Shown here: in pieces, positions 1 to 64,000 of the stretch
Numbering within the stretch: position 1 is the stretch's first letter
Layout: each line of letters opens with the position of its first letter
From: Bacterioplanoides pacificum
Lineage (GTDB): Bacteria > Pseudomonadota > Gammaproteobacteria > Pseudomonadales > Oceanobacteraceae
Length of the DNA: 64,000 nucleotides
Direction: 5' to 3'
Assembly: GCF_042648445.1 (NCBI RefSeq)
Contig: NZ_JBHRYB010000001.1
Span: 626,711 to 690,710, forward strand
Translations under genes and position numbers: made by a program
Notes under the pieces: model-generated
The model's database searches: none
The model's input: only the letters and a program-made list of their open reading frames with translations
What the model was told of the DNA's origin: nothing

Positions 1-334
1 GTTACTGGCCGAGCATGAAAATACGCTGGCGCATTCGATGCAGAATCTGCATGAGCACACCAGTCAGAAGGTGTTGTCGGAATGGCACCAGTTTGAACCC
101 GGCTCCATTGCCAAAGCACTGGATGGCTGTAAACAGTGTCATCCGGATTTATCCGTGGATGAACTGGTTGAGATTGCGCTGAAAATTGATGACTACCTGA
201 TCCACTTGTATCGCCAGATGGCCAGCGAAGCTACCAGTGGCGAATCGCGTCAGCTGTTTGAGAATCTGGCGCAGCTGGAGGAAACCGAAAAGATCCGCAC
301 CGTGCGGGCGGCGTTATCCGCCAACGACTGGTAA
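1..334 (+). CDS. hypothetical protein, C-terminal part (5' end lies outside the window)
   Basis: Open frame runs from the window edge (…[19 protein letters not shown]…) to the stop at 334. No recognisable family motif by eye. Confidence 0.35.
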
Positions 335-361
335 TTCACCCGGTTTGCTACCCACATCCCC

Positions 362-403
362 GACTCCTGAGTACACTGTGCGCTGACTCAGGAGTTTCTT
401 TTT
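362..403 (+). terminator. rho-independent terminator-like hairpin
   Basis: Inverted repeat gactcctgagt / actcaggagt followed by a ttctttttg T-run, between ORF1 and ruvC. Confidence 0.45.
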
Positions 404-405
404 GT

Positions 406-927
406 ATGGCCATTATCCTTGGCATTGATCCGGGCTCACGCATTACCGGTTTTGGTGTTATTAACAGCGTTGGGCAAAAAAATGAATACATCACCAGCGG
501 TTGTATCCGGCTGGGAGAAGGCGAGCTGGCCTTACGACTGCAGAAAATTTACGACTGTATTGAGACGCTGATCGAACAGCACTGCCCGCAGGAATTTGCC
601 ATCGAACAGGTGTTTATGGGCAAAAATGCCGATTCGGCACTGAAGCTGGGTCAGGCGCGTGGTGTGGCTATTGTTGCCGCTGCACGCCAGGGATTACCGG
701 TGGCGGAATATGCACCACGGACGATTAAACAGTCGGTGGTGGGTAAAGGCAGTGCCACCAAAGAGCAGGTGCAGCTGATGGTACAACATCTGTTAAAACT
801 GCCCGGCCGGCCCCAGGCTGATGCCGCGGATGCCTTAGCGATCGCTCTGACTCACGCGCATACCCGGGCCAGCCTGGTGACTCAGGCCGGTATCAGAAGT
901 TATGCCCGTGGCCGTATGAAGCTCTAG
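406..927 (+). CDS. ruvC: Holliday junction resolvase RuvC
   Basis: N-terminus [19 protein letters not shown] with the catalytic Asp context, ~173 aa. Conserved ruvC-ruvA-ruvB order. Confidence 0.9.
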
Positions 928-1033
928 CCCTCCTGCACATCCCTGCCTGTGTTAGCCGCTGTATCTGAATTGAGCCGCATAGCGGTTTGCTGATAGGCTA
1001 GGCGCCTTTCTAATCAGTAAGAATTCACAACCC

Positions 1034-1642
1034 ATGATAGGTCGTCTGCAAGGCATTATTCTCGAAAAACAGGCTCCGGATTTATTAATCGACGTCAACG
1101 GCGTGGGTTATGAAGTGCAGGCGCCACTGTCTACCTTTGTCAGTCTGGGCAAAACCGGTGATGTCGCCGTGGTTTATACCCATCTCGCCATCCGCGAAGA
1201 TGCGCATCAGTTGTATGCCTTCAGTGATAAAGGCCAGCGTACCCTGTTCCGTACTCTGATTAAGGTCAGTGGTGTGGGGCCGAAGCTGGCACTGGCGATT
1301 TTATCTGGTATGGATGTGAATGCTTTTGCTGCCTGTGTTCATGCCGAGGACGTGACGGCGCTGACCAAGTTACCCGGAGTGGGCAAGAAAACCGCTGAAC
1401 GGCTGATCGTGGAAATGCGCGACCGTCTGAAGGAGTGGCAGGCACCGGCACCGTTATGGGCCGCCGTGGATGCGGCGGAGCAGGCCGGTCAGAATCAGCT
1501 GCTGGCAGAGGCCGAAGGTGCGCTGGTGGCACTGGGGTATAAACCAACTGACGCAGCGAAGATGCTGAATAAAGTCGCGGCGGATGGCCTGTCAGCGGAA
1601 GAACTGATCCGCCTGGCATTAAAAAGTACGCTGGGCCGGTAA
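1034..1642 (+). CDS. ruvA: Holliday junction DNA helicase subunit RuvA
   Basis: MIGRLQGIILEK… is the typical RuvA N-terminus, ~202 aa, lying between ruvC and ruvB. Confidence 0.9.
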   Translation: MIGRLQGIILEKQAPDLLIDVNGVGYEVQAPLSTFVSLGKTGDVAVVYTHLAIREDAHQLYAFSDKGQRTLFRTLIKVSGVGPKLALAILSGMDVNAFAACVHAEDVTALTKLPGVGKKTAERLIVEMRDRLKEWQAPAPLWAAVDAAEQAGQNQLLAEAEGALVALGYKPTDAAKMLNKVAADGLSAEELIRLALKSTLGR

Positions 1643-1654
1643 CGGGAAATATTT

Positions 1655-2686
1655 ATGATCGAAGAAGACCGTTTTATCAGCCCGCAGCCGGTGATGGCAG
1701 AAGAACGTCAGGACCGCGCTATCCGGCCAAAAACTCTGGCCGATTATATTGGTCAGCCCCATGTGCGTGAGCAGATGGAAATATTTATCGGTGCTGCCCG
1801 GGCACGCGACGAAGCGCTGGATCATACCCTGGTGTTTGGTCCGCCGGGATTAGGAAAAACCACCCTGGCGAATATCATCGCGGAGGAAATGGGCTCTCAG
1901 ATTAAGTCCACCTCCGGACCGGTGCTGGAAAAAGCCGGCGATCTGGCTGCCATGCTGACCAATCTGGAAGAGGGCGATGTGTTATTCATCGACGAAATTC
2001 ATCGCCTTAATCCAGCGGTTGAAGAGGTGTTGTATCCGGCGATGGAAGATTATCAGCTGGATATTATGGTGGGCGAAGGGCCGGCAGCACGTTCGATTAA
2101 AATTGATTTACCACCTTTTACATTGGTGGGGGCTACAACCCGGGCAGGTTTGTTAACATCACCGCTGCGTGACCGCTTTGGTATTGTGCAGCGGCTGGAG
2201 TTTTACAATATCGATGACTTATCGGGTATTGTGTCGCGCTCCGGTCGTTTAATGGAACTGGATGTTGATGACCATGGTGCCCGGGAAATTGCCCGTCGCG
2301 CGCGCGGTACACCACGGATTGCTAACCGGTTATTACGCCGTGTGCGTGATTACGCCCAGGTAAAATCCGACGGTGTGGTTGATCAGCAGGTTGCTGATGC
2401 GGCGTTGAATATGCTGAATGTCGATGCCCAGGGATTTGATCATATGGACCGGCGTTTATTATTAACTCTGCTGGAAAAATACGATGGCGGACCGGCGGGG
2501 GTAGAAAGCCTGGCAGCGTCCATCGGTGAAGAGCGCGATACCATCGAAGATGTGCTTGAGCCGTATCTGATGCAACAGGGCTATATTACCCGTACGCCCC
2601 GGGGCCGTATGGCAACCCGGCATGCGTACCGTCATTTTGGTCTGGAATTACCGGCGCGTTTTATTTCGCAAGAGAAGGACACATGA
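1655..2686 (+). CDS. ruvB: Holliday junction branch-migration ATPase RuvB
   Basis: Walker [12 protein letters not shown], Walker [10 protein letters not shown], 343 aa AAA+. Confidence 0.95.
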
Positions 2687-3084
2687 GTTTTCGCTGGCCC
2701 GTGCGGGTGTATTACGAAGATACTGATGCCGGTGGTATCGTTTATTACGCTAACTACCTTAATTTTTTTGAGCGTGCCCGCACAGAATGGTTACGCAAAA
2801 TCGGGTTTAATCAGGAAGTATTACGGCAGCAGGGTATTTTGTTTGTTGTACGTGATGTTTCTGCAAAATATCGCCGCAGCGCTCGTCTGGATGATGAGCT
2901 TGAGGTCAGTGTTCAGGTCGAAAAGTTGGGTAAAGCCAGTTTTAACATCAGCCAGTCTGTATATCGTATCGGTGACGAAAAAGAAGAACTGCTGGTAAAC
3001 GGTTATGTCTCCGTTGCCTGTATCGATAGCAGTGGTTCTCCCCGGGCCATTCCGGCAGATATTATTAACACTATTAATAACTAA
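2683..3084 (+). CDS. ybgC: Tol-Pal-associated acyl-CoA thioesterase YbgC
   Basis: [24 protein letters not shown] hot-dog thioesterase motif. Start overlaps the ruvB stop (ATGA) and the gene lies upstream of tolQ. Confidence 0.85.
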
Positions 3085-3109
3085 TTCAGACAAACCGACA
3101 GGAGTGTTT

Positions 3110-3823
3110 GTGAACGAATCGATGTCGATTATTTCGTTAATTGCCAATGCCAGTATTGTTGTTCAGCTGGTTATGCTGATGTTGTTGGCAGCATCCGTAT
3201 TGAGCTGGGTTGTGATTGTTCAGCGCAGCCGGCTACTGTCGGCCAGTCGTGATCAGTTGCTCGATTTTGAAGAGCGTTTCTGGTCGGGGGTAGATCTCAA
3301 TGCGTTGTACCGCGAATGCCAGCAAAACCCGGCACCCAGCGCGATTGAAAATGTTTTTATTGCCGGTATGAAAGAATTCGGAAAAATGCGTCAGCAGAAT
3401 ACCAGTGATCCGGATGCGGTGATGGCCGGTGTACAGCGGGCGATGCGCATCAGTATCAGCCGTGAATCTGAAAACCTGGATACCCATTTACCTTTTCTGG
3501 CAACGGTGGGTTCAACCAGCCCGTATATCGGCCTGTTCGGTACCGTTTGGGGCATTATGCATTCTTTCCAGGGGCTGGCTGCGGTTAAGCAGGCCACCAT
3601 TGCCACGGTTGCACCGGGTATTTCAGAAGCATTAGTTGCCACGGCCATGGGCTTGCTGGCAGCGATTCCGGCAGTCATTTTCTATAACCGCTTCGCCAGT
3701 CGGGTGGATCGTATGGTGACCGGTATGTACACCTTTGCGGATGAATTTTCGTCTTTGCTGTACCGCCAGGCACACAAAATGAACCAGAGCGTGGCGAAAA
3801 AAGACGAAGCAGGGGCAAGCTGA
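3110..3823 (+). CDS. tolQ: Tol-Pal system protein TolQ
   Basis: Aligns by eye to E. coli TolQ (…SWVVIVQRSRLL…, MotA/ExbB family). Start taken as GTG 3110, 5 nt after the AGGAG at 3100-3104; the annotated longer ORF would overlap ybgC. Confidence 0.85.
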   Translation: MNESMSIISLIANASIVVQLVMLMLLAASVLSWVVIVQRSRLLSASRDQLLDFEERFWSGVDLNALYRECQQNPAPSAIENVFIAGMKEFGKMRQQNTSDPDAVMAGVQRAMRISISRESENLDTHLPFLATVGSTSPYIGLFGTVWGIMHSFQGLAAVKQATIATVAPGISEALVATAMGLLAAIPAVIFYNRFASRVDRMVTGMYTFADEFSSLLYRQAHKMNQSVAKKDEAGAS

Positions 3824-4272
3824 TGGAGCCGATGGCACCACCGGTGGAGAAACGCCGGCCTGTCGCTGAAATCAACGTTGTACCTTATATCGATGTGATG
3901 CTGGTGCTGCTGATCATCTTTATGGTGACGGCTCCGATGCTGGTGCAGAGTGTGCCGGTGGACCTGCCCGACGTGGATTCCACGCCGACGGAAATCGATC
4001 CGGATGGCAACACCATTATTGTGTCAGTGAATGCAAAAGGCGTTTATTTTATTGAACGCGGAGAAGAGCAACCCAAAGCCATGGTGTTGGCCGATGTACA
4101 GGACTACGCCAGAAAGGTCACGGCCGAAGTGCCGGGCACACGTCTGCTGATTCGCGGCGATGAACAGGTTCCATACGGCAAAGTGGTGGTGCTGATGGGC
4201 GGTTTGCAGTCGATCGGGATAAAAAATGTAGGCCTGATCACTGAAGCGCCGGACCCGGAGGCTTCCCGTTAA
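3823..4272 (+). CDS. tolR: Tol-Pal system protein TolR
   Basis: ExbD/TolR family (…VVPYIDVMLVLLIIFMVTAPML…). Start overlaps the tolQ stop. Confidence 0.9.
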   Translation: MEPMAPPVEKRRPVAEINVVPYIDVMLVLLIIFMVTAPMLVQSVPVDLPDVDSTPTEIDPDGNTIIVSVNAKGVYFIERGEEQPKAMVLADVQDYARKVTAEVPGTRLLIRGDEQVPYGKVVVLMGGLQSIGIKNVGLITEAPDPEASR

Positions 4273-4273
4273 C

Positions 4274-5140
4274 ATGGGCTGGATGACAACAGGCTGGCGC
4301 CGCCCCGACAGTTATGGTTTTGCTGTGGTTGTGGCATTGATAGTTCACCTGCTGGTTGCAGGTTTGTTTTTGCTGCAGTGGCCAGAGAGCAAACCGCGGA
4401 TGGCTGAGCCGGTGCCGCAGCATATGATTGCGAATGTGGTGCAGGAAGAAAATAAAGCCGTTAAGCAACGGCGTGAAAAAGCCGAGCAGCAACGTCAGCG
4501 TAAAGCCCTGGCGGAAAAACGTCGGGCGCAACAGCAACGGCAACAACAACTGGCGGCGAAACGTAAAAAAGAACAGCAGCGTCGGGAGAAGCTGAAACAA
4601 CAGCAACTGGCAAAACAAAAAGCCGCTGCGGAAAAAAAGCGTAAAGCGGAAGCTGAGCGGTTAAAGCAACAGCAGCTGGCTGAGCAACAGGCGGCGGAAC
4701 AAAAAGCGCAACAGCAACGTCAGGAACAGCAACGCCAGGAACAGCAGCGACTGGAGCAACAAATGTTGCGGCAGCTGGCTCAGGAACAGGCTGCCGCCGA
4801 ACTCGAAGCCCAGCGTCAGGCTGAGATAAAAGCTGAACGGGCAGCCGCGACCACGTTAGAACATACGGCGTTAATCCGTGACCGCATTACTTCTGCCTGG
4901 CGTTATCCGCCAGCGGTGGCTGCTGAGATGGAGGTAACGGTGCGTCTGACTCTGGTGCCCACCGGCGAGGTAATTCAGGTGCAGATTATCAACAGCAGTG
5001 GGCATCAGGGGCTGGACCGTTCCGTGGAACAGGCCATTCATAAAGCATCGCCGTTACCTGTGCCAAACGATATTGCGGTGTTTGAACAGAACTTCCGCCA
5101 TTTAACGATGAAATTCCGACCGGAGAACGCCTCGTGGTAA
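4274..5140 (+). CDS. tolA: Tol-Pal system protein TolA
   Basis: N-terminal TM helix, long K/A/E/Q-rich helical domain II and a C-terminal TolA domain. Position between tolR and tolB. Confidence 0.8.
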
Positions 5141-6426
5141 GCCGAACCATCCGCTCTTTTTATATAGCGACCCTGTTATTGCTGAGTACTGTCAGTGCCC
5201 GGGCTGAATTAGTGATTGAAGTCACCCAGGGTAAACAAAGTGCCATGCCGATCGCCGTAGTGCCGTTTGCCTGGAGTGGTTCTACACCACCGCCGGAGGA
5301 TGTCAGTACCATTATTGCGAACGATCTGGCCTCCAGTGGTTATTTCCGCGTGATGGATGAAAGCAATATGATCAGCCGGCCAACTGAGCTGGCGCAGGTT
5401 GCCTACCCTGACTGGAAAACACAGCGCCAGGACTTTGTGGTGATTGGCCGGATGAATGTACTGCCAACCGGTTATGCGGTGGAATTTCATGTGCTGGATG
5501 TACACCAGAAAGTTGAAGTATTCCGCCATCGGGTCAAAGGAACGGGCAGCCAGTTACGCGATGTGGCTCATTACATCAGTGATTTTATCTTTAAAAAGCT
5601 CACGGGTATTGATGGTGTGTTTTCTACCAAGCTGGTTTACGTCACCACCAATCGTGAACGTACCCGCTTTAATCTCAATTATGCCGATGCCGATGGTGCC
5701 CGTGAGCGTCTGATTTTTAAATCACCACACCCTATTATTTCCCCTGCCTGGTCACCGGATGGCAAAAAGGTGGCGTATGTGTCGTTTGAAAACGGCAAAA
5801 GCGAAATCTATTTTCAGACACTGGCAACCGGTCAGCGGGAAAAAGTGGCGGCATTTGCAGGTTCTAACAGTTCGCCGGCCTTTTCACCGGATGGTAAAAA
5901 ACTGGCGTTTGTACGTTCGCGGCTGGGCAATCCGGATGTTTGGGTGATGGATCTGCAATCCCGTAAGCTGGAACGCATTACCCGTCATTATGGTATTGAT
6001 ACCGAACCTCAGTGGATGCCGGGTGGTGAACATCTGATCTTTACCTCCAGCCGGGCGGGCGGGCCACAGATTTATCAGGTATCGCTGGCGGATAAACAGG
6101 TTAAGCGTATGACCTACGAAGGGGGGTATAACGCCCGGGCACGAATTACCGCGGATGGCCGCAAAATGGTGTTTGTTCACCAGTCTGGCGGCAACTTCCA
6201 TATCGCTTCACAGGAGATAAAAAGTGGCAGAGTGCACATTCTTACCACCGAGACTCATTTGGACGAATCCCCTAGTGTTGCGCCTAACGGAAGTATGGTA
6301 ATTTATGCCGCAAGTGAGGCGAATCGTAGTATTCTCGCTGCGGTATCGGTCGATGGAGAGGTGAAATTCCGCCTGCCATCGAAGTACGGAGACGTCAGGG
6401 AACCTGCCTGGTCGCCGATTTTATAA
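5134..6426 (+). CDS. tolB: Tol-Pal system periplasmic beta-propeller protein TolB
   Basis: Aligns along its whole length to E. coli TolB (…[29 protein letters not shown]…). Confidence 0.9.
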
Positions 6427-6463
6427 TGATTTTTTAAACTAACTTTCGGACTGGAAGACGGAT

Positions 6464-7042
6464 ATGCAAAAAACTGCACTGTATAAAGCCTTTGGCGTGG
6501 CGCTGGGCGCTGCTTTGATCTCTGCTTGTTCAAGCACTGGTGACGTTAACGAAGGCGCTGGTAACACTGAGCCAACAGCGGTTGAACAACAAGTTGAACA
6601 ACAAGTGGCTGAAGCGGGCCAGGAAGCGGAAACAACAGCGGTTGAAGCCGGTGAAGTTGCAGGCGAATCTCTGGAAGCTCAGGCTAACGAAGCACAAAAA
6701 GCACTGCTGGAAATGACTGTGTTCTACTTCGACTTCGATCAGAGCACTCTGAAAGAAGACGGCAAAGATGCACTGAAAGCACACGCAGCTTACCTGGCGG
6801 CTAACCCGGCAGCTCGTGTTGTTCTGGAAGGTCACGCTGATGAGCGCGGCACGGTTGAATACAACCTGGCTCTGGGCGAGCGTCGTGCCATGACTGTACG
6901 TCGTTTCCTGATGGCGAACGGTGCAAAAGCCGGTCAGCTGCAGGTTGTTAGCTTCGGTGAAGAGCGTCCTGCTATTGTTGCTCACAACCGCGATGCATGG
7001 TCTAAAAACCGTCGCGTTGAAGTGAAATACCAGAGCCGTTAA
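6464..7042 (+). CDS. pal: peptidoglycan-associated lipoprotein Pal
   Basis: Lipobox …LISAC, OmpA-like C-terminal domain (…VVLEGHADERGTVEYNLALGERRA…). Lies downstream of tolB. Confidence 0.9.
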   Translation: MQKTALYKAFGVALGAALISACSSTGDVNEGAGNTEPTAVEQQVEQQVAEAGQEAETTAVEAGEVAGESLEAQANEAQKALLEMTVFYFDFDQSTLKEDGKDALKAHAAYLAANPAARVVLEGHADERGTVEYNLALGERRAMTVRRFLMANGAKAGQLQVVSFGEERPAIVAHNRDAWSKNRRVEVKYQSR

Positions 7043-7842
7043 TGAAACATCTCATCCTGCCTTTGGCGCTGGCTGTTGCAGCCAGTGCTGTTGCTGAGGA
7101 TGAATGGGTTTCGGTAGGCGCCAACCGCACGGTGGCGCCTGCACAACCCGAAACTCTTCCCCCATCTTCCTCATCATCTGTTACCCCTTCGGCCACTCTG
7201 GCTCAGCCCGCCGCCGAATCTGACGACGGCAATGATTTATTATCTGAGTTGTTATTTCAGGTTGAGCAAATGCAGCAGGAAATTGCGATGTTGCGCAGCC
7301 AGGTTGAAACTCAGGATAAACAGCTGCGGACCATGAAGCAGGAGCAGCGGGCACGTTATCTGGATCTCGACCGCCGTGTTGCCAGCCTGGTACGCCAGCC
7401 TGCGGCACAGAAGCCGGCGACGGATACTCCGGCTGTTGCCGCGACGTCTCAGGTGCCGGCGGCAGATGCTTATAAAGCGGCGATGACACTGGTGCGTGAG
7501 AAAAAATTCGTTGAAGCCAATCAGGCATTCGCCGATTTTGTCACTCACTACCCGGATGACGCGCTGGCCGCCAATGCCTGGTACTGGAATGGTGAAGTGT
7601 ATCTGGTGCAAAGCAAGCTGCCAGAGGCGGAGAAAGCCTTTGCTCAGGTTGTCGAACATCATAGCGATCACCAGAAAGCGCCTGACGCGACTTACAAGCT
7701 GGGTGTGACTCTGCATAAGCAGGGGAAAACCGAACAGGCCCGTAGCTGGCTGAATAAGGTGATTGAGAGTTACACCGGCAAAGCGGATTCAACCGTACGC
7801 CTGGCGCAATCCTATCTGGAGAAGATGCCGGCTGGCCGTTAA
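7042..7842 (+). CDS. cpoB: cell division coordinator CpoB (YbgF), coiled-coil + TPR
   Basis: Signal peptide, coiled-coil and C-terminal TPR-like region. Lies downstream of pal and before the tRNA-Lys cluster, as in E. coli. Confidence 0.8.
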   Translation: MKHLILPLALAVAASAVAEDEWVSVGANRTVAPAQPETLPPSSSSSVTPSATLAQPAAESDDGNDLLSELLFQVEQMQQEIAMLRSQVETQDKQLRTMKQEQRARYLDLDRRVASLVRQPAAQKPATDTPAVAATSQVPAADAYKAAMTLVREKKFVEANQAFADFVTHYPDDALAANAWYWNGEVYLVQSKLPEAEKAFAQVVEHHSDHQKAPDATYKLGVTLHKQGKTEQARSWLNKVIESYTGKADSTVRLAQSYLEKMPAGR

Positions 7843-7959
7843 CGCCCTGTACTTAGCGGTCGTAAGCCTTTGCGACCGGCTAAGTTGCTGAAATCGAAAC
7901 TTTTTTTAAAAAAAGGCTTGTCACTCAGAAAAATTTCGGTATTATACGCCGCACTTCCG

Positions 7960-8035
7960 GGGTCGTTAGCTCAGTTGGTAGAGCAGTTGGCTTTTAACCA
8001 ATTGGTCGCTGGTTCGAATCCAGCACGACCCACCA
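7960..8035 (+). tRNA. tRNA-Lys (anticodon UUU)
   Basis: GGGTCGTTAGCTCAGTTGGTAGAGCAGTTGGCTTTTAACCAATTGGTCGCTGGTTCGAATCCAGCACGACCCACCA. Cloverleaf with TTT anticodon and 3' CCA. Confidence 0.9.
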
Positions 8036-8121
8036 TCATCAAACGGAAGCTAAGTTGCTGAAATAGTTACTGAATTCCAGAAATTCAGAAAAACGCGAGT
8101 TTCATCTGCGCAGCACTTATC

Positions 8122-8197
8122 GGGTCGTTAGCTCAGTTGGTAGAGCAGTTGGCTTTTAACCAATTGGTCGCTGGTTCGAATCCAGCACGACCCACCA
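8122..8197 (+). tRNA. tRNA-Lys (anticodon UUU), second identical copy
   Basis: Exact duplicate of the 7960-8035 sequence. Confidence 0.9.
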
Positions 8198-8210
8198 TTT
8201 ATTCCTGAAA

Positions 8211-8247
8211 AGGGGAGAAAGCCAGCCGGTTTTCTCCCCTTTTTTTA
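8211..8247 (+). terminator. rho-independent terminator
   Basis: Hairpin aggggagaaa…tttctcccct followed by a T7 run after the tRNA cluster. Confidence 0.8.
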
Positions 8248-8345
8248 TGGCCGGAAAACTTTGTTGCCAGAAGCAGGGCTGGCAGTCGCCCCGGGTCGCT
8301 ATGATAAAATAGCGGCACAATCGCCAATCATGTGATGAGAGAAAG

Positions 8346-9377
8346 ATGACAGAAGCGGTACAAACCCCACAGCAGGTGATTCGGAATTACTGGTCTAAAC
8401 CGTCTGAGCAGAGCCCGGCAGAACAGCAGGCATTAAAACAGGACATTCGTCAGCTGCTCCGGCAGGAAGATGCTGTACTGGTGGCGCATTATTATTGTGA
8501 CCCTGAAATTCAGGCGCTGGCTGAAGAAACCGGCGGTTGTGTGGCCGACTCACTGGAGATGGCCCGTTTTGGCCGCGATCACAGTGCCAGTACTTTGCTG
8601 GTGGCCGGAGTGCGTTTTATGGGCGAAACGGCAAAAATTCTCAGTCCGGAAAAACGGGTGCTGATGCCGACACTGGAGGCCACCTGTTCGCTTGATCTGG
8701 GTTGTCCGGTGGATGAATTTTCGCAGTTTTGTGATCAGCATCCGGATCGTACCGTGGTGGTGTACGCGAATACATCGGCAGCGGTAAAAGCGCGGGCAGA
8801 CTGGGTTGTAACGTCCAGCATTGCGCTGCAGGTGGTAACCCATCTGAAAGAGCAGGGTAAAAAACTGATCTGGGGGCCGGACAAGCATCTGGGTCATTAC
8901 ATTCAGCAGCAAACCGGTGCTGATATGATTCTGTGGGACAGCGCCTGCATTGTGCATGATGAATTTAAAGCCAAAGGTGTTGAGGATCTGAAGAAGGTTC
9001 ACCCGGACGCTGCCATTCTGGTGCATCCGGAGTCGCCGGATTCCGTGGTACAGATGGCGGATGTGGTGGGCTCCACCAGTCAGCTGATTGCGGCGGCGCG
9101 GGATCTGGCTAACGACACGCTGATTGTGGCAACGGATAAAGCCATCTTTTACAAGATGCAGCAGGCAGCACCGGACAAATTACTGATTGAAGCGCCAACC
9201 GCCGGTAACGGAGCGACCTGTCGCAGCTGTGCTCATTGCCCGTGGATGGGGATGAATGAGCTGCGTAATATGCGTGATGTATTAAAAACCGGCAGTCAGG
9301 AAATCATTATTGAAGAAGGTCTGCGCCAGCGTGCGGTTATCAGTCTGGACCGTATGCTGACCTTCACTCCGGCCTGA
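8346..9377 (+). CDS. nadA: quinolinate synthase NadA
   Basis: 343 aa with the conserved Cys residues (…[10 protein letters not shown]…). Position after the ybgF-tRNA cluster, as in E. coli. Confidence 0.9.
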
Positions 9378-9457
9378 ATGGCCGCAGCCACAGCGCTCCG
9401 CCCCGGGGCCCTGTGATTGGAAACGCCGTGATTAGAAACGCGGCGATCGGATCGTTT

Positions 9458-10939
9458 TCAGTTGCCAAAGCGGGTCGGGCTGTTGGCCATGATCCGCACT
9501 CTGCGGCTGATGGCGGCTTCCTGCAGAAAATCCCCTTCTTTTTTGGCCTGCTTCAGGGCCAGCTCCATTTGCCGCAAGGCTTTCGCCTGAAAGCCGGTGA
9601 TAAACAGATATTCACCATTAGCCCGGTGCGACAAGGTCTTTTGCTGGTTTTTACCGGCGGCGGCCGCCAGGTTGCGCCACACGTGTGGATAACCCGGACG
9701 TTGCTCAGACAGCTGTTTCAGCAGTTGGCTGGCGTTGTCGTATTGCTCGTCGGCCATCAGAATATCGGCCTTGCGACTGCTTAATTCAAAGCTGCCGGGC
9801 TGAAAGACCAGGGCTTCATCCAGTGCCTTCAGTGCCGCCTGATTATTTCCTTGTAATCGTAACAGTTGGGCCTGCAGCGAGACCGCGGCCGGGTGTTCAT
9901 TATAGGGGGCGGCCATCTGTTGCAGTATTTTAAGCCCGCTGGCGGCATCGCGTTTGTCGGCGGCCAGTTGTGCCAGAGCCAGTTGTGCGGCGGCATAAGG
10001 CTGGCTGTGTTTGCTGTTCAGGGTCAGTTGGTGTTCGAAATGTTGCTGCTGTTCAGCTGCATTCAGCTGATAACGCATGCGCGCCTGGTTTTTCAGAATA
10101 TCGAAGGTGAAGCTGGTAAGCCTGGGTTTGTGTGGGTAATTTTCGGCCCGCCCGGCGGCATCGGCTACCCGGTTTTCTGTCACCGGGTGGGTCAGCAGAA
10201 ACTCAGGCGGCCGCTGGCTGAAGCGATTGGCCTGTAACATGGCCTGGAACATACTGGGCATGGCGTGTGGATCGAGGCCGGCGCCGACCAGGGCTTTCAT
10301 GCCGATGCGGTCGGCTTCGCGTTCCCATTCCCGGCTGTAAGCCAGTTGATTCTGTACCGAAGCAGCCTGGCTGGTGACCAGTCCGGCGAAACCGGCGTCG
10401 GCATTATTGCTGGCAATCAGTAGGATGCTGGCTAATAACGCGGCGATAGCAACCGGCTGTTGTTTTTCTGCCTGCTCAATCTGACGGGCAAAGTGACGCT
10501 GACTCAGGTGGGCCAGTTCGTGGGCCAGTACCGCAGACAACTCGTCTTCGTCGCGGGCGTGCAGAAAAATACCAAAATTAATGCCGATGATGCCGCCGGG
10601 AACGGCGAAGGCATTAAGTTCTTCGCGGTCGATGATAACAAACTCAAAATCAGACAGCTTCACTTCGCTGTGCGGGATCAGGCGGTAAATCAGATTTTCC
10701 AGAAACTGATTGGCCAGTGGTGATTCCATGGTATTAGCCTGGCGCCGTAACTGTCGCAGCCACAGCCGCCCCAGCTGGTGTTCTTCCTGTAATGACACAT
10801 AGCTGGAGGCACTGTCTCCCAGGTCGGGCAGATCCGAATTGCCTGCCTGAGTGCTGAATGGCAGAGCGGCGAGCAGGCTGAATAAACAGGCGGCTGATTT
10901 CAAAAGTCGGGTTCCCGGTTCAGAATGTCCAATATTCAA
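9458..10939 (-). CDS. bepA: M48-family zinc metalloprotease with TPR repeats (BepA/YfgC-like)
   Basis: Signal peptide, HELAHLSQRH zinc motif and a C-terminal TPR region. Divergent from a perM-like gene, as yfgC/perM are in E. coli. Confidence 0.7.
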   Translation of the reverse strand: MNIGHSEPGTRLLKSAACLFSLLAALPFSTQAGNSDLPDLGDSASSYVSLQEEHQLGRLWLRQLRRQANTMESPLANQFLENLIYRLIPHSEVKLSDFEFVIIDREELNAFAVPGGIIGINFGIFLHARDEDELSAVLAHELAHLSQRHFARQIEQAEKQQPVAIAALLASILLIASNNADAGFAGLVTSQAASVQNQLAYSREWEREADRIGMKALVGAGLDPHAMPSMFQAMLQANRFSQRPPEFLLTHPVTENRVADAAGRAENYPHKPRLTSFTFDILKNQARMRYQLNAAEQQQHFEHQLTLNSKHSQPYAAAQLALAQLAADKRDAASGLKILQQMAAPYNEHPAAVSLQAQLLRLQGNNQAALKALDEALVFQPGSFELSSRKADILMADEQYDNASQLLKQLSEQRPGYPHVWRNLAAAAGKNQQKTLSHRANGEYLFITGFQAKALRQMELALKQAKKEGDFLQEAAISRRVRIMANSPTRFGN

Positions 10940-11110
10940 TTATCCCTTACGTGGCGATATCGACCAGCCGGTCGCCTGAAAAGTTCTGCAAAGGCAAAGC
11001 AAAGTTCGGCAAGACTGGCCAGTGATTGCGGCTGATGGCCGTTGTGGGGCGATTACGTCAGCAATGCTTAGGTATATAATAGCCGGCCAGTTTGGCAAAA
11101 GGCGTGAAGT

Positions 11111-11353
11111 GTGTCTAATTCAATCTCTTATCAGCAACATCTGGATGCTCGTGGTCTGGAATGTCCGATGCCACTGTTAAAAACCAAGCTGGCACTGAAG
11201 CAGCTGAACCCCGGGGAGGTGTTGTGGGTCACTGCCACAGATGCCGGTTCCTGGCGTGATATCAAAAAGTTTACTGAACTGACCAGTCATGAATTGCTGC
11301 ATGCCAGTGATGAACAGGATTGTTATCAGTACTGGATTAAAAAGGGAGCCTGA
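11111..11353 (+). CDS. TusA-like sulfurtransferase family protein
   Basis: CPMP motif (LECPMPLLKTK), 80 aa. GTG start. Confidence 0.6.
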   Translation: MSNSISYQQHLDARGLECPMPLLKTKLALKQLNPGEVLWVTATDAGSWRDIKKFTELTSHELLHASDEQDCYQYWIKKGA

Positions 11354-12444
11354 TGGCTATGTTTACTGTCGTTCGCCGTTGGGTGGATCGTTATTTTTCT
11401 GACGAAGAAGCCTTGCTGCTGTTATTGCTGATTACCGCGGTGTTGCTGGTGATTGTCACACTTGGGCAGGTGCTGGCTCCGTTTCTGACGGCTGTGGTGC
11501 TGGCGTATTTGCTGCAAGGTGGTATGAACTACTGCAAAAAACGTGGCCTGGGGCATCTGGGGGCGACGGTGGTGGTGTTTCTGTTGTTCATCGGTGTGTT
11601 TCTGGCACTGCTGTTTATTATCATGCCGGCAATCTGGCAACAGACCAGTCAGTTTTTTTATGAGTTGCCCAAGATGGCCAGTAAAGGCCAGGCGCTGTTG
11701 ATGTTATTACCGGAAAAATACCCCGACCTGATCAGCAATGACCAGGTGCATCAGTGGACCAAGCAAATCGGTGATGAGCTGGCCAGGATGGGACAGCTGG
11801 CGGTCAGTTTTTCGATTTCGGGCATTACCGGTGTGATGGCGGTGCTGATTTATTGTGTGCTGGTGCCAATCCTGGTGTTTTTCCTGCTGAAGGATTCCGA
11901 TCAGATCGTGCGCTGGTGTACGTCGTTTTTGCCGCGCAAACGCAGCATGCTGAACCGGGTGTGGGCGGAGATGGATGAACAAATTGCCAATTACATCCGT
12001 GGTAAGGCGCTGGAAATCGTGATTGTGGGTGGTGTGACCTATATCGCCTTTATCATCATGGGGGTGAATTATGCGGCTCTGCTGGCGATTGGTGTCGGCT
12101 TGTCGGTGCTGATTCCGTATATCGGGGCCGCGGTGATCACCATTCCGATTGCCATGGTGGGGTATGTGCAGTGGGGCTGGAGTAATGATTTTGTCTGGCT
12201 GATGGTGGTGTACGGCATTATTCAGGCGCTGGATGGCAATGTTCTGGTGCCGCTGTTGTTTTCGGAGGTGGTCAGTCTGCATCCGGTTGCCATTATTGTT
12301 GCGGTGCTGGTGTTTGGTGGTTTGTGGGGCTTCTGGGGGGTGTTTTTTGCAATTCCGCTGGCAACCCTGTTTAAAGCGGTGTTACAGGCCTGGCCGGATT
12401 CCCAGAATCTGGCCGAGACTGAGCCGCCAGCCAGCGGCGACTGA
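11353..12444 (+). CDS. AI-2E family transporter (PerM/YdiK-like permease)
   Basis: 363 aa polytopic membrane protein with an AI-2E-like C-terminal half. Start overlaps the upstream stop (TGATG). Confidence 0.7.
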   Translation: MAMFTVVRRWVDRYFSDEEALLLLLLITAVLLVIVTLGQVLAPFLTAVVLAYLLQGGMNYCKKRGLGHLGATVVVFLLFIGVFLALLFIIMPAIWQQTSQFFYELPKMASKGQALLMLLPEKYPDLISNDQVHQWTKQIGDELARMGQLAVSFSISGITGVMAVLIYCVLVPILVFFLLKDSDQIVRWCTSFLPRKRSMLNRVWAEMDEQIANYIRGKALEIVIVGGVTYIAFIIMGVNYAALLAIGVGLSVLIPYIGAAVITIPIAMVGYVQWGWSNDFVWLMVVYGIIQALDGNVLVPLLFSEVVSLHPVAIIVAVLVFGGLWGFWGVFFAIPLATLFKAVLQAWPDSQNLAETEPPASGD

Positions 12445-12536
12445 GACGCAGAATTCACCTTGTCTCTTGTGTCCGGGGCGCGGCATCAGTAGTATTGCGC
12501 CTCTGTTTTTACGCTCAGAATTTGGAGTATCGCTCA

Positions 12537-13415
12537 ATGATTACCGGCAGTATTGTGGCTTTGGTTACCCCGATGCACGATGACGGTCAGGTCGACTGGG
12601 ATTCCCTCGATCGCCTGATTGAATTCCATATAAAGGAAGGTACCGATGCAATTGTTGCTGTCGGTACAACAGGTGAGTCTGCGACACTGGACACCAAAGA
12701 ACATTGTGCGGTGATTGAGCGGGTTGTTAAAGTGGCTGCGGGTCGTCGTCCGATCATTGCCGGCACCGGTGCTAACTCCACCTCCGAAGCCATCGAGCTG
12801 ACGCAGGAAGCCAAAATTCTGGGCGCTGATGCGGCATTATTGGTGACGCCGTACTACAACAAACCGCCTCAGCGTGGTCTGATTGCGCATCATGAAGCGA
12901 TTGCCGCGGCGGTTGATATTCCACAGATTCTTTACAACGTTCCGGGCCGTACCGCCTGTGATATGTTGCCGGAAACCATCGCTGCGCTGGCCGATGTTGA
13001 ACAGATTGTGGCCGTTAAAGAAGCGACCGGGGATATGGCCCGTGCGCGCCAGGTGATTGATCTGGTTGGTGACCGCATGGCGGTTTATTCCGGTGATGAT
13101 GCGACAGCTTATGAGCTGATCCTGATGGGCGGTAAAGGCAATATTTCAGTGACGGCTAACGTGGTTCCTAAACTGATGCATCAGCTGTGTATGCTGGCGC
13201 TGGATGGTAAAGCCGACGAAGCCAAAGCGCTGAATGATCAGCTGATGTCATTACATAATAACCTGTTCAGCGAAGCCAATCCGATTCCGGTGAAATGGGC
13301 GATGCACAAAATGGGCTATATGGGCAAAGGCATTCGTTTGCCTCTGGTTGAGCTGGATAACCGCTATCGTGCCAAGCTGGAACTGGCGATGGCAGGCTTT
13401 GACCTGATCGGATGA
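12537..13415 (+). CDS. dapA: 4-hydroxy-tetrahydrodipicolinate synthase DapA
   Basis: MITGSIVALVTPM… with the active-site Lys region. Start set at ATG 12537, downstream of a GGAG. Confidence 0.9.
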   Translation: MITGSIVALVTPMHDDGQVDWDSLDRLIEFHIKEGTDAIVAVGTTGESATLDTKEHCAVIERVVKVAAGRRPIIAGTGANSTSEAIELTQEAKILGADAALLVTPYYNKPPQRGLIAHHEAIAAAVDIPQILYNVPGRTACDMLPETIAALADVEQIVAVKEATGDMARARQVIDLVGDRMAVYSGDDATAYELILMGGKGNISVTANVVPKLMHQLCMLALDGKADEAKALNDQLMSLHNNLFSEANPIPVKWAMHKMGYMGKGIRLPLVELDNRYRAKLELAMAGFDLIG

Positions 13416-13416
13416 T

Positions 13417-14088
13417 ATGACCTTGAAGCGTATCTGTACGTCTGCACTGCTGCTCAGCAGTGCTCTGTTAAGCGGCTGTAGTTTCCTGTTTGGTGATACT
13501 TTCCAGGATCGTGCTGATAACTATCTGACACTGGAGCCTCAGCCGGAGTTGCAGACCCCGGCCGGACAGGCTCCGCTGGCGCAGCGGGATGCCAATGTGA
13601 TTCCGCCATTGCCGGTGGAAACCCGGCGGCCGGACAAATTTGCAACGCCACGTCCGTTACCACTGGTGGTTGAGCAGGTCGACGATACCGGCGTGACCAG
13701 TCTGGCGCAGTATCGGGCTGACAGCCTGAATCCCCGTCTTGATAAAGACGGTGCTGGTACACAGATTCTGCGTATGGATCTGGGGTATGCCGCGTCCTGG
13801 GCTGCCGTTACCGAAGCGCTGGCGGCGTCTGATTTAAAGCTGACGGACTTAAACCGCAGTACCGGTACCTATTATCTGCAGCTGGAGCAAACGGATGTTG
13901 AGGATACCCGTAGCTGGTGGGGGAAACTCTGGGGTGAAGAGCTGGTTACCAGCGCCAACTATCTGTTAAAAATGAATCGCTCACGGCAAGGGGTTTACCT
14001 GTCGTTGTTAACTGATGCCGATAATCTGGCAGATGCCGATGTCACCCAGCGGGTATTAACCGAAGTGAAAAATCAGCTGGATCAGTGA
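13417..14088 (+). CDS. bamC: outer membrane protein assembly factor BamC (NlpB)
   Basis: Lipobox LLSGCSF. Lies immediately after dapA, as in E. coli and Pseudomonas. Confidence 0.7.
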   Translation: MTLKRICTSALLLSSALLSGCSFLFGDTFQDRADNYLTLEPQPELQTPAGQAPLAQRDANVIPPLPVETRRPDKFATPRPLPLVVEQVDDTGVTSLAQYRADSLNPRLDKDGAGTQILRMDLGYAASWAAVTEALAASDLKLTDLNRSTGTYYLQLEQTDVEDTRSWWGKLWGEELVTSANYLLKMNRSRQGVYLSLLTDADNLADADVTQRVLTEVKNQLDQ

Positions 14089-14849
14089 GATACGCATCGT
14101 TAGGCAGTGGCAGCCGCGGCAATGCCACGGTAATTGACTATCAGCAGCAATGTTTGCTGGTGGATTGTGGTTTCAGCCGCAAGGTCATTCTCGAACGGCT
14201 GACGCAATTAAATCTGGATCCGGCTCAGTTAACCGCCGTGCTGGTGACTCATGAGCACGGTGATCATGCGAAAGGGGTACAGACGCTGTGTGAAACCCTG
14301 CAGATTCCATTTTATGCGTCGTTTGGTACGGCCCGTAAAATGGACTGGCTGTCGCATCCGTTGTGGCATTGTATCCGTTCGGAAGAAGTACTGACGCTGG
14401 CGGGAATGCAGGTGTTGCCGGTGGTGGTGCCACACGATGCCCAGGAACCACTGCAATATGTGATGAGTAATCCGGAAGGTTTTAAGCTGGGAATTCTGTC
14501 AGATCTGGGGTCATTAACTCCCCATATCCTGCAGCATTATGCCGGCTGTCATGCATTACAGATTGAAGCCAACCACGATCCACAATTATTGCAGGTAGGG
14601 CCTTATCCGCCCAGCCTGCGTGCCCGGGTTGCCGGCAATTATGGCCATCTGAACAATCACCAGTGTGCCGAGCTGGTGCAGCGGATTCACTGGCCCGGAT
14701 TAAAACGGGTTACCGCCGGGCATATCAGTGAAAAAAACAACAACCGTACTCTGGTACGGCAGTTACTGGCGCCGGTATTAAACTGTACGCCGGATGAAGT
14801 AACCCTGCTGGAGCAGGATAAAGTATCTGAATGGTATTCGCTGGCGTAG
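14085..14849 (+). CDS. MBL-fold metallo-hydrolase
   Basis: HxHxDH motif (VTHEHGDHAKG), 254 aa. Confidence 0.7.
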   Translation: MRYASLGSGSRGNATVIDYQQQCLLVDCGFSRKVILERLTQLNLDPAQLTAVLVTHEHGDHAKGVQTLCETLQIPFYASFGTARKMDWLSHPLWHCIRSEEVLTLAGMQVLPVVVPHDAQEPLQYVMSNPEGFKLGILSDLGSLTPHILQHYAGCHALQIEANHDPQLLQVGPYPPSLRARVAGNYGHLNNHQCAELVQRIHWPGLKRVTAGHISEKNNNRTLVRQLLAPVLNCTPDEVTLLEQDKVSEWYSLA

Positions 14850-14921
14850 CCCAACTAAGCATTCTGGCCGGCAAGCCGTTTGCCGACCGACTATTTAAAC
14901 TATTTTTCCGGAGAGACTCCT

Positions 14922-15632
14922 ATGGAAAAACGCGAACTGCTTTACTCTGGTAAGGCGAAATCCGTTTACACCACTGATGATAACGACCTGATGGTTTTGC
15001 AATTCCGCAACGACACTTCGGCGTTTGACGGTAAAAAAATGGAGCAGCTGGATCGTAAAGGTCTGGTGAATAATAAGTTCAATGCGTTTGTAATGAGCAA
15101 GCTGAGTGAAGCGGGCATTCCGACTCACTTTGAAAAATTGCTGTCGGATACCGAGTCTCTGGTTAAACGACTGGATATGATTCCGCTGGAATGTGTTGTT
15201 CGTAACGTCGCGGCCGGTAGTCTGGTACGGCGCCTGGGGGTGGAAGAGGGTATTGACCTGGTGCCACCCACTTTTGAGCTGTTCCTGAAGAACGACGAGC
15301 TGGGCGACCCGATGGTGAATGAATACCACGCCCGTTCATTCGGCTGGGCCGAAGAAGAACACCTGAACAAAATGAAAGAACTGACCTTTAAAGTGAACGA
15401 AGTGCTGAAGCAGCTGTTCGCTGACGGCGGTATGCTGCTGGTCGACTACAAGCTGGAGTTTGGTTTGTTTAAAGGTGAAGTGGTGTTGGGCGATGAATTC
15501 TCGCCGGACGGTTGTCGCTTATGGGATGCCGAAACCCGTGAAAAACTCGATAAAGACCGCTTCCGCCAGGGGTTGGGCAACGTGGTTGAGTCTTATGAAG
15601 AAGTCGGCCGCCGTATCGGTATGACCTTCTGA
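14922..15632 (+). CDS. purC: phosphoribosylaminoimidazole-succinocarboxamide synthase PurC
   Basis: [20 protein letters not shown]… is the canonical PurC N-terminus. Start at ATG 14922 after a GGAGAG. Confidence 0.9.
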
Positions 15633-15660
15633 GTCGCAGTGAGTTGTTAAAATAATGTAA

Positions 15661-15697
15661 AAAGCCCTGCTGGTGGAACCCAGCAGGGCTTTTTTAT
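15661..15697 (+). terminator. rho-independent terminator
   Basis: aaagccctgctgg…ccagcagggctttttt hairpin with T-run after purC. Confidence 0.8.
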
Positions 15698-15857
15698 GGA
15701 TCGTTTATGGTACTAATTTCACAGCAGGTGTGAGAAGGCATTCTATTTGCAATCTCAGAATTTGCAGGCAAACTAACAACACAAAATGTCGGGTAATAAG
15801 CCCGTGACGTACCGAATCCGGTCTGTTGGAAAACTACAAAATTTACAGGAATGAATC

Positions 15858-16613
15858 ATGAAAAAGACTGCGATCGCTGCATTGCTGGCAGCTCTGACCC
15901 CGATGGCGGCACAAGCCGATTTATTATTTACTGTTGGCGCAAAAGCCAGCATCTGGAATGCTGAGCCGAGTGGCCAGCTGGACGATGGTGTGTCGGTTGA
16001 AAGTGATGGCCTGAACCTGGATTCTGATAACGGCCAGCAACTGACCCTGTATTTTGAACATCCGCTGCCTTTTATCCCGAACCTGCAGCTGAAAAAGACA
16101 GCGCTGGAACTGGAAGGTGATGGATTTATCAATGCGAAGTTCGGCGATAAACCCTTCAGTGAAGACGTCACCTCAACGTTCGATCTCAGCCATACCGATC
16201 TGACCATGATCTGGGGCGTGCCGCTGCCAGTGCCCTTTGTTGATGTAAACTTCGGTCTGACGGCGCGTCAGTTTGACGGGGTAGCTGAAGTAACGAGTAA
16301 GACGAATTCACAAAAGAATGAACCTGTTGACTTGGACTTTGTGATGCCATTGTTATACGGCGAAGTGGAAGTGAACACACCGTTTGGTGTTTATGGTCAG
16401 GTGGATGTGAACTACATTGGCTACGGCGATAACAAAATGAAAGACCTGTCTTACGGCATTGGTTATGACCTGCCGATTCCGGTGGTTGATCTGGGTCTGG
16501 AAGCCGGTTACCGCAGCCTGACGCTGCAGACCGATGAAGATCTGGCCGATATCGAAACGGACGTGGAAGTGAAAGGCGCGTATTTTGGTGCGAACTTCGC
16601 TGTCGGTTTCTGA
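15858..16613 (+). CDS. outer membrane beta-barrel protein (family not assigned)
   Basis: Signal peptide MKKTAIAALLAALTPMAAQA, alternating amphipathic strands and a C-terminal aromatic residue (…FAVGF). Confidence 0.55.
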   Translation: MKKTAIAALLAALTPMAAQADLLFTVGAKASIWNAEPSGQLDDGVSVESDGLNLDSDNGQQLTLYFEHPLPFIPNLQLKKTALELEGDGFINAKFGDKPFSEDVTSTFDLSHTDLTMIWGVPLPVPFVDVNFGLTARQFDGVAEVTSKTNSQKNEPVDLDFVMPLLYGEVEVNTPFGVYGQVDVNYIGYGDNKMKDLSYGIGYDLPIPVVDLGLEAGYRSLTLQTDEDLADIETDVEVKGAYFGANFAVGF

Positions 16614-16629
16614 TCGCTGATTGCCCGTC

Positions 16630-16666
16630 AAAAAAAAGCGCTGCCCGAAAGGCAGCGCTTTTTTTA
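16630..16666. terminator. bidirectional rho-independent terminator
   Basis: aaaaaaaagcgctgcc…ggcagcgcttttttt lying between convergent genes. Confidence 0.8.
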
Positions 16667-16695
16667 TGCAACTCTGGAAAAGTTTTCCCGGTTTT

Positions 16696-18636
16696 TTATT
16701 GTTCGCCATCCACCAGTACAAACCGCGCTGAACGCGCCAGCGGTTTGATTTCCTGAACTTTAACCTGCACTTTCTGATTCAGTTTAAAGCAGGCATCACC
16801 ACTGCGATGAGTCAGGGTTTTGGTTTCAAAGGTCCAGTCACCTTTCACTTTACGGCGGTCGATGGTGCCTTCGATGCCGCTGTCTTCCAGGCGCACGGTA
16901 AAGTTCATCGAATTCATATGAACGATGGTGGCGTCGTAGGGGGTATTCTTGTCCTGCCGTTTCAGCCAGTCGAGTTTCAGCCAGCTTTCACTTTGGGATG
17001 CAGCGATACGGCTGTTGGCCTGACGTTGCTGAATCTGTTCCAGTTGTTCGGTGGATGGCAGGGCCGGTTGTGCCTGTTCCAGCAATGCTTTAATCACCCG
17101 ATGCAGCAGCAGATCGTTGTATTTGCGCAGCGGTGAGGTGAAGGTGGTGTAGTGGCTGAAACCTAAGCCGAAGTGTGGCCCGGCTTCCAGTGACAGGTTG
17201 CTGCGCTCCAGCTGACGGCTGATGATGGTGCGTAATGGTAAATCAGAGCCGCTTTGTTCGGCTTTCTGTACCCATTCAACAAACTCTTCCAGTTGCTGGA
17301 TCTTAGGTTTACGTTCCAGATCGAGTTGTTCGCGCAACAGGGCCACGACTTCGCCAATCCGTTCGGTGCGTACGCCGTTATGGGTAATAAAGAAACCACT
17401 GTTTTGTGTTGCTAACCAATCAGCGATAGAGCGGTTACAGGCCAGCATACATTCTTCCACCAGACGGTGTGCCTGGTTGCGTTCCAGCTTAACAATTTCT
17501 TTGGCTTTGCCCTGTTCGTCAGTAATGATTTTGTAATCCGGACGTTCTTCCATCACCAGGCAGTGTGCGGCGCGATACTGGCTTAACGCCTGTGAGCAGT
17601 TATACAGATGGATCACATGGCCATGCAGCTCGGCAGGCACATCGTTTTCTTCACCTTTGATTAACTGAGCGACCTGCGGGTAGTTTAACTTCGCCTGACT
17701 GCGGATTTTGGCATTGTGGATATGGGTGCTTTCGATGCTGCCGTCTTCAGCGATTCTGAGTTCTACCACCATTGCCAGACGTAATTCGTTTTCCTGCAGC
17801 GAACACAGTTGTTCGGACAGCTCTGGCGGCAACATAGGTAATACCTGATCGGGGAAGTACGATGAGGTGGCACGTTGCCCGGCCGCTTTATCCAGTTCGC
17901 TGTCCGCCTGAATCAGTGCCGCAGGATCGGCAATGGCAATCCATAAAGACCAGCCCTGACTGTGAGCCTCGGCGTACAGGGCGTCGTCGATGTCACGGGT
18001 ACCGGCGGAATCGATGGTGACAAATGGCAGATGGGTCAGATCGGTACGTTTACTCAGTTCGGCTTCCAGTCCCTGATTAACCAGTTCATTCACCTGGGTA
18101 CTGACAGCGTCACTGAAGTCGGCGCTGAGGCCCGCTTTGGTCATGATAAAGCGGTGTTCGATATGATCATCCCCGGGCTTACCGATAATTTCATCGATAT
18201 GCGCCTGGGCACGGCCGTTCGGGTAAGGATGCTGACTGATATGTGCCCGCACCAGATCACCTTCTTCGGCTTTCAGGCGTTTGTTGGGTGGCACAAAAAT
18301 CCAGCGGTTGAGCAGATCGTTGTCTGGCTCAATAAAGTGGCCTTTACCGCGAATGGTATAGCGGCCAAAAAATTCTGTTAATTCACTGCTGCTGACTGAT
18401 TCAATAATGGCTTGTTGTTTGCCCTCACCGGCTGCTTCTACCCGGAAGGCAATCCGGTCGCCGGGTAATACCTTTTCCATCTCATCCGGTGACAGGAAAA
18501 ACTGCTGCTTGTCATCGGTATTTACAAAGCCAAAACGGCCAGTGGTTGCCCTGACCCGGCCTTCATGACGGGGTGTGCTGTCATGAATTTCCTGTTTCAG
18601 GGACTTAAGCTGTGTAAGGGCGTTTTTGTCGAGCAT
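16696..18636 (-). CDS. rnb: exoribonuclease II (RNase II)
   Basis: 646 aa that aligns along its length to E. coli Rnb (cold-shock domains, RNB catalytic domain, S1). Confidence 0.9.
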   Translation of the reverse strand: MLDKNALTQLKSLKQEIHDSTPRHEGRVRATTGRFGFVNTDDKQQFFLSPDEMEKVLPGDRIAFRVEAAGEGKQQAIIESVSSSELTEFFGRYTIRGKGHFIEPDNDLLNRWIFVPPNKRLKAEEGDLVRAHISQHPYPNGRAQAHIDEIIGKPGDDHIEHRFIMTKAGLSADFSDAVSTQVNELVNQGLEAELSKRTDLTHLPFVTIDSAGTRDIDDALYAEAHSQGWSLWIAIADPAALIQADSELDKAAGQRATSSYFPDQVLPMLPPELSEQLCSLQENELRLAMVVELRIAEDGSIESTHIHNAKIRSQAKLNYPQVAQLIKGEENDVPAELHGHVIHLYNCSQALSQYRAAHCLVMEERPDYKIITDEQGKAKEIVKLERNQAHRLVEECMLACNRSIADWLATQNSGFFITHNGVRTERIGEVVALLREQLDLERKPKIQQLEEFVEWVQKAEQSGSDLPLRTIISRQLERSNLSLEAGPHFGLGFSHYTTFTSPLRKYNDLLLHRVIKALLEQAQPALPSTEQLEQIQQRQANSRIAASQSESWLKLDWLKRQDKNTPYDATIVHMNSMNFTVRLEDSGIEGTIDRRKVKGDWTFETKTLTHRSGDACFKLNQKVQVKVQEIKPLARSARFVLVDGEQ

Positions 18637-18650
18637 CCGTAGGGCAACCA

Positions 18651-19988
18651 GTGTCAGATAAAAGAGCCGCCAAGTGTACGGAAAAAGGCTTTTTTAAGCC
18701 AGCTATGCGGGCGCTCAGCCGCCAAATATGCGCTCTGGGTTATTCTGAGACGGATTACGCCGATATCAATAAAATAACAAAAAGTTACAGTAACGTTAAG
18801 CTGGCGGTGTGTTCCTGTGCCAATTTCCCTTACGGCGCGTTTAATGTTTATAAAGAAATTGCAGGCTCAGATGCTCAGGCGGTGGTGCTTCTGGGTGATT
18901 ACATTTACGAATACAAAGCGGGTGAATATCCGGCCGCCGAAGACGTGGCAGCTGGTCGTCAGGAAGAAATCGGTGGCGAAATTATTACCCTGGAGCAATA
19001 CCGGGCGCGCTATAGCCTGTACCGTCGTGATCAGGATCTGCAGGCGGCTCATGCGGCTAAGCCGTTTATCTGTGTCTGGGATGACCATGAATTAGCCAAC
19101 GACGCTTACAAAGGTGGTGCGCAAAATCATAACGACGGTGAAGGTTCGTTTGCTGAGCGCCGTGCTGCGGCTTTCCAGGCTTACTACGAGTGGCTGCCGA
19201 TCCGTACCGGTGCGGATAACGCCAAAATCTGGCGGGGTTTTGAATTCGGTAACCTGGTCAACCTGACTATGCTGGATACTCGCCAGTTCGCGCGCGATAA
19301 GTCGCTTTCTTACGATGACTACATCAGTGAAACCGGCATTGACCAGGCGGCATTTGCCGCCGACTTAGGCAATTTATCCCGCACACTGCTGGGAGACGAG
19401 CAGCAGCAGTTTGCCGATGCCTCTGTGCGTGATTCGAACGCGACCTGGCAGGTGTTAGGGCAGCAGATTCTGATGGGGCATATTAAAGTACCGGCGGAAC
19501 TGTTGCTGAGCTTGAGCAAGATCGAAAAACTGATTTCTGCCGGCCAGGATGCAAGCGCAGCCCAACAACAAACGGCACAGTTGTTAGGCGAACTGGCACA
19601 AATCAAAGGCTGTATTCTGCAGGGTGACCCAGGTGTGACGGATGCCGAAAGAGCACGTATAGAAACCGTGGCGCCATATAATCTGGATGCCTGAGATGGT
19701 TATCCGGTCGCACGTGAAAAGATGCTGCGTCTGGCCCAGTATTATAATAAAAACCTGGTTGTACTGGCCGGCGATACACACAATGCCTGGGCATCGAATC
19801 TGTATCCGGCGTTTGGTGATAAGAATACCATCCTGGACGGTCAGGACAGTGTTGGGGTGGAATTCGCGACGGCATCGGTATCATCGCCGGGCTTTGAAAC
19901 TTATGTCGGTTTCGGCAGTGATGCTCAGCAGCAGGCTGACTTTGAGCAGGTGGTAACGACTCTGGTGGATGTGACTCCGCAACCGTAG
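18651..19988 (+). pseudogene. PhoD-like alkaline phosphatase/phosphodiesterase, disrupted
   Basis: Metallophosphatase motifs (VLLGDYIYE, WDDHELANDAYKGG, LAGDTHNAWASN) are spread over two same-frame ORFs split by an in-frame TGA at 19692-19694. There is no N-terminal Tat signal or PhoD_N region, and the start abuts rnb. Confidence 0.55.
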
Positions 19989-20074
19989 CCTGATTCTGTG
20001 CCGTTAAATACGGCTGATCGTGTTAACCGGATTGCTTCACCGACGAGGAGAGGCAATCCGGTTATTGCCTGTGT

Positions 20075-20740
20075 TTAGGCTCGATATAAATTCACCCAGC
20101 GAAACTCATCCAGTTCATCCAAATCGGGGACGGTAAAGGATTCTTGGCGACCAATTTTCTGATAGGGCGGGAAATTAAAATCTTTCACCCGTGAATCGGC
20201 TACCAGAACCTTACTGGCTTTTTGCCGAAATATGTCCAGCAGTGGCAAATTCGCTTTGTCATACAACACGTCGGCGGCAATCAGCAGGTCGAGTGGTTCG
20301 TTGAAGTCAAATAAATCACCGTGTAAGCGATAATCCACCTGATTTAACCGGGCGTTGGCAGCACAGGCCAATAACGCATCCGGATCAATATCGCAGGCGA
20401 TCACTTCGCGTGCGCCGGCGATGACACAAGCGATGGCCACCACTCCGGAGCCAGCGCCAAAATCCATCACTTTTTTATCTTTTACCCAGTGTGGATTGGC
20501 TAAAATCTGACGCGCTAATACCTGGCCGCTGGCCCAGCAAAATGCCCAGTAAGCCGGATAGCTCTGAATGGATAATATTTCTTGCTGGCTGAAAGGGCGC
20601 CGCATCGCCTCAGGTTCAACCAGCCAGAGTTTAATTTGCTCACATTGGGGTAAGGACTGAATACTGACGCTGGCATCGCTCAGCATCTGTTGTATGCATG
20701 TGTTTAACGGCTGTTGTGGTGATTGTGGTTGCTGCGTCAA
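20075..20740 (-). CDS. class I SAM-dependent methyltransferase (protein-lysine MTase-like)
   Basis: Motif I MDFGAGSGVVAIA, a post-I acidic residue, and motif IV-like DLLIAADVLY. Confidence 0.65.
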   Translation of the reverse strand: MTQQPQSPQQPLNTCIQQMLSDASVSIQSLPQCEQIKLWLVEPEAMRRPFSQQEILSIQSYPAYWAFCWASGQVLARQILANPHWVKDKKVMDFGAGSGVVAIACVIAGAREVIACDIDPDALLACAANARLNQVDYRLHGDLFDFNEPLDLLIAADVLYDKANLPLLDIFRQKASKVLVADSRVKDFNFPPYQKIGRQESFTVPDLDELDEFRWVNLYRA

Positions 20741-21537
20741 GATGGGTTACCGTTTAATTCAATGGGCTGATCCGGCCGGGCAACGCGGTAACCGGCCTGT
20801 TGTAATTGCTCTGCTGCCTGTTCGTTGGCGTAATGGTACAACACCAGTCGCTGGCGTATATCTTCCCGGTATTCGTGTAAATCGCTCAGGCCGGTGTGGG
20901 ACGGATTCGGGTGCAGGCCACAGTCATGACAAATAACCTCATTACCTGTGAGTTTATGATGCAATATCTCCGGGATCGGACGGCTGTCGCCGCTGTAAAA
21001 AAATACCCCGGGCAGGTGCAGAGAAAAACCGGAGTTTGGTGCGTGATGGCGGTTGGCGTACAGTTTAAAATGCAGCCCGGCGTGGTAAAACTCATCAGTA
21101 ACCGGAATCAGCTGAAAGGCCTGCCAGAAGTCGTGGCCACCTTCGGCCATGGTGCCAAACTCCGGGTAAGTTGCTAAGCGCTGATGTAAAGTGGTCAGCA
21201 AATTCAGAGGCACAAATAGCCGCGTTAACGGCAGATTGTGTTGTTGTTGTTGTTGTTGTTGTTGCTGCTGCAACTTTAAGCGAACCGTTAAAATTTCCAG
21301 ATCAGCGATATGATCCAGATGGCAGTGGCTGATAAAAATGGCTTTGGGAAGCTGCTGGTAACGCTGCAGGTAGCTGTGAATTGTACCGGGGCCGCAGTCA
21401 ATCAGCAGCACCGCCTGGCCATCGTTTTCCAGAGTGGCCGCCGAACTGCCCATGGTTATTTGACCGCCACTGCCTGTGCCGTGAAAATTGAGTGAATAGT
21501 GTTGCGCTTTTGCGGTCATAACCCTACCTAACATCAT
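20737..21537 (-). CDS. MBL-fold metallo-hydrolase with internal poly-Gln tract
   Basis: HCHLDHIADL motif and 10 consecutive Gln. Overlaps the downstream methyltransferase by 4 nt, suggesting an operon. Confidence 0.65.
   Translation of the reverse strand: MMLGRVMTAKAQHYSLNFHGTGSGGQITMGSSAATLENDGQAVLLIDCGPGTIHSYLQRYQQLPKAIFISHCHLDHIADLEILTVRLKLQQQQQQQQQQHNLPLTRLFVPLNLLTTLHQRLATYPEFGTMAEGGHDFWQAFQLIPVTDEFYHAGLHFKLYANRHHAPNSGFSLHLPGVFFYSGDSRPIPEILHHKLTGNEVICHDCGLHPNPSHTGLSDLHEYREDIRQRLVLYHYANEQAAEQLQQAGYRVARPDQPIELNGNPS
21241..21270. repeat. trinucleotide microsatellite (TTG)8(CTG)2 encoding poly-Gln
   Basis: Direct reading of the sequence. Confidence 0.9.
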
Positions 21538-21552
21538 CGAGAGGTCTGCATT

Positions 21553-22182
21553 ATGTGGCGTCCTAAATTAATGTCTATACCCACCGCCGATCAGGCATTG
21601 CCAGGCCGGGATCAGCCGCTGACGGTTGATCCCCACCATTTTGTCAGTGGTGAACGTTTTGACGGCGATTGCCCGGCATATCTAAAACAGCTGATCATTG
21701 GTATGGGGTGTTTCTGGGGGGCGGAACGACGCTTTTTTCAGCAGCCTGGTGTGGCAGTAACGTCAGTGGGTTATGGCGCAGGCCACACCCCCAATCCAAC
21801 CTATGATGAAGTGTGCAGTGGCCATACCGGTCATAATGAACTGGTGCGCATCTGGTACGATCCGCAGCAAACCACGCTGGAAGCGTTATTAAAAGTGTTC
21901 TGGGAAAGTCACGATCCGACCCAGGGCATGCGACAGGGTAATGATATCGGCACTCAGTATCGCTCGGGGATTTATCTGTTGCACGACGACGAGCTGGCAT
22001 TAGCGCAACAGAGTAAACAGCACTATCAGCAGCGCTTAAGCGAGCAGGGGTTGGCTGAGATTACCACCGAAATCAAAAAAGCCGGGCCTTATTATCTGGC
22101 CGAAACCTATCATCAGCAGTATCTGGCGAAAAATCCCAATGGTTATTGCGGCTTAGCGGGCTGTAATGTCCGCTTTGACTAG
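21553..22182 (+). CDS. msrA: peptide methionine sulfoxide reductase MsrA
   Basis: GMGCFWGAERRF catalytic motif and full-length alignment to E. coli MsrA. An alternative start lies at 21571. Confidence 0.9.
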   Translation: MWRPKLMSIPTADQALPGRDQPLTVDPHHFVSGERFDGDCPAYLKQLIIGMGCFWGAERRFFQQPGVAVTSVGYGAGHTPNPTYDEVCSGHTGHNELVRIWYDPQQTTLEALLKVFWESHDPTQGMRQGNDIGTQYRSGIYLLHDDELALAQQSKQHYQQRLSEQGLAEITTEIKKAGPYYLAETYHQQYLAKNPNGYCGLAGCNVRFD

Positions 22183-22571
22183 GGCCTGTTAGCCGCTGCT
22201 GGCGGACAGCGGCTGTGTTTCACCTGAGGGAATGCCAGGTGAATAGCCCAGGCGATCGCCGTGGCGTAGGATAAATTGGTGGCCAGTTCGATATGTGGGT
22301 TATTCAGGAATTCCCGCTGTGATGCCAGGCCACGGATTTTACTCGCCAGTTCCGGATCGAATGCCAGGTGCTGATTCCAGACTTTCTGATGCAGGGCGGC
22401 ATCAATATGATAAATGCCATAACTTTTGTTGGTCAGGCAGCTTGTGTCCGGCAGCTGGGTCTGGGCCAATAGCAGATTCTCGGTCGCGGCACACTGTTTG
22501 CCAAGGTAGCGCAGGGTGGGGCGAATGATGTGTTCACGCAGTTCCTGAGCGTCTAATTCCATGACTGTCAT
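22179..22571 (-). CDS. hypothetical protein
   Basis: 130-aa ORF convergent with msrA, with a 4-nt overlap of the stops. No motif recognised. Confidence 0.35.
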   Translation of the reverse strand: MTVMELDAQELREHIIRPTLRYLGKQCAATENLLLAQTQLPDTSCLTNKSYGIYHIDAALHQKVWNQHLAFDPELASKIRGLASQREFLNNPHIELATNLSYATAIAWAIHLAFPQVKHSRCPPAAANRP

Positions 22572-22653
22572 CCGCTACAAATGGCCAAAACTGGTAAACA
22601 AATAGCAGCTCTGGCGCAACTTGCCAAGTCTGTAATGATTCAGAGGACAGCCG

Positions 22654-23469
22654 ATGGCAGCCAATAATGCCTTAGCCCGGTTAAAATGGGTCGATAGTCA
22701 TTGTCATTTTGACTTTGATGCGTTTCGCCTGCATCGCTCACAACACTGGCAGCTGGCGCAGTCGCTGGGGCTCAGCGGATTAATTATTCCGGGTATTCAT
22801 CTGCACCAGAGTGCACAACTGCCGGCGTTTTGTGCGGCAACGGCCTGGCATTATGCTCAGGGATTACACCCGTACTTTCTGGCGCAGCATCAGTCTGCAG
22901 ACATCGCCCGGCTGGCAGAGCTGCTGCAGCGGGATAAGGCCATTGCCGTGGGGGAAATAGGACTCGATTGGACGCTGGCCAGGCAAACGGCGGATGAACA
23001 TGCCGCACGACAACAGCAGTGGTGGTATTTTACCGAGCAGGCAACGCTGGCTGAGCAACAAAAGTTGCCGCTGATTTTGCATATTCGTGGTGCCCATGAT
23101 GAGGCCGCTTCCTGGTTACGGCGCCAGCGCTTCAGTCAGGGCGGGATTGTGCATGCGTTTTCCGGCAGTGTGCAGCAGGGCCAGCGCTGGCTGGAACTGG
23201 GTTTTAAGCTCGGTATTGGTGGGGCAATGACCTTTCCCCGGGCACAAAAACTGCGCCGTACCCTTCAGCAGCTGCCGTTACACAGCTGGCTGCTGGAAAG
23301 TGATGCGCCGGATATGCGTCCGTCCTTTTTTAATGCCGGAATCAATAGTCCGGTCGCTGTACCTCTGTACGGACACATACTGGCGGCGTTAACCGGCACT
23401 GAAGTGGAAGAGGTTGCCGCGGCTAATCTGCGGTCTCTGACGCAGATTTTTCCTACCGCTGTTTTTTAG
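22654..23469 (+). CDS. TatD-family metal-dependent hydrolase
   Basis: VDSHCHFDF N-terminal motif and later His/Asp metal ligands, 271 aa. Confidence 0.8.
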   Translation: MAANNALARLKWVDSHCHFDFDAFRLHRSQHWQLAQSLGLSGLIIPGIHLHQSAQLPAFCAATAWHYAQGLHPYFLAQHQSADIARLAELLQRDKAIAVGEIGLDWTLARQTADEHAARQQQWWYFTEQATLAEQQKLPLILHIRGAHDEAASWLRRQRFSQGGIVHAFSGSVQQGQRWLELGFKLGIGGAMTFPRAQKLRRTLQQLPLHSWLLESDAPDMRPSFFNAGINSPVAVPLYGHILAALTGTEVEEVAAANLRSLTQIFPTAVF

Positions 23470-23581
23470 AGGATCGGGCACTGTAAATCCGAGTTTTTAG
23501 ATCAGGTTTTTCCATCAGCTTGTGTCCGCTGCTGACTGTGTATAGCTTGAAGGCAAGTCCACAAAGCAGAGGATACTGCGT

Positions 23582-24184
23582 ATGTTTCCCAATCATATGT
23601 TCGGCTTGTTATATCATCCCCGGGAGGAATGGGATGCCATTCGCAAAGAAGGGGCTCCCAGTCTGGTGCAGGTATTCGTGCGTTATGCTTTGTTACTGGC
23701 TCTGATTCCGCCGGTTTCGTTGTTTATCGGCTCCACTCAGATGGGCTGGAGTGTGGCCGGCGGTGATGTGGTGAAGCTCAGCACTGAGAGCGCTGTACCC
23801 ATTGCCATTGCCTTTTATTTTGCCCTGTTGGTCGGGATCGCGTTTGTTGCTTATTGCATGTATTGGATGGAACGTACCTTTGGGGTGACGGCCAGCTTTG
23901 AGCGTTGCCTGATATTTACCGTATATACTTCTACCCCAATGTTCCTGGCCGGTTTTATCGGCCTGGTGCCTATTCTCTGGCTCGACTTTTTTGTCGTGTT
24001 GGCTGCTGTGGCTTACAGCGTGTATCTGCTATACAGCGGCATTCCGATTTTTATGGATATTCCGGAAGAGCGTGGTTTTATTTTTGCCAGCTCGGTGTTA
24101 ACGGTTGGCTTGTGTGCCCTGGTGGGTTGTATGGCGATTACTGTGATTATGTGGGGAATGGGAATAGCCCCAAGCTTTATTTGA
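23582..24184 (+). CDS. Yip1-domain membrane protein
   Basis: 200 aa with 5 TM helices and a Yip1-like N-terminus (…YHPREEWDAIRKE…). Confidence 0.55.
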   Translation: MFPNHMFGLLYHPREEWDAIRKEGAPSLVQVFVRYALLLALIPPVSLFIGSTQMGWSVAGGDVVKLSTESAVPIAIAFYFALLVGIAFVAYCMYWMERTFGVTASFERCLIFTVYTSTPMFLAGFIGLVPILWLDFFVVLAAVAYSVYLLYSGIPIFMDIPEERGFIFASSVLTVGLCALVGCMAITVIMWGMGIAPSFI

Positions 24185-24203
24185 CGCTGAGCTGAAGATA
24201 TGA

Positions 24204-24243
24204 AAAATCCCGCCCGGTAGAGGATACCGGGCGGGATTTTTTG
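24204..24243. terminator. bidirectional rho-independent terminator
   Basis: aaaaatcccgcccggta…taccgggcgggattttt lying between convergent genes. Confidence 0.8.
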
Positions 24244-24257
24244 TGGCTGGCAGAAAC

Positions 24258-25523
24258 TCAGCCCCAGATGGCTGTGAAACTATAAAAGAAAATCACGGCC
24301 AGAGCGGCACCCGCGGGTAAGGTGACAATCCACGACACAAAAATAGAACCGATTTTTTTCATATTGAGGGAGTCAGCTCCCATCGCCAGGCCAACACCAA
24401 GGATGGCACCCACCAGGACATGGGTGGTCGAGATGGGCAAACCTGTGCCGGAAGCGACCACAACTGTGGTGGCTGCGGCCAGGGTGGCGGCAAAGCCACG
24501 GCTTGGCGTTAACTCAGTAATACCACTGCCAACGGTGGCGATAACCCGGTGACCAAAGGTCATTAAGCCCACCACAATGCCCAGAGCGCCAACCAGTAAA
24601 ATCCAGATTGGCAGTGCGGATTTAGCAGCAATTTCACCACCGTGTTCAATAATGCTGACGACCGCAGCCACCGGACCGATGGCATTAGCCACGTCGTTGG
24701 AACCGTGGGCAAATGCCATGGCACAGGCGGTAAAAATCATCAGAACGGAAAAGACTTTTTCTACATTAGCGAGATGGATCGCTTCTGACACTTCCTGATC
24801 AGCATGAATTCGCTGCACAAAAAAAGCGCCGATGGCCATAACAACCAGGCCGATCAGGGTAGCCATCCACAGGGCATCCTGATACGACAGGTTCAGCCCC
24901 AGATGTTTCAGACCTTTGGTTAGTGTCACCATCGCAATAACAAAACCAACCAGCAGAATATAAAAGGGCACTAAGCGTTTAGATTGACGAAAAGGATCGC
25001 TGCTGTCGTGAATCCAGTGTTTAACGGTTTTATACAGCACAAATGAAATGCTGCCAGCCACAGCCGGAGAGACTACCCAGCTGGCGGCGATGCTGCCAAC
25101 TTTACCCCAGTTCACCGCATCCATTGAGATGCCAACGGCGGCAAAACCAACAATGGCGCCAACAATGGAATGGGTGGTGGAAACCGGCCAGCCCCGAAAC
25201 GACGCAATCAGCAGCCAGGTGCCCGCTGCCAGCAGTGCTGACAACATGCCAAACACTAATAACTCCGGAGAATCGGCGGTGAATGATGGGTCAATAATGC
25301 CTTTACGAATGGTCGCGGTGACTTCGCCGCCGGCAAAGAAAGCACCCGCAAACTCGAAGACAATGGCAATTAAAACAGCTTGTTTGATGGTTATGGCTTT
25401 AGACCCAACGGAGGTCCCCATGGCATTGGCAACGTCATTCGCACCAATACCCCAGGCCATAAATGCACCAAAGACGCAGGCCAGGATAATAAACACAGAC
25501 CCCTGGTCGGCAATTAATTCCAT
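24258..25523 (-). CDS. pitA: inorganic phosphate transporter, PiT family
   Basis: GANDVANAMGTSVGSKA and a second GSNDVANAIGP repeat, 421 aa. Confidence 0.85.
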   Translation of the reverse strand: MELIADQGSVFIILACVFGAFMAWGIGANDVANAMGTSVGSKAITIKQAVLIAIVFEFAGAFFAGGEVTATIRKGIIDPSFTADSPELLVFGMLSALLAAGTWLLIASFRGWPVSTTHSIVGAIVGFAAVGISMDAVNWGKVGSIAASWVVSPAVAGSISFVLYKTVKHWIHDSSDPFRQSKRLVPFYILLVGFVIAMVTLTKGLKHLGLNLSYQDALWMATLIGLVVMAIGAFFVQRIHADQEVSEAIHLANVEKVFSVLMIFTACAMAFAHGSNDVANAIGPVAAVVSIIEHGGEIAAKSALPIWILLVGALGIVVGLMTFGHRVIATVGSGITELTPSRGFAATLAAATTVVVASGTGLPISTTHVLVGAILGVGLAMGADSLNMKKIGSIFVSWIVTLPAGAALAVIFFYSFTAIWG

Positions 25524-25722
25524 GATGAACTCCTGAGTTCACGGTAAAAAACGGCGCGATTCTACCTCAGCGTTTTCGTCGATCATAGGCGCCAGGGCAT
25601 GAAAAACGGCATTAACTGAACTTTTATTCAATCTGGCTGGCGCTGGCTGAAAAGGGTCAGACCAGAGCGTCGCTGGCCCTGGCTGTGGTAAACTGGCGTA
25701 TTATTTTTCTGGTGTTGTTAGC

Positions 25723-26838
25723 GTGTCTCATTCAGGTAAAAAATCCGGGCCTCCGGCTGCCCGCAAACGTCTGTCATTGTCGGGTGAAGCGGTTGAGCGC
25801 AAGCCCAGAATTCAGGTGCGTAAAGCATCAGCGACGGTTGCCAGCGCGAAAAAGCCGGCAACGAAAGCGGCCGCCAGAGCTGGGAAAACAATCGGACTGC
25901 ATCGTCGTAATGTTCACCAGGGGCGCTACGACATGGCGGCACTGGTTGCGACTTTGCCAGCGCTGGAGGCGCACCTGACGCTGAATCCACGTGGTGAACA
26001 AACCATTAATTTCTCCGATCAGCAGGCAGTTTTATGTCTGAACCAGGCATTGCTGCAGCATCATTACGGTATTCATGGTTGGCACATTCCGGCCGGTTAT
26101 TTATGCCCTCCTATCCCTGGTCGTGCTGATTACATTCATTATGCGGCGGATCTGCTGAAAAAATATCAGCTCGATCAGGGCCGGGTGACGGTGCTGGATA
26201 TCGGTACCGGTGCCAATCTGATTTATCCGCTGCTGGGGGCTGCTGTGTATCAGTGGCAGCTGGTGGCGAGTGATATTGATACCGCTGCGCTGGAAAATGG
26301 TGGCGCCATTCTGGCCGCGAATCCGCAGCTGGCCGATCAGATTGAGTTACGCCAGCAGTCACAACCGCAGGCCATTTTTCAGCACCTGATTCAGCCGGGG
26401 GAGCATTATCAGCTGACGCTGTGTAATCCGCCGTTTTATGCTTCTGCTGAAGAGGCGCAGGCCGAAAATCAGCGAAAACAGCGCAACCTGTCACGCCATC
26501 AGCAAAAGCGCCAGGAAGTCGTGAGCTCTGCTCCGGAGCTGGATGGAGTGTCGTCAGACCCGTGGGGTAAGGCGAAAGCCCGGGCTGAGCAGCGTAATTT
26601 TGGTGGTCAGCAGAATGAACTCTGGTGCGACGGTGGGGAGCTGGCGTTTTTGCAGCGGATGGCGCGGGAAAGTCGGGAATATTCGTGTCAGGTCGACTGG
26701 TTCACCTCACTGGTGTCGAAGCAGGATAATGTCCCGCTGTTGCTGGAATACCTGAAACGCCAGGGGGCGAAAAAAACCGAAGTGGTGAAGATGTCTCAGG
26801 GGCAAAAAATCAGTCGTTTTATCGCCTGGTGCTTCTGA
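25723..26838 (+). CDS. rlmF: 23S rRNA m6A1618 methyltransferase RlmF, with Lys/Arg/Ala-rich N-terminal extension
   Basis: Aligns to E. coli RlmF (…LCPPIPGRADYIH…, TLCNPPFYAS). The first ~55 aa are basic low-complexity; the true start is uncertain. Confidence 0.8.
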   Translation: MSHSGKKSGPPAARKRLSLSGEAVERKPRIQVRKASATVASAKKPATKAAARAGKTIGLHRRNVHQGRYDMAALVATLPALEAHLTLNPRGEQTINFSDQQAVLCLNQALLQHHYGIHGWHIPAGYLCPPIPGRADYIHYAADLLKKYQLDQGRVTVLDIGTGANLIYPLLGAAVYQWQLVASDIDTAALENGGAILAANPQLADQIELRQQSQPQAIFQHLIQPGEHYQLTLCNPPFYASAEEAQAENQRKQRNLSRHQQKRQEVVSSAPELDGVSSDPWGKAKARAEQRNFGGQQNELWCDGGELAFLQRMARESREYSCQVDWFTSLVSKQDNVPLLLEYLKRQGAKKTEVVKMSQGQKISRFIAWCF

Positions 26839-26848
26839 ATCCTGACGG

Positions 26849-27586
26849 TTACAGCCAGGCTTTACCAAGCAAAATCACCCCGGAGCTCAGCAATAACACC
26901 CGGCACAATGCCATAAAGCGTACCTCGCTGATACGCCCCTGAATTTTATGGCCGAGCCAGACGCCCGCTAATGCCACGGGAGCGAGAATCAGAGCTGTGA
27001 GAAGCAGGGTCTGATGCCATTGACCGAGGAAATAATACGGCACCAGTTTTACGCTGTTCATCACGCCAAAAAAGATGGCGGTGGTCGCCAGCCAGCGCAA
27101 TTTAGGCAGCTGACGGCCGATCAGGTAGATGTTGATCGGCGGTCCGCCGGCGTGAATTAACGTGCTGGTAAAGCCGGCGATGCCGCCCCATAACCAGGCG
27201 GCACCGCGCAGCTGAGACAGGTAGCGGGTCAGTGGTTGCCAGCAGGCAAACAGGATACACAGAATAGCCAGTGTCAGTTGCAACACACTTTCGGGGAGTT
27301 TTCCCAGTACCAGGCTGCCGAGCAGAATGCCGGCCAGAGCGGCAGGGATAATATGTTGTAATTCGGATCTGATCACATGCTGGCGATAATGCCAGATAGT
27401 CCGGGCGTCCATTAATAACAGCAACGGCAAAACCAGAGCGGCCGCACTGGACAGCGGCATCGTCAAAGTCAGCAGGGGCACCACGACGGTTCCGGCTCCG
27501 CTGGCGAAGCCGGATTTTGAAATGCCGGTGAAAATCAGGCCAATGACGGCCAGAACCCAGAACAGTGGCTGATCGTAAGGAATCAT
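26849..27586 (-). CDS. TauE/SafE-family sulfite/anion exporter
   Basis: 245-aa polytopic membrane protein with a twofold internal repeat (…GFASGAGTVVVPLL… / …GFTSTLIHAGGPPINIYL…). Confidence 0.65.
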   Translation of the reverse strand: MIPYDQPLFWVLAVIGLIFTGISKSGFASGAGTVVVPLLTLTMPLSSAAALVLPLLLLMDARTIWHYRQHVIRSELQHIIPAALAGILLGSLVLGKLPESVLQLTLAILCILFACWQPLTRYLSQLRGAAWLWGGIAGFTSTLIHAGGPPINIYLIGRQLPKLRWLATTAIFFGVMNSVKLVPYYFLGQWHQTLLLTALILAPVALAGVWLGHKIQGRISEVRFMALCRVLLLSSGVILLGKAWL

Positions 27587-27821
27587 ACTGTGTATTTTGT
27601 TAATTGTGACTGGCGCAGTATGAACCTGTTGTGTTCATAGTGCTACTGGCGGCAAATCAAACCACAAAGCGGTCAGTGGTTCGTGACTGGTTGCTGTGAT
27701 GGTTAATGGCCTGACCGAGTGGCAGCCTAATGCATCCGCCGGGTTCAGAGTCAGTTGTTCCCCGCGCTGGCTGACCCGCGCGGTGCCATTGATTATATGC
27801 AGGTAACTGCTGCCTGGCTGA

Positions 27822-28670
27822 TTACAGGTTGATCAGCCTTTCTGAGCGAAATGTCAGCGCTTCTGCCTGCCAGCTCTGCAGTGCCGGAATCAGTCTGGCA
27901 TGACCATCGACAATAAACTTGGTCGGCTGGTCACTGTTGAGCAAATTCAGCAGCGCAGCGCCAACATCACTTAATCGCAGGCTGATGGGTAATGACACCG
28001 TTTGTTGCTCTCCCGCTTCAAGGGTAACCGACTGCAGCTCTGCTGAACTCAGGGTTTTGCCCATCGCCTGCAGATTAAAACCCAGTTGTTGCAGGGTTAA
28101 GGCAAAGCTGTTGGGGTTATCCAGTGCCAGTTGCAGTTGCAGCTTGATCTGGCTGAAGCCGGCCTCCAGCAACTCAACATCTTTCAGTTGTACGTCAGGC
28201 AGGCGTGGAACGGGTAACACATCCTCGTATTCCAGCGGAATGGCAATGTCACCCAGGACAGGCACCTGGATACGAATTTTACCACTCAGGCCGTAAGGAA
28301 CTTCGTTCTGTTGCCGGGCATGATCCGCTGCCGCAAATAACTCCTTAAAACGCAGCACTATTGGCAGTTCTGTTGTGGTGCTGCCGGATGCGGGCAGGGT
28401 CAGCTGGGTATCCGGCTGTTGGATCTGTGCCAGTGATTGGCCGGCGATGGCCAGATCAAGTGTCAGCCCGGCTGTTGTCAGTGGAAACGGATTGGGGTTG
28501 TCGAGCTTAATCCGGGCGTTCAGGGTGATGCTGGTGAGTGATAAATTGGCCACTGCGACACTGGTTACTGCTGCTGTGGGTTTTTGCGCCTGACTCAGTT
28601 GCTGCAGATTGGCACAGCTGGCAAGCATCAGAATGGCGAACCAGAGTAGTAGTTGCAGGGATGATTTCAT
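27822..28670 (-). CDS. lipoprotein with two LEA_2 (late-embryogenesis-abundant type 2) repeats
   Basis: Lipobox LMLASCA and two internal ~120-aa repeats (…LDNPNPFPLT… / …LDNPNSFALT…). Confidence 0.5.
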   Translation of the reverse strand: MKSSLQLLLWFAILMLASCANLQQLSQAQKPTAAVTSVAVANLSLTSITLNARIKLDNPNPFPLTTAGLTLDLAIAGQSLAQIQQPDTQLTLPASGSTTTELPIVLRFKELFAAADHARQQNEVPYGLSGKIRIQVPVLGDIAIPLEYEDVLPVPRLPDVQLKDVELLEAGFSQIKLQLQLALDNPNSFALTLQQLGFNLQAMGKTLSSAELQSVTLEAGEQQTVSLPISLRLSDVGAALLNLLNSDQPTKFIVDGHARLIPALQSWQAEALTFRSERLINL

Positions 28671-28869
28671 AATAGCCTCCGTTATCAGGCGTCAGAGTGT
28701 AGCGCAAAGTGCCACGACTGTTTCACAGTGTCAGCAGCGCTCCGCCTGTATTTTGTATTTCTGCGGTATGGTAACGGCCGGTATCAGTCATGGCCGGGAC
28801 CGTCTGTTCTGGATTTTTATTACATGTAATTGTTTGACTTGTTACATGTGAGGAGGGTAGTCTGCCTGT

Positions 28870-29496
28870 ATGAAAGCAAAATCGTCAGCCCATTATCAAC
28901 GAGAATACCGCCGCCGTTTGCGAGAGCAGGGGCTGGTCAAGAAGGAAGTATGGATTCTGCCGGAGCATGCCAAGCAGTTGTCGGAGTTTGAAAAACAGCT
29001 GCGTAAGCCCGGCGAAGTAAGCGAAACAACAGGAGTTGTGACTATGACTGAAAACATCAAACGCTGGACGACTGCCAGCTTGTATGACGCGCTGCGACAG
29101 GCGGAGTTGTTTGCTGAGCAGCGGGCAACCATTGAGCTGATCGATGGTGTTGATCCGGCTTTGCATATTGTAATGAATGAATATGGCGATCTGCCGCTGT
29201 TCTTAACGGTGGTCGGTGATCAGATTATTGTTGAAGCGGTGTTGTGGTCCGCGTCTGATGTCAGTGACCTGGTGCAGTTTAATGATGCCGTCCTGCGTAC
29301 CCATAAATATCTGCCGCTATCGACCATCAGTCTTGATCAGGTTGACGGTGAGGACTACTACCACATGTTTGGTGCGCTCAGTGCCACGTCTTTACTGGCC
29401 AATGTTATTTTTGAAATTGAAGTCCTGGCCAGTAACGTCATTCAGGCTACTGAAGCCTATGGCGAGTTTTTAACCCTTCCTCTGGCTGCCAATTAA
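28870..29496 (+). CDS. YjfI-like (DUF2170-type) protein upstream of PspA homologue
   Basis: Sits upstream of a PspA-like gene, as yjfI/yjfJ do in E. coli. Acidic C-terminal domain. Family call made from synteny and feel, not a motif. Confidence 0.4.
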   Translation: MKAKSSAHYQREYRRRLREQGLVKKEVWILPEHAKQLSEFEKQLRKPGEVSETTGVVTMTENIKRWTTASLYDALRQAELFAEQRATIELIDGVDPALHIVMNEYGDLPLFLTVVGDQIIVEAVLWSASDVSDLVQFNDAVLRTHKYLPLSTISLDQVDGEDYYHMFGALSATSLLANVIFEIEVLASNVIQATEAYGEFLTLPLAAN

Positions 29497-29511
29497 GGCA
29501 AGGAGCACGAT

Positions 29512-30201
29512 ATGAATATCTGGGTAAAAATGATGTCCGCTTTGCGCGGTGGTGTAACGGAAGCCGGTGAAGCCATTGTTGATAGCCAGGCGTTGCGTAT
29601 TCTGGATCAGGAAGTACGCGATGCCGCCACTGAACTGACTCAGTCGAAAAACAGTCTGGCTGAAATTATGGCGCGTCAGAAGGTGGCAGAAAATAAATGC
29701 CAGGCGCTGCAGCAGCAGATTGAAGAACATGAAGGTTATGCGCTGAAGGCGCTGGAGAAAGGTGATGAAGGCCTGGCGCATGATGTGGCCGGTAAAATTG
29801 CTGAACTTGAGTCGCAGCTCGCTGTTGAGCAGGAAGCTGGTAATGGCTATGCCGCCAGTGCTGCCAGATTAAAAACGGCCATTGCGCAAACAGAGCGTAA
29901 TATTAAGCGTTTAAAACAGCAGGTTGACACGGTGAAGGCCACTGAAAATGTACAGCGCGCACAGGCTGCGGTGGCTGAACGTCATAGTGGTTCACACTCG
30001 CGACTGCATACTGCCATGGAATCGCTGGAACGTATTAAAGAAAAGCAGGCGTTGCGTGATGCGCAAATGGAAGCTGCAACGGAAATGGCGGAACAGACAA
30101 CCGATGCTTCGCTGCAGGAAAAACTGGAGCAGGCGGGTATTGCTGTCGGGGGGCACAGTGCCGATGATATTCTGGCCCGTATCAAAAGTAAGAAAAACTG
30201 A
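29512..30201 (+). CDS. PspA/IM30-family protein (YjfJ-like)
   Basis: 229-aa all-helical coiled coil. N-terminus MNIWVKMMSALRGGVTEAGEAIVD is typical of PspA/Vipp1. Confidence 0.8.
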   Translation: MNIWVKMMSALRGGVTEAGEAIVDSQALRILDQEVRDAATELTQSKNSLAEIMARQKVAENKCQALQQQIEEHEGYALKALEKGDEGLAHDVAGKIAELESQLAVEQEAGNGYAASAARLKTAIAQTERNIKRLKQQVDTVKATENVQRAQAAVAERHSGSHSRLHTAMESLERIKEKQALRDAQMEAATEMAEQTTDASLQEKLEQAGIAVGGHSADDILARIKSKKN

Positions 30202-30264
30202 TGTAAACTGCCGGCCAGCTGCCGCGGTGGCGGCTGGTTATTCAATGAGGCACAGGGAGTAGGG

Positions 30265-30948
30265 ATGTTTGCCATCTTTTTGACCGAAGGAATGAATCCT
30301 TTTTATCAGAATATCGCGTCGTTCCCGACGGCTGTTTTTACCTTTTTACTGGCGCTGGCTGTCTTATATTGGCTGGTGGCGGTATTAGGATTGGTGGATA
30401 TTGATATTCTCGATCTGGACTTGCCGGACGGTGATGCCGACCTGGATATTAACAGTAATCACAGCACGGCAGATGCGTTAGCCGGATTGTTATTGCGGTT
30501 CGGCCTGGTCGGGGTTCCGCTGACTGTCATCGTTTCTCTGATCGCCTTATTCGGCTGGCTGATCAGTTATTATTGTGTGCACTTCTTATTCGGCATGATT
30601 CCCGATGGGCTATTGCGCTGGCTGGCGGGTGTGCCGGTATTGCTGGTCTCTTTATACCTGGCGGTTTTAATTACAGCCCAGGTTATTAAACCGTTACGTT
30701 CATTTTTTCAGGCAACCGAACAACATACCGAGAAGAAGGTATTGGGCCAGGTTGCCATTGTTCGCACTGCTCGTGTTGATGAACATTTTGGTGAGGCCAT
30801 GCTGGCAGATGGTGGTGCCGGACTTATTCTTAAAGTCCGTTCCCTGCCGGATAGTCAGTTTGCCAGAGGAGACCGGGTGGTATTGCTGGAATATCTGGCT
30901 GAACAAAATGCCTATCAGGTTATTTCTGAGCAGGAATTTAATCACTAA
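30265..30948 (+). CDS. NfeD/YqiJ-like membrane protein (flotillin partner)
   Basis: N-terminal TM helices plus a C-terminal soluble OB-like region, directly upstream of the flotillin gene. Confidence 0.6.
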   Translation: MFAIFLTEGMNPFYQNIASFPTAVFTFLLALAVLYWLVAVLGLVDIDILDLDLPDGDADLDINSNHSTADALAGLLLRFGLVGVPLTVIVSLIALFGWLISYYCVHFLFGMIPDGLLRWLAGVPVLLVSLYLAVLITAQVIKPLRSFFQATEQHTEKKVLGQVAIVRTARVDEHFGEAMLADGGAGLILKVRSLPDSQFARGDRVVLLEYLAEQNAYQVISEQEFNH

Positions 30949-31009
30949 CAGGCTGTTAAACAGCCACCTTCACCGGTTGTCAAAAACCGGTATTTAAAAC
31001 AAACAGGAA

Positions 31010-32977
31010 ATGGAGTACCAGGACATGGCAGACTTGTCTGTATTAATGCCCATTGTTTCAGGAATCGGCATTGTCTTTATTATCCTTATGGGGCTGGCGG
31101 CCCTGTTTAAGGCTTTCTATTTTAAAGTCGATCAGGGCACCGCGCTGATTGTCAACGATATGAGCTCGACCCCTAAGGTGCATTTTACCGGGGCGCTGGT
31201 TTACCCGATCATCTACAAAAAAGAGCTGATGAAAATCTCTCTGATCACCCTGGAAGTTGATCGCCGTGGCAAGGATGGTCTGATCTGTGCGGATAACATG
31301 CGTGCTGATATCACCGTAGCCTTTTACTTACGGGTGAATGAAACCGCGGAAGATGTGTTAAAAGTCGCCAAGTCGATTGGTGCCGGCCGGGCATCCGATA
31401 AAGCAGCCGTGAATGAGCTGTTTAATGCTAAGTTCTCAGAAGCGCTGAAAACCGTTGGTAAACAAATTGATTTTGTCGCTCTGTTTGAGAATCGTCAGGA
31501 TTTTCGTGACAAAATTATTGAAGTTATCGGTGATGACCTTAACGGCTATGTGCTGGAAGATGTTGCCATTGATTACCTGGAGCAGACGCCGAAGGTATCC
31601 CTTGATCCTCATAACATTCTTGATGCAGAAGGTATCAAGAAGATCACTCAGCTGACCGCTGCGCAAAATGTGATTACCAATAATCTTGAGCGTGACGAAG
31701 AGCTGGCAATCAAAAAGAAAAATGTAGAAACCGTAGAAGCGATGCTGGAGCTGGAGCGTCAGCAATCCGATGCTGAAGCCAAGCAAGAGCGTGAAATTGC
31801 AACCATTCGGGCGCGGGAAGAAGCTGAAACCAAAAAAGTTCAGGAAGAAGAGCGTCGTAAAGCAGAAGAAACCACCATTATGGTGGAAAAAGATCTGTCC
31901 GTGCAGCGTGAAAACCAGCAGCGTGAAATTGAGGTGGCGGAGCAGAATCGTCAGCGCGCGGTGGTGATAGAAATTGAAAAAGTAACCCGGGCAAAAGACC
32001 TGGAAGTGGTTGCTCGTGAACGTGAAGTGGAAATCCAGAAGATTGAGGCAGAAAAAGCCATCGAACTGGAGCGTAAAGAAATTGCCAATGTTGTACGTGA
32101 GCGGATTGCAGTCGACAAAACGGTAGCGATTGAAGAAGAACGTATTAAAGAAGTACGCGAAGTTTCCGAAGCCGATCGGGCTAAGCAAACTCAGGTGCTG
32201 GCGGCTGAAGCGATTGCTGAAGAAGAAAAAGTGAAGCAGGTGAAAGAAGCGGAAGCGAAAGAGCTGGCTGCTAAACACAAAGCGATCGAAATCACCACCA
32301 TGGCTCAGGCAGAGCTGGAAGCATCGGCTAAAGAAGCCGACGCCAAGAAGAAACTGGCTGAAGGTGAACAGGCTGAGCTGGCGGCCCGCGGTCTGGCTGA
32401 AGCGAAAGTTCAGTCTGCTAAAGCTGACGCGTTTGAGAAAGAAGGGTTGGCTGAAGCGAGTGTTATCAAAGCCAAAGGTGATGCCGAAGCGGACGCACTG
32501 TTGGGCACTGGTAAAGCCGAAGCGGAAGTGGTGGCAGCTAAAGGTGATGCCGAAGCGAATGCTGCGCGTGAGATCGGTATGGCGAATGCTGCAGTTACCC
32601 GCGAGCAATACAAAGCCGAAGCGGATGGCCTGGTAGAGAAATTCGACGCGATGAACAATATGAGCGACGAAGCCCGTTCGCACGAAGAATTCCGTATGGG
32701 TCTGGAAACCGCGCTGAAAGAAGCTCTGGCCTCTATTGACGCCGGTAAAGACATTGCCCGTGAAAATGCTGAAGTCCTGGCTGTCGCACTGCAGAAAGCC
32801 AAGATCGATATTGTTGGTGGTGAAGATCACTTCTTCGATAACTTTGCTAAATCGCTGTCGATTGGTAAAGCCATCGACGGTTTTGCCGGTAAGAGTAATA
32901 CCATTCAGGCCTTGCTGGGCAAGGTAATGGCGGCGGCTCCGGCAGACGTAGCGACAGAAAAAGCAGAGCAGCATTAA
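31010..32977 (+). CDS. flotillin-family SPFH/band-7 protein (YqiK-like)
   Basis: N-terminal TM helix, SPFH domain and a ~350-aa E/A/K-rich coiled coil with EA repeats, 655 aa. Confidence 0.8.
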   Translation: MEYQDMADLSVLMPIVSGIGIVFIILMGLAALFKAFYFKVDQGTALIVNDMSSTPKVHFTGALVYPIIYKKELMKISLITLEVDRRGKDGLICADNMRADITVAFYLRVNETAEDVLKVAKSIGAGRASDKAAVNELFNAKFSEALKTVGKQIDFVALFENRQDFRDKIIEVIGDDLNGYVLEDVAIDYLEQTPKVSLDPHNILDAEGIKKITQLTAAQNVITNNLERDEELAIKKKNVETVEAMLELERQQSDAEAKQEREIATIRAREEAETKKVQEEERRKAEETTIMVEKDLSVQRENQQREIEVAEQNRQRAVVIEIEKVTRAKDLEVVAREREVEIQKIEAEKAIELERKEIANVVRERIAVDKTVAIEEERIKEVREVSEADRAKQTQVLAAEAIAEEEKVKQVKEAEAKELAAKHKAIEITTMAQAELEASAKEADAKKKLAEGEQAELAARGLAEAKVQSAKADAFEKEGLAEASVIKAKGDAEADALLGTGKAEAEVVAAKGDAEANAAREIGMANAAVTREQYKAEADGLVEKFDAMNNMSDEARSHEEFRMGLETALKEALASIDAGKDIARENAEVLAVALQKAKIDIVGGEDHFFDNFAKSLSIGKAIDGFAGKSNTIQALLGKVMAAAPADVATEKAEQH

Positions 32978-33060
32978 TACGCTGGTGCCTGTAACCATAG
33001 CGGTTGCAGGCACACCTGATTAACGGATCAATGCCCGGCTGATGGGATAAGGAAAAGTAC

Positions 33061-36000
33061 ATGGCAGAGCAACAACAGGCTGCGGATATTGTCGATTCAG
33101 CAGTTGCCGAAGGTGGTGCCTACGACATTATTAAGAAACGCCTGCAGGAACAGGGCGGTCAGCTGGAACAGGCTATTGATACGCTGAATCAGGCGCGTAC
33201 TGACGAATTTGGCCAATCAGATATGAAAGTGGTTGGCCGCACCCGGATCCGCACCGAAAATAACTGCATTGCCCGTGATATGGTGCAGGTTGGCGGACAT
33301 TTATTGTTTGGCTACAACGTGTTTATCGGGTTAAAAAAAGAAACCCGGGTTGACGATGTATTTGCCCTGTTCGATGTGCAGCAGCGTGATGGCCAATATG
33401 AAGCGGTTGCGGTTGATCCGGCCGGAACTTTTCTCGCCGATCCGTCGTTTGTCAGTGATTTTGATGAGTTGTATCGCTATTACAAACATACGCGGCTGGT
33501 CGAGCTAACGGTTAAAAAAGGAAAATTACTGGCAGGCTTCCAGATTGGCGAGCGGCTGGAAGATGTGCGGGTATTCCGCTGGTCGGTATCGGCAGATGGG
33601 CAGACGGTCAGTTATATCGATAACCGTGGCGAACGTGATATTCAGTTGCCACCGGCCTACGATTTTGAATGGACTGAAACCAGTCGCGATGACAGTGTCA
33701 ATGGTCGCCATCCGCATATCAATATTCTCGACACCGTGTTTGTTGAAACGGTGGGCGGCAGTCTGACGATTAAGATTGAGAATAATACCGAGGATGGCCT
33801 GGGTATTTATCAGGAAGATGTCGAAGACCGGACTCAGTCACTGGATGATGCCGATATCTTTTATGCTGCGGTTGGTGGGCTGATTCTGCTGCGTATAAAA
33901 CCCTACCGTGAGCAGCAATGGCGCCATTTTATTTATAACACTCTGACCGAAACCGTGGTGCGTGTGGATGCCATTGGGGAGTCTTGTGTGCAGCTGCCGG
34001 AAGATCACGGCATTATTTTCCCCGGTGGGTTTTACCTCAGCAACGGCGACTACAAACAGTTTGATGAAAGTACTGCCGGGTTGCGTTTTAAGCGTAAATT
34101 CCGTTCGCCCAACGGCGAAGATATGTTGTATATCTTTTACCAGCCGGTCAGCGGTGAAGTCGGATTGCTGTCTTATAATCTGATCGATAAAAACCTGCAG
34201 AACCCGGTATATGGCCACGGTTATGCACTGGCGGATAATGGTCAGCTGGTGATTTTTTCAGCAGAAAGTGAAGCTACCCGGGTGCACCCGATGCAGATCT
34301 GGGAAACACCGTATCAATCCGCAGAATTTGCCAGCCGGGCACCGGCCAGTCAGACATTTTATGGTCGCATTGGTAATGCCGAGCTGGTGCGTGGGGTGTC
34401 TGATTTATACAGTGTGGTACGCATGGTTAACAACCAGAGCGTATCGGCACGACTCTATGAAGAATTGACGAAAGCGGCGTTAAAAACCTTCGATGATCAT
34501 TATTGGTTAGCTGAAAGTGAAACCAGCCAGATTGCCGGTTTGCTGAAAGATATTGCCGCGACTTCGGAACTGGTGATTGACGAGTTTGAAAAGGTTCAGA
34601 GTATCCGTAAGCAGTCCGCCAAGGCGATGACGGAAGCGGAAGGCGAACAAAAGTCATTGTTGCAGGCGGTACAGACAGAAAGTTGGGATAGTGCGGAGGA
34701 GTATGTCAGCGCGCTGGCACGTATCCGCCGTCAGCGTGGTCACCTGATGACATTGCGTGACTTGCGCTATATCGATGTCAGCCGGCTTGAACAGCTGGAT
34801 GCTGAACTGCAGCAGGTTGAGGAAAACCTCAGTGAACGCACGGTTGGCTTCCTGGCTGATGAGCAGGCACTGCAGCCTTACCAGGAAAAAGTTGCGGACA
34901 TTAATCAGCAAATTGACAGTGCGACCTCGGTGGCCATGCTTGACCCTGTTATTGAACAGATTGACGAAAGCGCCAGTCAGCTGGATTTATTGTCTGAATT
35001 AATGGGGACGCTGAAGGTTGATGATGCGACATTACGTACCCGTATTATCGACGCGATTTCGCAGGTCTACTCTCAGCTGAATCAGAGTAAAGCGCGTGCT
35101 CGTCATAAACATAAATCGCTTGGATCTGACGAAGCAATTGCTCAGTTTGGTGCACAGTTCAAACTGTTCTCACAAAGTATTGCTAATGCACTGGGCATGG
35201 CCAGTACGCCGGAGAAATGTGATGAGCAGCTGTCGCGTTTGCTGGTGCAGCTGGAAGAACTGGAAAGTCAGTTCAGCGAGTTTGATGAGTTCCTTGCCGA
35301 TATTATGGAAAAGCGCGAGGAGCTGTACGAATCGTTTGAAAGTCATAAACAGCAGCTGCAAGACGAAATTCAGCGCAAGGCGCAGTCGGTAACGGATGCT
35401 GCCTCGCGTATTTTAACCAGCATCGAAAAGCGGTCACTGAAGTTTACTCAGCAGGATGAACTCAATACCTATTTTGCCTCTGATGCACTGGTTATCAAAA
35501 TCCGTGAACAGGTTGAGCAGTTGCGTCAGCTGGACGCTTCGGTTAAAGCGGATGATGTAGAAGCACGGTTAAAAGCCATTAAAGAGCAGGCATTACGCTC
35601 GCTGCGCGATAAAACCGATATTTATGAAGACGGTGGCAATGTTATTAAGCTTGGACCGCGGCATAAGTTTTCGGTCAATACCCAGGAACTGGATCTGACG
35701 ATTATTCCGCGCGAAGGGCTGCTGAATATTCATTTATCCGGTACCGATTTTTATCAGCCTATCGACGACCCTGAATTACTGGCGTTGCGTCCGTTCTGGG
35801 ATATGAACCTGGAATCGGAGACGCCACAGGTCTATCGCGCTGAATATTTAGCCAGCCTGATACTGGAAGCTGCCCGTCAGCATAACGATGGTCTGAGTAT
35901 GGAGCAGCTGCGCCATGCGCTGTTGAGTGACGAGCTGGATGAGCTGGTACAGCGTTTTGCTGCACCACGCTATAAAGAGGGGTATCAGAAGGGTATCCAT

Positions 36001-38508
36001 GATCACGATGCCACGCTGTTATTACGCGCTCTGATACCGGCGCTTGATGGCGCCGATCTGCTGCGCTACGACCCGCTGAGCCGTGCGCTGGCGCAGGTAT
36101 TCTGGTCGAATATTAAGGAGCTGGCACGTTCTGACGAAAAACCAGCGCTGATCAGGGACGAGCCGGATGACAATCCGCAGCAGAAAAAACAGGCGGCATT
36201 GTGTGTCAGCACCTGGCCATCCCGGGCCCAGTCAGCCGCGCAAATGGCGTCGGTCTTTCAGAGTAATGAAGCGGTGGCCTTATTGGCTGCCGAAGTCCGT
36301 ACGTTATTGCAGCAATTTATTGCACAACATCCGATTGCTGTCAGTCAGCTGGATATTCGCCGGGCGGCGGATTATTTAGTTGCTGAGCTGGGACGTGAGG
36401 ACAGCGCTTTTATTGGCAGTAAATACGCCCGCCAGCTGGTGGATGAGCTGAAGCGTTCGCTGGATGACGAAACCTGGCGCCGTTATCAGATGGCACTGGA
36501 TAACATGCTGGGCTGGCCTGCGGAACGCTGGAATCTGACCTCTGCCTGGTTGCAGGCACTGGTCGATGACAAAGGCTTGCCGAAGCTGGCGCGTTATATT
36601 CCGGAGGCGGTGGCGCTGATCAACGCCAATGAGCGTATTGAGCGACGTTTTACTGAAACTGATCTGGAGCTCAGTGTCGGCGGCCTGATGGGGGACCACC
36701 CGTTATTACAGCAACAGACACTGGCGTTTGCTGTGGATGCTTTTTTATTAAAAATGGAGCATCACCTGCATGAAGTGGTGCCAGCTTACCAGCGTTATCT
36801 GTCATTACGTCAGCAAACCATCAGTGAACAGAGAGAGGCGCTGCGGCTTGAAGAGTTTAAGCCAAGACCACTCAGTTCATTTGTCCGTAACCGCCTGATT
36901 AATGAGTCCTATCTGCCGATTATTGGTGATAACCTGGCAAAACAAATGGGCACCATCGGTGAAAATAAACGGGCCGATTTAATGGGCCTGCTGATGATGA
37001 TATCACCACCGGGCTACGGTAAAACCACCCTGATGGAGTACGTCGCCAGCCGTCTGGGGTTAATTTTTATGAAAATTAACTGTCCGTCTCTGGGTCACGA
37101 AGTGACATCACTGGATCCGGCTCAGGCGCCGGATGCCACCTCCCGCAAGGAGCTGGAAAAACTGAATCTGGGTCTGGAAATGGGCAATAACGTGATGCTG
37201 TATCTGGATGATATTCAGCACACCGACCCAGAGTTTTTGCAGAAGTTTATTTCACTGTGTGACGGCACCCGGCGTATTGATGGTGTCTGGCAGGGTAAAA
37301 CCAAAACCTATGATATGCGCGGACGCAAATTCTGCGTGGTTATGGCGGGTAACCCGTACACCGAATCCGGCGATGTTTTCAAAATTCCGGACATGCTCGC
37401 TAACCGTGCGGACATCTATAACCTGGGTGATATTCTCGGTGGTATGGAAGAGCAGTTTGCCCTCAGTTACATTGAAAATGCGCTGACCTCCAACCCGGTG
37501 CTGGCACCGCTGGCGGTACGTGATCTGGCGGATGTTTATAAACTGGTGGATCTGGCCAAAGGACGTGACGTGGCAACCACGGATTTGTCTCACCAGTACA
37601 GTGGTGCGGAAATTTCTGAGATCACCAGCGTGTTGCAGAAAATGATGGTCGTGCAGGATGTGGTGCTGAAAATTAATCAGCAATACATTGCCTCTGCTGC
37701 CCAGGATGATAAATATCGCACCGAACCTTCGTTCAAGTTGCAGGGCAGTTACCGCAACATGAATAAAATGACAGAAAAAATTTCTGCCGTGATGAATAAC
37801 GAAGAGCTGATGCAGATGATCGCTGACCATTACCTTGGTGAGTCACAATTGCTGACCTCCGGTGCCGAAGGCAACCTGCTGAAACTGGCAGAGCTGCGCG
37901 GCAATATGACGCCGCAACAACAACAACGCTGGCAACAAATTAAAGACGATTTTATACGTAATAAAGCCATGGGCGGTGATGATGCGGATACCGGTGCCCG
38001 GGTTGTGGCTCAGCTGGTGGATCTGGTGGCCGGCGTTGAAGCCGGTGTGCAGACCTTGTCGGCCAATGCTCAGCAGCAGCAACGTCATCTGCATGAGCAG
38101 AGTCAGCAAGTACGGCAACAACATTTACAGCAGCATGAACAGCAGCAACAAAGTCAGCAGGCGTTATTAGCAGCCAGTAATAAAGCCTTTCAGCAGAGTA
38201 ATCAGCAACTGGCTGGCAGTGTGTTAACCGGACTGAAACAATTTGCTGAAGCGCTGCAGCAGATTAAACCTCAGGTGAGTGTGGTGAATCAGCCGGTCCC
38301 GGGGATGGACAAAATTCTGCGCGTGTTGGCTGAAACCATCGAGCACAGTATTTTCCCGCTGGTGCGCAGCATGGATAAAAAAATTGATATCGACTTACGC
38401 ACCCACGACAAAATGCGTGATATCTCCGATCAGTTGCGTCAGCTGGAGCAGCAGGTAACGACCAGCGGTGATTCTCAGAGTGCCAATAGTGGGCATGAGC
38501 ACAATTAA
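33061..38508 (+). CDS. giant (1815 aa) multidomain protein with central AAA+ P-loop ATPase module and long coiled-coil/Gln-rich regions
   Basis: Walker A SPPGYGKTTL (~aa 1320), Walker B VMLYLDDIQH and sensor MAGNPYTE, which is MoxR/dynein-like. The N-terminal ~430 aa are non-helical, possibly a beta-rich fold. The C-terminal Q-rich tail carries the (CAG/CAA)-encoded poly-Gln stretch. Confidence 0.6.
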   Translation: MAEQQQAADIVDSAVAEGGAYDIIKKRLQEQGGQLEQAIDTLNQARTDEFGQSDMKVVGRTRIRTENNCIARDMVQVGGHLLFGYNVFIGLKKETRVDDVFALFDVQQRDGQYEAVAVDPAGTFLADPSFVSDFDELYRYYKHTRLVELTVKKGKLLAGFQIGERLEDVRVFRWSVSADGQTVSYIDNRGERDIQLPPAYDFEWTETSRDDSVNGRHPHINILDTVFVETVGGSLTIKIENNTEDGLGIYQEDVEDRTQSLDDADIFYAAVGGLILLRIKPYREQQWRHFIYNTLTETVVRVDAIGESCVQLPEDHGIIFPGGFYLSNGDYKQFDESTAGLRFKRKFRSPNGEDMLYIFYQPVSGEVGLLSYNLIDKNLQNPVYGHGYALADNGQLVIFSAESEATRVHPMQIWETPYQSAEFASRAPASQTFYGRIGNAELVRGVSDLYSVVRMVNNQSVSARLYEELTKAALKTFDDHYWLAESETSQIAGLLKDIAATSELVIDEFEKVQSIRKQSAKAMTEAEGEQKSLLQAVQTESWDSAEEYVSALARIRRQRGHLMTLRDLRYIDVSRLEQLDAELQQVEENLSERTVGFLADEQALQPYQEKVADINQQIDSATSVAMLDPVIEQIDESASQLDLLSELMGTLKVDDATLRTRIIDAISQVYSQLNQSKARARHKHKSLGSDEAIAQFGAQFKLFSQSIANALGMASTPEKCDEQLSRLLVQLEELESQFSEFDEFLADIMEKREELYESFESHKQQLQDEIQRKAQSVTDAASRILTSIEKRSLKFTQQDELNTYFASDALVIKIREQVEQLRQLDASVKADDVEARLKAIKEQALRSLRDKTDIYEDGGNVIKLGPRHKFSVNTQELDLTIIPREGLLNIHLSGTDFYQPIDDPELLALRPFWDMNLESETPQVYRAEYLASLILEAARQHNDGLSMEQLRHALLSDELDELVQRFAAPRYKEGYQKGIHDHDATLLLRALIPALDGADLLRYDPLSRALAQVFWSNIKELARSDEKPALIRDEPDDNPQQKKQAALCVSTWPSRAQSAAQMASVFQSNEAVALLAAEVRTLLQQFIAQHPIAVSQLDIRRAADYLVAELGREDSAFIGSKYARQLVDELKRSLDDETWRRYQMALDNMLGWPAERWNLTSAWLQALVDDKGLPKLARYIPEAVALINANERIERRFTETDLELSVGGLMGDHPLLQQQTLAFAVDAFLLKMEHHLHEVVPAYQRYLSLRQQTISEQREALRLEEFKPRPLSSFVRNRLINESYLPIIGDNLAKQMGTIGENKRADLMGLLMMISPPGYGKTTLMEYVASRLGLIFMKINCPSLGHEVTSLDPAQAPDATSRKELEKLNLGLEMGNNVMLYLDDIQHTDPEFLQKFISLCDGTRRIDGVWQGKTKTYDMRGRKFCVVMAGNPYTESGDVFKIPDMLANRADIYNLGDILGGMEEQFALSYIENALTSNPVLAPLAVRDLADVYKLVDLAKGRDVATTDLSHQYSGAEISEITSVLQKMMVVQDVVLKINQQYIASAAQDDKYRTEPSFKLQGSYRNMNKMTEKISAVMNNEELMQMIADHYLGESQLLTSGAEGNLLKLAELRGNMTPQQQQRWQQIKDDFIRNKAMGGDDADTGARVVAQLVDLVAGVEAGVQTLSANAQQQQRHLHEQSQQVRQQHLQQHEQQQQSQQALLAASNKAFQQSNQQLAGSVLTGLKQFAEALQQIKPQVSVVNQPVPGMDKILRVLAETIEHSIFPLVRSMDKKIDIDLRTHDKMRDISDQLRQLEQQVTTSGDSQSANSGHEHN

Positions 38509-39058
38509 AGCTGCTCTGAGCGTTATTCTGCTGCAGTCGTTGGTGCTGGTGTTGGTGTTTATCGCCAACGCTATCAGCGGTGCGGCACTGAACGATTATG
38601 GCATTATTCCGCGTTATGTCGATGGCTGGTTTCATGTGCTGACAGCTCCTTTTATTCACAGCGACCTGAGTCACTTGCTGAATAATCTGCTGGGGCTGAG
38701 TTTACTCAGCCTGATCAGTATATGGCGTTCTGTCTCGCAGTATGTGTTGGCCAGTGTTTTTATTATCGTCATCACAGGCGGGCTGGTGTGGCTGTTTGGC
38801 CGCCCGGCATCTCATATTGGCGCCAGCGGCTGGATATTTGGTTTGTGGGCCTGGCAGATATCGCTGGCGTTGTTTGAGCGCAGTTTTGCCAGCCTGGCAA
38901 TATGCCTGCTGGTGATTGTGTTACACGGCGGAATGGTGGCTGGTTTAATGCCTACTGATTCGTCAGTGTCCTGGGAAGCCCATGTCGGTGGTGCCATCTC
39001 GGGTTTGTTGTACGCTTATCTGGCCAGCCGCTGGCGATCGGAACAACAGAATAACTGA
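38495..39058 (+). CDS. rhomboid-family intramembrane serine protease
   Basis: GASGWIFGL (GxSG) and a downstream His (AHVGGAISG), 6 TM helices. The ATG at 38495 overlaps the stop of the giant gene by 14 nt. Confidence 0.8.
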   Translation: MSTIKAALSVILLQSLVLVLVFIANAISGAALNDYGIIPRYVDGWFHVLTAPFIHSDLSHLLNNLLGLSLLSLISIWRSVSQYVLASVFIIVITGGLVWLFGRPASHIGASGWIFGLWAWQISLALFERSFASLAICLLVIVLHGGMVAGLMPTDSSVSWEAHVGGAISGLLYAYLASRWRSEQQNN

Positions 39059-39110
39059 CATCACTGCGTGCAGTGATCCATTCACTCCGTAACGGAAACA
39101 GGAGTTTTAT

Positions 39111-39350
39111 ATGAAAGAAAGCCGTGACTATCTGGAGATGTCATTCCATTCAATTAATTGTTTTTCTGATGACGGCACACTGGATGTGCATGAGCTGGAA
39201 AAGATCCTCGATATCGCTAAACGTGACGGCGTTATTGATGACAACGAAAAGCGGGTATTAGCGAATATCATCGGGCGTTTATCCGATAAGGAGCTGCGTG
39301 GCGAGTTGCGTCGCCGGGTGGATGATCTTAAAGCTGAGTACGATATTTAA
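39111..39350 (+). CDS. small TerB-like/DjlA-N-like domain protein
   Basis: 79 aa with acidic helical repeats (…DGVIDDNEKRVLANIIGRL…). Confidence 0.4.
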   Translation: MKESRDYLEMSFHSINCFSDDGTLDVHELEKILDIAKRDGVIDDNEKRVLANIIGRLSDKELRGELRRRVDDLKAEYDI

Positions 39351-39357
39351 GGATCAG

Positions 39358-39390
39358 CTGGCCTCCTGCCAGAGGCCGAACTATCTTTTA
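39358..39390 (+). terminator. weak terminator hairpin
   Basis: ggcctc-ctgcca-gaggcc followed by a short T-run. Confidence 0.35.
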
Positions 39391-39430
39391 ATTCTCGCTA
39401 CTTTCAAGGTTTTTGCGTTTTTCGGCTTCT

Positions 39431-39480
39431 TTAATACCCCCATATATACCCCCATGTTTATTGGGGTGGGGGGTATTGGC
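39431..39480. repeat. G/C-tract inverted repeat AATACCCCC…GGGGGGTATT; putative left attachment/integrase-binding site
   Basis: aatacccccatatatacccccatgtttattggggtggggggtattgg. The GTGGGGG(G)TATTGG part recurs at 53085-53098, next to int. Confidence 0.4.
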
Positions 39481-39703
39481 AATATTCTGTTTGGATCAAC
39501 AGGCAAGGTTTAGGCAAGGTTTTTCAGGCCCAGATAGTCCCATCTCTCAAGCGGTTCTTTCACGCTACAGGCAGCCCGAATCGCTGGTCGAGCCAGGGCA
39601 CAGCGGTCGATATCAAAAGTCTTTGGACGATATTGCTCGCTAATGTCCCTCCCTTTCCAGTTCAGTCAATGTACTCTAAGCCTTTTACCTGGGGAGGCAG
39701 ACT

Positions 39704-40726
39704 TTGGTTCCATTCTCTATGTTACTACTAGCGCTAACGAGTGATTACCCTGAAAGCGCGTGGAAGAACTATTTTCGCTATATGACCGGAGCTTCTCTGA
39801 GGACCGTAAATCATAATTTGAGTACAAAGACAGGCGAAGAATTTATGGCTTGGCTCATCTCAAAAGCAGAGAAAAACCAGAATTTTCCTGAGACGTTAAG
39901 GCAGGACTTTTCAGATTTTAAGCAGGCGAGAGAGAATGGTAGGGATTGCATAATGCCAGGTCGGAATATGGCATTGGCAGAGCACTATGGTGTTGAATCA
40001 TTTTATAGCATGAAGCTGATTGACTTGATGGCGTATCCCTTCTCATCTGATTTCACTAACGGAAGTCTGGATCGCGCAGACGATTATATTTTCTGGGCTC
40101 AACATTATCCGTATTCTGAAATCATTGCTTATGTTGGTGATAGATATTTTTGGAAATTTCAGATTGAAACGCGTCTTGCAATGGATGCTCTGGTTATGTC
40201 GTTGGCTTGTCTTGCTTTGGATTCTGGTGACTATGTTGAAAACATTGATGATATAATGAACATGGTGATTATCCCTTATCTTAATAAGAGTAAGAGTGAA
40301 AAATCTTGCCGTGGTCACTGGTTTAAACAGCTTAGGAATAAGGTATGTGAAAAACACTCTTTAGGTGTCAGTGACTTTTATGGCTCTATTGCAATAGGTG
40401 ACGAAGACCCGGATAACGTCGAAAAGCGATACAAACGTTGGATGAGCGGTAATAACCAGGCAACAGAGACAAAAGTTGGTGAGTTGTTACAGCAGCTTCA
40501 GAAAGAATTTGAATGGGATGATAGGGATGTTATGGCGGCAGCGAATGCATATAAGTTCTATTGTTCGGTTCCTTTATTAAATTCATCATTAAATTCATCT
40601 GATCTGGGTATTCTGCATTCAGTACCGTGTGGCGATGTTGGCTTTAAGGTTCGTGAAGAATTCAATGACGATTTTTCTGAACGATTTAAGTTCTGGATGA
40701 TGTCACTTTCAGAACAGTTTAAATAA
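39704..40726 (+). CDS. hypothetical protein (340 aa, low GC)
   Basis: Long ORF with foreign-looking codon usage and no recognisable motif. Confidence 0.45.
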   Translation: MVPFSMLLLALTSDYPESAWKNYFRYMTGASLRTVNHNLSTKTGEEFMAWLISKAEKNQNFPETLRQDFSDFKQARENGRDCIMPGRNMALAEHYGVESFYSMKLIDLMAYPFSSDFTNGSLDRADDYIFWAQHYPYSEIIAYVGDRYFWKFQIETRLAMDALVMSLACLALDSGDYVENIDDIMNMVIIPYLNKSKSEKSCRGHWFKQLRNKVCEKHSLGVSDFYGSIAIGDEDPDNVEKRYKRWMSGNNQATETKVGELLQQLQKEFEWDDRDVMAAANAYKFYCSVPLLNSSLNSSDLGILHSVPCGDVGFKVREEFNDDFSERFKFWMMSLSEQFK

Positions 40727-40964
40727 TAAAGCCTACTCCAAGGAGTAGGCTTTTCTTGTCAGCGTTTGGGTGGGTTGTTTCCACGTCCTTTCCCAGAGCT
40801 GTTACCGGTTGTGCTGGGACCGTTGTGTGGTCTCGGTGCAGTTTTGGCCATTGTTTTGTCTCCATTTTTATACTCGACATTGAGTTCTTGTATAAAACCA
40901 GAGCAATGTCGCCAGTCACAGGGACATCCGGCAGCAATTAGATAAATAAAACTCTATTTCATCG

Positions 40965-42068
40965 TCATGGAGAGGGTATTTCCCACACGCCTTTCAGCCT
41001 TTCCACGGTATGCCGCCACTTGGTCGCGGTCGGCTTACAGACCGTGTTCTGATTACCAAATAACCCGGTTTCACTGAATGCTTTGCCGGTGGCCTCGGTA
41101 TGCAGCCAGTTGACGGGCACAATGTATTCGGCCATTTCGTCAGGCTCTGCAGCAAAGTCACTGTAATCCATCTGAGTTGGCAGGCTGGTTAATGGCTTAC
41201 CGTCGATACAGAAGTCGCTGATGCGCTGGCGTTCGCCGCTAACAATGCCCACGCCAACATAACCTGTTTTAGGGATGTTCACCCAGACCCGGTCGCCTTC
41301 GGCCAGCATATTCAGAGTGTTGGAATACCACTGGCCGGCACCGGCTGAGATAAATCCGTATTTAAGAGCGTCTTCCCAGTTACGGCGCTCGCCATGGCCG
41401 AAGGATACATAGAACTCGCCATTCCACGGCTCGCGGGCGCCACGGGTGCTGACCAGTTGCTGAGTCTCCTGTGGGTCGATCATCCAGGCACGGGACAGGT
41501 AGCGGTTATTGCCGTCAGTAAATGCAGAAAAGAACACCGCGTTAATACCCACGCCATGGCGGTTGTTCAGGTAGGTGATGATGCGCTCGGTACTGGCATC
41601 CAGCTCAGATGCCACAATCACCATCTGGTGGGAATCATTGATGCTGATGTCTTCCAACGGCTGACCAAATTTCGCCTTAAAAGCTGCATCCAGGCTTTGC
41701 ACTGGCAGCTTATGCTTGGTGGCGAAGTCGACGTAACAATCGACCAGCTGATTGTCTTCCAGCGTTTCTATCCACGAAGCGTAATCAATAGCCTGCGCCA
41801 CCACATCCCGCGGTGTTTTATCGCGCTTTAGTTCAATGATGATGACGCTGCCGTTGGCATCCAGTGCCAGCAGGTCGATGCGCTTATCAAAGCTGGTGCG
41901 TACCTGACGGCCTATCAGCAGCCAGTCGGCGTTGATGATGGATACATCCTGCACAATCAGCTCTTCCAGCTGGTTTTCATCGTCCAGGCGGGCGGTCTCC
42001 AACCGGGTTGGTGTGCTGGCTGTGCTGTTGCCGGCGTTGATGCGCCAGATGCCTTGTTGAATGGCCAT
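40965..42068 (-). CDS. PD-(D/E)xK nuclease fused to EVE/PUA-like domain; candidate modification-dependent (type IV) restriction endonuclease
   Basis: N-terminal IDLLALDANGSVIIIELKRDK (D…ExK core, NucS/DUF91-like). The C-terminal half has an EVE-like pattern: …QWYSNTLNMLAEGDRVWVNIPKTGYVGVGIVSGE…. Confidence 0.5.
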   Translation of the reverse strand: MAIQQGIWRINAGNSTASTPTRLETARLDDENQLEELIVQDVSIINADWLLIGRQVRTSFDKRIDLLALDANGSVIIIELKRDKTPRDVVAQAIDYASWIETLEDNQLVDCYVDFATKHKLPVQSLDAAFKAKFGQPLEDISINDSHQMVIVASELDASTERIITYLNNRHGVGINAVFFSAFTDGNNRYLSRAWMIDPQETQQLVSTRGAREPWNGEFYVSFGHGERRNWEDALKYGFISAGAGQWYSNTLNMLAEGDRVWVNIPKTGYVGVGIVSGERQRISDFCIDGKPLTSLPTQMDYSDFAAEPDEMAEYIVPVNWLHTEATGKAFSETGLFGNQNTVCKPTATKWRHTVERLKGVWEIPSP

Positions 42069-42235
42069 AACATCCTCTTCCTGACTATTTATCTTGAATC
42101 AGTGGCTGGGTTAGTAGCTGACCCACTGAGTTGACAGCTTTTTGCCAGCGGCCTAAAGTCGCCACCAACACGCCCCCGGCCTCTTGGTGGCCAGCAACCT
42201 ACGCTGAGGCTTTTTGCACCCCTAAGGCGTCTGCG

Positions 42236-43858
42236 TTATGGCTCAAAAAAACTGGCTGGCGGTGATTGCATGGTTCTTTCCATACCATCGCGCAGTGATT
42301 CGAGCTTTAACATAACCTTGCGGTTTTGTGCGTTAAGAATATCCGGTGATACCCATTGGCGATCATCAAAACCGCCAATGTAAACTCTTTCCGTTCTGGT
42401 TTCCCCAGACATCAATCCACGTTCACCAAAACCGACGTAGAGGGGTTTTTGGGTTGTAAAAACGGGAGTCCTTCCGTTGTTCAGGTATAGCCTGGCATGA
42501 ACGTAACCACTGCTGAGGGTTTTGTCGCTCTGGTTGCGTACTGTCACTTGTATGTTGGGTTCGATGCGACCAAAAGAGCCTTTCGTATATTGCAGTTTTA
42601 CATCCAGTATTTCTAAGTCGGCGTTACCGATGCCAACACTGTCCCCATTACTGAAGATAGTTTTTAGTTTACTGATATCCGGTAACACTTTTGCGACCTG
42701 GTTTGCTGTCGTGGTATTGGTATCAAGGCCGCTATGTACGCCCAGCTGGTCAAAGCTCGACGATTTGATCGGGACACTCTTCCTCATGCCATCGCTTATG
42801 CCAATCAAATTCAAAATCAGCTGCCGGTCGCTGGCATTCAGAATGTCGGGGGATTTCCAGCGCTCCTCTGAAAATCCACCCATGCTAACGCGGGTAGTAA
42901 CGGTTGAATTAGGCTTCAGGCCATGGTCACCAAAGAAAATGTACAGATTTTCACGGCTTCGCCCTGCGCTGGTATCTACCGCAGGTTCCTTCTGACCCTG
43001 GATATATAAGCGAGCATCCAGTTTGGCGGAACTTAAATACAGTTCTGTTTTGTTATTCACGGTTATTTCAATGAATGGTTCCGTACTTCTGAAGCTACCC
43101 TCACGATAGCTTAAACGAATATCGGTAATTTCAAGATAGTTGTTTGGAATGGCAGTGTGTCGCCCCTGCTGCATGTGTTTACGCCAGGCAGACGTTTCAT
43201 TTTTATCAGTATTTGAAATTGGCTTTGGTATATCTTTCTTATCAGCAACCTCAATATTTTTTTCAGTAACTTTCGCTGAAGACTTTGGTTCATGCTTAGT
43301 GGTTTGCGATGCAGACGATGGTTTGGGTTGTGGCTTCTGTAGTGCAGCCCGAACCTCTGTATTTTGTTGCCCCAGTTCAGAAACAAGCTTAATAGTCTTC
43401 GTGCCTTCTGGAATTACGAGGGGTTGTACATGTTTAGTTGGCTTTTGATTAATAAGCCATTGATACCCCATATAGAGAACAAGCATGACCATCACCCAGC
43501 GCCAGAACCGCCGACGAGGTTTTGCGGCTGGTATCGGCTTCAAGCCAGAAGCAGGGTCTTGCTGCATTGTTTTAGCACGCTGCATTGTCTGATCAGTCAC
43601 CAACTCTTCCAACTGAGCAACGGCCTTTCTTGCAGTATCCAGAAAAATTTCAGGCTCGCTCAATTCAAAATCATGTTCATGCATCATCTTGTTACGAATC
43701 GTGGCGACATAGCGCAACTTTTTAAGCAACGGCGCTGGAATATAGCGCTCGGCATGTGACAACTTTTCATGCATACCACGCCCTTCGGCCTTGAAGTGCG
43801 TTTCCAGAATATGCTCGGCCTTTTTGGTGTGGTTAATAACCTGTTCGATGATGCTCAT
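42236..43858 (-). CDS. membrane protein with N-terminal DUF4145 (HEPN/Swt1-like) domain, one TM helix and two periplasmic ~150-aa tandem repeats
   Basis: …LRYVATIRNKMMHEHDFELSEPE… is DUF4145-like. TM helix FWRWVMVMLVLYMGYQWLI. The two repeats are YLEITDIRLSYREGSFRSTEPFIEITV…GGFSEERWKSPDILNA and DLEILDVKLQYTKGSFGRIEPNIQVTV…GGFDDRQWVSPDILNA. Confidence 0.5.
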   Translation of the reverse strand: MSIIEQVINHTKKAEHILETHFKAEGRGMHEKLSHAERYIPAPLLKKLRYVATIRNKMMHEHDFELSEPEIFLDTARKAVAQLEELVTDQTMQRAKTMQQDPASGLKPIPAAKPRRRFWRWVMVMLVLYMGYQWLINQKPTKHVQPLVIPEGTKTIKLVSELGQQNTEVRAALQKPQPKPSSASQTTKHEPKSSAKVTEKNIEVADKKDIPKPISNTDKNETSAWRKHMQQGRHTAIPNNYLEITDIRLSYREGSFRSTEPFIEITVNNKTELYLSSAKLDARLYIQGQKEPAVDTSAGRSRENLYIFFGDHGLKPNSTVTTRVSMGGFSEERWKSPDILNASDRQLILNLIGISDGMRKSVPIKSSSFDQLGVHSGLDTNTTTANQVAKVLPDISKLKTIFSNGDSVGIGNADLEILDVKLQYTKGSFGRIEPNIQVTVRNQSDKTLSSGYVHARLYLNNGRTPVFTTQKPLYVGFGERGLMSGETRTERVYIGGFDDRQWVSPDILNAQNRKVMLKLESLRDGMERTMQSPPASFFEP

Positions 43859-43960
43859 AGTCTGTTTCCGTACATAACCAGCGCACTCCTGCGCTGGATT
43901 CTTGTGGTTGCCTTGTATTTAACAGTCAGTGTCGTGTGTTGGTTGAATTGGGTTCATTGC

Positions 43961-45850
43961 TCAGTTCAGCGCTTGCTCGATGATGGCGTCGGTGAGGTTT
44001 AGCTGGGTTTCGCTCGCCTGCTGCAGGCGGTCTTTCAGCTGGTCACAGAGGGCGAATAGCTCGCCGACTTTGGCGATGACATTGGTTTGTTCAATTTCAG
44101 ACGGGAAAGGGCAGAGTAAATTTTCTAGTTTTCCCTGGTAAATTGCCCAGACGTTGGTGGTTCCGGATTTTATTTTATCAAGTTCATACTTTCCCGATAT
44201 GCTTCGCATCCAAATATCAATAAAATAAGATGTTGCTGGTTTTGAGAACTTAGCGCGTAGAATATTATTGTTATATAGTATTTTTATATTTTTTTTATTT
44301 TCAAAAACACATGTTTTTCCTACAAGCTCTTTGCTGTTTCTTGTATTGAATAAGAAATCACCAGAACTCAAATGGAATTTTAGTGCTTCTTCTTCTGTTG
44401 CATCCACATTCGTGATTTCTGCAATGTCGAAACCTCCAGTATTTAATATGTTATTCATTTTGAAATAGGGGTACTTCAAGTCGGGTGACTGACTATTTTT
44501 CCCCTTATCTATTCCCACGTGATGTTCAAGTGATAGTGTTCCGAATCTCACCCACTCCCACCCCTCTGGCAGTCCAAACGGTTTCTCTTCGTCACTCACC
44601 GGCGGCAGTTTTTTCGGCTTTTTGATTTTGCCTTCTTTCACCAGTCGGGCTTTTTCGGCGTCGATGCGTTTTAGCAGTTCTGACGCGGGTTCATCCTCTG
44701 GGTTTTGTTGCACCAGTTTACCCATAACGGCGAGTTGGAGGATGGTGTCTTTCAGGCGGTCGATGGCCCAGGCGCCCATGGGGCCGGAGAACAGCAGGTC
44801 GAAGTGTTGGGCGAGGCGTTGCCAGTTATCGCTGAGTTCTTGGGCGTTAGCTGACTCTGTCAGCGTTGCCAGCAGGGTGTCGGTTAGTTGCTGGTGGGCG
44901 GTGAGCTGGTGTTCGCTCTGTTGCTCCAGCTGGTCGCAGAGGGCCATCAGTTCATCGACTTTGGCGACGATACGTTGTTGTTCGGCGAGAGGGGGGAGCG
45001 GAATGCATATATTCCCCCATTTGCCTTTATTCAATATCGAAATGGTAGTGCTTGATGAATTACTCCACGCCATCTCTTGAAAGTATGAACTGCTCAGAGC
45101 TGCGAGCAGATATTCTTCCATAGGCAAGAAGGGGGTTATGGAATTGATCTGTTGATTGAAGCTACAGCGTTCGCGAGATATTGCGCACTTGCCAATAGTC
45201 CCAATACATACCATCAGTAAGGAACCTTTCGGCACCTCTCGACCTAAAGCATTTAGACCCGATTCAGATAGAAACTCGCTAGAGTTCTTCAGTATTCCTT
45301 GGTCAATGTCGCCTGGCTTCACGAATGGGATGTTGCCAGTGAAATATTCTGCCTTTCCTTTCGCTGGTGTCCCCCCTGTTTGGGTATTTCCCAAATTCCC
45401 CAGCCTTACCCATTCCCATCCCTCAGGCAGCTCAAAAGGCTTTTCGTCGTCATTCACCGGCGGCAGCGGCTTCTGCTTTTTCAGCTTACCGTCTTTGACC
45501 AGCTGCGCTTTTTCCGTCTCGATGCGCTGCAGTAACTCTGCAGCCGGTTCGTCATCCGGGTTTTGTGGTACCAGTTTGCCGCGTACGGCCAGCTCTAAAA
45601 TCAGCTCACGCAGTTTTTTGATGCCGGTGAGTTCGAGCTTGCTGCTTTTCCCGGAACCACGGCCGCGCCCAGCGGTGGATTTGGGTGTGACGGTGCTGGT
45701 CCAGAGGTCGAGGTGTTCTGTGACCAGTTGCTGGGGGGGTCGTTGCTCTTTACCCGCCGCAGGCGCTTGGCTGTCCGAACGCTCTGGTGGATTTTGACCA
45801 GCTATCTCTGCTTGGTAGCGCGCTGCGCCTTCGTTGATCTGGTTGCTCAT
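43961..45850 (-). CDS. hsdS: type I restriction-modification specificity subunit HsdS (long form, two TRDs)
   Basis: Conserved HsdS spacer regions occur twice (…KPFELPEGWEWVRLGNL… / …KPFGLPEGWEWVRFGTL…), each followed by a target-recognition domain. Start overlaps the hsdM stop by 4 nt. Confidence 0.85.
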   Translation of the reverse strand: MSNQINEGAARYQAEIAGQNPPERSDSQAPAAGKEQRPPQQLVTEHLDLWTSTVTPKSTAGRGRGSGKSSKLELTGIKKLRELILELAVRGKLVPQNPDDEPAAELLQRIETEKAQLVKDGKLKKQKPLPPVNDDEKPFELPEGWEWVRLGNLGNTQTGGTPAKGKAEYFTGNIPFVKPGDIDQGILKNSSEFLSESGLNALGREVPKGSLLMVCIGTIGKCAISRERCSFNQQINSITPFLPMEEYLLAALSSSYFQEMAWSNSSSTTISILNKGKWGNICIPLPPLAEQQRIVAKVDELMALCDQLEQQSEHQLTAHQQLTDTLLATLTESANAQELSDNWQRLAQHFDLLFSGPMGAWAIDRLKDTILQLAVMGKLVQQNPEDEPASELLKRIDAEKARLVKEGKIKKPKKLPPVSDEEKPFGLPEGWEWVRFGTLSLEHHVGIDKGKNSQSPDLKYPYFKMNNILNTGGFDIAEITNVDATEEEALKFHLSSGDFLFNTRNSKELVGKTCVFENKKNIKILYNNNILRAKFSKPATSYFIDIWMRSISGKYELDKIKSGTTNVWAIYQGKLENLLCPFPSEIEQTNVIAKVGELFALCDQLKDRLQQASETQLNLTDAIIEQALN

Positions 45851-47331
45851 TTGGCGGTTTCTCCGCCTTTTTCGCCCGTGAGAGCAGCAGCCAGTATGCC
45901 TTTGAGCTGGTCGCGCAGTTTCTGGATGTCGTTCTGCTGGTCGGCGTATTGGGCCAGCAGTTCGTCCGGGTCGTGGCTGATTTGCTCTCCGACGTGTGGG
46001 TTTTTGATATCCAGGTTGTAGTTGCGCGCCTGAATATCGCTAAGGCTCACTTTCCAGGCTTGTTCGTTTTCTACACGTTTGGCAAAGCCGTCGGCTTCGT
46101 TGCCCCACCAGTCGATTTCGGTGGCGAATTCGTCAAAGCGCATGGGTTTGGTTTTGCTGTAGCTTTTGTAGCCTTCCGGGTACGGGTGTTCGTAGTACCA
46201 GATGTTCTCGGTCGGTTGGCCTTTGGTGAAGAACAGCAGGTTGGTTTTGATGCCGGTGTATGGGTTAAACACGCCGTTGGGCAGGCGCACGATGGTGTGC
46301 AGGTTGCAGTCATTGAGCAGGCGTTCTTTTAAGCGGGTTTTCATGCCTTCGCCGAACAGAAAGCCATCGGGCAGTACCACGGCGGCGCGGCCACCGTCTT
46401 TCAGCAGGCGGATAAACAGGGCCATAAAGAGGTCGGCGGTTTCGCGGGTGCGGAACTCGGCCGGGAAGTTGTTTTCAATGCCGTCTTCTTCGGTGCCACC
46501 AAACGGCGGGTTAGCCACAATAACGTCGACACGCTCTTTTGGCCCCCAGTCGCGGTAAGGGCGGTTGAGGGTGTTGTCGTGGCGAATCTGATCAGGCGTT
46601 TCGATGCCGTGCAGAATCATGTTGGTGGTGGCCAGCAGGTGCGGCAGTGGCTTTTTCTCAACGCCGTGTATGGTCTGCTGCAGGACTTTTTCGTCTGTTG
46701 GTGACTGCACGTAGCGTTTGCGCTTGTGCTCGATGGTGCAGGTTAAAAAGCCGCCGGTGCCGCAGGCTGGGTCCATCACGCTATCTTCGAGTTTTGGATC
46801 GACGCGGTCGACCATAAATTCGGTGACGGCACGGGGTGTATAAAACTCGCCTGAGTTACCAGCACTTTGCAGGTCTTTCAGAATCTGTTCGTACATGTCG
46901 CCGAAGGCGTGACGCTGCTGCGATTTGTTGAAGTCGATACCTTCCTGAATTTTGTTGATGACCTGACGGATCAGCTGACCAGATTTCATGTAGTTGTAGG
47001 CGTCTTCGAAGACGCTGCGAATCACGGCGGCGCGTTTGTCGCCAGCGATTTCGAGGTTCTGCAGGCCAGGGAAGAGTGTGGCGTCGATAAAGTTTTTCAG
47101 TTCGTCGCCGGTAATGCCTTCCGGGTTAGCTGCCCAGTTACGCCAGCGCATAGCGGTCGGTATCGGGCTTTTGTAATTGTCGTCAAAGAGTTCCCACTCT
47201 TGTTCGCGGTCGTCGTAGATTTTGAGAAACAGCATCCAGACTAGCTGGCCGATGCGCTGGGCGTCGCCGTCGACGCCGACGTCTTTGCGCATGATGTCTT
47301 GGATGGATTTGATTACGGTGCTGATGCTCAT
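45847..47331 (-). CDS. hsdM: type I R-M DNA methyltransferase HsdM
   Basis: N6-adenine MTase motifs: ANPPFG (motif IV) and the SAM-binding DPACGTGGFL. Confidence 0.9.
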   Translation of the reverse strand: MSISTVIKSIQDIMRKDVGVDGDAQRIGQLVWMLFLKIYDDREQEWELFDDNYKSPIPTAMRWRNWAANPEGITGDELKNFIDATLFPGLQNLEIAGDKRAAVIRSVFEDAYNYMKSGQLIRQVINKIQEGIDFNKSQQRHAFGDMYEQILKDLQSAGNSGEFYTPRAVTEFMVDRVDPKLEDSVMDPACGTGGFLTCTIEHKRKRYVQSPTDEKVLQQTIHGVEKKPLPHLLATTNMILHGIETPDQIRHDNTLNRPYRDWGPKERVDVIVANPPFGGTEEDGIENNFPAEFRTRETADLFMALFIRLLKDGGRAAVVLPDGFLFGEGMKTRLKERLLNDCNLHTIVRLPNGVFNPYTGIKTNLLFFTKGQPTENIWYYEHPYPEGYKSYSKTKPMRFDEFATEIDWWGNEADGFAKRVENEQAWKVSLSDIQARNYNLDIKNPHVGEQISHDPDELLAQYADQQNDIQKLRDQLKGILAAALTGEKGGETAK

Positions 47332-47352
47332 GGGGAGGTTCTACCTTCTGTG

Positions 47353-47423
47353 GTCGCGGGCATGGCCCGCTCCTACGTGTTATCTGTTGTGTTTTTGTTC
47401 GCGGGCATGGCCGCACCTACGTT
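47353..47423. repeat. two REP-like palindromic elements
   Basis: The perfect palindrome gcgggcATGgcccgc, plus a degenerate second copy ~45 bp downstream, in the hsdR-hsdM intergenic region. Confidence 0.55.
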
Positions 47424-47453
47424 ATGCCAGGGTGGTGGCAGAAAGCCGGTAGT

Positions 47454-49952
47454 TTAACCGGCTTCGTCGTTGTAGAGGGTATTTTCCAGTTCACGCAGTG
47501 CTTGTTCGTAGCCACTTTTGTCGCCGAAGGCGTTGATCAGCTCCATGCCGGTTCCCAGTTTGTCGAATGGGGGAAGCTGCAGAATCTTGATGTCTTCGAT
47601 GCTCTGTACGCCGGTGTCGGCGTATTTATCAAGCAGGGTGTCGAGTACGGTTTGCGCCTGCTTACTGTAGCGGTCGAAGATGTTACGCCGGCGTTTGGCT
47701 TGTACGGCGCGCTGCTTGCGGGTGAGGGCTGGCTGGTCGTATACGATGTGGGTAATCACATCGAAGGGGTCGGGTTCGTCGCCGAGTTTGCCTTTAAGGT
47801 CGTCGATCAGGTCGTCCCAGGAAACGCCCTGGGCGGTCAGTTCGTCGATAACCGCTTGTTTGCGTTCGGCTTCGTTCCAGCGTTTGAGGAAATCGCTGAG
47901 GGTGGCGTAATGGCCCTGCACCGACTTGCGGGTGAAGTCGGTGAGGTTTTCGGTAATGAGTTTGCCATCGCTGTCGAGATGCTGAATGCGCTGGTCGATG
48001 ATGCTGAACTCGACGTCGCCAATGCGGAATTTTTTCTTCGGCTCGCGTGGCTCGTCACCGGGTTCCCAGGGGCCTGTTCCGGTATCTGCGCCACTATTGC
48101 CCGATGAGGTGCCGTATTCGCCTTCCGGTTCTTTGATGCCGGTTGGCTGTTCAGTACCGTTTTCGTTTGTCGGGTCGGGCGGCAGAATATCGTCGTTATC
48201 ACTGGGGACGTATATCTGTTCGGGGTCGCCGTCGAATTTTTCATCGGCGAACAGTTCCGTCGCTTTCTTAAAATCGAGAATGGTAAACCACTGCTTGCCG
48301 TAGGCTTCGTCGATACGGGTGCCGCGGCCAATAATCTGTTTAAACTCGGTCATCGACTGTATGCGCTGGTCGAGCACTACCAGTTTGCAGGTTTTGGCAT
48401 CGACGCCGGTGGTCATCAACTTACTGGTACAGGCTATAACCGGATAGGGTTCTTCCGGATCGATAAAGTGGTCGAGTTCGGCTTTGCCTTCTTTGTCGTC
48501 GCCGGTGATGCGCATAACGTACTTACGGTTTTTGGCGACCTGCTCCGGGTTCAGGTTAACCAGTAGCTGGCGCATACGCTCTGCGTGGTCGATGTTTTCG
48601 CAGAAGACGATGGTTTTCTGCATAGGGTCGGTTTTTCGCATGTATTCGGTGATGGTCTGGGCAACCAGCAGGGTACGCTGGTCCATAACGATATTTTTAT
48701 CGAAATCGCGCTGGTTGTAGATGCGGTCGTCGATCAGCTGGCCGCTTTTGTCTTTCTGCCCTTTGTTCGGACGCCAGCCCTGCAGGTCTTTATCGAAATC
48801 GACACGAATAACTTTGTAGGGGGCCAGGTAACCGTCGTCGATGCCCTGTTTCAGTGAGTAGGTGTAAACGGGTTCTCCAAAGTAGTGGATGTTGGATACT
48901 TCTTTGGTTTCTTTGGGCGTGGCGGTGAGGCCGATGTGGGTGGCGCTGTCAAAGTATTCGAGAATTGCCCGCCATGCTGAGTCTTCTGCGGCACTGCCGC
49001 GATGGCACTCGTCGATCACAATCAGATCGAAGAAATCGGGTGAGAACTGTTTGTAGACGTTGCGTTCTTCTTCGGTGCCACTCAGGGCCTGATACAGACC
49101 GAGGTAGATTTCATAGGAGGTGTCTACCTTGTTGACCCGGTCTTTGTCTTTTTTAACGGCGAGTTCGATATCCAGCTTTTTGCCGTTGCGTTCCATACCG
49201 CCACCTCGTGGCGATAGCTTGGCCATGGCGCCAGCGAAGGGTTTGAAGTCGTTGTTCATGGTCTGGTCGACCAGAATGTTGCGGTCGGCCAGGAACAGAA
49301 TGCGTTTCTTCTGTTTCGACTTCCACAAACGCCAGATTATCTGAAAAGCGGTGTAGGTTTTGCCGGTACCGGTGGCCATAACCAGCAGAATACGGTCTTG
49401 CCCTTTGGCGACGGCTTCAATGGTGCGGTTAATGGCCACCATCTGGTAATAGCGCGGCGTTCTGTCGTTGGCGGCTTCGTGATAGGGCTGGCTCATGGCG
49501 GCCTGACCATCCGGGATATCTTTCCAGCGGCAATAGGCTGCCCACAGGGTATCGGGGCCTGGTAATTCGCTCAGAGCAATTTCGGTTTCTACTTGTGGGT
49601 AGATCAGCCCGTGCGGGTCACGGAACAGGAAGCTATCGCCATTACTGCTGATGGCGAAGGGCACGTCCAGCTTTTCGGCATAATCCATCGCTTGCTGCAT
49701 ACCGTCACCAACGCGGTGCTTGTTGTCTTTGGCTTCGATAACGGCAATGGGCTTGGCTTTCTGGTAGCAGAGAACATAGTCGGCCCGGCGTGGGGCCTGG
49801 CGGCTGTGCATTCGGCCACGCACGACGATACGGCCATCGCTGACAGAAAATTCTTCATAGACCTGGGTCTGGATATCCCAGCCAGCGCTGATAATGGCAG
49901 GTGTGATGTACTTGGTGCGGATATCCGTTTCGGTCAGGCTGCGCTTATCCAT
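47454..49952 (-). CDS. hsdR: type I R-M restriction subunit HsdR (helicase/endonuclease)
   Basis: 832 aa. N-terminal PD-(D/E)xK-like region, Walker A MATGTGKTYTA, DEAH-like IVIDECHR, and helicase C motifs (QIIGRGTR). Confidence 0.9.
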   Translation of the reverse strand: MDKRSLTETDIRTKYITPAIISAGWDIQTQVYEEFSVSDGRIVVRGRMHSRQAPRRADYVLCYQKAKPIAVIEAKDNKHRVGDGMQQAMDYAEKLDVPFAISSNGDSFLFRDPHGLIYPQVETEIALSELPGPDTLWAAYCRWKDIPDGQAAMSQPYHEAANDRTPRYYQMVAINRTIEAVAKGQDRILLVMATGTGKTYTAFQIIWRLWKSKQKKRILFLADRNILVDQTMNNDFKPFAGAMAKLSPRGGGMERNGKKLDIELAVKKDKDRVNKVDTSYEIYLGLYQALSGTEEERNVYKQFSPDFFDLIVIDECHRGSAAEDSAWRAILEYFDSATHIGLTATPKETKEVSNIHYFGEPVYTYSLKQGIDDGYLAPYKVIRVDFDKDLQGWRPNKGQKDKSGQLIDDRIYNQRDFDKNIVMDQRTLLVAQTITEYMRKTDPMQKTIVFCENIDHAERMRQLLVNLNPEQVAKNRKYVMRITGDDKEGKAELDHFIDPEEPYPVIACTSKLMTTGVDAKTCKLVVLDQRIQSMTEFKQIIGRGTRIDEAYGKQWFTILDFKKATELFADEKFDGDPEQIYVPSDNDDILPPDPTNENGTEQPTGIKEPEGEYGTSSGNSGADTGTGPWEPGDEPREPKKKFRIGDVEFSIIDQRIQHLDSDGKLITENLTDFTRKSVQGHYATLSDFLKRWNEAERKQAVIDELTAQGVSWDDLIDDLKGKLGDEPDPFDVITHIVYDQPALTRKQRAVQAKRRRNIFDRYSKQAQTVLDTLLDKYADTGVQSIEDIKILQLPPFDKLGTGMELINAFGDKSGYEQALRELENTLYNDEAG

Positions 49953-50145
49953 GCTGATGGGGTCAACTCCGGTCGCTGAGAATTTAGTTAGCAGGAGTGT
50001 ACTGGAGTTTGCCGGTGCGCTGAAGCCTCTGGGCGGGTTGCGCCAGGGGGTGTAAGAATTTTTGACAGGTGGCTGGCCTCCCCAACGGCACCGTATGCGT
50101 TCTGTTCGCCAGAACGGGCGGTGCCCCTTGGTAATCTATAAAGGA

Positions 50146-50279
50146 GTACGCATAGCGGGTAATGCGAGAGTAAAAAGCCGCCGGACTGGTACGCATAGCG
50201 GGTAGTTCAGCATCTTGCTGGTGGAGTGGCCGGTTGTATTGGCCCACATAGCGGGTAGTTTGGTACGCATAGCGGGCAG
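50146..50279. repeat. iteron-like direct repeats (4 copies of ~GTACGCATAGCGGGTAG)
   Basis: Copies at 50146, 50189, 50245 (partial) and 50263. They lie in the intergenic region between the 137-aa gene and the hsdR start. Confidence 0.6.
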
Positions 50280-50287
50280 CGAATTTT

Positions 50288-50701
50288 TTAGTGTTGGTCT
50301 GGTTCTCGGTAAAAACGATACAGTCCACTGGGGGCCTGCGTTTCTTTTACGTCCAGTTTTCCTTTGCATTCATCAATGGCTCGCCATGTTACGGCATACA
50401 GTGAACAGCGGTTTTTACCGCCCTGGCGGGTTTGCTCAATCATGCCGACTTCCTGCAGTTTCTTCAGCGAGCTGTTCAGGGTTCCTTTTGAGTTCCAACC
50501 TTTGTGCTGCAGCTGTGACCAGACGGCATTCAGGTCGCCGTTGTTAAAGCCGGTGAACTGCACGGCAATATCAATCAGGAGTTTTACATCCCAGCCATCC
50601 AATGCGCGATATGCCTCACTGCCGAGTACGCTGTGGGGAATATTCAGAAAGGGCGCATTGCCTTTGCGCCCGTTGGCTTTCGCTCTGCGGTCTTTTGCCA
50701 T
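50288..50701 (-). CDS. hypothetical basic DNA-binding-like protein (possible winged-helix; adjacent to iterons)
   Basis: 137 aa with a basic N-terminus and a wing-like …KLQEVGMIEQTRQGGKNRCSLYAVTW…. Assignment is speculative. Confidence 0.35.
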   Translation of the reverse strand: MAKDRRAKANGRKGNAPFLNIPHSVLGSEAYRALDGWDVKLLIDIAVQFTGFNNGDLNAVWSQLQHKGWNSKGTLNSSLKKLQEVGMIEQTRQGGKNRCSLYAVTWRAIDECKGKLDVKETQAPSGLYRFYREPDQH

Positions 50702-50780
50702 GGTTGGCAGCCTGACGGGTGAGGGTGGAAAACAGGCTGCGGGTTGTTTGCCGGCAGCCGGAAGGTCAGTTCCATGACGG

Positions 50781-51080
50781 TTAATGCGGCAGTAAAAAAT
50801 TCGGGTCGTTGGCGGCCTTCATCAGAAACTCCACGTTTTCGCGCATTCGTGGCGTCAGCGTGTTCAGCACTGTGCTCTGGTCGATCACATGGTAGCGGGC
50901 ATGAGTGCCTCCCACGTGGGGTTCATCCACGGTTTTTATGGCTGCGCCCGCGTTGCGCAGTTCATGTATGACGGTGGACAGACGAGCGTGCTGGTAGTTG
51001 TTGATGGCCTGCCAGCTGGAAATATGCCCCGCCGCCAGCAGATGGGCGATTACGTATTCTTTTTTGCTGAATGACTTCAT
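50781..51080 (-). CDS. small phage-like HTH/winged-helix protein
   Basis: 99 aa, …WQAINNYQHARLSTVIHELRNAGAAIKT… reads as a helix-turn-helix. Overlaps alpA by 4 nt. Confidence 0.4.
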   Translation of the reverse strand: MKSFSKKEYVIAHLLAAGHISSWQAINNYQHARLSTVIHELRNAGAAIKTVDEPHVGGTHARYHVIDQSTVLNTLTPRMRENVEFLMKAANDPNFLLPH

Positions 51081-51334
51081 GCTGCACCTCCCTGCCTACG
51101 GGAAGCGTTGATGCGGCTTTCGATCCAATCATTGATTTCGCTTTCAACCCAGGCAGACGCTCGGGCCCCGAGTTTTACGGATGCAGGGAAGGTACCTTCC
51201 TGAATCATGGCGTGGGCCTGAGAACGGCAGATGCCGACGCGGGGCTGGACGTCTTTCCAGCGCAACAGGCGTGATTGTTGAGTATGGCTGATATTGGTCA
51301 TTGGTTGCCTCCTGTGGGCGTTGTTGGTGACCAA
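51077..51334 (-). CDS. alpA: AlpA-family phage regulatory protein (excisionase-like HTH)
   Basis: …LLRWKDVQPRVGICRSQAHAMIQEGTFPASVKLGARASAWVESEINDWI… is the canonical AlpA signature. Lies downstream of int, as in CP4-57/P4-like elements. Confidence 0.75.
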   Translation of the reverse strand: MVTNNAHRRQPMTNISHTQQSRLLRWKDVQPRVGICRSQAHAMIQEGTFPASVKLGARASAWVESEINDWIESRINASRRQGGAA

Positions 51335-51358
51335 AACAGCTTCATCTGTGAGTTGGTA

Positions 51359-51883
51359 TTAATGTAGGGGAATAAAAATTTCCTTTTTCCCGTTGCTTTT
51401 TTGTACGACCCAGCGTTCGTAGTAACGCCTTACTGTATCGGGGAATTTATTGAGTGATTTTGCTACTACTTCGTAAGCTTTGGATTTGTTTGTCGTATTC
51501 TTTAGTTCAAACTTTACCATGCCAATAATTTGCAAAATTTTTTGCTCCGTCATGGAGTTAGGTCTGCCGGATATTTTTTGTTCCATACCAAGACTCTGCA
51601 AAGCCAGATTCTCTGAAAAGGCTTCACTAAATAGGCGCTCTAGCAGCTCGCCAAATAGGCCAATGTTTCCAGTAGTAAGCTTGTCTTTAAGGAAAGCGAC
51701 GAAGCAGTACCAATCGAAAGGTGTCAGACGGGTGGTGTCTAGCGTGGAATTAATTTGACAATATTTCTCGTAAGCAGCATCTATCATCGTTGCTGCGTCA
51801 TCATAGTCATCCCAATAGAATCCAATGATGTATAGCAGTTTCTTTGTATGGCCTTCAGGCGGCAATGATTTCCAGTCCAGCAT
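51359..51883 (-). CDS. hypothetical phage/island protein
   Basis: 174-aa ORF between int and alpA with no motif recognised. Confidence 0.4.
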   Translation of the reverse strand: MLDWKSLPPEGHTKKLLYIIGFYWDDYDDAATMIDAAYEKYCQINSTLDTTRLTPFDWYCFVAFLKDKLTTGNIGLFGELLERLFSEAFSENLALQSLGMEQKISGRPNSMTEQKILQIIGMVKFELKNTTNKSKAYEVVAKSLNKFPDTVRRYYERWVVQKSNGKKEIFIPLH

Positions 51884-51907
51884 TCTCAGAGTCCATTCAT
51901 GTTGCTG

Positions 51908-53071
51908 TTATAGATTATCCGCCCACCACTGAAGCATTTCCGTTCGTTCTTCCAGATAGTCCGCCCGGTTGTAGGCTTTACGTATCTGATTGCGCTCTTC
52001 GTGGGCCAGTTGTTTTTCGATCACATCCGGCCTGAATCCGGCTTCATTCAATACGGTTGAAGCGGTGGAGCGTAATCCGTGAGTGGTGGTGTGCTCTTTG
52101 AAGCCTGTGCGTTTAAGCAGCACCAAAAAGGCATTTTCAGACAAAGGCTTCTCAATGGTATTGGGGCTTCGCAAAAGCCATTCAGTGTGGCCCGTGTGTT
52201 GTTTAAGCTCTGTCAGTACATCAATGGCTTGACGGCTTAAGGGTATCAGGTGGTCTGTCTTCATTTTCATACGCTCTGCCGGAATTAGCCAAAGCTGCTT
52301 TTCAAAGTCGATTTCACTCCAGCGACCAAAGCGTACTTCACCGGTTCGGGTCATGGTCAGTATTAGCAGCTTAAGTCCTAGCTTTACTACCGGGTGGCCT
52401 CCGTATGCGTCGATACTGGTCAAGAAACTCCCCATCATTGCGAATGGTAAGGCACGCTGATGGTTGACGGCTGGTACGGCTTTTAGCGCTGGAGTGATAC
52501 CTGTTACCGGGTTGTTTTCGACGAGTCCTTCAGCAATGGCAAATGCAAAGATACCTTGAAGGTAATTTTTTACTTTGCGGGTGGTTTCACCAATGCCTTC
52601 GTTTTCCATTAAGCGCAGTACAGTCAATACGTCGGCGCTGGTAATCTGGTGAATGGGTTTGTCGCTAAGGTAGGGCATTAAGCGCCGGTCAATCATCTGG
52701 CGAACTTTGAGCGCGTAGCGCGGTGTCCATCTGGGGGTATTGAGTTCGTGCCAGCGGTAAGCCAACACCCCAAAAAGATTCTGAGCCTGAATACGTTGTA
52801 GGCGCTTGGCTTCCATGCGTTCGTCGGTGGGATCAATGCCTTTGCGAATCTTAGATTTGGCAATGTCGCGTTCTTGTCTGGCTTCCTTTAACGAATAATC
52901 GGGGTATTGGCCGATGGTATAGGCTTTCTCCTTGCCATCTAGGCGGTATTTTACCCGCCACGATTTGATCCCTGTTTTGCTAACCATCAAATACAAGCCG
53001 CCAGCATCAGATAGCTTATATCCCTTATCCTTGGGCTTTGCGGCTTTGATAGCGGCAACGGTCAATGACAT
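51908..53071 (-). CDS. int: tyrosine-type site-specific integrase (P4-like, DUF4102 arm-binding N-terminus)
   Basis: MSLTVAAIKAAKPKDKGYKLSDAGGLYLMV… N-terminus and the C-terminal catalytic region R…HGLR…Y. The start at 53071 is preceded by AAGGAGA. Confidence 0.85.
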   Translation of the reverse strand: MSLTVAAIKAAKPKDKGYKLSDAGGLYLMVSKTGIKSWRVKYRLDGKEKAYTIGQYPDYSLKEARQERDIAKSKIRKGIDPTDERMEAKRLQRIQAQNLFGVLAYRWHELNTPRWTPRYALKVRQMIDRRLMPYLSDKPIHQITSADVLTVLRLMENEGIGETTRKVKNYLQGIFAFAIAEGLVENNPVTGITPALKAVPAVNHQRALPFAMMGSFLTSIDAYGGHPVVKLGLKLLILTMTRTGEVRFGRWSEIDFEKQLWLIPAERMKMKTDHLIPLSRQAIDVLTELKQHTGHTEWLLRSPNTIEKPLSENAFLVLLKRTGFKEHTTTHGLRSTASTVLNEAGFRPDVIEKQLAHEERNQIRKAYNRADYLEERTEMLQWWADNL

Positions 53072-53361
53072 TGGTTGTTCTCCTTGTGGGGGTATTGGAG
53101 CTACCCGAACACGATACCCCCTGTGCAATACCCCTAACTAGGAGCGGTTGTCCATAGACGTTGCTGGTCGCCTGAGAATATGAATGTCAGTATTAATGCG
53201 GCTTTGGGGGTGGTTTAGAGGTTGTTTCATGTGCGGTAAAGCAGGAAGTGAGCAAATTTCTAGATAACTTGAGCTGATTGTTCCGTATATAGAAGTAATG
53301 GTTGTTAATGAACCTCTATTGGATCTAACAATAAGAGTCAATAATGGCGCCTCAGCTTTTC

Positions 53362-53835
53362 CTAACCAGTGAACTCTAATCTGTATGTAAAGCTATATGG
53401 CCTCGACAGATTACTCAGTAGACAACCGGCTATGCCTCCTCCTAGAAGAAAAAGAAGCCAATTACCGCTTTTAGTATAGCTACCAGCTACTCCTCCTAAT
53501 ATCGCACCAATTAAAGTAGCTTGCAGCTGAGGACTATACTTCCTACCCTGAATTAGCATATATGCAATATGTTCACAGTTATTACCGACTACTTCGTACC
53601 GATGATCATTGTTCAAGATACGCTCCAACCTCTTGGTCAATAATGAGTGATCATCTACATGGCTACGAATTACCTTGACTGGTTTCCCTTCGGAATACTG
53701 ATCAACAGAGATTAGTTCAACATTGTTCTGAGGGCTGTTATGCAAAACTTGCCCATTGCCCAGGTAAACCCCTGCATGCTGAATAATGCCTTTGCTTCTA
53801 TATAGCAAATCACCGGATTTCAGATTATTATTCAT
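53362..53835 (-). CDS. PLAAT/LRAT-like (NlpC/P60 superfamily) phospholipase A/acyltransferase with C-terminal TM anchor
   Basis: HAGVYLGNGQVLH matches the PLAAT H-box (HWAIYVGDGYVVH) and NNCEHIAYML matches NCEHF with a catalytic Cys. The C-terminus has two hydrophobic helices. 157 aa. Confidence 0.7.
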   Translation of the reverse strand: MNNNLKSGDLLYRSKGIIQHAGVYLGNGQVLHNSPQNNVELISVDQYSEGKPVKVIRSHVDDHSLLTKRLERILNNDHRYEVVGNNCEHIAYMLIQGRKYSPQLQATLIGAILGGVAGSYTKSGNWLLFLLGGGIAGCLLSNLSRPYSFTYRLEFTG

Positions 53836-53852
53836 TTACAAACTTCCTATTC

Positions 53853-53888
53853 ATTTACGTTTTACGCAAATATACATTAAACGTAAAT
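53853..53888. promoter_or_regulatory. candidate operator: 10-bp perfect inverted repeat ATTTACGTTT…AAACGTAAAT (plus direct repeat TTCATTTAC)
   Basis: Lies in the divergent intergenic region between the PLAAT-like gene and the XRE regulator. Confidence 0.45.
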
Positions 53889-53933
53889 AGTTGCAAACTT
53901 GCTTTGTCCTAAATAGTATAAATTTGGTGATTT

Positions 53934-54314
53934 ATGAATGCTGAACAAACGTCCTATTCTGCTGTTTTGGGTGTTGTCTTGAGCAACCTCCGTAAAGAGC
54001 GCCGTATTGAACAAGGCGAAATGGCGGCAAGAATGGGGCTTTCTCAAGCAAGCTATAGTCGTCTTGAAAGTGGAAAATCAGCTTTTTCTATCGATCAGAT
54101 GTATCAGGCTGCCTCTGCACTAGGAATAGATGAGAGTGAAATTACAACTCGTCTAAATTCCACAGTTATCCAGCTAAATGCCAATGGAGTACGCGTCGTC
54201 CCTCAGTTAAGGGGAAACACCACACAAGCGAAACAGGAAAGCTCTGATGTCGGAAATTTTATCGCTGGAGCAGCGTTAGGTGGATTACTAATTGGACTAC
54301 TGAGCCGGAAATAA
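53934..54314 (+). CDS. XRE/Cro-C1-type HTH regulator with C-terminal transmembrane helix
   Basis: …EMAARMGLSQASYSRLESGK… is an HTH_XRE. The C-terminus is FIAGAALGGLLIGLLSRK. Its stop lies 18 nt before the giant STAND gene. Confidence 0.65.
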   Translation: MNAEQTSYSAVLGVVLSNLRKERRIEQGEMAARMGLSQASYSRLESGKSAFSIDQMYQAASALGIDESEITTRLNSTVIQLNANGVRVVPQLRGNTTQAKQESSDVGNFIAGAALGGLLIGLLSRK

Positions 54315-54331
54315 CACAGACAGGATGTCAA

Positions 54332-57300
54332 ATGGCAAGCAAAAGCAATAACAGAAAGACAGATTCATCGGAGCTAGTTCGCTACTCCAGAGCAGGAGAC
54401 ACCTTTCACTATCGCTGGGCTGCGAGACGCTGTTTACGTCTGCTTGATTTCAATTCAGACCTAACCCACATCACTATTGAGGGCTCTAAAGAAGCAAAAC
54501 TCGGCGGCGAATATGTCATTGATACAGCTGAATACAGCTCGGACAATGGTAAAGGATCATCAGTCGCTTATTTTCAACTAAAACATTCAACTACACGCTG
54601 CAATGAAAACTTCACTCTTAGCGGCCTGAAAGAAACTATTATCGGATTTTCTAACAGATATAAAGATCTCCAAGAAAAAAACCATAGTTTTACATCTATC
54701 CAATTCCTAATAATAACTAACCGACCAATAAGCCCTAGATTTAAAGAGTCTATTAACAAGTTAGCAAGGGGTGAATCCGGTGGAAAAAGCTTCGACGATA
54801 CGATAAAGGCTTACTCAAAACTTACGGGAAAGAAGTTACAAGAGTTTTGCGGTCTCCTAAAGTTAGTTGACGGTGAAGGTAATTATGATGCACAAAAACA
54901 TGCTTTACACCGAGAAATAGCCAATTTGGCCTGTGATAGCAGTGATGTTAGTCAAATGCTAAAGCTTGTCGAACTAGTACGCGAGAGAATAGAGCCTGGA
55001 GCCAAAAAACAAGAAATTGACAGAAATGACGTTCTAGAGCAATTTGGTCTAACGTCTGAAAAAGACTTGTTCCCAGCCCCCCCCTTATTTGAAAAGCTAC
55101 CTTCAATTATTGAGCGTGAACAGTATGATAGCCTTTATAAAGAAATAGTAGATTCTACATCTCCATTTACGATCCTATCTGCTGTAGGTGGCACCGGTAA
55201 ATCAATAACATGTAATCATTTAGTTGATAGGTTTGTTAATGGTTCCCTAGCTATTGCTTATGATTGTTTTGGCAATGGCGGATATAGAAGATTAAGTGGA
55301 CATAGGCATCGCACATATGATGCTTATATACAGGTTGCAAATGAACTTGCTCAAAAGGGATTGTGCGAACCCATAATTCCAAGTAGCAGGAATCACGATG
55401 ACAGGCTTACAAAGTTATTCCTATCGCGATTATCTCAGTCTATCGAAAAACTAAAAGAGAGAAACGAGAATGCTCTGTTAATTATTTTATTTGATGCTGT
55501 TGATAATGCAGAAATGGCCGCTACAGAGTTTGGGGACAGGTGCTTTGCCAGTCACCTATTGAAAGAAAACATTCCAGACGGATGCCGAGTCGTTTACCTC
55601 TCTCGTCCTGAACGGATAAAATTATTTTCCCCATCAGAAAAAATTCCACAAATTGAAATAAAGCCATTTAGTGATAATGAGACTCTATTCCATCTTAAAA
55701 CAAAGTACCCAGAAGCCACTCTTGAAAATGCTGTTGAATATCGACGACTAACTAATGGAAACCCCCGGGTTCAGGCTAATGCACTAGCATTGAATAAGAA
55801 CTCGGTCGACGACTTATTAACTCATTTTAGCGCTAGGGAGAAAACGGTAAATGACCTAATTGAAGACCAGCTTAATAATGCTTTGACAACAATAAAGGAG
55901 CAATACCCTAATAGCTTCAGAACTCATGTCGAAGATATCTGTACAGGTCTTGCGACACTACCACCATTTGTACCGGTTGAAGTACTTGCAGCAGCTGCTG
56001 AAGTTAGTGTTTCGGCCGTGAAAAGCTTTATCTCTGACCTAGGTCGGCCTCTTTGGTTAACGGATAACTATGTACAATTTAGGGATGAACCAACTGAAAG
56101 CTGGTTCGTCTCAACATTCAGCGCTAAGAAAAGGCAGATAAAGGCTTATATTTCTAGATTGAAGCCTTTAGCTGGCAAATTCTCCTATGTTGCCGAAGCC
56201 TTGCCATCTCTTTTACTAAAAGCAGGGCAATACAAAGAGATTATTCGTCTTGCTTTGTCGGAAGATATGTTACCGACTGACAACCCAGTTGAATCGAGAA
56301 GCATCCAGGTTTACCGATTACAATTTGCATTCAAGGCAGCTCTAAAGAATAAGAAGTATTTAGATGCCTGTAAGCTTGCGCTACGTGCGGGAGAAGAAGT
56401 TTCAGGAACGGATCGGCAAATAGAGCTATTAACTAAAAATATTGATCTCGCTACTCAGTATTTATCTCCACAGCGCATCATGGATCTAGCTCATCAGCGT
56501 GAAATGAGCGGTGAATGGAATGGCTCAGAAACCCTATATTCATCAGCACTATTAGCACCAATGCCAGAATGTGAGGGTGAGGCGCGTAGTTATTTAAGGT
56601 CAGGTTGGCATTGGTTAACACGTTATATTGAAGATAGAGATAGTAGAGATGAACGATCCCACTATAGAGATAGTATTAAAGACATCGACATATTAGTCAT
56701 GTTTTATAGCTGCTTCTACCTTGATGGTTATAAAGCAGCGATTGATTTTATCTTACGCTGTAAACCACCTGAGCTGATTTTCAGAATAGTATCTGATTTT
56801 TCTTCAAGGATGGTAGATAAAGCTGAATATGAAGTATTAGAGCTAATGGCTCATTATGGTAAAAATTGCCCTCCACTGGTTCTTGCGATAACACATGAAT
56901 TACTTAAGATTGGCCGTATACCAGACAAAAAGTGCATTACTCGAGCACTAAATAAAATTGTAGGGCCTGGAAAGTGGCTTATTAAGCCGAAAGGTGGATT
57001 CGATAATCACAACATTAGCACTTCTGCTTATCTGTCATTGCTCGAAGCCTCGATAATCCATAAGCTCCCTCTGAAAAATATCAAGCGAGCACTAAATTAC
57101 TATATTGATGGGCCTAGAGCATATTCTATAAATTCTGATTGGGATGGCAGTAGTAGAAGTTGTTTTATGAGGTCTATATCAATTAGAGCCTGTATAAATA
57201 ATTCTTTTGATTTTTCAGTCGAATCTGTCATTCCAAAGTCATGGTACTTAGACAGCAATGATTATCATGATAGAGAGGAAGTTAAGGGGGCTAAAGAAGC

Positions 57301-60300
57301 TATTTCTATATTGCTACCTTGGTATTTGATTCGGGCAAGGCTTTTATCTGGAAATAGAATATCTATAGAAGATTGGCATCAAAAAGCTAAGGAGGGGTCG
57401 TCCCGATTATTGAGAAGTCGATATAAAACATATGACCCGCTACCGTTTGAGATTACAACAGCCAGGTTCTTCAATCTGGCAATTTCACAAACAAATGTTG
57501 ATAAAGAACTAGATGATATTGCTAGTGGTATTAATGATAACAGCATTAGTTTTCGCTATCCAGATAAAGTTAACGCCCTAAGAATAGCGAATCGGCAGAT
57601 TAGACTCACTAGGATTAGCGATATTTTAGAAGAGTCATGCTATAAGACTGCAAAGATAGTTGATGAAGAAGAATCTCCTATAGATCATGCAAATAATTTC
57701 ATTAATCTGTCTAGGGCCGTTTTATCTATAAGTAAAGCCGATGCAGAAATTTATTTTGAAGAAGCAATAGCAGCAGTCTCTCGATTTGGTGATGAAGCCT
57801 ATGAAAGGTGGATGGCGGTGAATTCAATAGCCAAACGATCGGCCGAAAAGTTAACAAATCGTAGTAAACATGCATATCGTTATATGCGTTGTGCAGAGCT
57901 TATAGGTGACACAATCGGTAGAGAAAAGAAATGGGATAGAGATGGTGCTATGGAAACGTGCTTTCATCTTTCCCCAGAATCGGCCTTCGCAATTGCTAGC
58001 AGATGGAAAGATAGGGATGTTGGACGTTCAGGTCGAATGCTTGCGTCCTTACTTCAAACCGCTGTTGTAGAAAATGCCATTTCTCCTTCTGCAGCTTGGT
58101 CACTATCAGTACTTCCTTTTGATTATGATCTCTCCATATTCGCTGAACAATGTATTGAAAGAGAATATGATGAAAGCAGGCGGAAAATCATCTTCGATTC
58201 TCTAATATCCGATTTTAGAAAGAAGGGGATTACTGGTAAGCCTTGGAAGAAAATGAGTGAAATCTCTGAGAAATATGGACTATTTAATGAAGTATTAAAT
58301 GATCTAGCTATTTTGATGAGAGAAAAGTCAGAGGGAGGATCTGAAACTGGTCGTAATTTTCTTATTAAAGAACCCAAAGAAAGCGACCACCAAATTGGTC
58401 TGTACGATGATATCAATATTTTATCTGATGAAGGATTGCAAGAAGTTCTAGAGCGCTTTGAGTCGTTGGATTTTCCTAAAGATGTAGACGCTCCATGGAA
58501 ATATGCAGCCAGTAAGCTAACAGCAGGAAATGCTACAAAATTTCTTTTCCTACTCGCAAATTCTGAATTTCTTAATGCCTATCATATTCAAAACGCTATA
58601 AATTGGATTCCTGATAGGTTAAAACGAAAACCCAGCGTCATTAAAATTTGGCCGGATATCATAAAAATTATAGCTAAACGTTTTCCAGAAGAATTCACTC
58701 GCTGGTATAGCCGGGATAGAATACTCGGAGAAATAGGATCTGACGTTACTACAGTAAATGCTATACGAGAAGGGGTTCTCGAAGGTCTATCGGAGTCCAA
58801 TGGACTAGAATCTGCCAGTACATTTTTTGGATTTGTAGATTACTACGTTAACTCTCTTTCATCCTCTGATGCAGCAAAACTTTTAGATTATGCACTGACG
58901 AGATTTGAATTACATATCAATGATGGGTATTCAGATGGGAATTGGTCTTCTAGTTTAGAGCCACCGGAAAATATTGTTCAGTCATTTACTGGATATCTTT
59001 GGGCAGCACTTGGTTCCCCTCGAGCTTCAGAACACTGGTGCGCAATGCACGCAGTAAGGCGTTTATATCAACTGCGCTGCGAGGAGGAGTTAGATGCACT
59101 GCTTGAATGGATGATCTCTGATAGCGCAGGGTCTTTCATCTATAAAGGCTATCCATTTTATAACATGCATGCTAAGCAGCATCTCTTAATGGCTTTAGCG
59201 CGTTGTGCTATTGAAGATCCATCCGTTATTGTAGGAAAGCATAAAATATTCTCAAATATTGCACTAAATGAACAGCATATCTTGATCCAAAAGTACGCTG
59301 CAGATATTGCTCGATCAATAGCCAAAATCTTCCCTAGCGCTCATACGGAAAAAGTTCTTGTTCAGTTAGAAGAAATCGAAAAATCACCTTTCCAGATTGA
59401 ATATTCGGATAACTACAATGAAAAACGTGATACCCCGTGGCACAAAGATAAGAGTATCGCTCTAGATACAGGTTTATATTTTGCTCACGATTTTGATCGA
59501 TACTGGTTTGAACCACTTGGTGAGGTTTTCAAAGTACCAGGATCGCAAGTTGAAGACTTAGCAGCCGATGTAATTATGAACGACTGGAAGCTACCAGTCT
59601 CTGAGCGCTTTATTCGTGATCCACGCCAAGATATTTGGAATTCTTACCGGGATCAGAGCACATACCACAGTCACTCTGGTTATCCAAAAACGGCAACATA
59701 TAGTTTCTATCTTTCGTATCATTCTATGATGGTGGCTGCGGCAAAATTATTGAATGCAATGCCTACTTTCCATTCTAGAGATTGGCATGAAAATCAATGG
59801 GAAGATTGGCTACATAGACACCTGTTAACAAGAAAAGATCAGTATTGGCTATCTGATACAAGAGGTTTTATACCCGCACATCGTAGAGCCTGGACAGACG
59901 ATAAAACAGATAAAGACTGGCGCTGGCAAGTTTTACCTAGGGATTTCTTAGAAGTTCTCTTGCTTCAAAGAGAAAAAGATACCTGGCTTAACGTAGCTGG
60001 GTCGTGGGATGAATATTACAATGGCCACAATGAACATATATCTGTCTCTAGCAGGCTAGTTCCGAGTTGGGCATCTAGCTCACTGCAGAGAGCTATGACT
60101 CAATACCGATCTCACTGGCCTGGTACAAGTAGCTTAGATGCATTTAGTGGACAAGAAGAGAATGATAATTGTAATGGAAATCCGTTTAGATTGAGTTGTT
60201 GGTATAGTAATGCTTATCAAGACAACGGAGTTGATGAACTGGATCCCTATGCAGGTTGCATTGGATATCCTCCGTGCACAATCCATCAAGATGTTATGAG

Positions 60301-60664
60301 CCAACTTGATATATATTCAGACAATGAATCATGCCAATGGATTGATTCAAATGGGGCTGTCATTGCGCATGGTCAGATTTGGAGTGAAGACAAGCCTTTG
60401 CGAGAAGACGAGGAGTATTGTTGTAGAGGCAACCGATTACAGGCCTCATTAAGCTTCTTAAAAAAAATGTGTAAAAAGTTGGATGTAGATTTAGCAATAC
60501 AAGTAGATATAAAAAGAGATTTAGTCGGAATACATAGAGATAGGAACGATGATATTGGATATCTCCCCCCATATAGAAAAATTTTTATCCTCTCCAGAAA
60601 TGGAGTGCTCAAAGACACAAGCACGACTTTTAGGCTTAGGGAACAAGTTAGCGAAGAACTTTGA
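54332..60664 (+). CDS. 2110-aa STAND-class NTPase with N-terminal Cap4-like (DUF4297, D…QxK) nuclease domain and long helical-repeat C-terminus (Avs-like antiviral ATPase)
   Basis: N-terminal …RAGDTFHYRWAARRCLRLL…EYVIDTAE…AYFQLKHS…. Walker A SAVGGTGKS (~aa 288) and Walker B LIILFDAVDNAE (~aa 385). ~1600 aa of W/Y-rich alpha-helical repeats follow. Low GC. Confidence 0.65.
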   Translation: MASKSNNRKTDSSELVRYSRAGDTFHYRWAARRCLRLLDFNSDLTHITIEGSKEAKLGGEYVIDTAEYSSDNGKGSSVAYFQLKHSTTRCNENFTLSGLKETIIGFSNRYKDLQEKNHSFTSIQFLIITNRPISPRFKESINKLARGESGGKSFDDTIKAYSKLTGKKLQEFCGLLKLVDGEGNYDAQKHALHREIANLACDSSDVSQMLKLVELVRERIEPGAKKQEIDRNDVLEQFGLTSEKDLFPAPPLFEKLPSIIEREQYDSLYKEIVDSTSPFTILSAVGGTGKSITCNHLVDRFVNGSLAIAYDCFGNGGYRRLSGHRHRTYDAYIQVANELAQKGLCEPIIPSSRNHDDRLTKLFLSRLSQSIEKLKERNENALLIILFDAVDNAEMAATEFGDRCFASHLLKENIPDGCRVVYLSRPERIKLFSPSEKIPQIEIKPFSDNETLFHLKTKYPEATLENAVEYRRLTNGNPRVQANALALNKNSVDDLLTHFSAREKTVNDLIEDQLNNALTTIKEQYPNSFRTHVEDICTGLATLPPFVPVEVLAAAAEVSVSAVKSFISDLGRPLWLTDNYVQFRDEPTESWFVSTFSAKKRQIKAYISRLKPLAGKFSYVAEALPSLLLKAGQYKEIIRLALSEDMLPTDNPVESRSIQVYRLQFAFKAALKNKKYLDACKLALRAGEEVSGTDRQIELLTKNIDLATQYLSPQRIMDLAHQREMSGEWNGSETLYSSALLAPMPECEGEARSYLRSGWHWLTRYIEDRDSRDERSHYRDSIKDIDILVMFYSCFYLDGYKAAIDFILRCKPPELIFRIVSDFSSRMVDKAEYEVLELMAHYGKNCPPLVLAITHELLKIGRIPDKKCITRALNKIVGPGKWLIKPKGGFDNHNISTSAYLSLLEASIIHKLPLKNIKRALNYYIDGPRAYSINSDWDGSSRSCFMRSISIRACINNSFDFSVESVIPKSWYLDSNDYHDREEVKGAKEAISILLPWYLIRARLLSGNRISIEDWHQKAKEGSSRLLRSRYKTYDPLPFEITTARFFNLAISQTNVDKELDDIASGINDNSISFRYPDKVNALRIANRQIRLTRISDILEESCYKTAKIVDEEESPIDHANNFINLSRAVLSISKADAEIYFEEAIAAVSRFGDEAYERWMAVNSIAKRSAEKLTNRSKHAYRYMRCAELIGDTIGREKKWDRDGAMETCFHLSPESAFAIASRWKDRDVGRSGRMLASLLQTAVVENAISPSAAWSLSVLPFDYDLSIFAEQCIEREYDESRRKIIFDSLISDFRKKGITGKPWKKMSEISEKYGLFNEVLNDLAILMREKSEGGSETGRNFLIKEPKESDHQIGLYDDINILSDEGLQEVLERFESLDFPKDVDAPWKYAASKLTAGNATKFLFLLANSEFLNAYHIQNAINWIPDRLKRKPSVIKIWPDIIKIIAKRFPEEFTRWYSRDRILGEIGSDVTTVNAIREGVLEGLSESNGLESASTFFGFVDYYVNSLSSSDAAKLLDYALTRFELHINDGYSDGNWSSSLEPPENIVQSFTGYLWAALGSPRASEHWCAMHAVRRLYQLRCEEELDALLEWMISDSAGSFIYKGYPFYNMHAKQHLLMALARCAIEDPSVIVGKHKIFSNIALNEQHILIQKYAADIARSIAKIFPSAHTEKVLVQLEEIEKSPFQIEYSDNYNEKRDTPWHKDKSIALDTGLYFAHDFDRYWFEPLGEVFKVPGSQVEDLAADVIMNDWKLPVSERFIRDPRQDIWNSYRDQSTYHSHSGYPKTATYSFYLSYHSMMVAAAKLLNAMPTFHSRDWHENQWEDWLHRHLLTRKDQYWLSDTRGFIPAHRRAWTDDKTDKDWRWQVLPRDFLEVLLLQREKDTWLNVAGSWDEYYNGHNEHISVSSRLVPSWASSSLQRAMTQYRSHWPGTSSLDAFSGQEENDNCNGNPFRLSCWYSNAYQDNGVDELDPYAGCIGYPPCTIHQDVMSQLDIYSDNESCQWIDSNGAVIAHGQIWSEDKPLREDEEYCCRGNRLQASLSFLKKMCKKLDVDLAIQVDIKRDLVGIHRDRNDDIGYLPPYRKIFILSRNGVLKDTSTTFRLREQVSEEL

Positions 60665-61271
60665 AGGTGATAATGGAGATGAATTAAGCGAATGGATGTC
60701 TCATTATATCGCCGAAAAAATTCTGGAACTAGAAGTGGCTACTGGTGAAGAGAAAAGATCTTTACAAAAATATTGCTTTGAAGCGATATTGCTACTATGG
60801 AGTCATCAGGCCTATTTCCCTAGTGGATCTAGACCATTTGAAAACTTTGAACCAGTATTCCGAGCTCTTGATCATATAGACCCAGATAGGCCAGGGTATT
60901 CTTATATCAACGAACAACCGGAGGCAAATTCTGATGTCCCTAAAGATATAGACCTATACGTCAAATATATTGTCAATCTTGATGCTACAACAAGAGTGCT
61001 GCTTTCATACTTTGTAGAGCTAGCCATAAGTTCTGCAGCTGACCAGAGCACAAAAGATTGGATTAATAGTCTAGGTGTGGAGACTAGATCAGAGGTACCT
61101 AAAGTTCTTTTGAGTTTTTATAGGGACAGACGTGAGAAATCGGATAAAGACATAGTTGAAGAAAAGATTGAAAAATTGTCTGATCAAATTCGAAAAATCG
61201 ACGCTTTTGTAGATGTTAGCAAAGATATTAGATTAGAATTAGCCAGAAAGATCGAAAATCTGAAAGGCTAA
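60549..61271 (+). CDS. hypothetical helical protein overlapping the 3' end of the giant gene (possible frameshifted C-terminal extension)
   Basis: 240-aa ORF in the +1 frame, starting at ATG 60549 (or 60600). A C6 tract at 60564-60569 sits at the frame junction. Confidence 0.35.
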   Translation: MILDISPHIEKFLSSPEMECSKTQARLLGLGNKLAKNFEGDNGDELSEWMSHYIAEKILELEVATGEEKRSLQKYCFEAILLLWSHQAYFPSGSRPFENFEPVFRALDHIDPDRPGYSYINEQPEANSDVPKDIDLYVKYIVNLDATTRVLLSYFVELAISSAADQSTKDWINSLGVETRSEVPKVLLSFYRDRREKSDKDIVEEKIEKLSDQIRKIDAFVDVSKDIRLELARKIENLKG

Positions 61272-61928
61272 ACTCCACATAATAATTACTAATATAATAG
61301 ATTTCTAGATAGAAATATGAGCAAATAATTACACTCATGGTGACTTCAGGTTATATCCTATGCAGAGATTTATATTACATTCAAGGTTAGTATTTGAATG
61401 ACATGGATTATGAAAATCTATTTCCTTCGATCGCTTTCAGGTTTATTTTGGTTTTCGACTTTCCAAAATTCGACTCGGATTTAAAGAAATGTCGAGTCAA
61501 AGGTCCTTGGGAAAATTTCAATTGATATATTAGTTAAAGCTAATGATTGAGCTTATGAAAAATGTCTAAATCAAGCGGTGGAGGAGGTGGACGAGGCCCA
61601 TCTTCTCATCCTGGCCAGGTGGTAACTGGCCTAGTATAACAGGGAACCCATCTGGCGGAGGGCGAGATAACTCTCCGTTTAAGTAGTTAACTCGCGGCCA
61701 GGCCAGCCGGGCTTCTCCATTCGGAGTGCCTCAGGAAAATAACTATCTAATCAGGTCACCAGCCAGTACGAAAATTTAGGGTGCGGAATTCACATTTCCG
61801 CCGACAGAAAAAATGCTGCCGTTTTCGGCACTTTAAGAAAAATTTGTATTTTTTCCAAATATTTCTATTGCGGTGGATTTGTATCAGGTGATATTGATTA
61901 GGAGTCATTTTTCGTAGAGTAATTATTA

Positions 61929-62489
61929 ATGAGTAAATCCAAATTTAGAACAATTTATGAGAGGGCAATATTTTATATTCAGTATGGCCGATATCCAAAA
62001 ATCTCTACCCTGCTATCAGACTGGAAAAAATCTCCTGATGCGCATTTTCATGGGTACTTTAAAAACTCATTAAAATGGAGCAGTAGGGGGAGTTATGGAT
62101 ATGATATGAGTAATATTAGGTGCCAATATCCATTCGACGGAGTTGGTATTATCATCGGCCATGTCGAGAATGTAACAATGTCTAGGGCCGGAGTTGCGAC
62201 AATAGGGCATTTTGCCGTTGCCTCAAATAATCGTTACGACCTGACAAACAATGTCGAGTATCGTGTGGGTAGGAGTCTAATTCTAGATTTGTTAGATTTT
62301 ATGAGGGATCACAATGCAATTCAGGTTCGTTTTTTAGAGAGTCATAGCAAAAAAATCATGAATTACCGGAAATTTTTCGAGAAAAATGGTATTGCAGAAA
62401 CCGAAAAAGGGTGCTGGACAGTTGATTTATATCCTGATGGTATTATTCCTCATCAGGTTAAAGAATTTTTGCGTATACAATGCGACTGA
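61929..62489 (+). CDS. hypothetical protein (186 aa, low GC)
   Basis: ORF with AT-rich codon usage matching the island. No motif recognised. Confidence 0.4.
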   Translation: MSKSKFRTIYERAIFYIQYGRYPKISTLLSDWKKSPDAHFHGYFKNSLKWSSRGSYGYDMSNIRCQYPFDGVGIIIGHVENVTMSRAGVATIGHFAVASNNRYDLTNNVEYRVGRSLILDLLDFMRDHNAIQVRFLESHSKKIMNYRKFFEKNGIAETEKGCWTVDLYPDGIIPHQVKEFLRIQCD

Positions 62490-63928
62490 TCTCAAGTGCG
62501 GTAGGAGTTACACCTACCGCTATTCACTCGCAACCTACGGAGGTATCGCTCTAGCTCGTTAACTCTCCCATCCTACTCAGCCATCAAAAAGATTTTTTAA
62601 CTAGGTCGCCGAGTGAAGTGTATTCATCAATAGCATAAATTTGCCACTGTATACCAACGAATGTGGGTGGCAGTACTTGTAATAGCTGGGACCGTCCAAT
62701 ATACCGCCGTATACGTCCGGATGAGTCGATGGAATCACTCTCTATCCGGTCAAAAATATTTTGGAAGTAGCAGCCCTAGGTATCGTCAATCTGGCAAATC
62801 CATAGTGGTATCCTGATCTTCTCTAGTATATAGAAGGGAGAGTGCGGAAAAGCTTTGCTTCTGTGCTACAGGAATTGGGGGATATTGGTAGGCTAGGCGG
62901 TGAATAGTTCGCTCTGTTGTTACTCAATTACGATGATGAAGGAGGTGAAGTACATGCAAGGCGAAGACTGTTAAATCTTAGAAGTCTTCTATTTCCAGGC
63001 CTCCTTAGTATCAAAAATGTGACGGCGAGCATCAGTATTGCTACTCGCCACTTGGACTTAAGAGTCGATCGTTCACGCTGATAAGGCAATGCACAGGGTC
63101 GAAAGAAGCTATAGAAACGGCTGCCTACACTGAATAGCTTAGCATTTAGCCCTTCTGGCGGGTTACACCGCCCGTTATCAAATATCTTCTCCATTAATTG
63201 AGTGTGCGAATATTCTGATACTGATTTGTAGATGTTAGGGCAGCAGAAATTTTTGATAACCATACATATTGCTTCGATGAAGTGATCTTTCTTAGCTCTG
63301 GTGCTTAGGTTGTCTATAGCTTCTGGCGTGAGCTATGAGGAGGAAGCAGCCCTCGCAATTAGATAGTGTTTTTTGAATCTTTAGACATGGAACCTTTCTC
63401 GAAATTGAATGCCTCTTGATACTTCTGGAGCCAGGCTATAAATGTTATCAGTCTACCCAAAATTATAAAACCAATGCTGTCTAAAACTTATAAAAAATAA
63501 TAAAGTTTAAAGATTGCCTACGATTTTCTACTTTGATTTTTGAAAAAAGTAAATTTTCAAAGGTGATTTTACATAAATACTTAATCTTTTACGAAGTTGA
63601 TGATTTTCTAGGGCGAACGTGAAAAAAGATTAGTTATCGAATAAATACAGTATTTCGTTAAATACTCTTAGCCTTAAGGGAGAATACGTATTGCTTTTTA
63701 TATTTTTTTTAGCGGATTTCCTGGATGAGGTGGTTTGAAATGCAGCCGGATATACGTTAGAGTTTTTAATGGCTTTGCAAGGGGGTGCCTCCCGAGCTTA
63801 TGCGACGAGATCTAAGGGGTATCTCTTCAGCTACCCTGGAAATCTTAGGCACAGGAAACGCCTGCTTTAAAGCAGGTGTTTCTCTTCTTGGTCAGCTTGA
63901 TAAGTTTCTGAGGTATATGAGGTTTCTT

Positions 63929-64000
63929 ATGGCGAAATATATCGTTTACGTGGATATGGACCATACCTTATGTGACTACGACGAAGGATTTGGGCGCCAT
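63929..64000 (+). CDS. 5'(3')-deoxyribonucleotidase-like HAD protein, N-terminal fragment (continues beyond window)
   Basis: MAKYIVYVDMDHTLCDYDEGF matches the NT5C-type HAD motif I (hhhhDMDGVLADF). Confidence 0.35.
   Translation, partial: MAKYIVYVDMDHTLCDYDEGFGRH

Follow-up and report, generated by a model that had tools for sequence, protein, structure and literature searches.

A HEPN domain joined by a single predicted membrane helix to a tandem β-sandwich ectodomain, encoded downstream of hsdS in Bacterioplanoides pacificum

To our knowledge, the HEPN defence effectors characterised so far respond, with few exceptions, to cues in the cytoplasm, be these cyclic nucleotides, phage proteins or the loss of an antitoxin. 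The KEN-domain proteins Ire1 and RNase L are eukaryotic HEPN proteins activated by dimerisation or clustering, and PrrC (EcoprrI), a soluble HEPN-superfamily RNase with a regulatory ABC-ATPase domain whose gene lies in an hsd operon between hsdS and hsdR, acts as a second line behind restriction. In phage defence, the DUF4145 domain of RAZR (PD-T7-4) is an active ssRNase that higher-order assembly turns on; the protein is soluble, carries a zinc finger at its N-terminus and the HEPN domain at its C-terminus, and senses rings of cytoplasmic phage protein (PMC13017515). ShdA of Shield is a membrane-anchored nuclease made up of an N-terminal transmembrane (TM) segment, a coiled-coil region and a DNase domain resembling RmuC, its gene often located within type I restriction-modification (R-M) operons (PMC11090510). 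The anti-plasmid Ishtar proteins are monogenic, patchily distributed and found near defence genes, and consist of an N-terminal DUF4145/DUF3644 HEPN domain and a β-rich C-terminal one, so far uncharacterised, of β-sheets and three helices, with no TM segment reported (bioRxiv 10.64898/2026.07.06.735840).

The idea of envelope-sensing HEPN proteins was raised in 2013 by Anantharaman et al. (PMC3710099), who proposed the external parts of membrane-associated HEPN groups as sensors with an explicit analogy to Ire1; no published test of it was found in the literature searched. A first-pass annotation of the DNA studied here had considered a transmembrane HEPN sensor unusual, a view somewhat overstated in the light of this precedent. 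The survey distinguishes three groups, in which HEPN is preceded by an N-terminal WP-signature TM, an Abi2/Swt1 HEPN comes after a helical domain and a TM, or HEPN is succeeded by two TM helices and then a Zn ribbon. The protein described here, with HEPN, one TM helix and a tandem β-sandwich, matches none of these layouts, and the tail-anchored short family with swappable ectodomains to which it belongs is absent from those descriptions.

The gene, here called X, occupies positions 42236..43858 on the minus strand of the window, a 64,000-nucleotide stretch of the B. pacificum genome analysed as a whole. It has an ATG start and encodes 540 aa identical to an existing B. pacificum protein record (P0001). 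A full AF2 model places the HEPN domain first, followed by the TM helix, a linker and two β-sandwich repeats, predicting a single-pass membrane protein and bearing out the reading frame and domain layout first assigned to it. Scans against Pfam, NCBIfam, PHROG and PADLOC gave nothing above threshold, the sole match to PADLOC-DB v2 models being noise (PDC-M02A, E 0.025, 12 bits), and no similar DNA was found in E. coli genomes. Of the explanations considered, the one we tentatively favour is that X works as a HEPN-type RNase, tethered to the membrane and switched on by clustering, with the predicted type II (N-in, C-out) topology in the inner membrane as part of the same reading. The missing PADLOC match counts against it.

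The N-terminal domain of X (aa 1–99; 43562..43858, minus strand) is a four-helix up-down bundle (helices 3–22, 29–39, 42–60 and 69–99). An Rx4H catalytic motif, R55-N56-K-M-M-H60 (43679..43696, minus strand), closes helix 3 with a polar residue (N56) after the arginine, and R55, N56 and H60 are invariant in 85 relatives as well as in all 33 further long-form representatives. A second, family-specific motif, G26-R-G-M-H30-E31-K32 (43763..43783, minus strand), marks the start of helix 2 and provides in E31 a candidate for the acidic residue of that helix which, together with the motif position, belongs to the HEPN definition (PMC3710099). This second motif is less constant: G26, G28 and H30 are invariant among the 85 sequences, H30 is lost in one subclade, GxGxH is kept in only 16 of the 33 long-form representatives, and E31, invariant in six close homologues, is Q in Vibrio short forms. 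The N-terminal domain is thus HEPN-like as first proposed, with a canonical and strictly conserved Rx4H. From the intact motif, metal-independent RNase activity is predicted.

The more specific label DUF4145 holds only in part, as the probable nearest Pfam family through weak matches in relatives. X itself stays below the Pfam threshold, with no match to DUF4145 (PF13643) for the full protein at E ≤ 1 or for aa 1–113 at E ≤ 10, and its best N-terminal match is HEPN_Swt1 (E 0.05). Sub-threshold DUF4145 matches occur in 46 of 85 relatives (best E 4.4e-4), next to HepT (n = 17), Apea (n = 7) and Swt1 (n = 6); several family members are named DUF4145 by NCBI and UniRef, whose relatives all show ‘-’ as their precomputed Pfam entry. 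Two general statements made about DUF4145 in the first-pass annotation did not stand: its description as a Swt1-type fold is at odds with the 2013 survey, which places it outside the Abi2/Swt1 group (PMC3710099), and its supposed usual position as a C-terminal add-on is no rule, since Ishtar carries it N-terminally. Matches of the N-domain to uL10/Mrt4 in a PDB sequence-profile search (E about 0.2) were rejected as chance. The DUF4145-type HEPN RNases of defence, such as RAZR, are among the known systems closest to X, which differs from RAZR in its N-terminal HEPN, TM helix, periplasmic β-sandwiches and sub-threshold Pfam score.

About 17 flexible residues join the HEPN domain to the single TM helix (aa 116–136, RFWRWVMVMLVLYMGYQWLIN; 43451..43513, minus strand), the only hydrophobic segment of X, with its hydrophobic stretch at aa 118–136, and modelled as a helix. 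KPRRR stands N-terminal of it, a positive-inside bias, and nearly all relatives likewise have a TM downstream of the HEPN domain; the single helix claimed at first reading was therefore recovered, with positive residues on its N-terminal side. Its hydrophobicity is moderate (Kyte-Doolittle 1.23), which counts against the favoured explanation. Beyond the membrane lies a disordered periplasmic linker of about 85 aa (aa 137–221; 43196..43450, minus strand; pLDDT below 50), rich in K, P, T, Q, S and E. No other segment of X is so poorly conserved, the linker having 17–32% identity to homologues P0003–P0006, whereas the HEPN domain is 58–61% and the repeats 44–52% identical to P0003–P0005. Because two flexible linkers flank the TM helix, conformational signalling other than by proximity is implausible, a further point against that explanation.

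The ectodomain ends in two repeats, at aa 236–366 (42761..43153, minus strand) and aa 409–534 (42257..42634, minus strand), with 41% identity over 138 aa (E = 4e-35), both modelled confidently by AF2 as β-sandwiches. The duplication and its shared motif (GGFSEERWKSPDILNA in repeat 1, GGFDDRQWVSPDILNA in repeat 2) are real, with each domain measuring about 130 aa rather than the roughly 150 aa first estimated. Foldseek matched the repeats to tandem Ig/FN3/arrestin-like pairs and to WxLIP, and repeat 1 had weak Pfam matches to WxLIP_HBD, DUF4352 and DUF2393. The ectodomain is, judged from the model, a binding-type, Ig-like fold, with no enzyme among the matches. A repeat-profile search returned 102 representatives, including lipoproteins with a lipobox, and because the same domain occurs in lipoproteins the β-sandwich is exported; this, together with the Excalibur and Cys-containing ectodomains that take the same position in other family members, bears out the extracytoplasmic placement of the repeats. 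Giant proteins of 2000–3800 aa matched this profile repeatedly, only over positions about 9–39, and were treated as unrelated Ig-like repeats.

With such an ectodomain, X might be a periplasmic binding or adhesin-like scaffold whose HEPN domain is a non-catalytic module that binds protein or RNA or has a regulatory role, as in MtlR, and acts as a cytoplasmic anchor. The resemblance to binding modules (WxLIP, FN3 pairs, RbmA) fits this, as does the dispensability of H30 of the family motif in one subclade, but we consider it very improbable: Rx4-6H is typically lost in non-catalytic HEPNs (PMC3710099), whereas R55, N56 and H60 are invariant in all relatives examined, and the HEPN domain plus TM is a conserved functional unit, since most members have no ectodomain at all.

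This HEPN-TM core defines a large and hitherto unnamed family with a tail-anchored core of about 120 aa, which is new here, and X is a rare long form of this widespread, so far undescribed family. Most members are tail-anchored proteins of 116–136 aa, such short forms being frequent in Vibrio, Planctomycetota and further groups. On the outer side other members carry swappable modules. These are one or two β-sandwiches, which make up at least 36 clusters at 50% identity, or else a Cys-containing domain or Excalibur. Excalibur scored above threshold (33 bits) in a sister protein, at the position where others have Cys-pair domains. In one lineage, Agitococcus, a domain of the family is embedded in FtsK. 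Long forms are very rare and patchily distributed: among 1.84 billion representatives, a word search gave six clusters and some 36 were counted at 50% identity. A narrower repeat-alignment search for related loci gave only three metagenome loci, one of them a duplicate. A decayed copy of X is present in Bacterioplanes. With most members lacking an ectodomain, the HEPN-TM core must be able to work or be regulated alone, which counts against the favoured explanation.

The surroundings of the wider HEPN-TM family are often of a housekeeping kind. In many V. cholerae strains the short form lies in a conserved core neighbourhood with ferritin, DUF2500, YhhN, ftsEX and rpoH, and the relatives in P0014, four Ferrimonas species, Acinetobacter and locus L018 adjoin genes for PurL, aminotransferase, GSP synthase, Upp, LysR or an OMP. 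These many housekeeping neighbourhoods and the FtsK-embedded domain argue against an obligatorily lethal toxin. They also favour an account in which the family is a housekeeping membrane-proximal RNase or RNA-binding factor, with membrane-localised transcripts or the response to envelope stress as possible fields of action, and in which X is no defence gene and merely reached its island when the hsdS 3′ end recombined; the missing PADLOC match fits as well. We regard this as unlikely for X, all of whose close relatives with readable flanks adjoin defence-type genes, and whose cassette-like swapping, decayed Bacterioplanes copy and rare, patchy long form are at odds with it, the first two being typical of accessory genes. 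Occurrence in non-defence contexts, which the first-pass annotation had named as telling against its own reading, thus applies to part of the wider family and not to the clade of X. Among these loci, a short INPxxGLPM motif is common to L026 and the Ferrimonas loci only and is absent from the window, and the grouping of the upstream genes of about 240–252 aa in L018, L026 and L027 into one family was rejected.

In the window, X ends a complete type I R-M gene set on the minus strand, consisting of hsdR (47454..49952, 832 aa; ResIII, HSDR_N and an EcoEI_R_C terminus, without a DUF4145 of its own), hsdM (45847..47331, 494 aa; N6_Mtase, E 1e-81, and HsdM_N) and, immediately upstream of X, hsdS (43961..45850, 629 aa; Methylase_S, E 4e-24). 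X is co-oriented with all three, as first noted, and a 102-nt gap separates the hsdS stop (43961) from its ATG (43858). The spacer contains a GC-rich 8-bp hairpin, CCAGCGCA-GGAG-TGCGCTGG (43878..43897), 19 nt upstream of the ATG; its RNA is of ordinary stability (z = -0.09), and we make no claim for a riboregulator there. Downstream follows a 367-aa gene (40965..42068, minus strand), a PADLOC PDC-S11 candidate (E 1e-145) with a NucS_C-type PD-(D/E)xK domain (NucS_C, E 8e-7); the EVE domain previously attributed to it was detected neither by Pfam at E ≤ 1 nor by PDB sequence search. A consensus scan placed a terminator-like hairpin after this gene (40728..40753, minus strand) and no other minus-strand terminator-like site between hsdR and the end of PDC-S11. 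Of the integrase island proposed earlier, the P4-type integrase was found at 51908–53128, and the island ends were not located: there is no tRNA close to the integrase, the 38–55 kb region gives no Rfam match, and no direct repeat of at least 13 nt is common to 38.4–40.0 kb and 52.9–54.5 kb.

The order hsdS then X recurs in loci L010 and L015, in L001, L002, L007 and L008, and in L061 and L062; the window, L010 and L015 are near-identical DNA and count as one lineage, not as independent associations, the hsdS 3′ end and spacer being about 97% identical in L010 and L015. Two diverged lineages of X follow hsdS (X 43% identical, the hsdS proteins barely alignable), and the short form P0007 likewise lies directly downstream of hsdS. 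The slot after X varies, holding PDC-S11, Abi_2 with toxin-antitoxin pairs and a ZorA-like gene, McrBC, or small unknown ORFs. Downstream of X, L010 and L004 carry PDC-S11 orthologues with 95% and 53% identity, respectively (order in L004: X, UvrD helicase, PDC-S11, AAA_21), and the co-occurrence with the adjacent PD-(D/E)xK gene that had been anticipated is seen in three of four close lineages. Close relatives with readable flanks all lie beside R-M, McrBC, PDC-S11, Abi_2, toxin-antitoxin or Zorya-like genes. In the X clade, then, the gene stays joined to the hsdS 3′ end while the next slot is variable.

Like PrrC, X belongs to the HEPN superfamily and is encoded within a type I hsd operon, beside hsdS, an adjacency shared by L001, L007, L015 and L061; it differs in having no ATPase, in its HEPN domain at the extreme N-terminus, its membrane anchor and its place after hsdS at the operon end. 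X could accordingly be a PrrC-like guard of the R-M system, its HEPN domain silenced by contact with the HsdR/M/S complex and set free once a phage puts that complex out of action by an anti-restriction protein, with the TM and ectodomain merely keeping X, perhaps together with the R-M complex, at the membrane site of DNA entry. We hold this, too, to have a low probability. The position right after hsdS in two diverged lineages and in P0007, the roughly 97% conservation of the hsdS 3′ end and spacer, and the lack of a terminator-like site between hsdS and X all speak for it. Known cases fit as well: DUF4145 is fused to REase/SF2-helicase modules and noted in R-M and McrBC operons, with PrrC/EcoprrI as paradigm (PMC3710099), and ShdA is a membrane-anchored nuclease embedded in type I R-M loci (PMC11090510), albeit a DNase, where X has an RNase-type HEPN domain and a large periplasmic part. 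However, the P0005 lineage has no hsdS and a 5′-nucleotidase gene upstream, type I genes lie within 10 kb in only two of about 40 short-form loci, and in L001 a polysaccharide-synthesis gene precedes hsdS, the visible stretch lacking hsdM. X also lacks the regulatory ABC ATPase of PrrC, and its duplicated, conserved periplasmic domain would be left without a role.

In the explanation we favour, activation by clustering, a lone membrane-tethered HEPN domain of X would be silent as a monomer, and the disordered tether of about 85 residues, which bears two Ig-like domains, could span the periplasm if extended. An envelope event, such as the arrival of phage tail or ejection proteins or of a conjugation apparatus, or cell-wall damage, may bind or cross-link the ectodomains and so cluster X in the membrane, where two HEPN domains would pair to form a composite active site and cut RNA at the inner face. 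The resulting growth arrest would back up restriction after the pattern of Ire1 and of abortive infection, a role that we infer; alternatively, regulated proteolysis might free the HEPN domain. In favour of this explanation are the invariant motif, RAZR as a precedent for RNase activity, the predicted topology, the binding-type fold of an ectodomain that is swapped on a conserved HEPN-TM core, and the hsdS-linked setting among defence genes. No antitoxin or immunity partner of X is evident, which counts against this explanation. The predicted layout is that of Ire1 and RNase L, with a sensor on the far side of the membrane, a single TM and a cytoplasmic HEPN-type RNase domain, the activation of X being hypothetical; X lacks the kinase domain of Ire1, has the reverse domain order and shows no sequence relationship to it beyond the superfamily. 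Ishtar, similar in domain order, is set apart by its described C-terminal domain and the absence of a reported TM.

A broader version of the favoured reading, rather unlikely as a whole, is that X and its relatives are outside-in RNase switches, in which an exchangeable periplasmic receptor, be it an Ig-like pair, a Cys-containing domain or Excalibur, would perceive a phage tail or ejection protein, a conjugative apparatus or wall damage ahead of or during the entry of foreign DNA, and would activate a HEPN RNase at the inner membrane face by clustering. If true, prokaryotes would have a counterpart of Ire1 in function, and with it a defence whose sensing of infection takes place outside the cytoplasm. 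The hsdS 3′ slot is a recombination-prone site where defence genes are exchanged, and the optional ectodomains and the FtsK fusion offer natural variants for dissecting regulation. A HEPN domain wired via one TM to interchangeable periplasmic domains would be a testable case of envelope sensing coupled to RNA cleavage, and X may link envelope events to RNA cleavage in this way.

The ORF at 42236–43858 (− strand) encodes a 540-aa protein, referred to here as X, which was modelled with AlphaFold2 on six full-length homologues (mean pLDDT 73.7). In this model an N-terminal domain (N-domain, aa 1–99) with helices at about 3–22, 29–35, 42–60 and 69–98 is followed by a further helix at 116–136, a disordered stretch (~138–221) and two β-sandwiches (~235–365 and ~405–530). 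The sole hydrophobic segment (118–136) is directly preceded by KPRRR, K, P, T, Q, S and E are abundant in the linker, the protein contains no cysteine, and it has no signal peptide because its N-terminus is a hydrophilic helical domain. The two β-sandwiches are a true duplication (41% identity over 138 aa, E 4e-35), and the first-pass annotation of this ORF, with one transmembrane (TM) helix and two repeats, is borne out. A protein identical to X is on record from Bacterioplanoides pacificum, with the UniRef name ‘DUF4145 domain-containing protein’.

HEPN RNases use an Rx4-6H motif and are usually dimers with a composite site (PMC13017515, PMC3710099). The motif closes helix 3 and its R is usually followed by N, D or H, while helix 2 contributes an acidic residue (PMC3710099). 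In the model of X, helix 42–60 ends in R55-N56-K-M-M-H60 and helix 2 holds E31, hence the N-domain is a canonical, apparently catalytic HEPN domain. Pfam did not detect DUF4145 in X, the sole Pfam trace in the N-domain being HEPN_Swt1 (E 0.05; 14 bits, cut-off 27.5). An N-domain profile recovered 102 proteins, and E15, L18, G26, G28, H30, R49, A52, R55, N56 and H60 were invariant across an 85-sequence alignment. Scanned singly, 46 of these 85 relatives gave weak DUF4145 matches (best E 4.4e-4), and others matched HepT-like (17), HEPN_Apea (7) or HEPN_Swt1 (6) domains; matches of the N-domain include MtlR, HepS, Csm6, AbiA and sacsin HEPN, with the same matches for the full model. X has the fold and motif that define the HEPN superfamily and belongs to it, and its N-domain is probably nearest to DUF4145, yet too divergent for the Pfam threshold. 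Of the earlier DUF4145/HEPN label, HEPN therefore holds, whereas formal membership of Pfam DUF4145 does not. One subclade with a β-sandwich ectodomain beyond the TM helix (P0111, P0114, P0116, P0118, P0119, P0125, P0136) has GRGM[TK]EK in place of GRGxHEK and keeps RNxxxH, hence H30 is not essential family-wide.

The charge bias of the TM segment, lipoprotein relatives, and Excalibur and Cys-pair domains at the same position in other family members all point to an extracytoplasmic location of the X repeats, as first proposed. An exhaustive HMMER search of 1.84 billion proteins with a repeat profile matched 102 representatives at 50% identity, 99 of them new. The HEPN N-domain was found in 33 of the new proteins (16 with one repeat, 17 with two); RNxxxH was kept in all 33, but GxGxH in only 16. 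The repeat occurred without HEPN in 51 of the 99, of which 23 start with a lipobox-type signal. Unannotated lipoproteins of ~250 aa (P0166, P0176, P0187, P0190 and others) comprise a signal peptide, LxGC[GS]KGLD… and one C-terminal X-type β-sandwich. Foldseek matched the tandem repeats to Ig/FN3/arrestin-like pairs (E 3e-6 to 1e-3), including Vps26, WxLIP, IL-17RA, transglutaminase barrels and RbmA, and weak Pfam matches were to WxLIP_HBD, DUF4352 and DUF2393. No enzyme was present among these Foldseek and Pfam matches, which are binding or scaffold folds. The alternative that X is a non-catalytic scaffold is very improbable.

Almost all N-domain matches are short proteins (115–160 aa) with HEPN and then a C-terminal TM helix, and hosts include Vibrio, Planctomycetota, Verrucomicrobiota and other groups. 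The tails of this HEPN-TM core were compared across 42 reference-genome loci. One X-type β-sandwich follows in L018–L020 (342–360 aa) and two in L026 (470 aa), as in the related protein P0006 (473 aa). In Polyangiaceae L043 (one copy) and in four Ferrimonas species (L029–L032, 611–664 aa; two copies, aa ~230–660) the β-sandwich is replaced, behind a coiled coil, by another, Cys-containing domain that is predicted to be periplasmic; it has the signature LxVGExxIxP…LxVPxxW…LNxxFxxY…GRxCxxxCxxxGDDxF and no Pfam match. In Acinetobacter parvus L037 the tail is a genuine Excalibur calcium-binding domain, scoring 33.3 bits where the cut-off is 22. Agitococcus L025 and L038 have HEPN upstream of a complete FtsK motor: in these MAGs (L025:9704–12034, L038:3556–4263), and also in P0105, HEPN is N-terminal to an FtsK α/motor/γ module (Pfam E 6e-78) with its motif intact (GRGLHEK…RNKVVHE), making a predicted RNase domain part of a cell-division DNA translocase. 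A small co-oriented gene directly 5′ of the HEPN-TM gene (L026:9254–9997, L029:9406–9948, L030:9300–9836, L031 ~9450–9989) encodes INPxxGLPM…DVxGNxYG with a D/S/G-rich tail behind it. Present in Rubrivivax and Ferrimonas despite differing ectodomains, and absent from the window, it may be a lineage-specific partner.

In the window, X is directly downstream of hsdS (43961–45850) and co-oriented with it, hsdM (45847–47331) and hsdR (47454–49952), all with strong Pfam support; the hsdS stop and X start are 102 nt apart, confirming the placement first reported. The X end is 167 nt from a PADLOC candidate defence gene, PDC-S11 (40965–42068, − strand, 367 aa, E 1e-145). This neighbour had been labelled PD-(D/E)xK-EVE: its N-terminal NucS_C-type nuclease domain is the sole recognisable domain, and EVE is unsupported, the C-terminal half (aa ~196–367) having no Pfam or PDB sequence match. 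In a consensus scan, the first terminator-like site met on the minus strand past hsdR is a hairpin directly behind PDC-S11 (40753–40728), so this stretch is compatible with a single transcription unit. The same hairpin, bidirectional at 40728–40753, is shared with a convergent 340-aa ORF (39704–40726, + strand) in a low-GC patch (0.41), which had no Pfam, NCBIfam or PADLOC match and a weak PHROG transposase hint (E 0.0035). A GC-rich 8-bp hairpin with a GGAG loop (43878–43897) lies 19 nt 5′ of the X ATG and is kept, with the entire hsdS–X spacer (~97%), in L010 and L015; the spacer overall is not unusually stable (z = −0.09).

A P4-type integrase is encoded at 51908–53128; searches for the island ends gave no tRNA near the integrase, no Rfam match (38–55 kb) and no att-like repeat. 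To the right of the integrase (53362–60664) GC falls to about 0.38–0.42. The genes here encode an LRAT/NlpC-P60 protein whose tail is a glycine zipper (53362–53835, − strand) and a protein of 2110 aa that weakly matches an NPHP3_N/STAND-type NTPase (54332–60664, + strand); the stretch is a possible second defence-like segment of the island. A co-oriented cluster at 29512–38508 (+ strand), which resembles a membrane-stress or flotillin-type module and has no relation to X, encodes PspA/IM30 (E 6e-47), a membrane protein similar to YqiJ_N, a coiled-coil protein of 655 aa with only a faint flotillin hint, and a DUF3686 ‘ATPase involved in DNA repair’ of 1815 aa that also carries DUF7902 and AAA_5 domains.

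Among close relatives of X, P0002 (83% identical to X) has the same hsdS end upstream and a PDC-S11 orthologue next (95% identical over the available fragment), and P0005 lies in the order 5′-nucleotidase, X, UvrD helicase, PDC-S11 (53% identity), AAA_21 protein. PDC-S11 thus accompanies X at these two loci, as in the window. For P0003 and P0004 (43% identity to X) the order is hsdS, X, McrB, McrC, HTH protein; L061 and L062, of the same lineage, have hsdM, hsdS, X and small unknown ORFs. In L001 (3–2017, P0004 lineage) hsdS comes straight after the tail of a Polysacc_synt_2 gene, which it overlaps by 1 nt, with no hsdM in view; the locus may hold an orphan hsdS or mark an island insertion point. 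P0007, a short form of 137 aa with a HEPN domain 83% identical to that of X, occupies the same slot behind hsdM and hsdS, followed by Abi_2, ParE/Phd, HigBA and a ZorA-like gene. Homology between window and L015 DNA spans hsdM, hsdS, the spacer (~97%) and HEPN codons 1 to ~102, and starts again just past the X stop codon; the break between indicates exchange as a cassette of the TM and ectodomain (window 43554–42214) against a short TM tail and Abi_2 (L015:3012–4163). In this clade X travels with a constant hsdS 3′ end, adjoining a variable defence slot. Bacterioplanes sanyensis, from a related genus, has a pseudogene with a decayed N-domain (L057:10001–10300), which reads MSIIEHVI…GRGLHEKLSP and then runs into a stop and a frameshift.

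PrrC, a HEPN RNase, is restrained by a type I R-M enzyme (PMC3710099), and X may similarly guard an R-M complex. The hsdS linkage suits this reading, which we consider unlikely; among roughly 40 short-form loci of the wider family, type I genes within 10 kb occur only at L015 and L055. The V. cholerae gene is stand-alone in a conserved housekeeping region, P0014 has non-defence neighbours, and the Ferrimonas, Acinetobacter and L018 genes adjoin PurL, aminotransferase, GSP synthase, Upp, LysR and OMP genes, with one NERD protein. Non-defence contexts had been named as evidence against a defence reading: the X clade sits beside defence genes, but the wider family is often found in housekeeping surroundings. 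That X is itself a housekeeping membrane RNase carried along in the island accords with the latter, and we consider it unlikely as well.

The explanation we tentatively favour is a clustering-activated membrane HEPN RNase with an ectodomain sensor. A ligand would cluster the ectodomains, bringing two HEPN domains together to cleave RNA at the membrane; alternatively, proteolysis could free the HEPN domain. Because both linkers are flexible, coupling across the membrane would be plausible only by proximity. The X clade is linked to hsdS and defence genes, and ectodomains are swapped on a conserved core; the ectodomain of X is duplicated, binding-type and predicted to be exported, on a floppy ~85-residue tether. 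In RAZR, phage defence needs the DUF4145 domain, an active ssRNase that assembly on phage protein rings turns on (PMC13017515), and ShdA is a membrane-anchored nuclease within type I R-M loci (PMC11090510). Clustering of X would resemble Ire1-type logic, which Anantharaman et al. already proposed for other membrane HEPN groups (PMC3710099). Three observations weigh most against this model: the majority of the family lacks an ectodomain, many relatives lie in housekeeping contexts, and one lineage has HEPN inside FtsK.

Membrane-associated HEPN proteins and the link of DUF4145 to R-M/McrBC operons are already known (PMC3710099), and the generic envelope-HEPN idea is not new. The three membrane HEPN groups described there differ from X in architecture, and Ishtar combines an N-terminal DUF4145 or DUF3644 HEPN with an unknown C-terminal domain (bioRxiv 10.64898/2026.07.06.735840). 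In the literature searched we found no description of a HEPN, one-TM, tandem β-sandwich protein or of the tail-anchored short HEPN family, and X matched no PADLOC model. A defence role of X is unproven; its architecture is real and rare, and makes envelope-to-RNase signalling testable by experiment.

Follow-up and report, generated by a model that had tools for sequence, protein, structure and literature searches.

The AVAST type 3 family is well characterised, and the mechanism of its member SeAvs3, a terminase-sensing STAND nuclease, has been described (PMC13601566, PMC12803255). The permuted branch of the NlpC/P60 enzymes, to which the LRAT and PLAAT proteins belong, is lipid-targeting and counts toxic phospholipases among its members (PMC12994826). 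A third kind of described system, represented by CapH/CapP, ImmR/ImmA and DdrO/IrrE, combines an XRE repressor and an enzyme in a module that lies by diverse defence operons and carries a palindromic promoter operator. In the window, the whole 64,000-nucleotide stretch of DNA that was analysed, an LRAT/PLAAT-like gene and a divergently oriented XRE gene stand directly before an avs3a-avs3b gene pair and next to a separate integrase island, with the following features.

39340..53229, minus strand: adjoining, separate 13.9-kb integrase island (profile searches and assembly comparison)
53362..53835, minus strand: LRAT/PLAAT-like gene for a permuted NlpC/P60 enzyme of 157 aa (Pfam LRAT)
53853..53888, no strand assigned: operator-like palindrome (shuffles and conservation in 15 loci)
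53869..53897, minus strand: promoter-like site of the LRAT gene (promoter prediction)
53934..54314, plus strand: XRE-family HTH gene, 126 aa (Pfam HTH_3)
54332..60664, plus strand: avs3a, AVAST type 3 STAND nuclease/ATPase of 2110 aa (PADLOC, NCBIfam, PDB 8DGC)
54389..54583, plus strand: Cap4-type PD-(D/E)xK nuclease motifs in avs3a (alignment with SeAvs3)
55187..55204, plus strand: Walker A motif in avs3a (GGTGKS, aa 286-291)
55478..55495, plus strand: Walker B motif in avs3a (LIILFD, aa 383-388)
60549..61271, plus strand: avs3b, 240 aa from the ATG at 60549 (PADLOC, NCBIfam)

An earlier note on this DNA had described the open reading frames, their motifs and an inverted repeat, all of which were found as stated, and had called the block AT-rich relative to the core, which agrees with a GC content of 0.37-0.42 at 53-64 kb vs 0.49-0.57 at 1-39 kb. 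Profile searches confirmed the adjoining integrase island with a type I restriction-modification (R-M) system that it had also reported, the genes being those of a P4-type integrase, AlpA, a winged-helix HTH protein and HsdR/M/S, together with a 540-aa protein and a NucS_C-like protein. A second assembly of the species (L001) lacks this island, which relative to that assembly was inserted directly at the LRAT-XRE/Avs3 block, itself 100% identical over 10.6 kb between the two assemblies. We consider it probable that the block holds two units side by side, an Avs3 system and an independent LRAT-XRE module.

The Avs3a and Avs3b proteins

Residues 12-2094 of the 2110-aa protein matched the PADLOC Avs3a model with 1461.6 bits, residues 16-2093 matched NCBIfam NF041816 with 1588.1 bits, and residues 13-2103 aligned in a single stretch with residues 4-2088 of SeAvs3 (PDB 8DGC; E 8.7e-279). 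Judged from its sequence, the protein is a full-length, divergent Avs3a of the known AVAST type 3 family, 29-39% identical to five other Avs3a proteins; because its NF041816 score lies under the equivalog cutoff of 2800, we file it as a member of the Avs3a family and not as an equivalog. The end-to-end alignment with SeAvs3 bears out the Avs-type layout, with helical repeats as the sensor, that had been proposed for this giant protein, and the two catalytic domains proposed with it are likewise supported motif by motif. At the N-terminus, a RAGDTFHYRWAARR box (aa 20-33) is followed by YVID (61-64, with D64) and FQLK (81-84, with Q82-x-K84), and D64 and Q82-x-K84 align with LID...MQLK of SeAvs3, in agreement with a Cap4-type nuclease; the Pfam family DUF4297 gave no match to this region at E <= 0.1. 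Both Walker motifs of the STAND NTPase also align, GGTGKS with AGVGKS and LIILFD with CIIIDA of SeAvs3, and Pfam returned weak matches of the same domain to NPHP3_N (22.8 bits vs a cutoff of 24.8) and to AAA_16.

The downstream reading frame had been noted before as an open reading frame overlapping the giant protein; the Avs domain calls made for the latter stand, but the two had not been recognised as the known pair Avs3a/Avs3b. The avs3b gene starts at the ATG at 60549, preceded by an AGGA ribosome-binding site, and its start overlaps the 3′ end of avs3a by 116 nt. Its product matched PADLOC Avs3b (E 5.7e-42) and NCBIfam NF041817 (E 1.5e-38; 132.9 bits, under the equivalog cutoff of 200) and, from residue 14 onward, was 32% identical to an annotated Klebsiella Avs3b. 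Overlaps of 107, 35 and 14 nt were found in three Avs3-type records elsewhere, two of them annotated as avs3a/avs3b and one (Priestia) without those names, and the overlap is a trait of the family. On these profile matches, avs3a and avs3b are together a complete AVAST type 3 system.

As in its homologue SeAvs3, the C-terminal helical sensor would bind a tailed phage's large terminase during infection; tetramerisation driven by the STAND NTPase would follow, and the N-terminal Cap4-type nuclease would degrade dsDNA, so that infection is aborted. It is the co-linearity with SeAvs3 from which we infer that the phage large terminase is what Avs3a senses; given that the matches of both Avs3a and Avs3b lie under the NCBIfam equivalog cutoffs, target specificity could differ from that of SeAvs3. 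The locus thus shares with described AVAST type 3 systems the full-length co-linearity, the nuclease and Walker motifs, the helical sensor and the small overlapping downstream gene, whereas it differs in its divergence, in its host, a marine Oceanospirillales-type bacterium, and in its place immediately after an XRE gene whose product is membrane-anchored. The Avs3 part adds a divergent marine member to the family.

The LRAT-like enzyme, the XRE protein and the operator between them

The LRAT-like protein matched Pfam LRAT with 39.5 bits against a gathering cutoff of 24.3, with further Pfam matches to NLPC_P60 and glycine zipper 2TM. Its catalytic residues H20, H32 and C87, the last within an NCEH box, follow the permuted His-His-Cys order; H20, H32 and N86-C87-E88 were invariant in 36 homologues, and H89 was kept in at least 90%. 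The best PDB matches that Foldseek returned for its AF2 model (pLDDT 89.5) were H-REV107/PLAAT3, HRASLS2-3 and PLAAT4, each with a probability of 1.00; TM scores over the target were 0.64-0.66 for the PLAAT3/H-REV107/HRASLS2-3 matches and 0.60-0.66 across all these top hits. The Pfam score, the invariant residues and the fold all uphold the PLAAT/LRAT-like assignment that had been made from the sequence.

The cytoplasmic catalytic domain is followed by a C-terminal glycine-zipper helical hairpin (aa ~102-144). The protein thereby resembles human PLAAT/HRASLS and LRAT enzymes (PLAAT3, PDB 7ZOM/4DOT) in its His-His-Cys residues, NCEH box, fold and C-terminal membrane anchor, but is just 22-24% identical to the PLAATs, whose anchor is a single TM helix rather than a glycine-zipper hairpin. 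With the bacterial Tox-Act1/TseH phospholipase toxins it shares the lipid-directed branch; by contrast, it is no T6SS-secreted effector, and a divergent XRE gene accompanies it in place of an immunity gene. Family membership suggests that the enzyme may act as a membrane-lipid acyltransferase or phospholipase. None of the PADLOC-DB v2 families matched it at E <= 0.1, so that a defence role for it would rest on guilt by association.

The XRE protein matched Pfam HTH_3 (E 2.5e-11) and ends in a hydrophobic glycine-zipper segment, FIAGAALGGLLIGLL (aa 109-123), with a mean Kyte-Doolittle hydropathy of 2.31. This C-terminal helix was kept in all 11 of the homologues aligned, in which the linker was conserved too, consistent with the HTH protein carrying a membrane segment that had been proposed here, although a helix so short (15 aa) with a positively charged end leaves its true transmembrane topology uncertain. 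The best NCBIfam match was to an XRE-type antitoxin family, under the cutoff of that family, and PADLOC gave weak matches to capH (1.9e-05) and to the R-M control family Control_protein (1.7e-07).

Between the two genes lies a perfect 10-bp inverted repeat, ATTTACGTTT (53853-53862) and AAACGTAAAT (53879-53888) separated by 16 nt. Arms of at least 10 bp arose in 23 of 2000 dinucleotide-preserving shuffles of the 98-bp spacer (~1%), and the palindrome forms part of a conserved core, TTTACGTTTAA...ATACATTAAACGTAAAT, that is kept in 15 homologous intergenic regions. It also overlaps the predicted LRAT promoter (-35 TTTGCA, 17-nt spacer, -10 TATATT), the right arm lying inside the promoter spacer and the left one at or downstream of the predicted start of transcription; other loci carry a conserved TGTCAA, which on the LRAT strand is a -35 TTGACA. 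Its rarity in shuffles, its conservation and its position strengthen the case for the repeat being operator-like. The XRE protein is the predicted repressor of the LRAT promoter, and its gene, 17 nt from stop codon to the avs3a ATG with no terminator predicted between them, is the first of a predicted transcription unit reading into avs3a.

In the mechanism that we prefer, XRE would bind the conserved palindrome over the LRAT core promoter and keep the enzyme repressed, the enzyme being a putative membrane-anchored acyltransferase/phospholipase with Cys-His-His catalytic residues, from the lipid-targeting branch of permuted NlpC/P60 proteins, and the glycine-zipper helices of both proteins would probably meet in the inner membrane. 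The pair would then form a self-contained toxin-antitoxin-like, abortive-infection or island-stabilising module, with the LRAT enzyme as presumed toxin, that travels with defence islands, and the XRE transcription unit would often read into downstream defence cargo, here by co-transcription of Avs3. LRAT-XRE is in any case a compact module that brings together bacterial PLAAT-like chemistry, two glycine-zipper anchors and a conserved operator.

Genomic setting of the pair and competing readings

LRAT and XRE lay together, adjacent and divergent, at 9 of the 10 genomic loci and at 54 of the 59 metagenomic ones. Avs3 was near them in none of these 10 and 59 loci, neither LRAT nor the TM-XRE gene was found at any of five other Avs3 loci, and the three genes stood together otherwise only in the second assembly of the same species. 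The PLAAT, XRE and STAND triplet, whose conservation across genomes the earlier note had proposed to check, thus had no counterpart outside the species; that note had itself held that a combined system would fall if the three genes never co-occurred elsewhere, and this is what the loci show.

The pair recurs across many marine genera at the edges of defence islands and is patchily distributed, in low-GC, strain-variable DNA. Type I R-M genes lay within 10 kb of it in 19 of 33 non-redundant loci (58%), which looks well above the rough background figure of about one type I R-M system per genome. Its other neighbours include Gabija, SIR2, a Hachiman-type (HamB-type) helicase, Mrr and GmrSD, and in ~40% of the loci no defence gene from a limited reference panel was seen. 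Of 32 loci, 17 had a co-directional gene no more than 200 nt after XRE and 13 had a convergent next gene, so the LRAT-XRE pair also stands alone. The cargo is variable: HsdM follows XRE directly in 9 of the 32 loci, in six at 26-35 nt, and the other co-directional genes include GajA, Mrr and, at 17 nt, Avs3a.

We found no earlier description of the LRAT-XRE pair. We put forward, tentatively, that it is a defence-island module so far undescribed, occurring in marine Gammaproteobacteria among which is Vibrio cholerae, and that it may be a lipid-attacking abortive-infection or toxin-antitoxin-like module or a membrane-signal regulator heading exchangeable cargo. A defence or addiction module of this kind would add a repressor-controlled membrane-lipid effector to the known types of anti-phage effector, and the pair could mark defence cargo in marine genomes.

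The pair is reminiscent of type II toxin-antitoxin systems (HipB, HigA, Y4mF) in its small XRE protein with a C-terminal extension, its palindromic operator, its tight two-gene linkage, its residence in mobile or defence islands and, at one locus (L008), the decay of the putative toxin to a pseudogene beside an intact XRE gene. By contrast, LRAT and XRE are divergent, a membrane lipid enzyme would be the toxin, and neutralisation would be transcriptional and/or through the membrane helices; one locus (L002) moreover carries an intact LRAT homologue without XRE or operator, which speaks against the toxin being lethal without exception. Type II pairs are seldom divergent, and because the genes were divergent in all loci examined, where a canonical type II system would have a bicistronic operon, we rejected that classification.

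Somewhat unlikely, in our assessment, is that LRAT-XRE controls transcription of the adjacent immune operon as a dedicated pair of regulatory proteins, like CapH/CapP or ImmR/ImmA, with XRE repressing that operon (here avs3ab) until the papain-like-fold LRAT enzyme cleaves or acylates XRE on a membrane signal and defence is induced. Diverse immune operons are known to be preceded by CapH/CapP modules, and the co-directional gene within 200 nt of XRE at 17 of the 32 loci, the weak capH and R-M control matches and the XRE gene that stayed intact in L008 despite LRAT decay would all fit such a role, as would the predicted membrane association of both proteins, which would place them in proximity. 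Yet the searches of Pfam and PADLOC gave no match of the LRAT partner to an M78/ImmA-type metallopeptidase, and the enzyme falls instead into the lipid-directed branch of permuted NlpC/P60 proteins; the promoter that carries the conserved operator is that of the partner, LRAT, and not clearly that of XRE or the cargo; and a convergent next gene leaves the pair without an operon to control. In addition, Avs3 at the five other loci functions without the pair, as most type I R-M systems presumably do. The pair departs further from the CapH/CapP type in the membrane association of both its proteins, and nothing at it points to a DNA-damage signal. Were it a regulator, the pair would represent an equivalent of CapH/CapP that is linked to the membrane.

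That the pair serves no defence function, but for instance membrane-lipid remodelling or envelope stress adaptation, locally autoregulated and near an integration or recombination hotspot, appears improbable. LRAT-family enzymes do have ordinary lipid-metabolic roles in other organisms, P4-type integrases lie ~230-360 bp from the LRAT 3′ end in four loci, the integrase island of the window was inserted exactly beside the pair, some pair loci show no recognised defence genes, and one genome has an orphan LRAT gene. Against this stand the patchy occurrence of the pair in low-GC, strain-variable DNA, the proximity of type I R-M in more than half of the loci, and an operator over a consensus-like promoter, a sign of tight repression that suggests a dangerous product.

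A single system in which LRAT, XRE, Avs3a and Avs3b work as several effectors, the lipid enzyme assisting the Avs3 sensor as a co-factor or acting as a further effector, is very improbable and was largely refuted by the co-occurrence counts above, since the adjacency seen in both assemblies of the species and the 17-nt gap are set against the mutual absence of pair and Avs3 at all other loci examined, the occupation of the Avs3a position by unrelated systems in other genomes, and a SeAvs3 that, according to the literature, has no such partners in its action on terminase and DNA.

The XRE protein also bears comparison with R-M controller (C) proteins, which are small XRE-type HTH proteins heading R-M operons, a likeness seen in the Control_protein match and in the loci where HsdM comes next. 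C proteins, by contrast, are soluble, belong to type II R-M systems and have no LRAT partner, whereas the XRE protein carries a membrane helix and is also found next to cargo other than R-M.

The AVAST type 3 system of the locus

The locus contained four ORFs, all found where the earlier note had placed them, with 17 nt between the XRE stop codon and the ATG of the giant ORF, and lay beside an island whose integrase and type I restriction-modification (R-M) genes, claimed in the same note, were both real. The GC content of the locus region was 0.37–0.42 versus about 0.50–0.57 in the first 39 kb of the window, in agreement with the AT-rich block described there, and the protein motifs read from the sequence were located at aa 20–33, 61–64, 81–84, 286–291, and 383–388. 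E. coli genomes held no near-identical match to the locus, and a 100% protein match identified the organism as Bacterioplanoides pacificum.

Features of the locus and the neighbouring island (window positions)
53362–53835, minus strand: LRAT-like gene (ORF)
53934–54314, plus strand: XRE gene (ORF)
54332–60664, plus strand: giant ORF, 2110 aa (avs3a)
60549–61271, plus strand: 240-aa ORF (avs3b), overlapping the giant ORF by 116 nt
39340–53229: 13.9-kb island with P4-type integrase, AlpA, winged-helix HTH protein, HsdR/M/S type I R-M system, 540-aa unknown protein, and NucS_C-like 367-aa protein

Over its full length, the 2110-aa protein matched the PADLOC model for Avs3a (residues 12–2094 at 1461.6 bits); it also matched NCBIfam NF041816 ("AVAST type 3 anti-phage nuclease/ATPase Avs3a"; residues 16–2093 at 1588 bits), and its sole match among solved structures was SeAvs3 (PDB 8DGC, E 8.7e-279), aligned in a single co-linear stretch (query 13–2103 versus chain 4–2088). 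Within this alignment, the nuclease residues agreed with those of SeAvs3 (D64 in YVID, and Q82-x-K84 in FQLK), the Walker A motif GGTGKS aligned with AGVGKS, and the Walker B motif LIILFD aligned with CIIIDA. Pfam DUF4297 did not match the Avs3a N-terminus, and the domain is assigned as a nuclease from its alignment with SeAvs3. The nuclease, STAND class, and repeats that the earlier note had read in the giant protein and set as points to check were answered by direct homology to SeAvs3, a solved and characterised protein. Binding of the phage large terminase makes SeAvs3 tetramerise and switches on its Cap4 PD-(D/E)xK nuclease, which degrades dsDNA (PMC13601566; PMC12803255), and by homology Avs3a would be expected to sense phage terminase, oligomerise, and cut DNA.

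The 240-aa ORF matched the Avs3b models (PADLOC, 5.7e-42; NCBIfam, 1.5e-38), the annotated Klebsiella Avs3b aligned with it from residue 14 onward, and its ATG at 60549 was preceded by a good AGGA ribosome-binding site. The overlap of avs3a and avs3b, also present in the records from Klebsiella (107 nt), Janthinobacterium (35 nt), and Priestia (14 nt), is a family trait. Full-length Avs3a was 39% identical to the Priestia homologue and 29–30% identical to four others, and the scores of avs3a and avs3b were both under the NCBIfam equivalog cutoffs. Judged from these comparisons, the giant ORF and its overlapping ORF are a known AVAST type 3 system and a new divergent member of that family; the Avs3 part of the locus is ordinary.

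Downstream of avs3b, a 186-aa ORF (61929–62489) was kept in L001, another assembly from this species, and matched no model of Pfam, PADLOC, or NCBIfam. Low GC persisted up to the window end, placing the right edge of the Avs3-bearing region beyond view.

Company kept by the LRAT/XRE pair

The earlier note had joined the Avs-like protein, the PLAAT-type enzyme, and the membrane-tethered regulator into one candidate defence system, and had named in advance a lack of co-occurrence of this triplet as the outcome that would count against it. A scan for the LRAT family, with one genome per species, yielded 10 loci, nine of them with XRE adjacent and divergent and none with Avs3a or Avs3b; because the alignment of 36 LRAT sequences was too diverse for a pattern scan, a 10-sequence subset was used. 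In metagenomes, a scan for the XRE family returned 59 loci, of which 54 had LRAT immediately upstream and divergent, and Avs3a was found at none of the 59. The five XRE loci without LRAT comprised one on a truncated contig with no upstream room, three very weak XRE matches, and L072, in which the XRE protein was 46% identical and upstream room was present with no LRAT match. Conversely, none of five plasmid Avs3 loci (Klebsiella, Priestia, Janthinobacterium, Shewanella, and Acinetobacter) had a homologue of LRAT or of the XRE protein with its hydrophobic helix, and the only other site with all four genes was L001. Lack of co-occurrence is thus what was found, and the note was right at the level of domains and wrong at the level of the system.

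At the Acinetobacter locus, an HTH gene and a divergent 162-aa gene upstream of Avs3 were considered as the same pair and rejected, since the HTH protein was a plain XRE of 68 aa and the product of the 162-aa gene bore no relation to LRAT. This XRE HTH gene (L081, plasmid NZ_CP015595.1, 7687–7893) was co-directional and 99 nt 5′ of the Avs3 locus; small HTH genes may recur at the head of Avs3 operons irrespective of the LRAT pair.

The survey of neighbours covered 33 non-redundant loci, each 8 kb or longer, and both LRAT and XRE were present in 32. Type I R-M genes lay within 10 kb in 19 of the 33 loci and a P4-type integrase in seven, and other pair loci carried Gabija (GajA/GajB), a SIR2 protein, or, as an insertion separating LRAT from XRE, a helicase of the Hachiman type. 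The first gene 3′ of XRE was co-directional and within 200 nt in 17/32 loci. HsdM was the first co-directional gene in nine loci (six at 26–35 nt), with GajA, Mrr, an RtcR-like CARF protein, an IS240-type transposase, and a protein of unknown family in the remainder, and in 13/32 loci (41%) the next gene was convergent. The varied gene after XRE, together with the convergent loci, indicates that the Avs3a position is an exchangeable cargo slot and that the pair can stand alone. The LRAT/XRE pair is an independent and apparently undescribed module, with Avs3 here in its cargo slot.

In Vibrio cholerae, the gene order was HsdR-GmrSD-GmrSD-HsdS-HsdM-Mrr-XRE followed by divergent LRAT, then by further genes of a defence-like kind (a DprA-like protein, a DEAD helicase, and BrxR), and then by the sialic-acid (nan) cluster, a region that would correspond to the defence end of VPI-2. 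In non-pandemic V. cholerae (assemblies L012–L017, about 1–20462), the pair lay between the Mrr/type I R-M/GmrSD block and a 509-aa HD_assoc protein, the DprA-like protein and DEAD helicase, and BrxR, directly adjoining the nan cluster in a VPI-2-like island; in L016, Mrr-XRE-LRAT was kept but the type I R-M had been exchanged for another, accompanied by an AAA_15/21 ATPase. Type I R-M operons 3′ of XRE in L050 (8804–11014) and L051 (10357–11847) had embedded extra genes, namely PDC-S06, a PADLOC candidate defence protein, and an RtcR-like CARF-AAA-HTH regulator. Viral contigs gave two XRE matches, both with an LRAT partner, and one marginal LRAT fragment, indicating that the pair is not typically phage-borne. 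No description of the LRAT–XRE pair was found in the literature on LRAT or NlpC with phage defence or R-M; the one related item was a Vibrio pangenome study, which had independently placed an LRAT-family gene, an integrase, and a DNA-binding protein in the same defence-associated cluster of co-occurring genes (PMC12409351).

The enzyme, its regulator, and possible roles of the pair

The PLAAT/LRAT-like identity assigned earlier from the sequence was borne out by a Pfam LRAT match above threshold, by the catalytic residues, and by the predicted fold. The protein also matched NLPC_P60 and a C-terminal glycine-zipper 2TM model; H20, H32, and an N-C87-E box were invariant in 36 homologues, and the next histidine, H89, was nearly so. 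The best solved matches of its AlphaFold model (pLDDT 89.5) were human H-REV107/PLAAT3, HRASLS2, and PLAAT4 (TM 0.60–0.66 over the target), and the model and hydropathy placed a hydrophobic hairpin in two long C-terminal helices (102–120 and 126–144). PADLOC has no model for this enzyme. Enzymes of the permuted NlpC/P60 branch act on lipids, and among the bacterial ones Tox-Act1 and TseH are toxic phospholipases (PMC12994826). The LRAT protein would be catalytically active as a Cys-His-His lipid enzyme, positioned on the cytoplasmic side of the inner membrane. In a divergent homologue (L066, about 9480–9890), the second catalytic histidine was apparently replaced by Asp (VLDILP versus VLHNSP) with the NCEH box kept, and this protein may be an inactive or altered-chemistry variant.

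In the XRE protein, an N-terminal HTH_3 domain was joined through a conserved linker to a C-terminal hydrophobic helix of glycine-zipper type. This helix, with a mean hydropathy of 2.31 across 15 residues, was kept in 11/11 homologues from independent genomes, in keeping with the C-terminal TM helix that the earlier note had read in the regulator. The perfect 10-bp inverted repeat noted earlier was found at 53853–53862 and 53879–53888, and when the 98-bp LRAT–XRE spacer was shuffled 2000 times with dinucleotides preserved, 23 of the shuffles contained an arm that was 10 bp or longer. Fifteen aligned divergent intergenic regions, whose encoded proteins were only about 50–70% identical, shared a strongly conserved core of TTTACGTTTAA, a short spacer, and ATACATTAAACGTAAAT, followed by TGTCAA, which on the LRAT strand is TTGACA, a perfect −35 hexamer. 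The predicted LRAT promoter in the window has its −35 at 53897–53892 and −10 at 53874–53869, with the right operator arm inside the promoter spacer and its left counterpart near the start region, so that the conserved element sits over the LRAT core promoter. From this arrangement, we infer that the XRE protein would bind the palindrome and repress the LRAT gene. No terminator was found in the gap between XRE and avs3a, which suggests that avs3ab is probably transcribed from the XRE promoter. Operator half-sites numbered seven in the window versus 2.6 expected, a count reached in 3/100 shuffles; two of these sites made up the operator, and no other one lay upstream of avs3a.

Speculatively, we prefer to regard the pair as a self-contained toxin–antitoxin-like, abortive-infection, or island-stabilising module, in which de-repression or loss of XRE might lead to membrane-lipid damage by LRAT, and in which the glycine-zipper helices of the two proteins might touch each other. 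Such a module is favoured by the tight linkage, the repression architecture, the strain-variable low-GC DNA, and a locus with an LRAT pseudogene and intact XRE (L008), whereas an intact orphan LRAT without XRE or operator (L002) and the divergent orientation of the two genes count against it. The main rival, that the pair controls immune operons downstream of it in the manner of CapH/CapP, would account for the frequent co-directional cargo, but neither the fold of the partner, nor the operator position, nor the convergent neighbours in 41% of loci fit it.

The integrase island and its flanks

The 13.9-kb island, whose edge lies 132 bp past the LRAT stop codon, was missing from L001, which matched the window on both flanks, marking the island as a separate variable insertion; it is not the vehicle of Avs3. 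Identity to L001 was 100% on the Avs3 side (53230–63835) and 98.7% on the core side (29471–39339), which suggests a recent exchange of the Avs3 block. No att-type direct repeats of at least 9 bp were found at the two junctions of the island, and no tRNA or Rfam RNA, as a possible integrase target, was found at the LRAT 3′ flank in the window.

A P4-type integrase lay within about 230–360 bp of the LRAT 3′ end in four independent loci (window 53138–53361, L006 7016–7326, L010 7947–8260, and L033 9113–9470), and the LRAT 3′ region may be one where integration recurs, or an island edge. Two unrelated genomes (window 40965–42068 and L010 5902–6969) encoded a NucS_C-like protein of about 360 aa next to the methyltransferase genes of type I R-M; this protein may be an R-M accessory nuclease. 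The core side (for example, 33061–38508) encoded a 1815-aa protein with DUF3686, DUF7902, and AAA_5, adjoined by a rhomboid protease, 650-aa and 227-aa unknown proteins, PspA, and DUF2170 in an uncharacterised large-ATPase cluster.

Follow-up and report, generated by a model that had tools for sequence, protein, structure and literature searches.

A PLAAT/LRAT-like enzyme gene and a divergent XRE-family gene form a candidate defense or toxin module in marine Gammaproteobacteria

The window analyzed here, a 64-kb stretch of DNA (64,000 nucleotides) from Bacterioplanoides pacificum, carries an LRAT/PLAAT-like gene of the permuted NlpC/P60 type on its minus strand at positions 53362..53835. B. 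pacificum is a member of the Oceanospirillaceae. The gene starts with ATG and encodes 157 amino acids, and the NCBI entry that is identical to its product bears the name 'lecithin retinol acyltransferase family protein [Bacterioplanoides pacificum]'. The order of motifs on which the original prediction was built, HxGxYxGxGxVxH followed by NCEH, is indeed present in this ORF at exactly these coordinates. The first motif reads H20-A-G-V-Y-L-G-N-G-Q-V-L-H32, and the second, N86-C87-E88-H89-I90, lies downstream of both histidines. On the minus strand, the codons for His20, His32, and Cys87 occupy 53776-53778, 53740-53742, and 53575-53577, respectively, and the predicted cytoplasmic catalytic domain comprises residues 1-100 (53536..53835). 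When 37 homologs with 38-55% identity to the window protein are aligned, residues H20, H32, N86, C87, and E88 are invariant.

The protein matches the Pfam LRAT family (PF04970) with an E value of 7.9e-10 and 39.5 bits, where the gathering score is 24.3, and the match spans profile positions 2-118 of 120. Its residues follow the permuted order that defines LRAT family membership, in which a first His and a second His precede the Cys of NCEH. Both the motif and the family match are far above chance. Comparison of a family profile with the PDB yields chains of PLAAT2, PLAAT3, an LRAT chimera, and PLAAT4 at E values of 6e-10 to 1e-5. The best solved relatives are PLAAT2 (4dpz, E=6e-10) and PLAAT3 (4fa0, 4dot, and 7zom), together with the HRASLS3/LRAT chimera and PLAAT4. 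In these matches, both histidines and the NCEH cysteine align residue for residue, with H20, H32, and C87 falling on the HWAIYVG...VVH and NCEHF segments of PLAAT2/3 that hold the PLAAT catalytic residues. Thus, the suggestion that the gene encodes an LRAT/PLAAT-like enzyme is borne out by a PF04970 score above threshold and by PLAAT chains as the closest solved folds. The protein belongs to the circularly permuted, LRAT-like branch of the NlpC/P60 enzymes.

Comparison with the NlpC/P60 profiles also returns a partial Pfam NLPC_P60 match (E=6.4e-8) and MepS/Spr matches, all of which are confined to residues 3-45, where the His-bearing strands lie. These matches could be taken to indicate a classical secreted peptidoglycan endopeptidase. 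However, the region of the Cys helix aligns with LRAT/PLAAT alone, the NCBIfam score is 20 bits against cut-offs of 186-335, His precedes Cys, and the protein sequence shows no N-terminal signal peptide. An endopeptidase of this kind is therefore extremely improbable, and the permuted triad and the absent signal peptide led us to rule out a role as a peptidoglycan hydrolase.

The AF2 model of the LRAT-like protein (pLDDT 88.9, pTM 0.82) contains a beta core at residues 10-56, a helix at 63-75, a helix at 87-96 that begins at Cys87, and two long helices at 102-120 and 126-144 with pLDDT over 90. It adopts a papain-like alpha+beta fold in which the Cys sits at the N-terminal end of a helix and faces the His-bearing strands, and its best Foldseek matches are PLAAT3 and PLAAT2, with target TM-scores of 0.61-0.71. 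The tail is rich in Gly, Ala, and Leu, has hydrophobic segments at residues ~102-120 and 126-144, and matches the Glycine zipper 2TM family (PF05433, E=3e-5) over residues 106-142. The Pfam match, the modeled helices, and the hydrophobicity peaks agree on a predicted two-helix glycine-zipper membrane hairpin formed by residues 102-144 (53404..53532, minus strand). The C-terminal membrane anchor that had been proposed therefore stands, whereas its likeness to the anchor of the PLAAT enzymes does not, as those proteins carry a single tail. The LRAT-like protein is best explained as an inner-membrane-anchored enzyme that faces the cytoplasm.

The original prediction further described the enzyme as eukaryote-type, a description that must be abandoned. 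The 60 closest proteins derive from marine bacteria, the named ones being Gammaproteobacteria, or from unlabeled marine metagenome contigs, and the named genera and families with homologs are Vibrio, Marinobacter, Kangiella, Sessilibacter, and Spongiibacteraceae. In the Foldseek comparison, the protein shares only about 22-25% identity with PLAAT, and the anchor differs. Neither the eukaryotic nearest relatives nor the single C-terminal tail of the vertebrate PLAAT/HRASLS subfamily is found. A profile search returns 3,896 relatives at E<=1e-3, 536 at E<=1e-10, and 45 cluster representatives at E<=1e-30, and nearly all of the 150 relatives listed are short (about 85-230 amino acids). Furthermore, bacterial permuted NlpC/P60 enzymes are the probable ancestors of their eukaryotic counterparts (PMC3142127). 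The human PLAAT2/3/4 proteins are the top solved-structure matches, as would be expected had an animal PLAAT/HRASLS gene been acquired recently by horizontal transfer, but the bacterial and marine provenance of all 60 close homologs, the breadth of the family, the low identity, the dissimilar anchor, and the probable direction of descent make such an event very improbable. A recent eukaryotic origin of the LRAT-like gene is effectively excluded.

Almost no members of the family were found in phage and plasmid collections. Two weak 'NC domain' matches occur in records labeled Acinetobacter phage, a 15-kb IS66-flanked 'plasmid' of V. anguillarum in the plasmid collection duplicates a chromosomal region, and distant LRAT proteins on other plasmids lack the HTH partner described below. 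The scarcity of members in these collections suggests that the genes are not typically borne by phages or plasmids. A megablast of positions 51900-54400 against E. coli genomes gave no match, which indicates that the element is not enterobacterial.

Divergent from the LRAT-like gene is a gene for an XRE-family HTH protein of 126 amino acids (53934..54314, plus strand; Pfam HTH_3, E=2.5e-11). Its HTH comprises residues 8-70 (53955-54143), and a hydrophobic Gly/Ala tail occupies residues 106-124 (54249-54305), with a C-terminus that reads ...VGNFIAGAALGGLLIGLLSRK. In the AF2 model, residues 1-92 are folded, residues 95-106 are disordered, and residues 113-124 form a C-terminal helix. The tail holds about 16-19 hydrophobic residues modeled at a pLDDT of about 50 and may fail to cross the membrane. 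A total of 275 HTH family members score at E<=1e-10, of which the 120 that were listed are 119-152 amino acids long, and the partner proteins at the loci described below measure 125-143 amino acids. All 36 aligned HTH homologs have a folded domain at positions 1-92, followed by an RGN.T.AK motif, then a disordered linker, and finally a hydrophobic tail rich in Gly and Ala. Among PADLOC models, the protein matches generic HTH, control-protein, and capH models (capH weakly, E=1.9e-5), and among PDB and NCBIfam entries it is most similar to HigA3, PezA, and C.BclI, that is, to antitoxins and a controller protein alike.

We assembled 39 family loci including the window, which represent ~20 distinct contexts and were seeded from either gene. 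They came from exact-protein look-ups of LRAT homologs, from a scan of one genome per species, and from HTH-seeded look-ups. The species scan used a narrowed alignment, as the full 37-sequence alignment was too poorly conserved, and gave 13 loci, and the HTH-seeded look-ups started from four homologs on contigs that had no obvious counterpart in the list of LRAT homologs. An orthologous HTH gene (phmmer E<=1e-34) adjoins the LRAT gene on the opposite strand in 38 of the 39 loci, and the two genes are divergent in every paired locus. The LRAT partner was present in all four HTH-seeded look-ups, which indicates that the coupling is bidirectional. A distant plasmid LRAT relative without an HTH gene (L026) stands outside the 39.

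The sole exception within the family is an Oleiphilaceae locus (L012), where a lone LRAT gene with an intact H/H/NCEH triad is set among housekeeping-like neighbors, and a search of this locus for an HTH remnant found none. Pairwise identities of the LRAT and HTH proteins across loci correlate with r=0.97, a value that is inflated by shared phylogeny but shows co-inheritance without partner swapping. The boundaries of the pair are evident in Vibrio, where the DNA that locus L021 has in common with L013 or L022 (7465-8469 of L021) is exactly the HTH gene, the spacer, and the LRAT gene. The pairs are ~85% identical in DNA, the neighboring genes are different, and homology stops within 15 nucleotides of both stop codons. 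Such sharp edges define a discrete, portable module of ~1.0 kb.

The adjacency and co-inheritance of an enzyme gene and a DNA-binding partner, in 38 of 39 loci and as a 1.0-kb block, are as in type II toxin-antitoxin (TA) pairs, but the divergent genes and the orphan LRAT gene of L012 are at odds with the co-transcription of such pairs and with a toxin that never occurs alone. In one locus, an IS66 insertion cuts the LRAT gene before the Cys codon and leaves the HTH, Mrr, and HsdR genes intact. This disruption is compatible with a gene that is costly and equally with one that is a dispensable accessory.

The 98-nucleotide spacer between the two genes (53836-53933) holds an operator-like palindrome at 53853..53888. 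It contains a perfect 10-nucleotide inverted repeat, ATTTACGTTT/AAACGTAAAT, at 53853-53862 and 53879-53888, as well as the 14-mer TTACGTTTAAYGTA (core TACGT-N3-ACGTA), which occurs twice, at 53855-53868 and 53873-53886. No further match to TTACGTTTAAYGTA with up to two mismatches occurs in the 64-kb window. In other loci, exact copies occur only within the LRAT-HTH spacer (L007, L009, L027 with two copies, and L036), and the variants TACGTTTTACGCA and ACGTAAAACGTA occupy the equivalent place in Vibrio, Marinobacter, and L029, with variants also in L031 and L023. The palindrome is thus kept across loci whose proteins are only ~45-60% identical. TACGT-N3-ACGTA is of the palindrome type bound by dimeric HTH proteins, and we consider it a candidate operator.

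A consensus scan, which is a pattern match only, places a sigma-70-like promoter for the LRAT gene at 53869..53897 on the minus strand. This sole sigma-70-like match for the gene has a -35 element TTTGCA/TTGCAA at 53897-53892 and a -10 element TATATT at 53874-53869, and by its coordinates the -10 element falls between the arms of the operator-like palindrome. Matches to the promoter consensus occur at chance frequency in the region. The palindromic TTGCAA at 53891-53896 could also serve as the -35 element of a rightward HTH promoter with TAGTAT (53914-53919) as its -10 element, and such a two-promoter layout would resemble a CI-type switch.

Beyond the HTH gene lies a gene for Avs3a, a STAND NTPase/nuclease anti-phage sensor (54332..60664, plus strand), which matches its PADLOC model with 1461.6 bits over positions 3-2088 of 2090. 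A gene for Avs3b follows at 60549..61271 on the plus strand (PADLOC E=5.7e-42; NCBIfam E=1.5e-38), although its start is probably further downstream than that of the listed ORF because this ORF overlaps the Avs3a gene. The neighboring genes thus match the Avs3a and Avs3b profiles of AVAST type 3 over their full length. The NCBIfam scores for both fall under the equivalog cut-offs, with Avs3a reaching 1588 bits against 2800, and mark them as divergent members. Only 17 nucleotides separate the HTH stop codon from the Avs3a start, and with no terminator between them, read-through from the HTH gene into the Avs3 genes is likely in the window.

On the other side, directly downstream of the LRAT gene, a P4-type tyrosine integrase gene (51908..53128, minus strand; Pfam Arm-DNA-bind_3, Phage_int_M, and Phage_integrase) is a marker for the left portion of a low-GC island. 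Around 51-53 kb, GC content falls from ~0.54 to ~0.40, and it does not recover over the rest of the window. Within the window, we found neither att-like direct repeats nor a tRNA or tmRNA target for the integrase. A type I restriction-modification (R-M) system is also located near these genes. The adjoining Avs3a/b genes, together with the R-M system and the integrase, are in keeping with the defense-island setting that had been claimed for the enzyme. An integrase lies on the LRAT side in the window, L029, and L030, with L029 sharing the order integrase-LRAT-HTH with the window, which places the pair between the core of the element and its cargo.

The genes that follow the HTH gene vary widely among the loci, and Avs3a is variable cargo outside the conserved LRAT-HTH pair. 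In the window, the Avs3a/Avs3b genes run in the same direction as the HTH gene. At other loci, the HTH gene is followed by DarT/DarG (L013), by an Mrr fragment and TmtA/Tiamat (L020), or by type I R-M systems of several families, usually with Mrr first (L001, L014-L019, L021, L022, and L024, the last with a PtuA-like ATPase in addition). Also represented are a RES-domain protein (L007), HsdM-S-RES-GmrSD (L009), DUF2196 and NYN proteins with a type I R-M system (L027), and BrxR with a type II CBASS (L030). Proteins of no known family follow the HTH gene in L029 (1,189 amino acids, with Peptidase_M78 and DUF4411), in three Marinobacter genomes (447-450 amino acids), and in L036 (672 and 1,072 amino acids), and in Alcanivorax the housekeeping genes RDD-queA-tgt-yajC-secDF occupy this place. 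Of about 19 paired contexts, at least 12 have a recognized defense system after the HTH gene. The opposite, LRAT side is also variable, with Gabija-like or helicase pairs, integrases, and IS elements. The LRAT-like protein itself has zero matches in PADLOC-DB v2.

This arrangement raises the possibility that the HTH protein is the controller of the co-directional defense cargo (Avs3 here) and that the LRAT-like enzyme is an anti-repressor. On a membrane or infection signal, the enzyme would cleave, acylate, or sequester the tail-bearing repressor, in analogy to CapP/CapH or ImmA/ImmR. Consistent with this proposal, the HTH gene and the gene after it mostly run in the same direction, and the gap between them can be as short as the 17 nucleotides before Avs3a or measure 36-124 nucleotides, and most often that next gene belongs to a recognized defense system, as counted above. 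The matches to control-protein and capH models and to C.BclI, the persistence of the HTH gene and its cargo where IS66 destroys the LRAT gene, and the RGN.T.AK motif and disordered linker ahead of the tail, which might be a processing site, are also compatible with it, and NlpC/P60 enzymes are papain-like and chemically able to cleave amides.

Several observations weigh against such a controller, however. The break in Vibrio homology just past the HTH stop codon indicates that the cargo is not co-inherited with the pair, gaps to the next gene extend to about 400 nucleotides (~400 before DarT), the CBASS beside the pair in L030 carries its own BrxR, and the Alcanivorax pair precedes housekeeping genes. 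Moreover, the characterized LRAT-clade enzymes all act on lipid esters rather than proteins (PMC12994826, PMC7387801, PMC3142127), and a candidate operator over the LRAT promoter would make the enzyme a repressed target, not a constitutive sensor. On balance, we regard control of adjacent defense genes as an unlikely role for the pair.

A second possibility is that the enzyme remodels inner-membrane phospholipids without lethal effect, for example by N-acyl-PE formation or acyl-chain exchange, and that the HTH protein is an ordinary local regulator. Such remodeling might keep phage genomes from entering the cell (superinfection exclusion) or help the membrane to adapt to stress. PLAAT/LRAT enzymes have acyltransferase activity in addition to phospholipase activity (PMC7387801, PMC3142127), L012 tolerates an orphan intact LRAT gene, and housekeeping membrane genes adjoin the Alcanivorax pair. 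Against this explanation stand the sporadic, strain-specific distribution of the gene in integrase- or IS-flanked variable regions, its repeated placement among defense systems on both sides, and a tight operator-over-promoter control that is more typical of harmful genes. We therefore judge benign remodeling to be distinctly improbable.

The explanation that we favor, though we hold it at somewhat short of an even chance, is that the pair constitutes a toxin that attacks membrane lipids and is silenced by a repressor, as part of an abortive-infection-like (Abi-like) or addiction module. Under this proposal, a dimer of the tail-bearing XRE HTH protein would bind the TACGT-N3-ACGTA palindromes over the LRAT promoter and silence the enzyme while permitting its own transcription, which here would run on into Avs3a/b. 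Once the HTH protein was removed or inactivated, whether by an infecting phage, by perturbation of the membrane, or because the element had been lost, the enzyme would be made. Cys87, His20, and His32 might then remove acyl chains from inner-membrane phospholipids or pass them to an acceptor by chemistry of the PLA1/2 or N-acyltransferase type, with membrane damage and growth arrest as the presumed outcome. Perhaps the HTH protein also neutralizes or co-localizes with the enzyme by small-xxx-small helix packing, for which its tail segment AGAALGGLLIG and the LRAT segments LIGAILGGVAG and LLGGGIAG are candidates.

The known chemistry of permuted NlpC/P60 enzymes is compatible with this model. 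Their catalytic Cys carries the acyl group as a thioester intermediate, and the acyl chains of lipids are what they act on (PMC12994826, PMC7387801, PMC3142127). Among them, Tox-Act1 and TseH are phospholipase effectors of type VI secretion systems (T6SS) that kill by phospholipid hydrolysis and lysophospholipid build-up (PMC12994826). The proposal of a silenced lipid toxin also draws on the near-constant pairing, including that of the HTH-seeded loci, on the correlated identities and discrete Vibrio block, on a conserved palindrome that is peculiar to the spacer and overlaps the LRAT -10 element, and on the resemblance of the HTH protein to TA antitoxins (HigA, PezA) and R-M controller proteins. 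The succession of Avs3, DarTG, TmtA, type I R-M/Mrr, RES, GmrSD, and CBASS systems after the HTH gene and the IS66 knock-out of a gene that may be costly and dispensable, with HTH and cargo intact, suit it as well.

Several points tell against a lipid toxin of this kind. No PADLOC model matches the LRAT-like protein, we found no literature that links it to phage defense, and the orphan of L012 suggests that the enzyme is not necessarily lethal when unpartnered. Furthermore, divergent gene order is atypical of type II TA pairs, the Alcanivorax pair lies beside RDD, queA, tgt, and secDF rather than defense genes, the promoters were called from consensus matches that are no more frequent than chance in the region, and the HTH tail may not cross the membrane.

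A more specific form of the same proposal is that the pair is an uncatalogued, self-contained Abi system. In this form, the PLAAT-like enzyme would be silenced by a membrane-tethered, CI-like repressor whose Gly-zipper tail reports phage-induced perturbation of the membrane or envelope, and release of the repressor would lead to Cys87-dependent destruction of the inner membrane. We consider this version doubtful, if worth entertaining.

The pair differs from each of the known systems that it brings to mind. Relative to PLAAT1-5 (HRASLS) and LRAT, which have a single tail anchor, the enzyme here has a two-helix hairpin and ~22-25% identity, and its gene is bacterial and accompanied by that of a dedicated repressor in mobile defense islands. 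Tox-Act1 and TseH are secreted, act in the periplasm, and are countered by membrane immunity proteins, whereas the LRAT-like protein is not secreted, faces the cytoplasm of the cell that makes it, carries a membrane hairpin itself, is partnered by a DNA-binding repressor, and belongs to the LRAT clade rather than to theirs. Its partner, like the XRE antitoxins (HigA, PezA, and HipB-like proteins) and the C proteins of R-M systems, is a small XRE HTH protein whose gene has a palindromic operator within the promoter region. Unlike in TA pairs with XRE antitoxins, however, the genes are divergent, the HTH protein ends in a hydrophobic tail, and a membrane lipid enzyme is the candidate toxin.

CapH/CapP and ImmR/ImmA likewise place an XRE repressor beside a hydrolase at the head of defense or mobile-element operons, and the weak capH match (E=1.9e-5) recalls them. 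CapP and ImmA, however, are M78/IrrE metalloproteases, whereas the present enzyme is a cysteine LRAT-like protein, both proteins are apparently membrane-associated, and the gene orientation is different. CapV of CBASS is a patatin phospholipase that acts as a suicide effector by phospholipid hydrolysis upon activation by cyclic nucleotides. The idea is alike, but the fold is unrelated, no sensor or signal is encoded here, and control is apparently transcriptional.

A literature search for LRAT, PLAAT, or NlpC proteins in phage defense returned no relevant paper beyond one pangenome study. In a table of that study of Vibrio, an LRAT family protein co-occurs with an integrase, DUF2787 proteins, and a DNA-binding protein (PMC12409351). 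The family assignment of the enzyme is already in public annotation, and the novelty appears to reside in the module. Its true unit is the LRAT gene, the divergent tail-bearing XRE HTH gene, and the shared operator, a combination that the original prediction did not include. We infer the function of this module from its context and composition, and we regard it as a credible candidate for a defense or toxin module.

The functions of bacterial LRAT-clade enzymes are essentially unstudied, and in the literature that we searched, the only lipid enzymes of the bacterial permuted NlpC/P60 type with a characterized function are lipoprotein N-acyltransferases and T6SS toxins, the latter being secreted. 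The 1-kb module described here recurs at the head of, or joined to, many different defense cassettes in marine Gammaproteobacteria, and it is compact and easily clonable, with the enzyme, the tail-bearing repressor, and the operator all in 1 kb. If the pair regulates adjacent systems, it would represent a new type of defense-island controller. If it is an Abi or addiction module, it would bring new effector chemistry and a new control logic, that of a membrane-associated repressor, to bacterial immunity and would offer an evolutionary context for the membrane-rupturing PLAATs of animals. Should the more specific, self-contained Abi proposal prove true, the module would be a bacterial counterpart of organelle rupture by PLAATs and a further immune-type module common to bacteria and animals.

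Several genes near the LRAT gene and the P4-type tyrosine integrase also merit comment. Immediately to the left of the integrase (window 51908-53128, minus strand) is a complete type I restriction-modification (R-M) operon of the EcoAI/FtnUII family (43961-49952, minus strand), which encodes HsdR (832 aa), HsdM (494 aa), and HsdS (629 aa). The GC content of this operon is host-like, at about 0.53-0.55. Between the operon and the integrase, a 19-nt direct repeat, TGGTACGCATAGCGGGTAG, occurs four times with 84-100% identity (50144-50279). These repeats fall within an ORF of 114 aa for which a family search returned no match, and they may represent a REP-like or junction element. No tRNA or tmRNA gene adjoins the integrase within the window, and a tandem pair of tRNA-Lys(UUU) genes (7960-8035 and 8122-8197, plus strand) is located at a distance from the island.

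Farther to the left, a 367-aa protein carrying a NucS_C-like nuclease domain (40965-42068, minus strand) gave a full-length match (E=1.3e-145) to the PADLOC single-gene anti-phage candidate PDC-S11. A family search with the adjoining 540-aa ORF (42236-43858) produced no match. The region at 28870-39058 holds a cluster of genes that are all co-directional on the plus strand. One of these genes (33061-38508) encodes a 1,815-aa protein whose domains include DUF3686 ('ATPase involved in DNA repair'), DUF7902, and AAA_5. It is preceded in the cluster by genes for a 655-aa protein, for which no annotation could be obtained by family search, and by three ORFs of about 210-230 aa each, one of which has a weak match to LmuB. 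No PADLOC system matched this cluster, which may encode a system for defence or repair that has yet to be catalogued.

Among the profile search matches listed, a few large proteins of 435-1,183 aa (P0181, P0215, P0229, and P0301) match the LRAT-like profile 4-11 times in tandem. In one Vibrio anguillarum chromosome, an IS66 element has inserted into the LRAT gene and cut it short (L039 4001-5768). V. anguillarum VIB43 carries an IS66-flanked, 15-kb circular 'plasmid' called p15 (L025, NZ_CP023056.1), which bears a second copy, with fragmented R-M genes, of the LRAT-HTH-Mrr-type I R-M block on the chromosome.

Neighboring genes recur on both sides of the LRAT-HTH pair in other loci. In three Marinobacter genomes, the gene for the XRE-family HTH partner is followed directly by one for an unannotated protein of 447-450 aa (L023 1499-2842, L031 5072-6418, and L032 6525-7877). 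The L023 copy has no Pfam or PADLOC match, and in L032 the gene is followed by one for a 774-aa Pkinase/HD_assoc protein. We consider this Marinobacter protein to be a candidate defence gene. On the LRAT side, several Vibrio loci (L001 6576-10285, L016, L021, and L024) carry a conserved gene pair that is convergent with the LRAT gene. One member of this pair encodes a 656-aa UvrD-like helicase with a NERD+UvrD-type match, and the other encodes a 576-aa AAA_11/12 helicase that resembles MkoA. Together the two may constitute another defence system.
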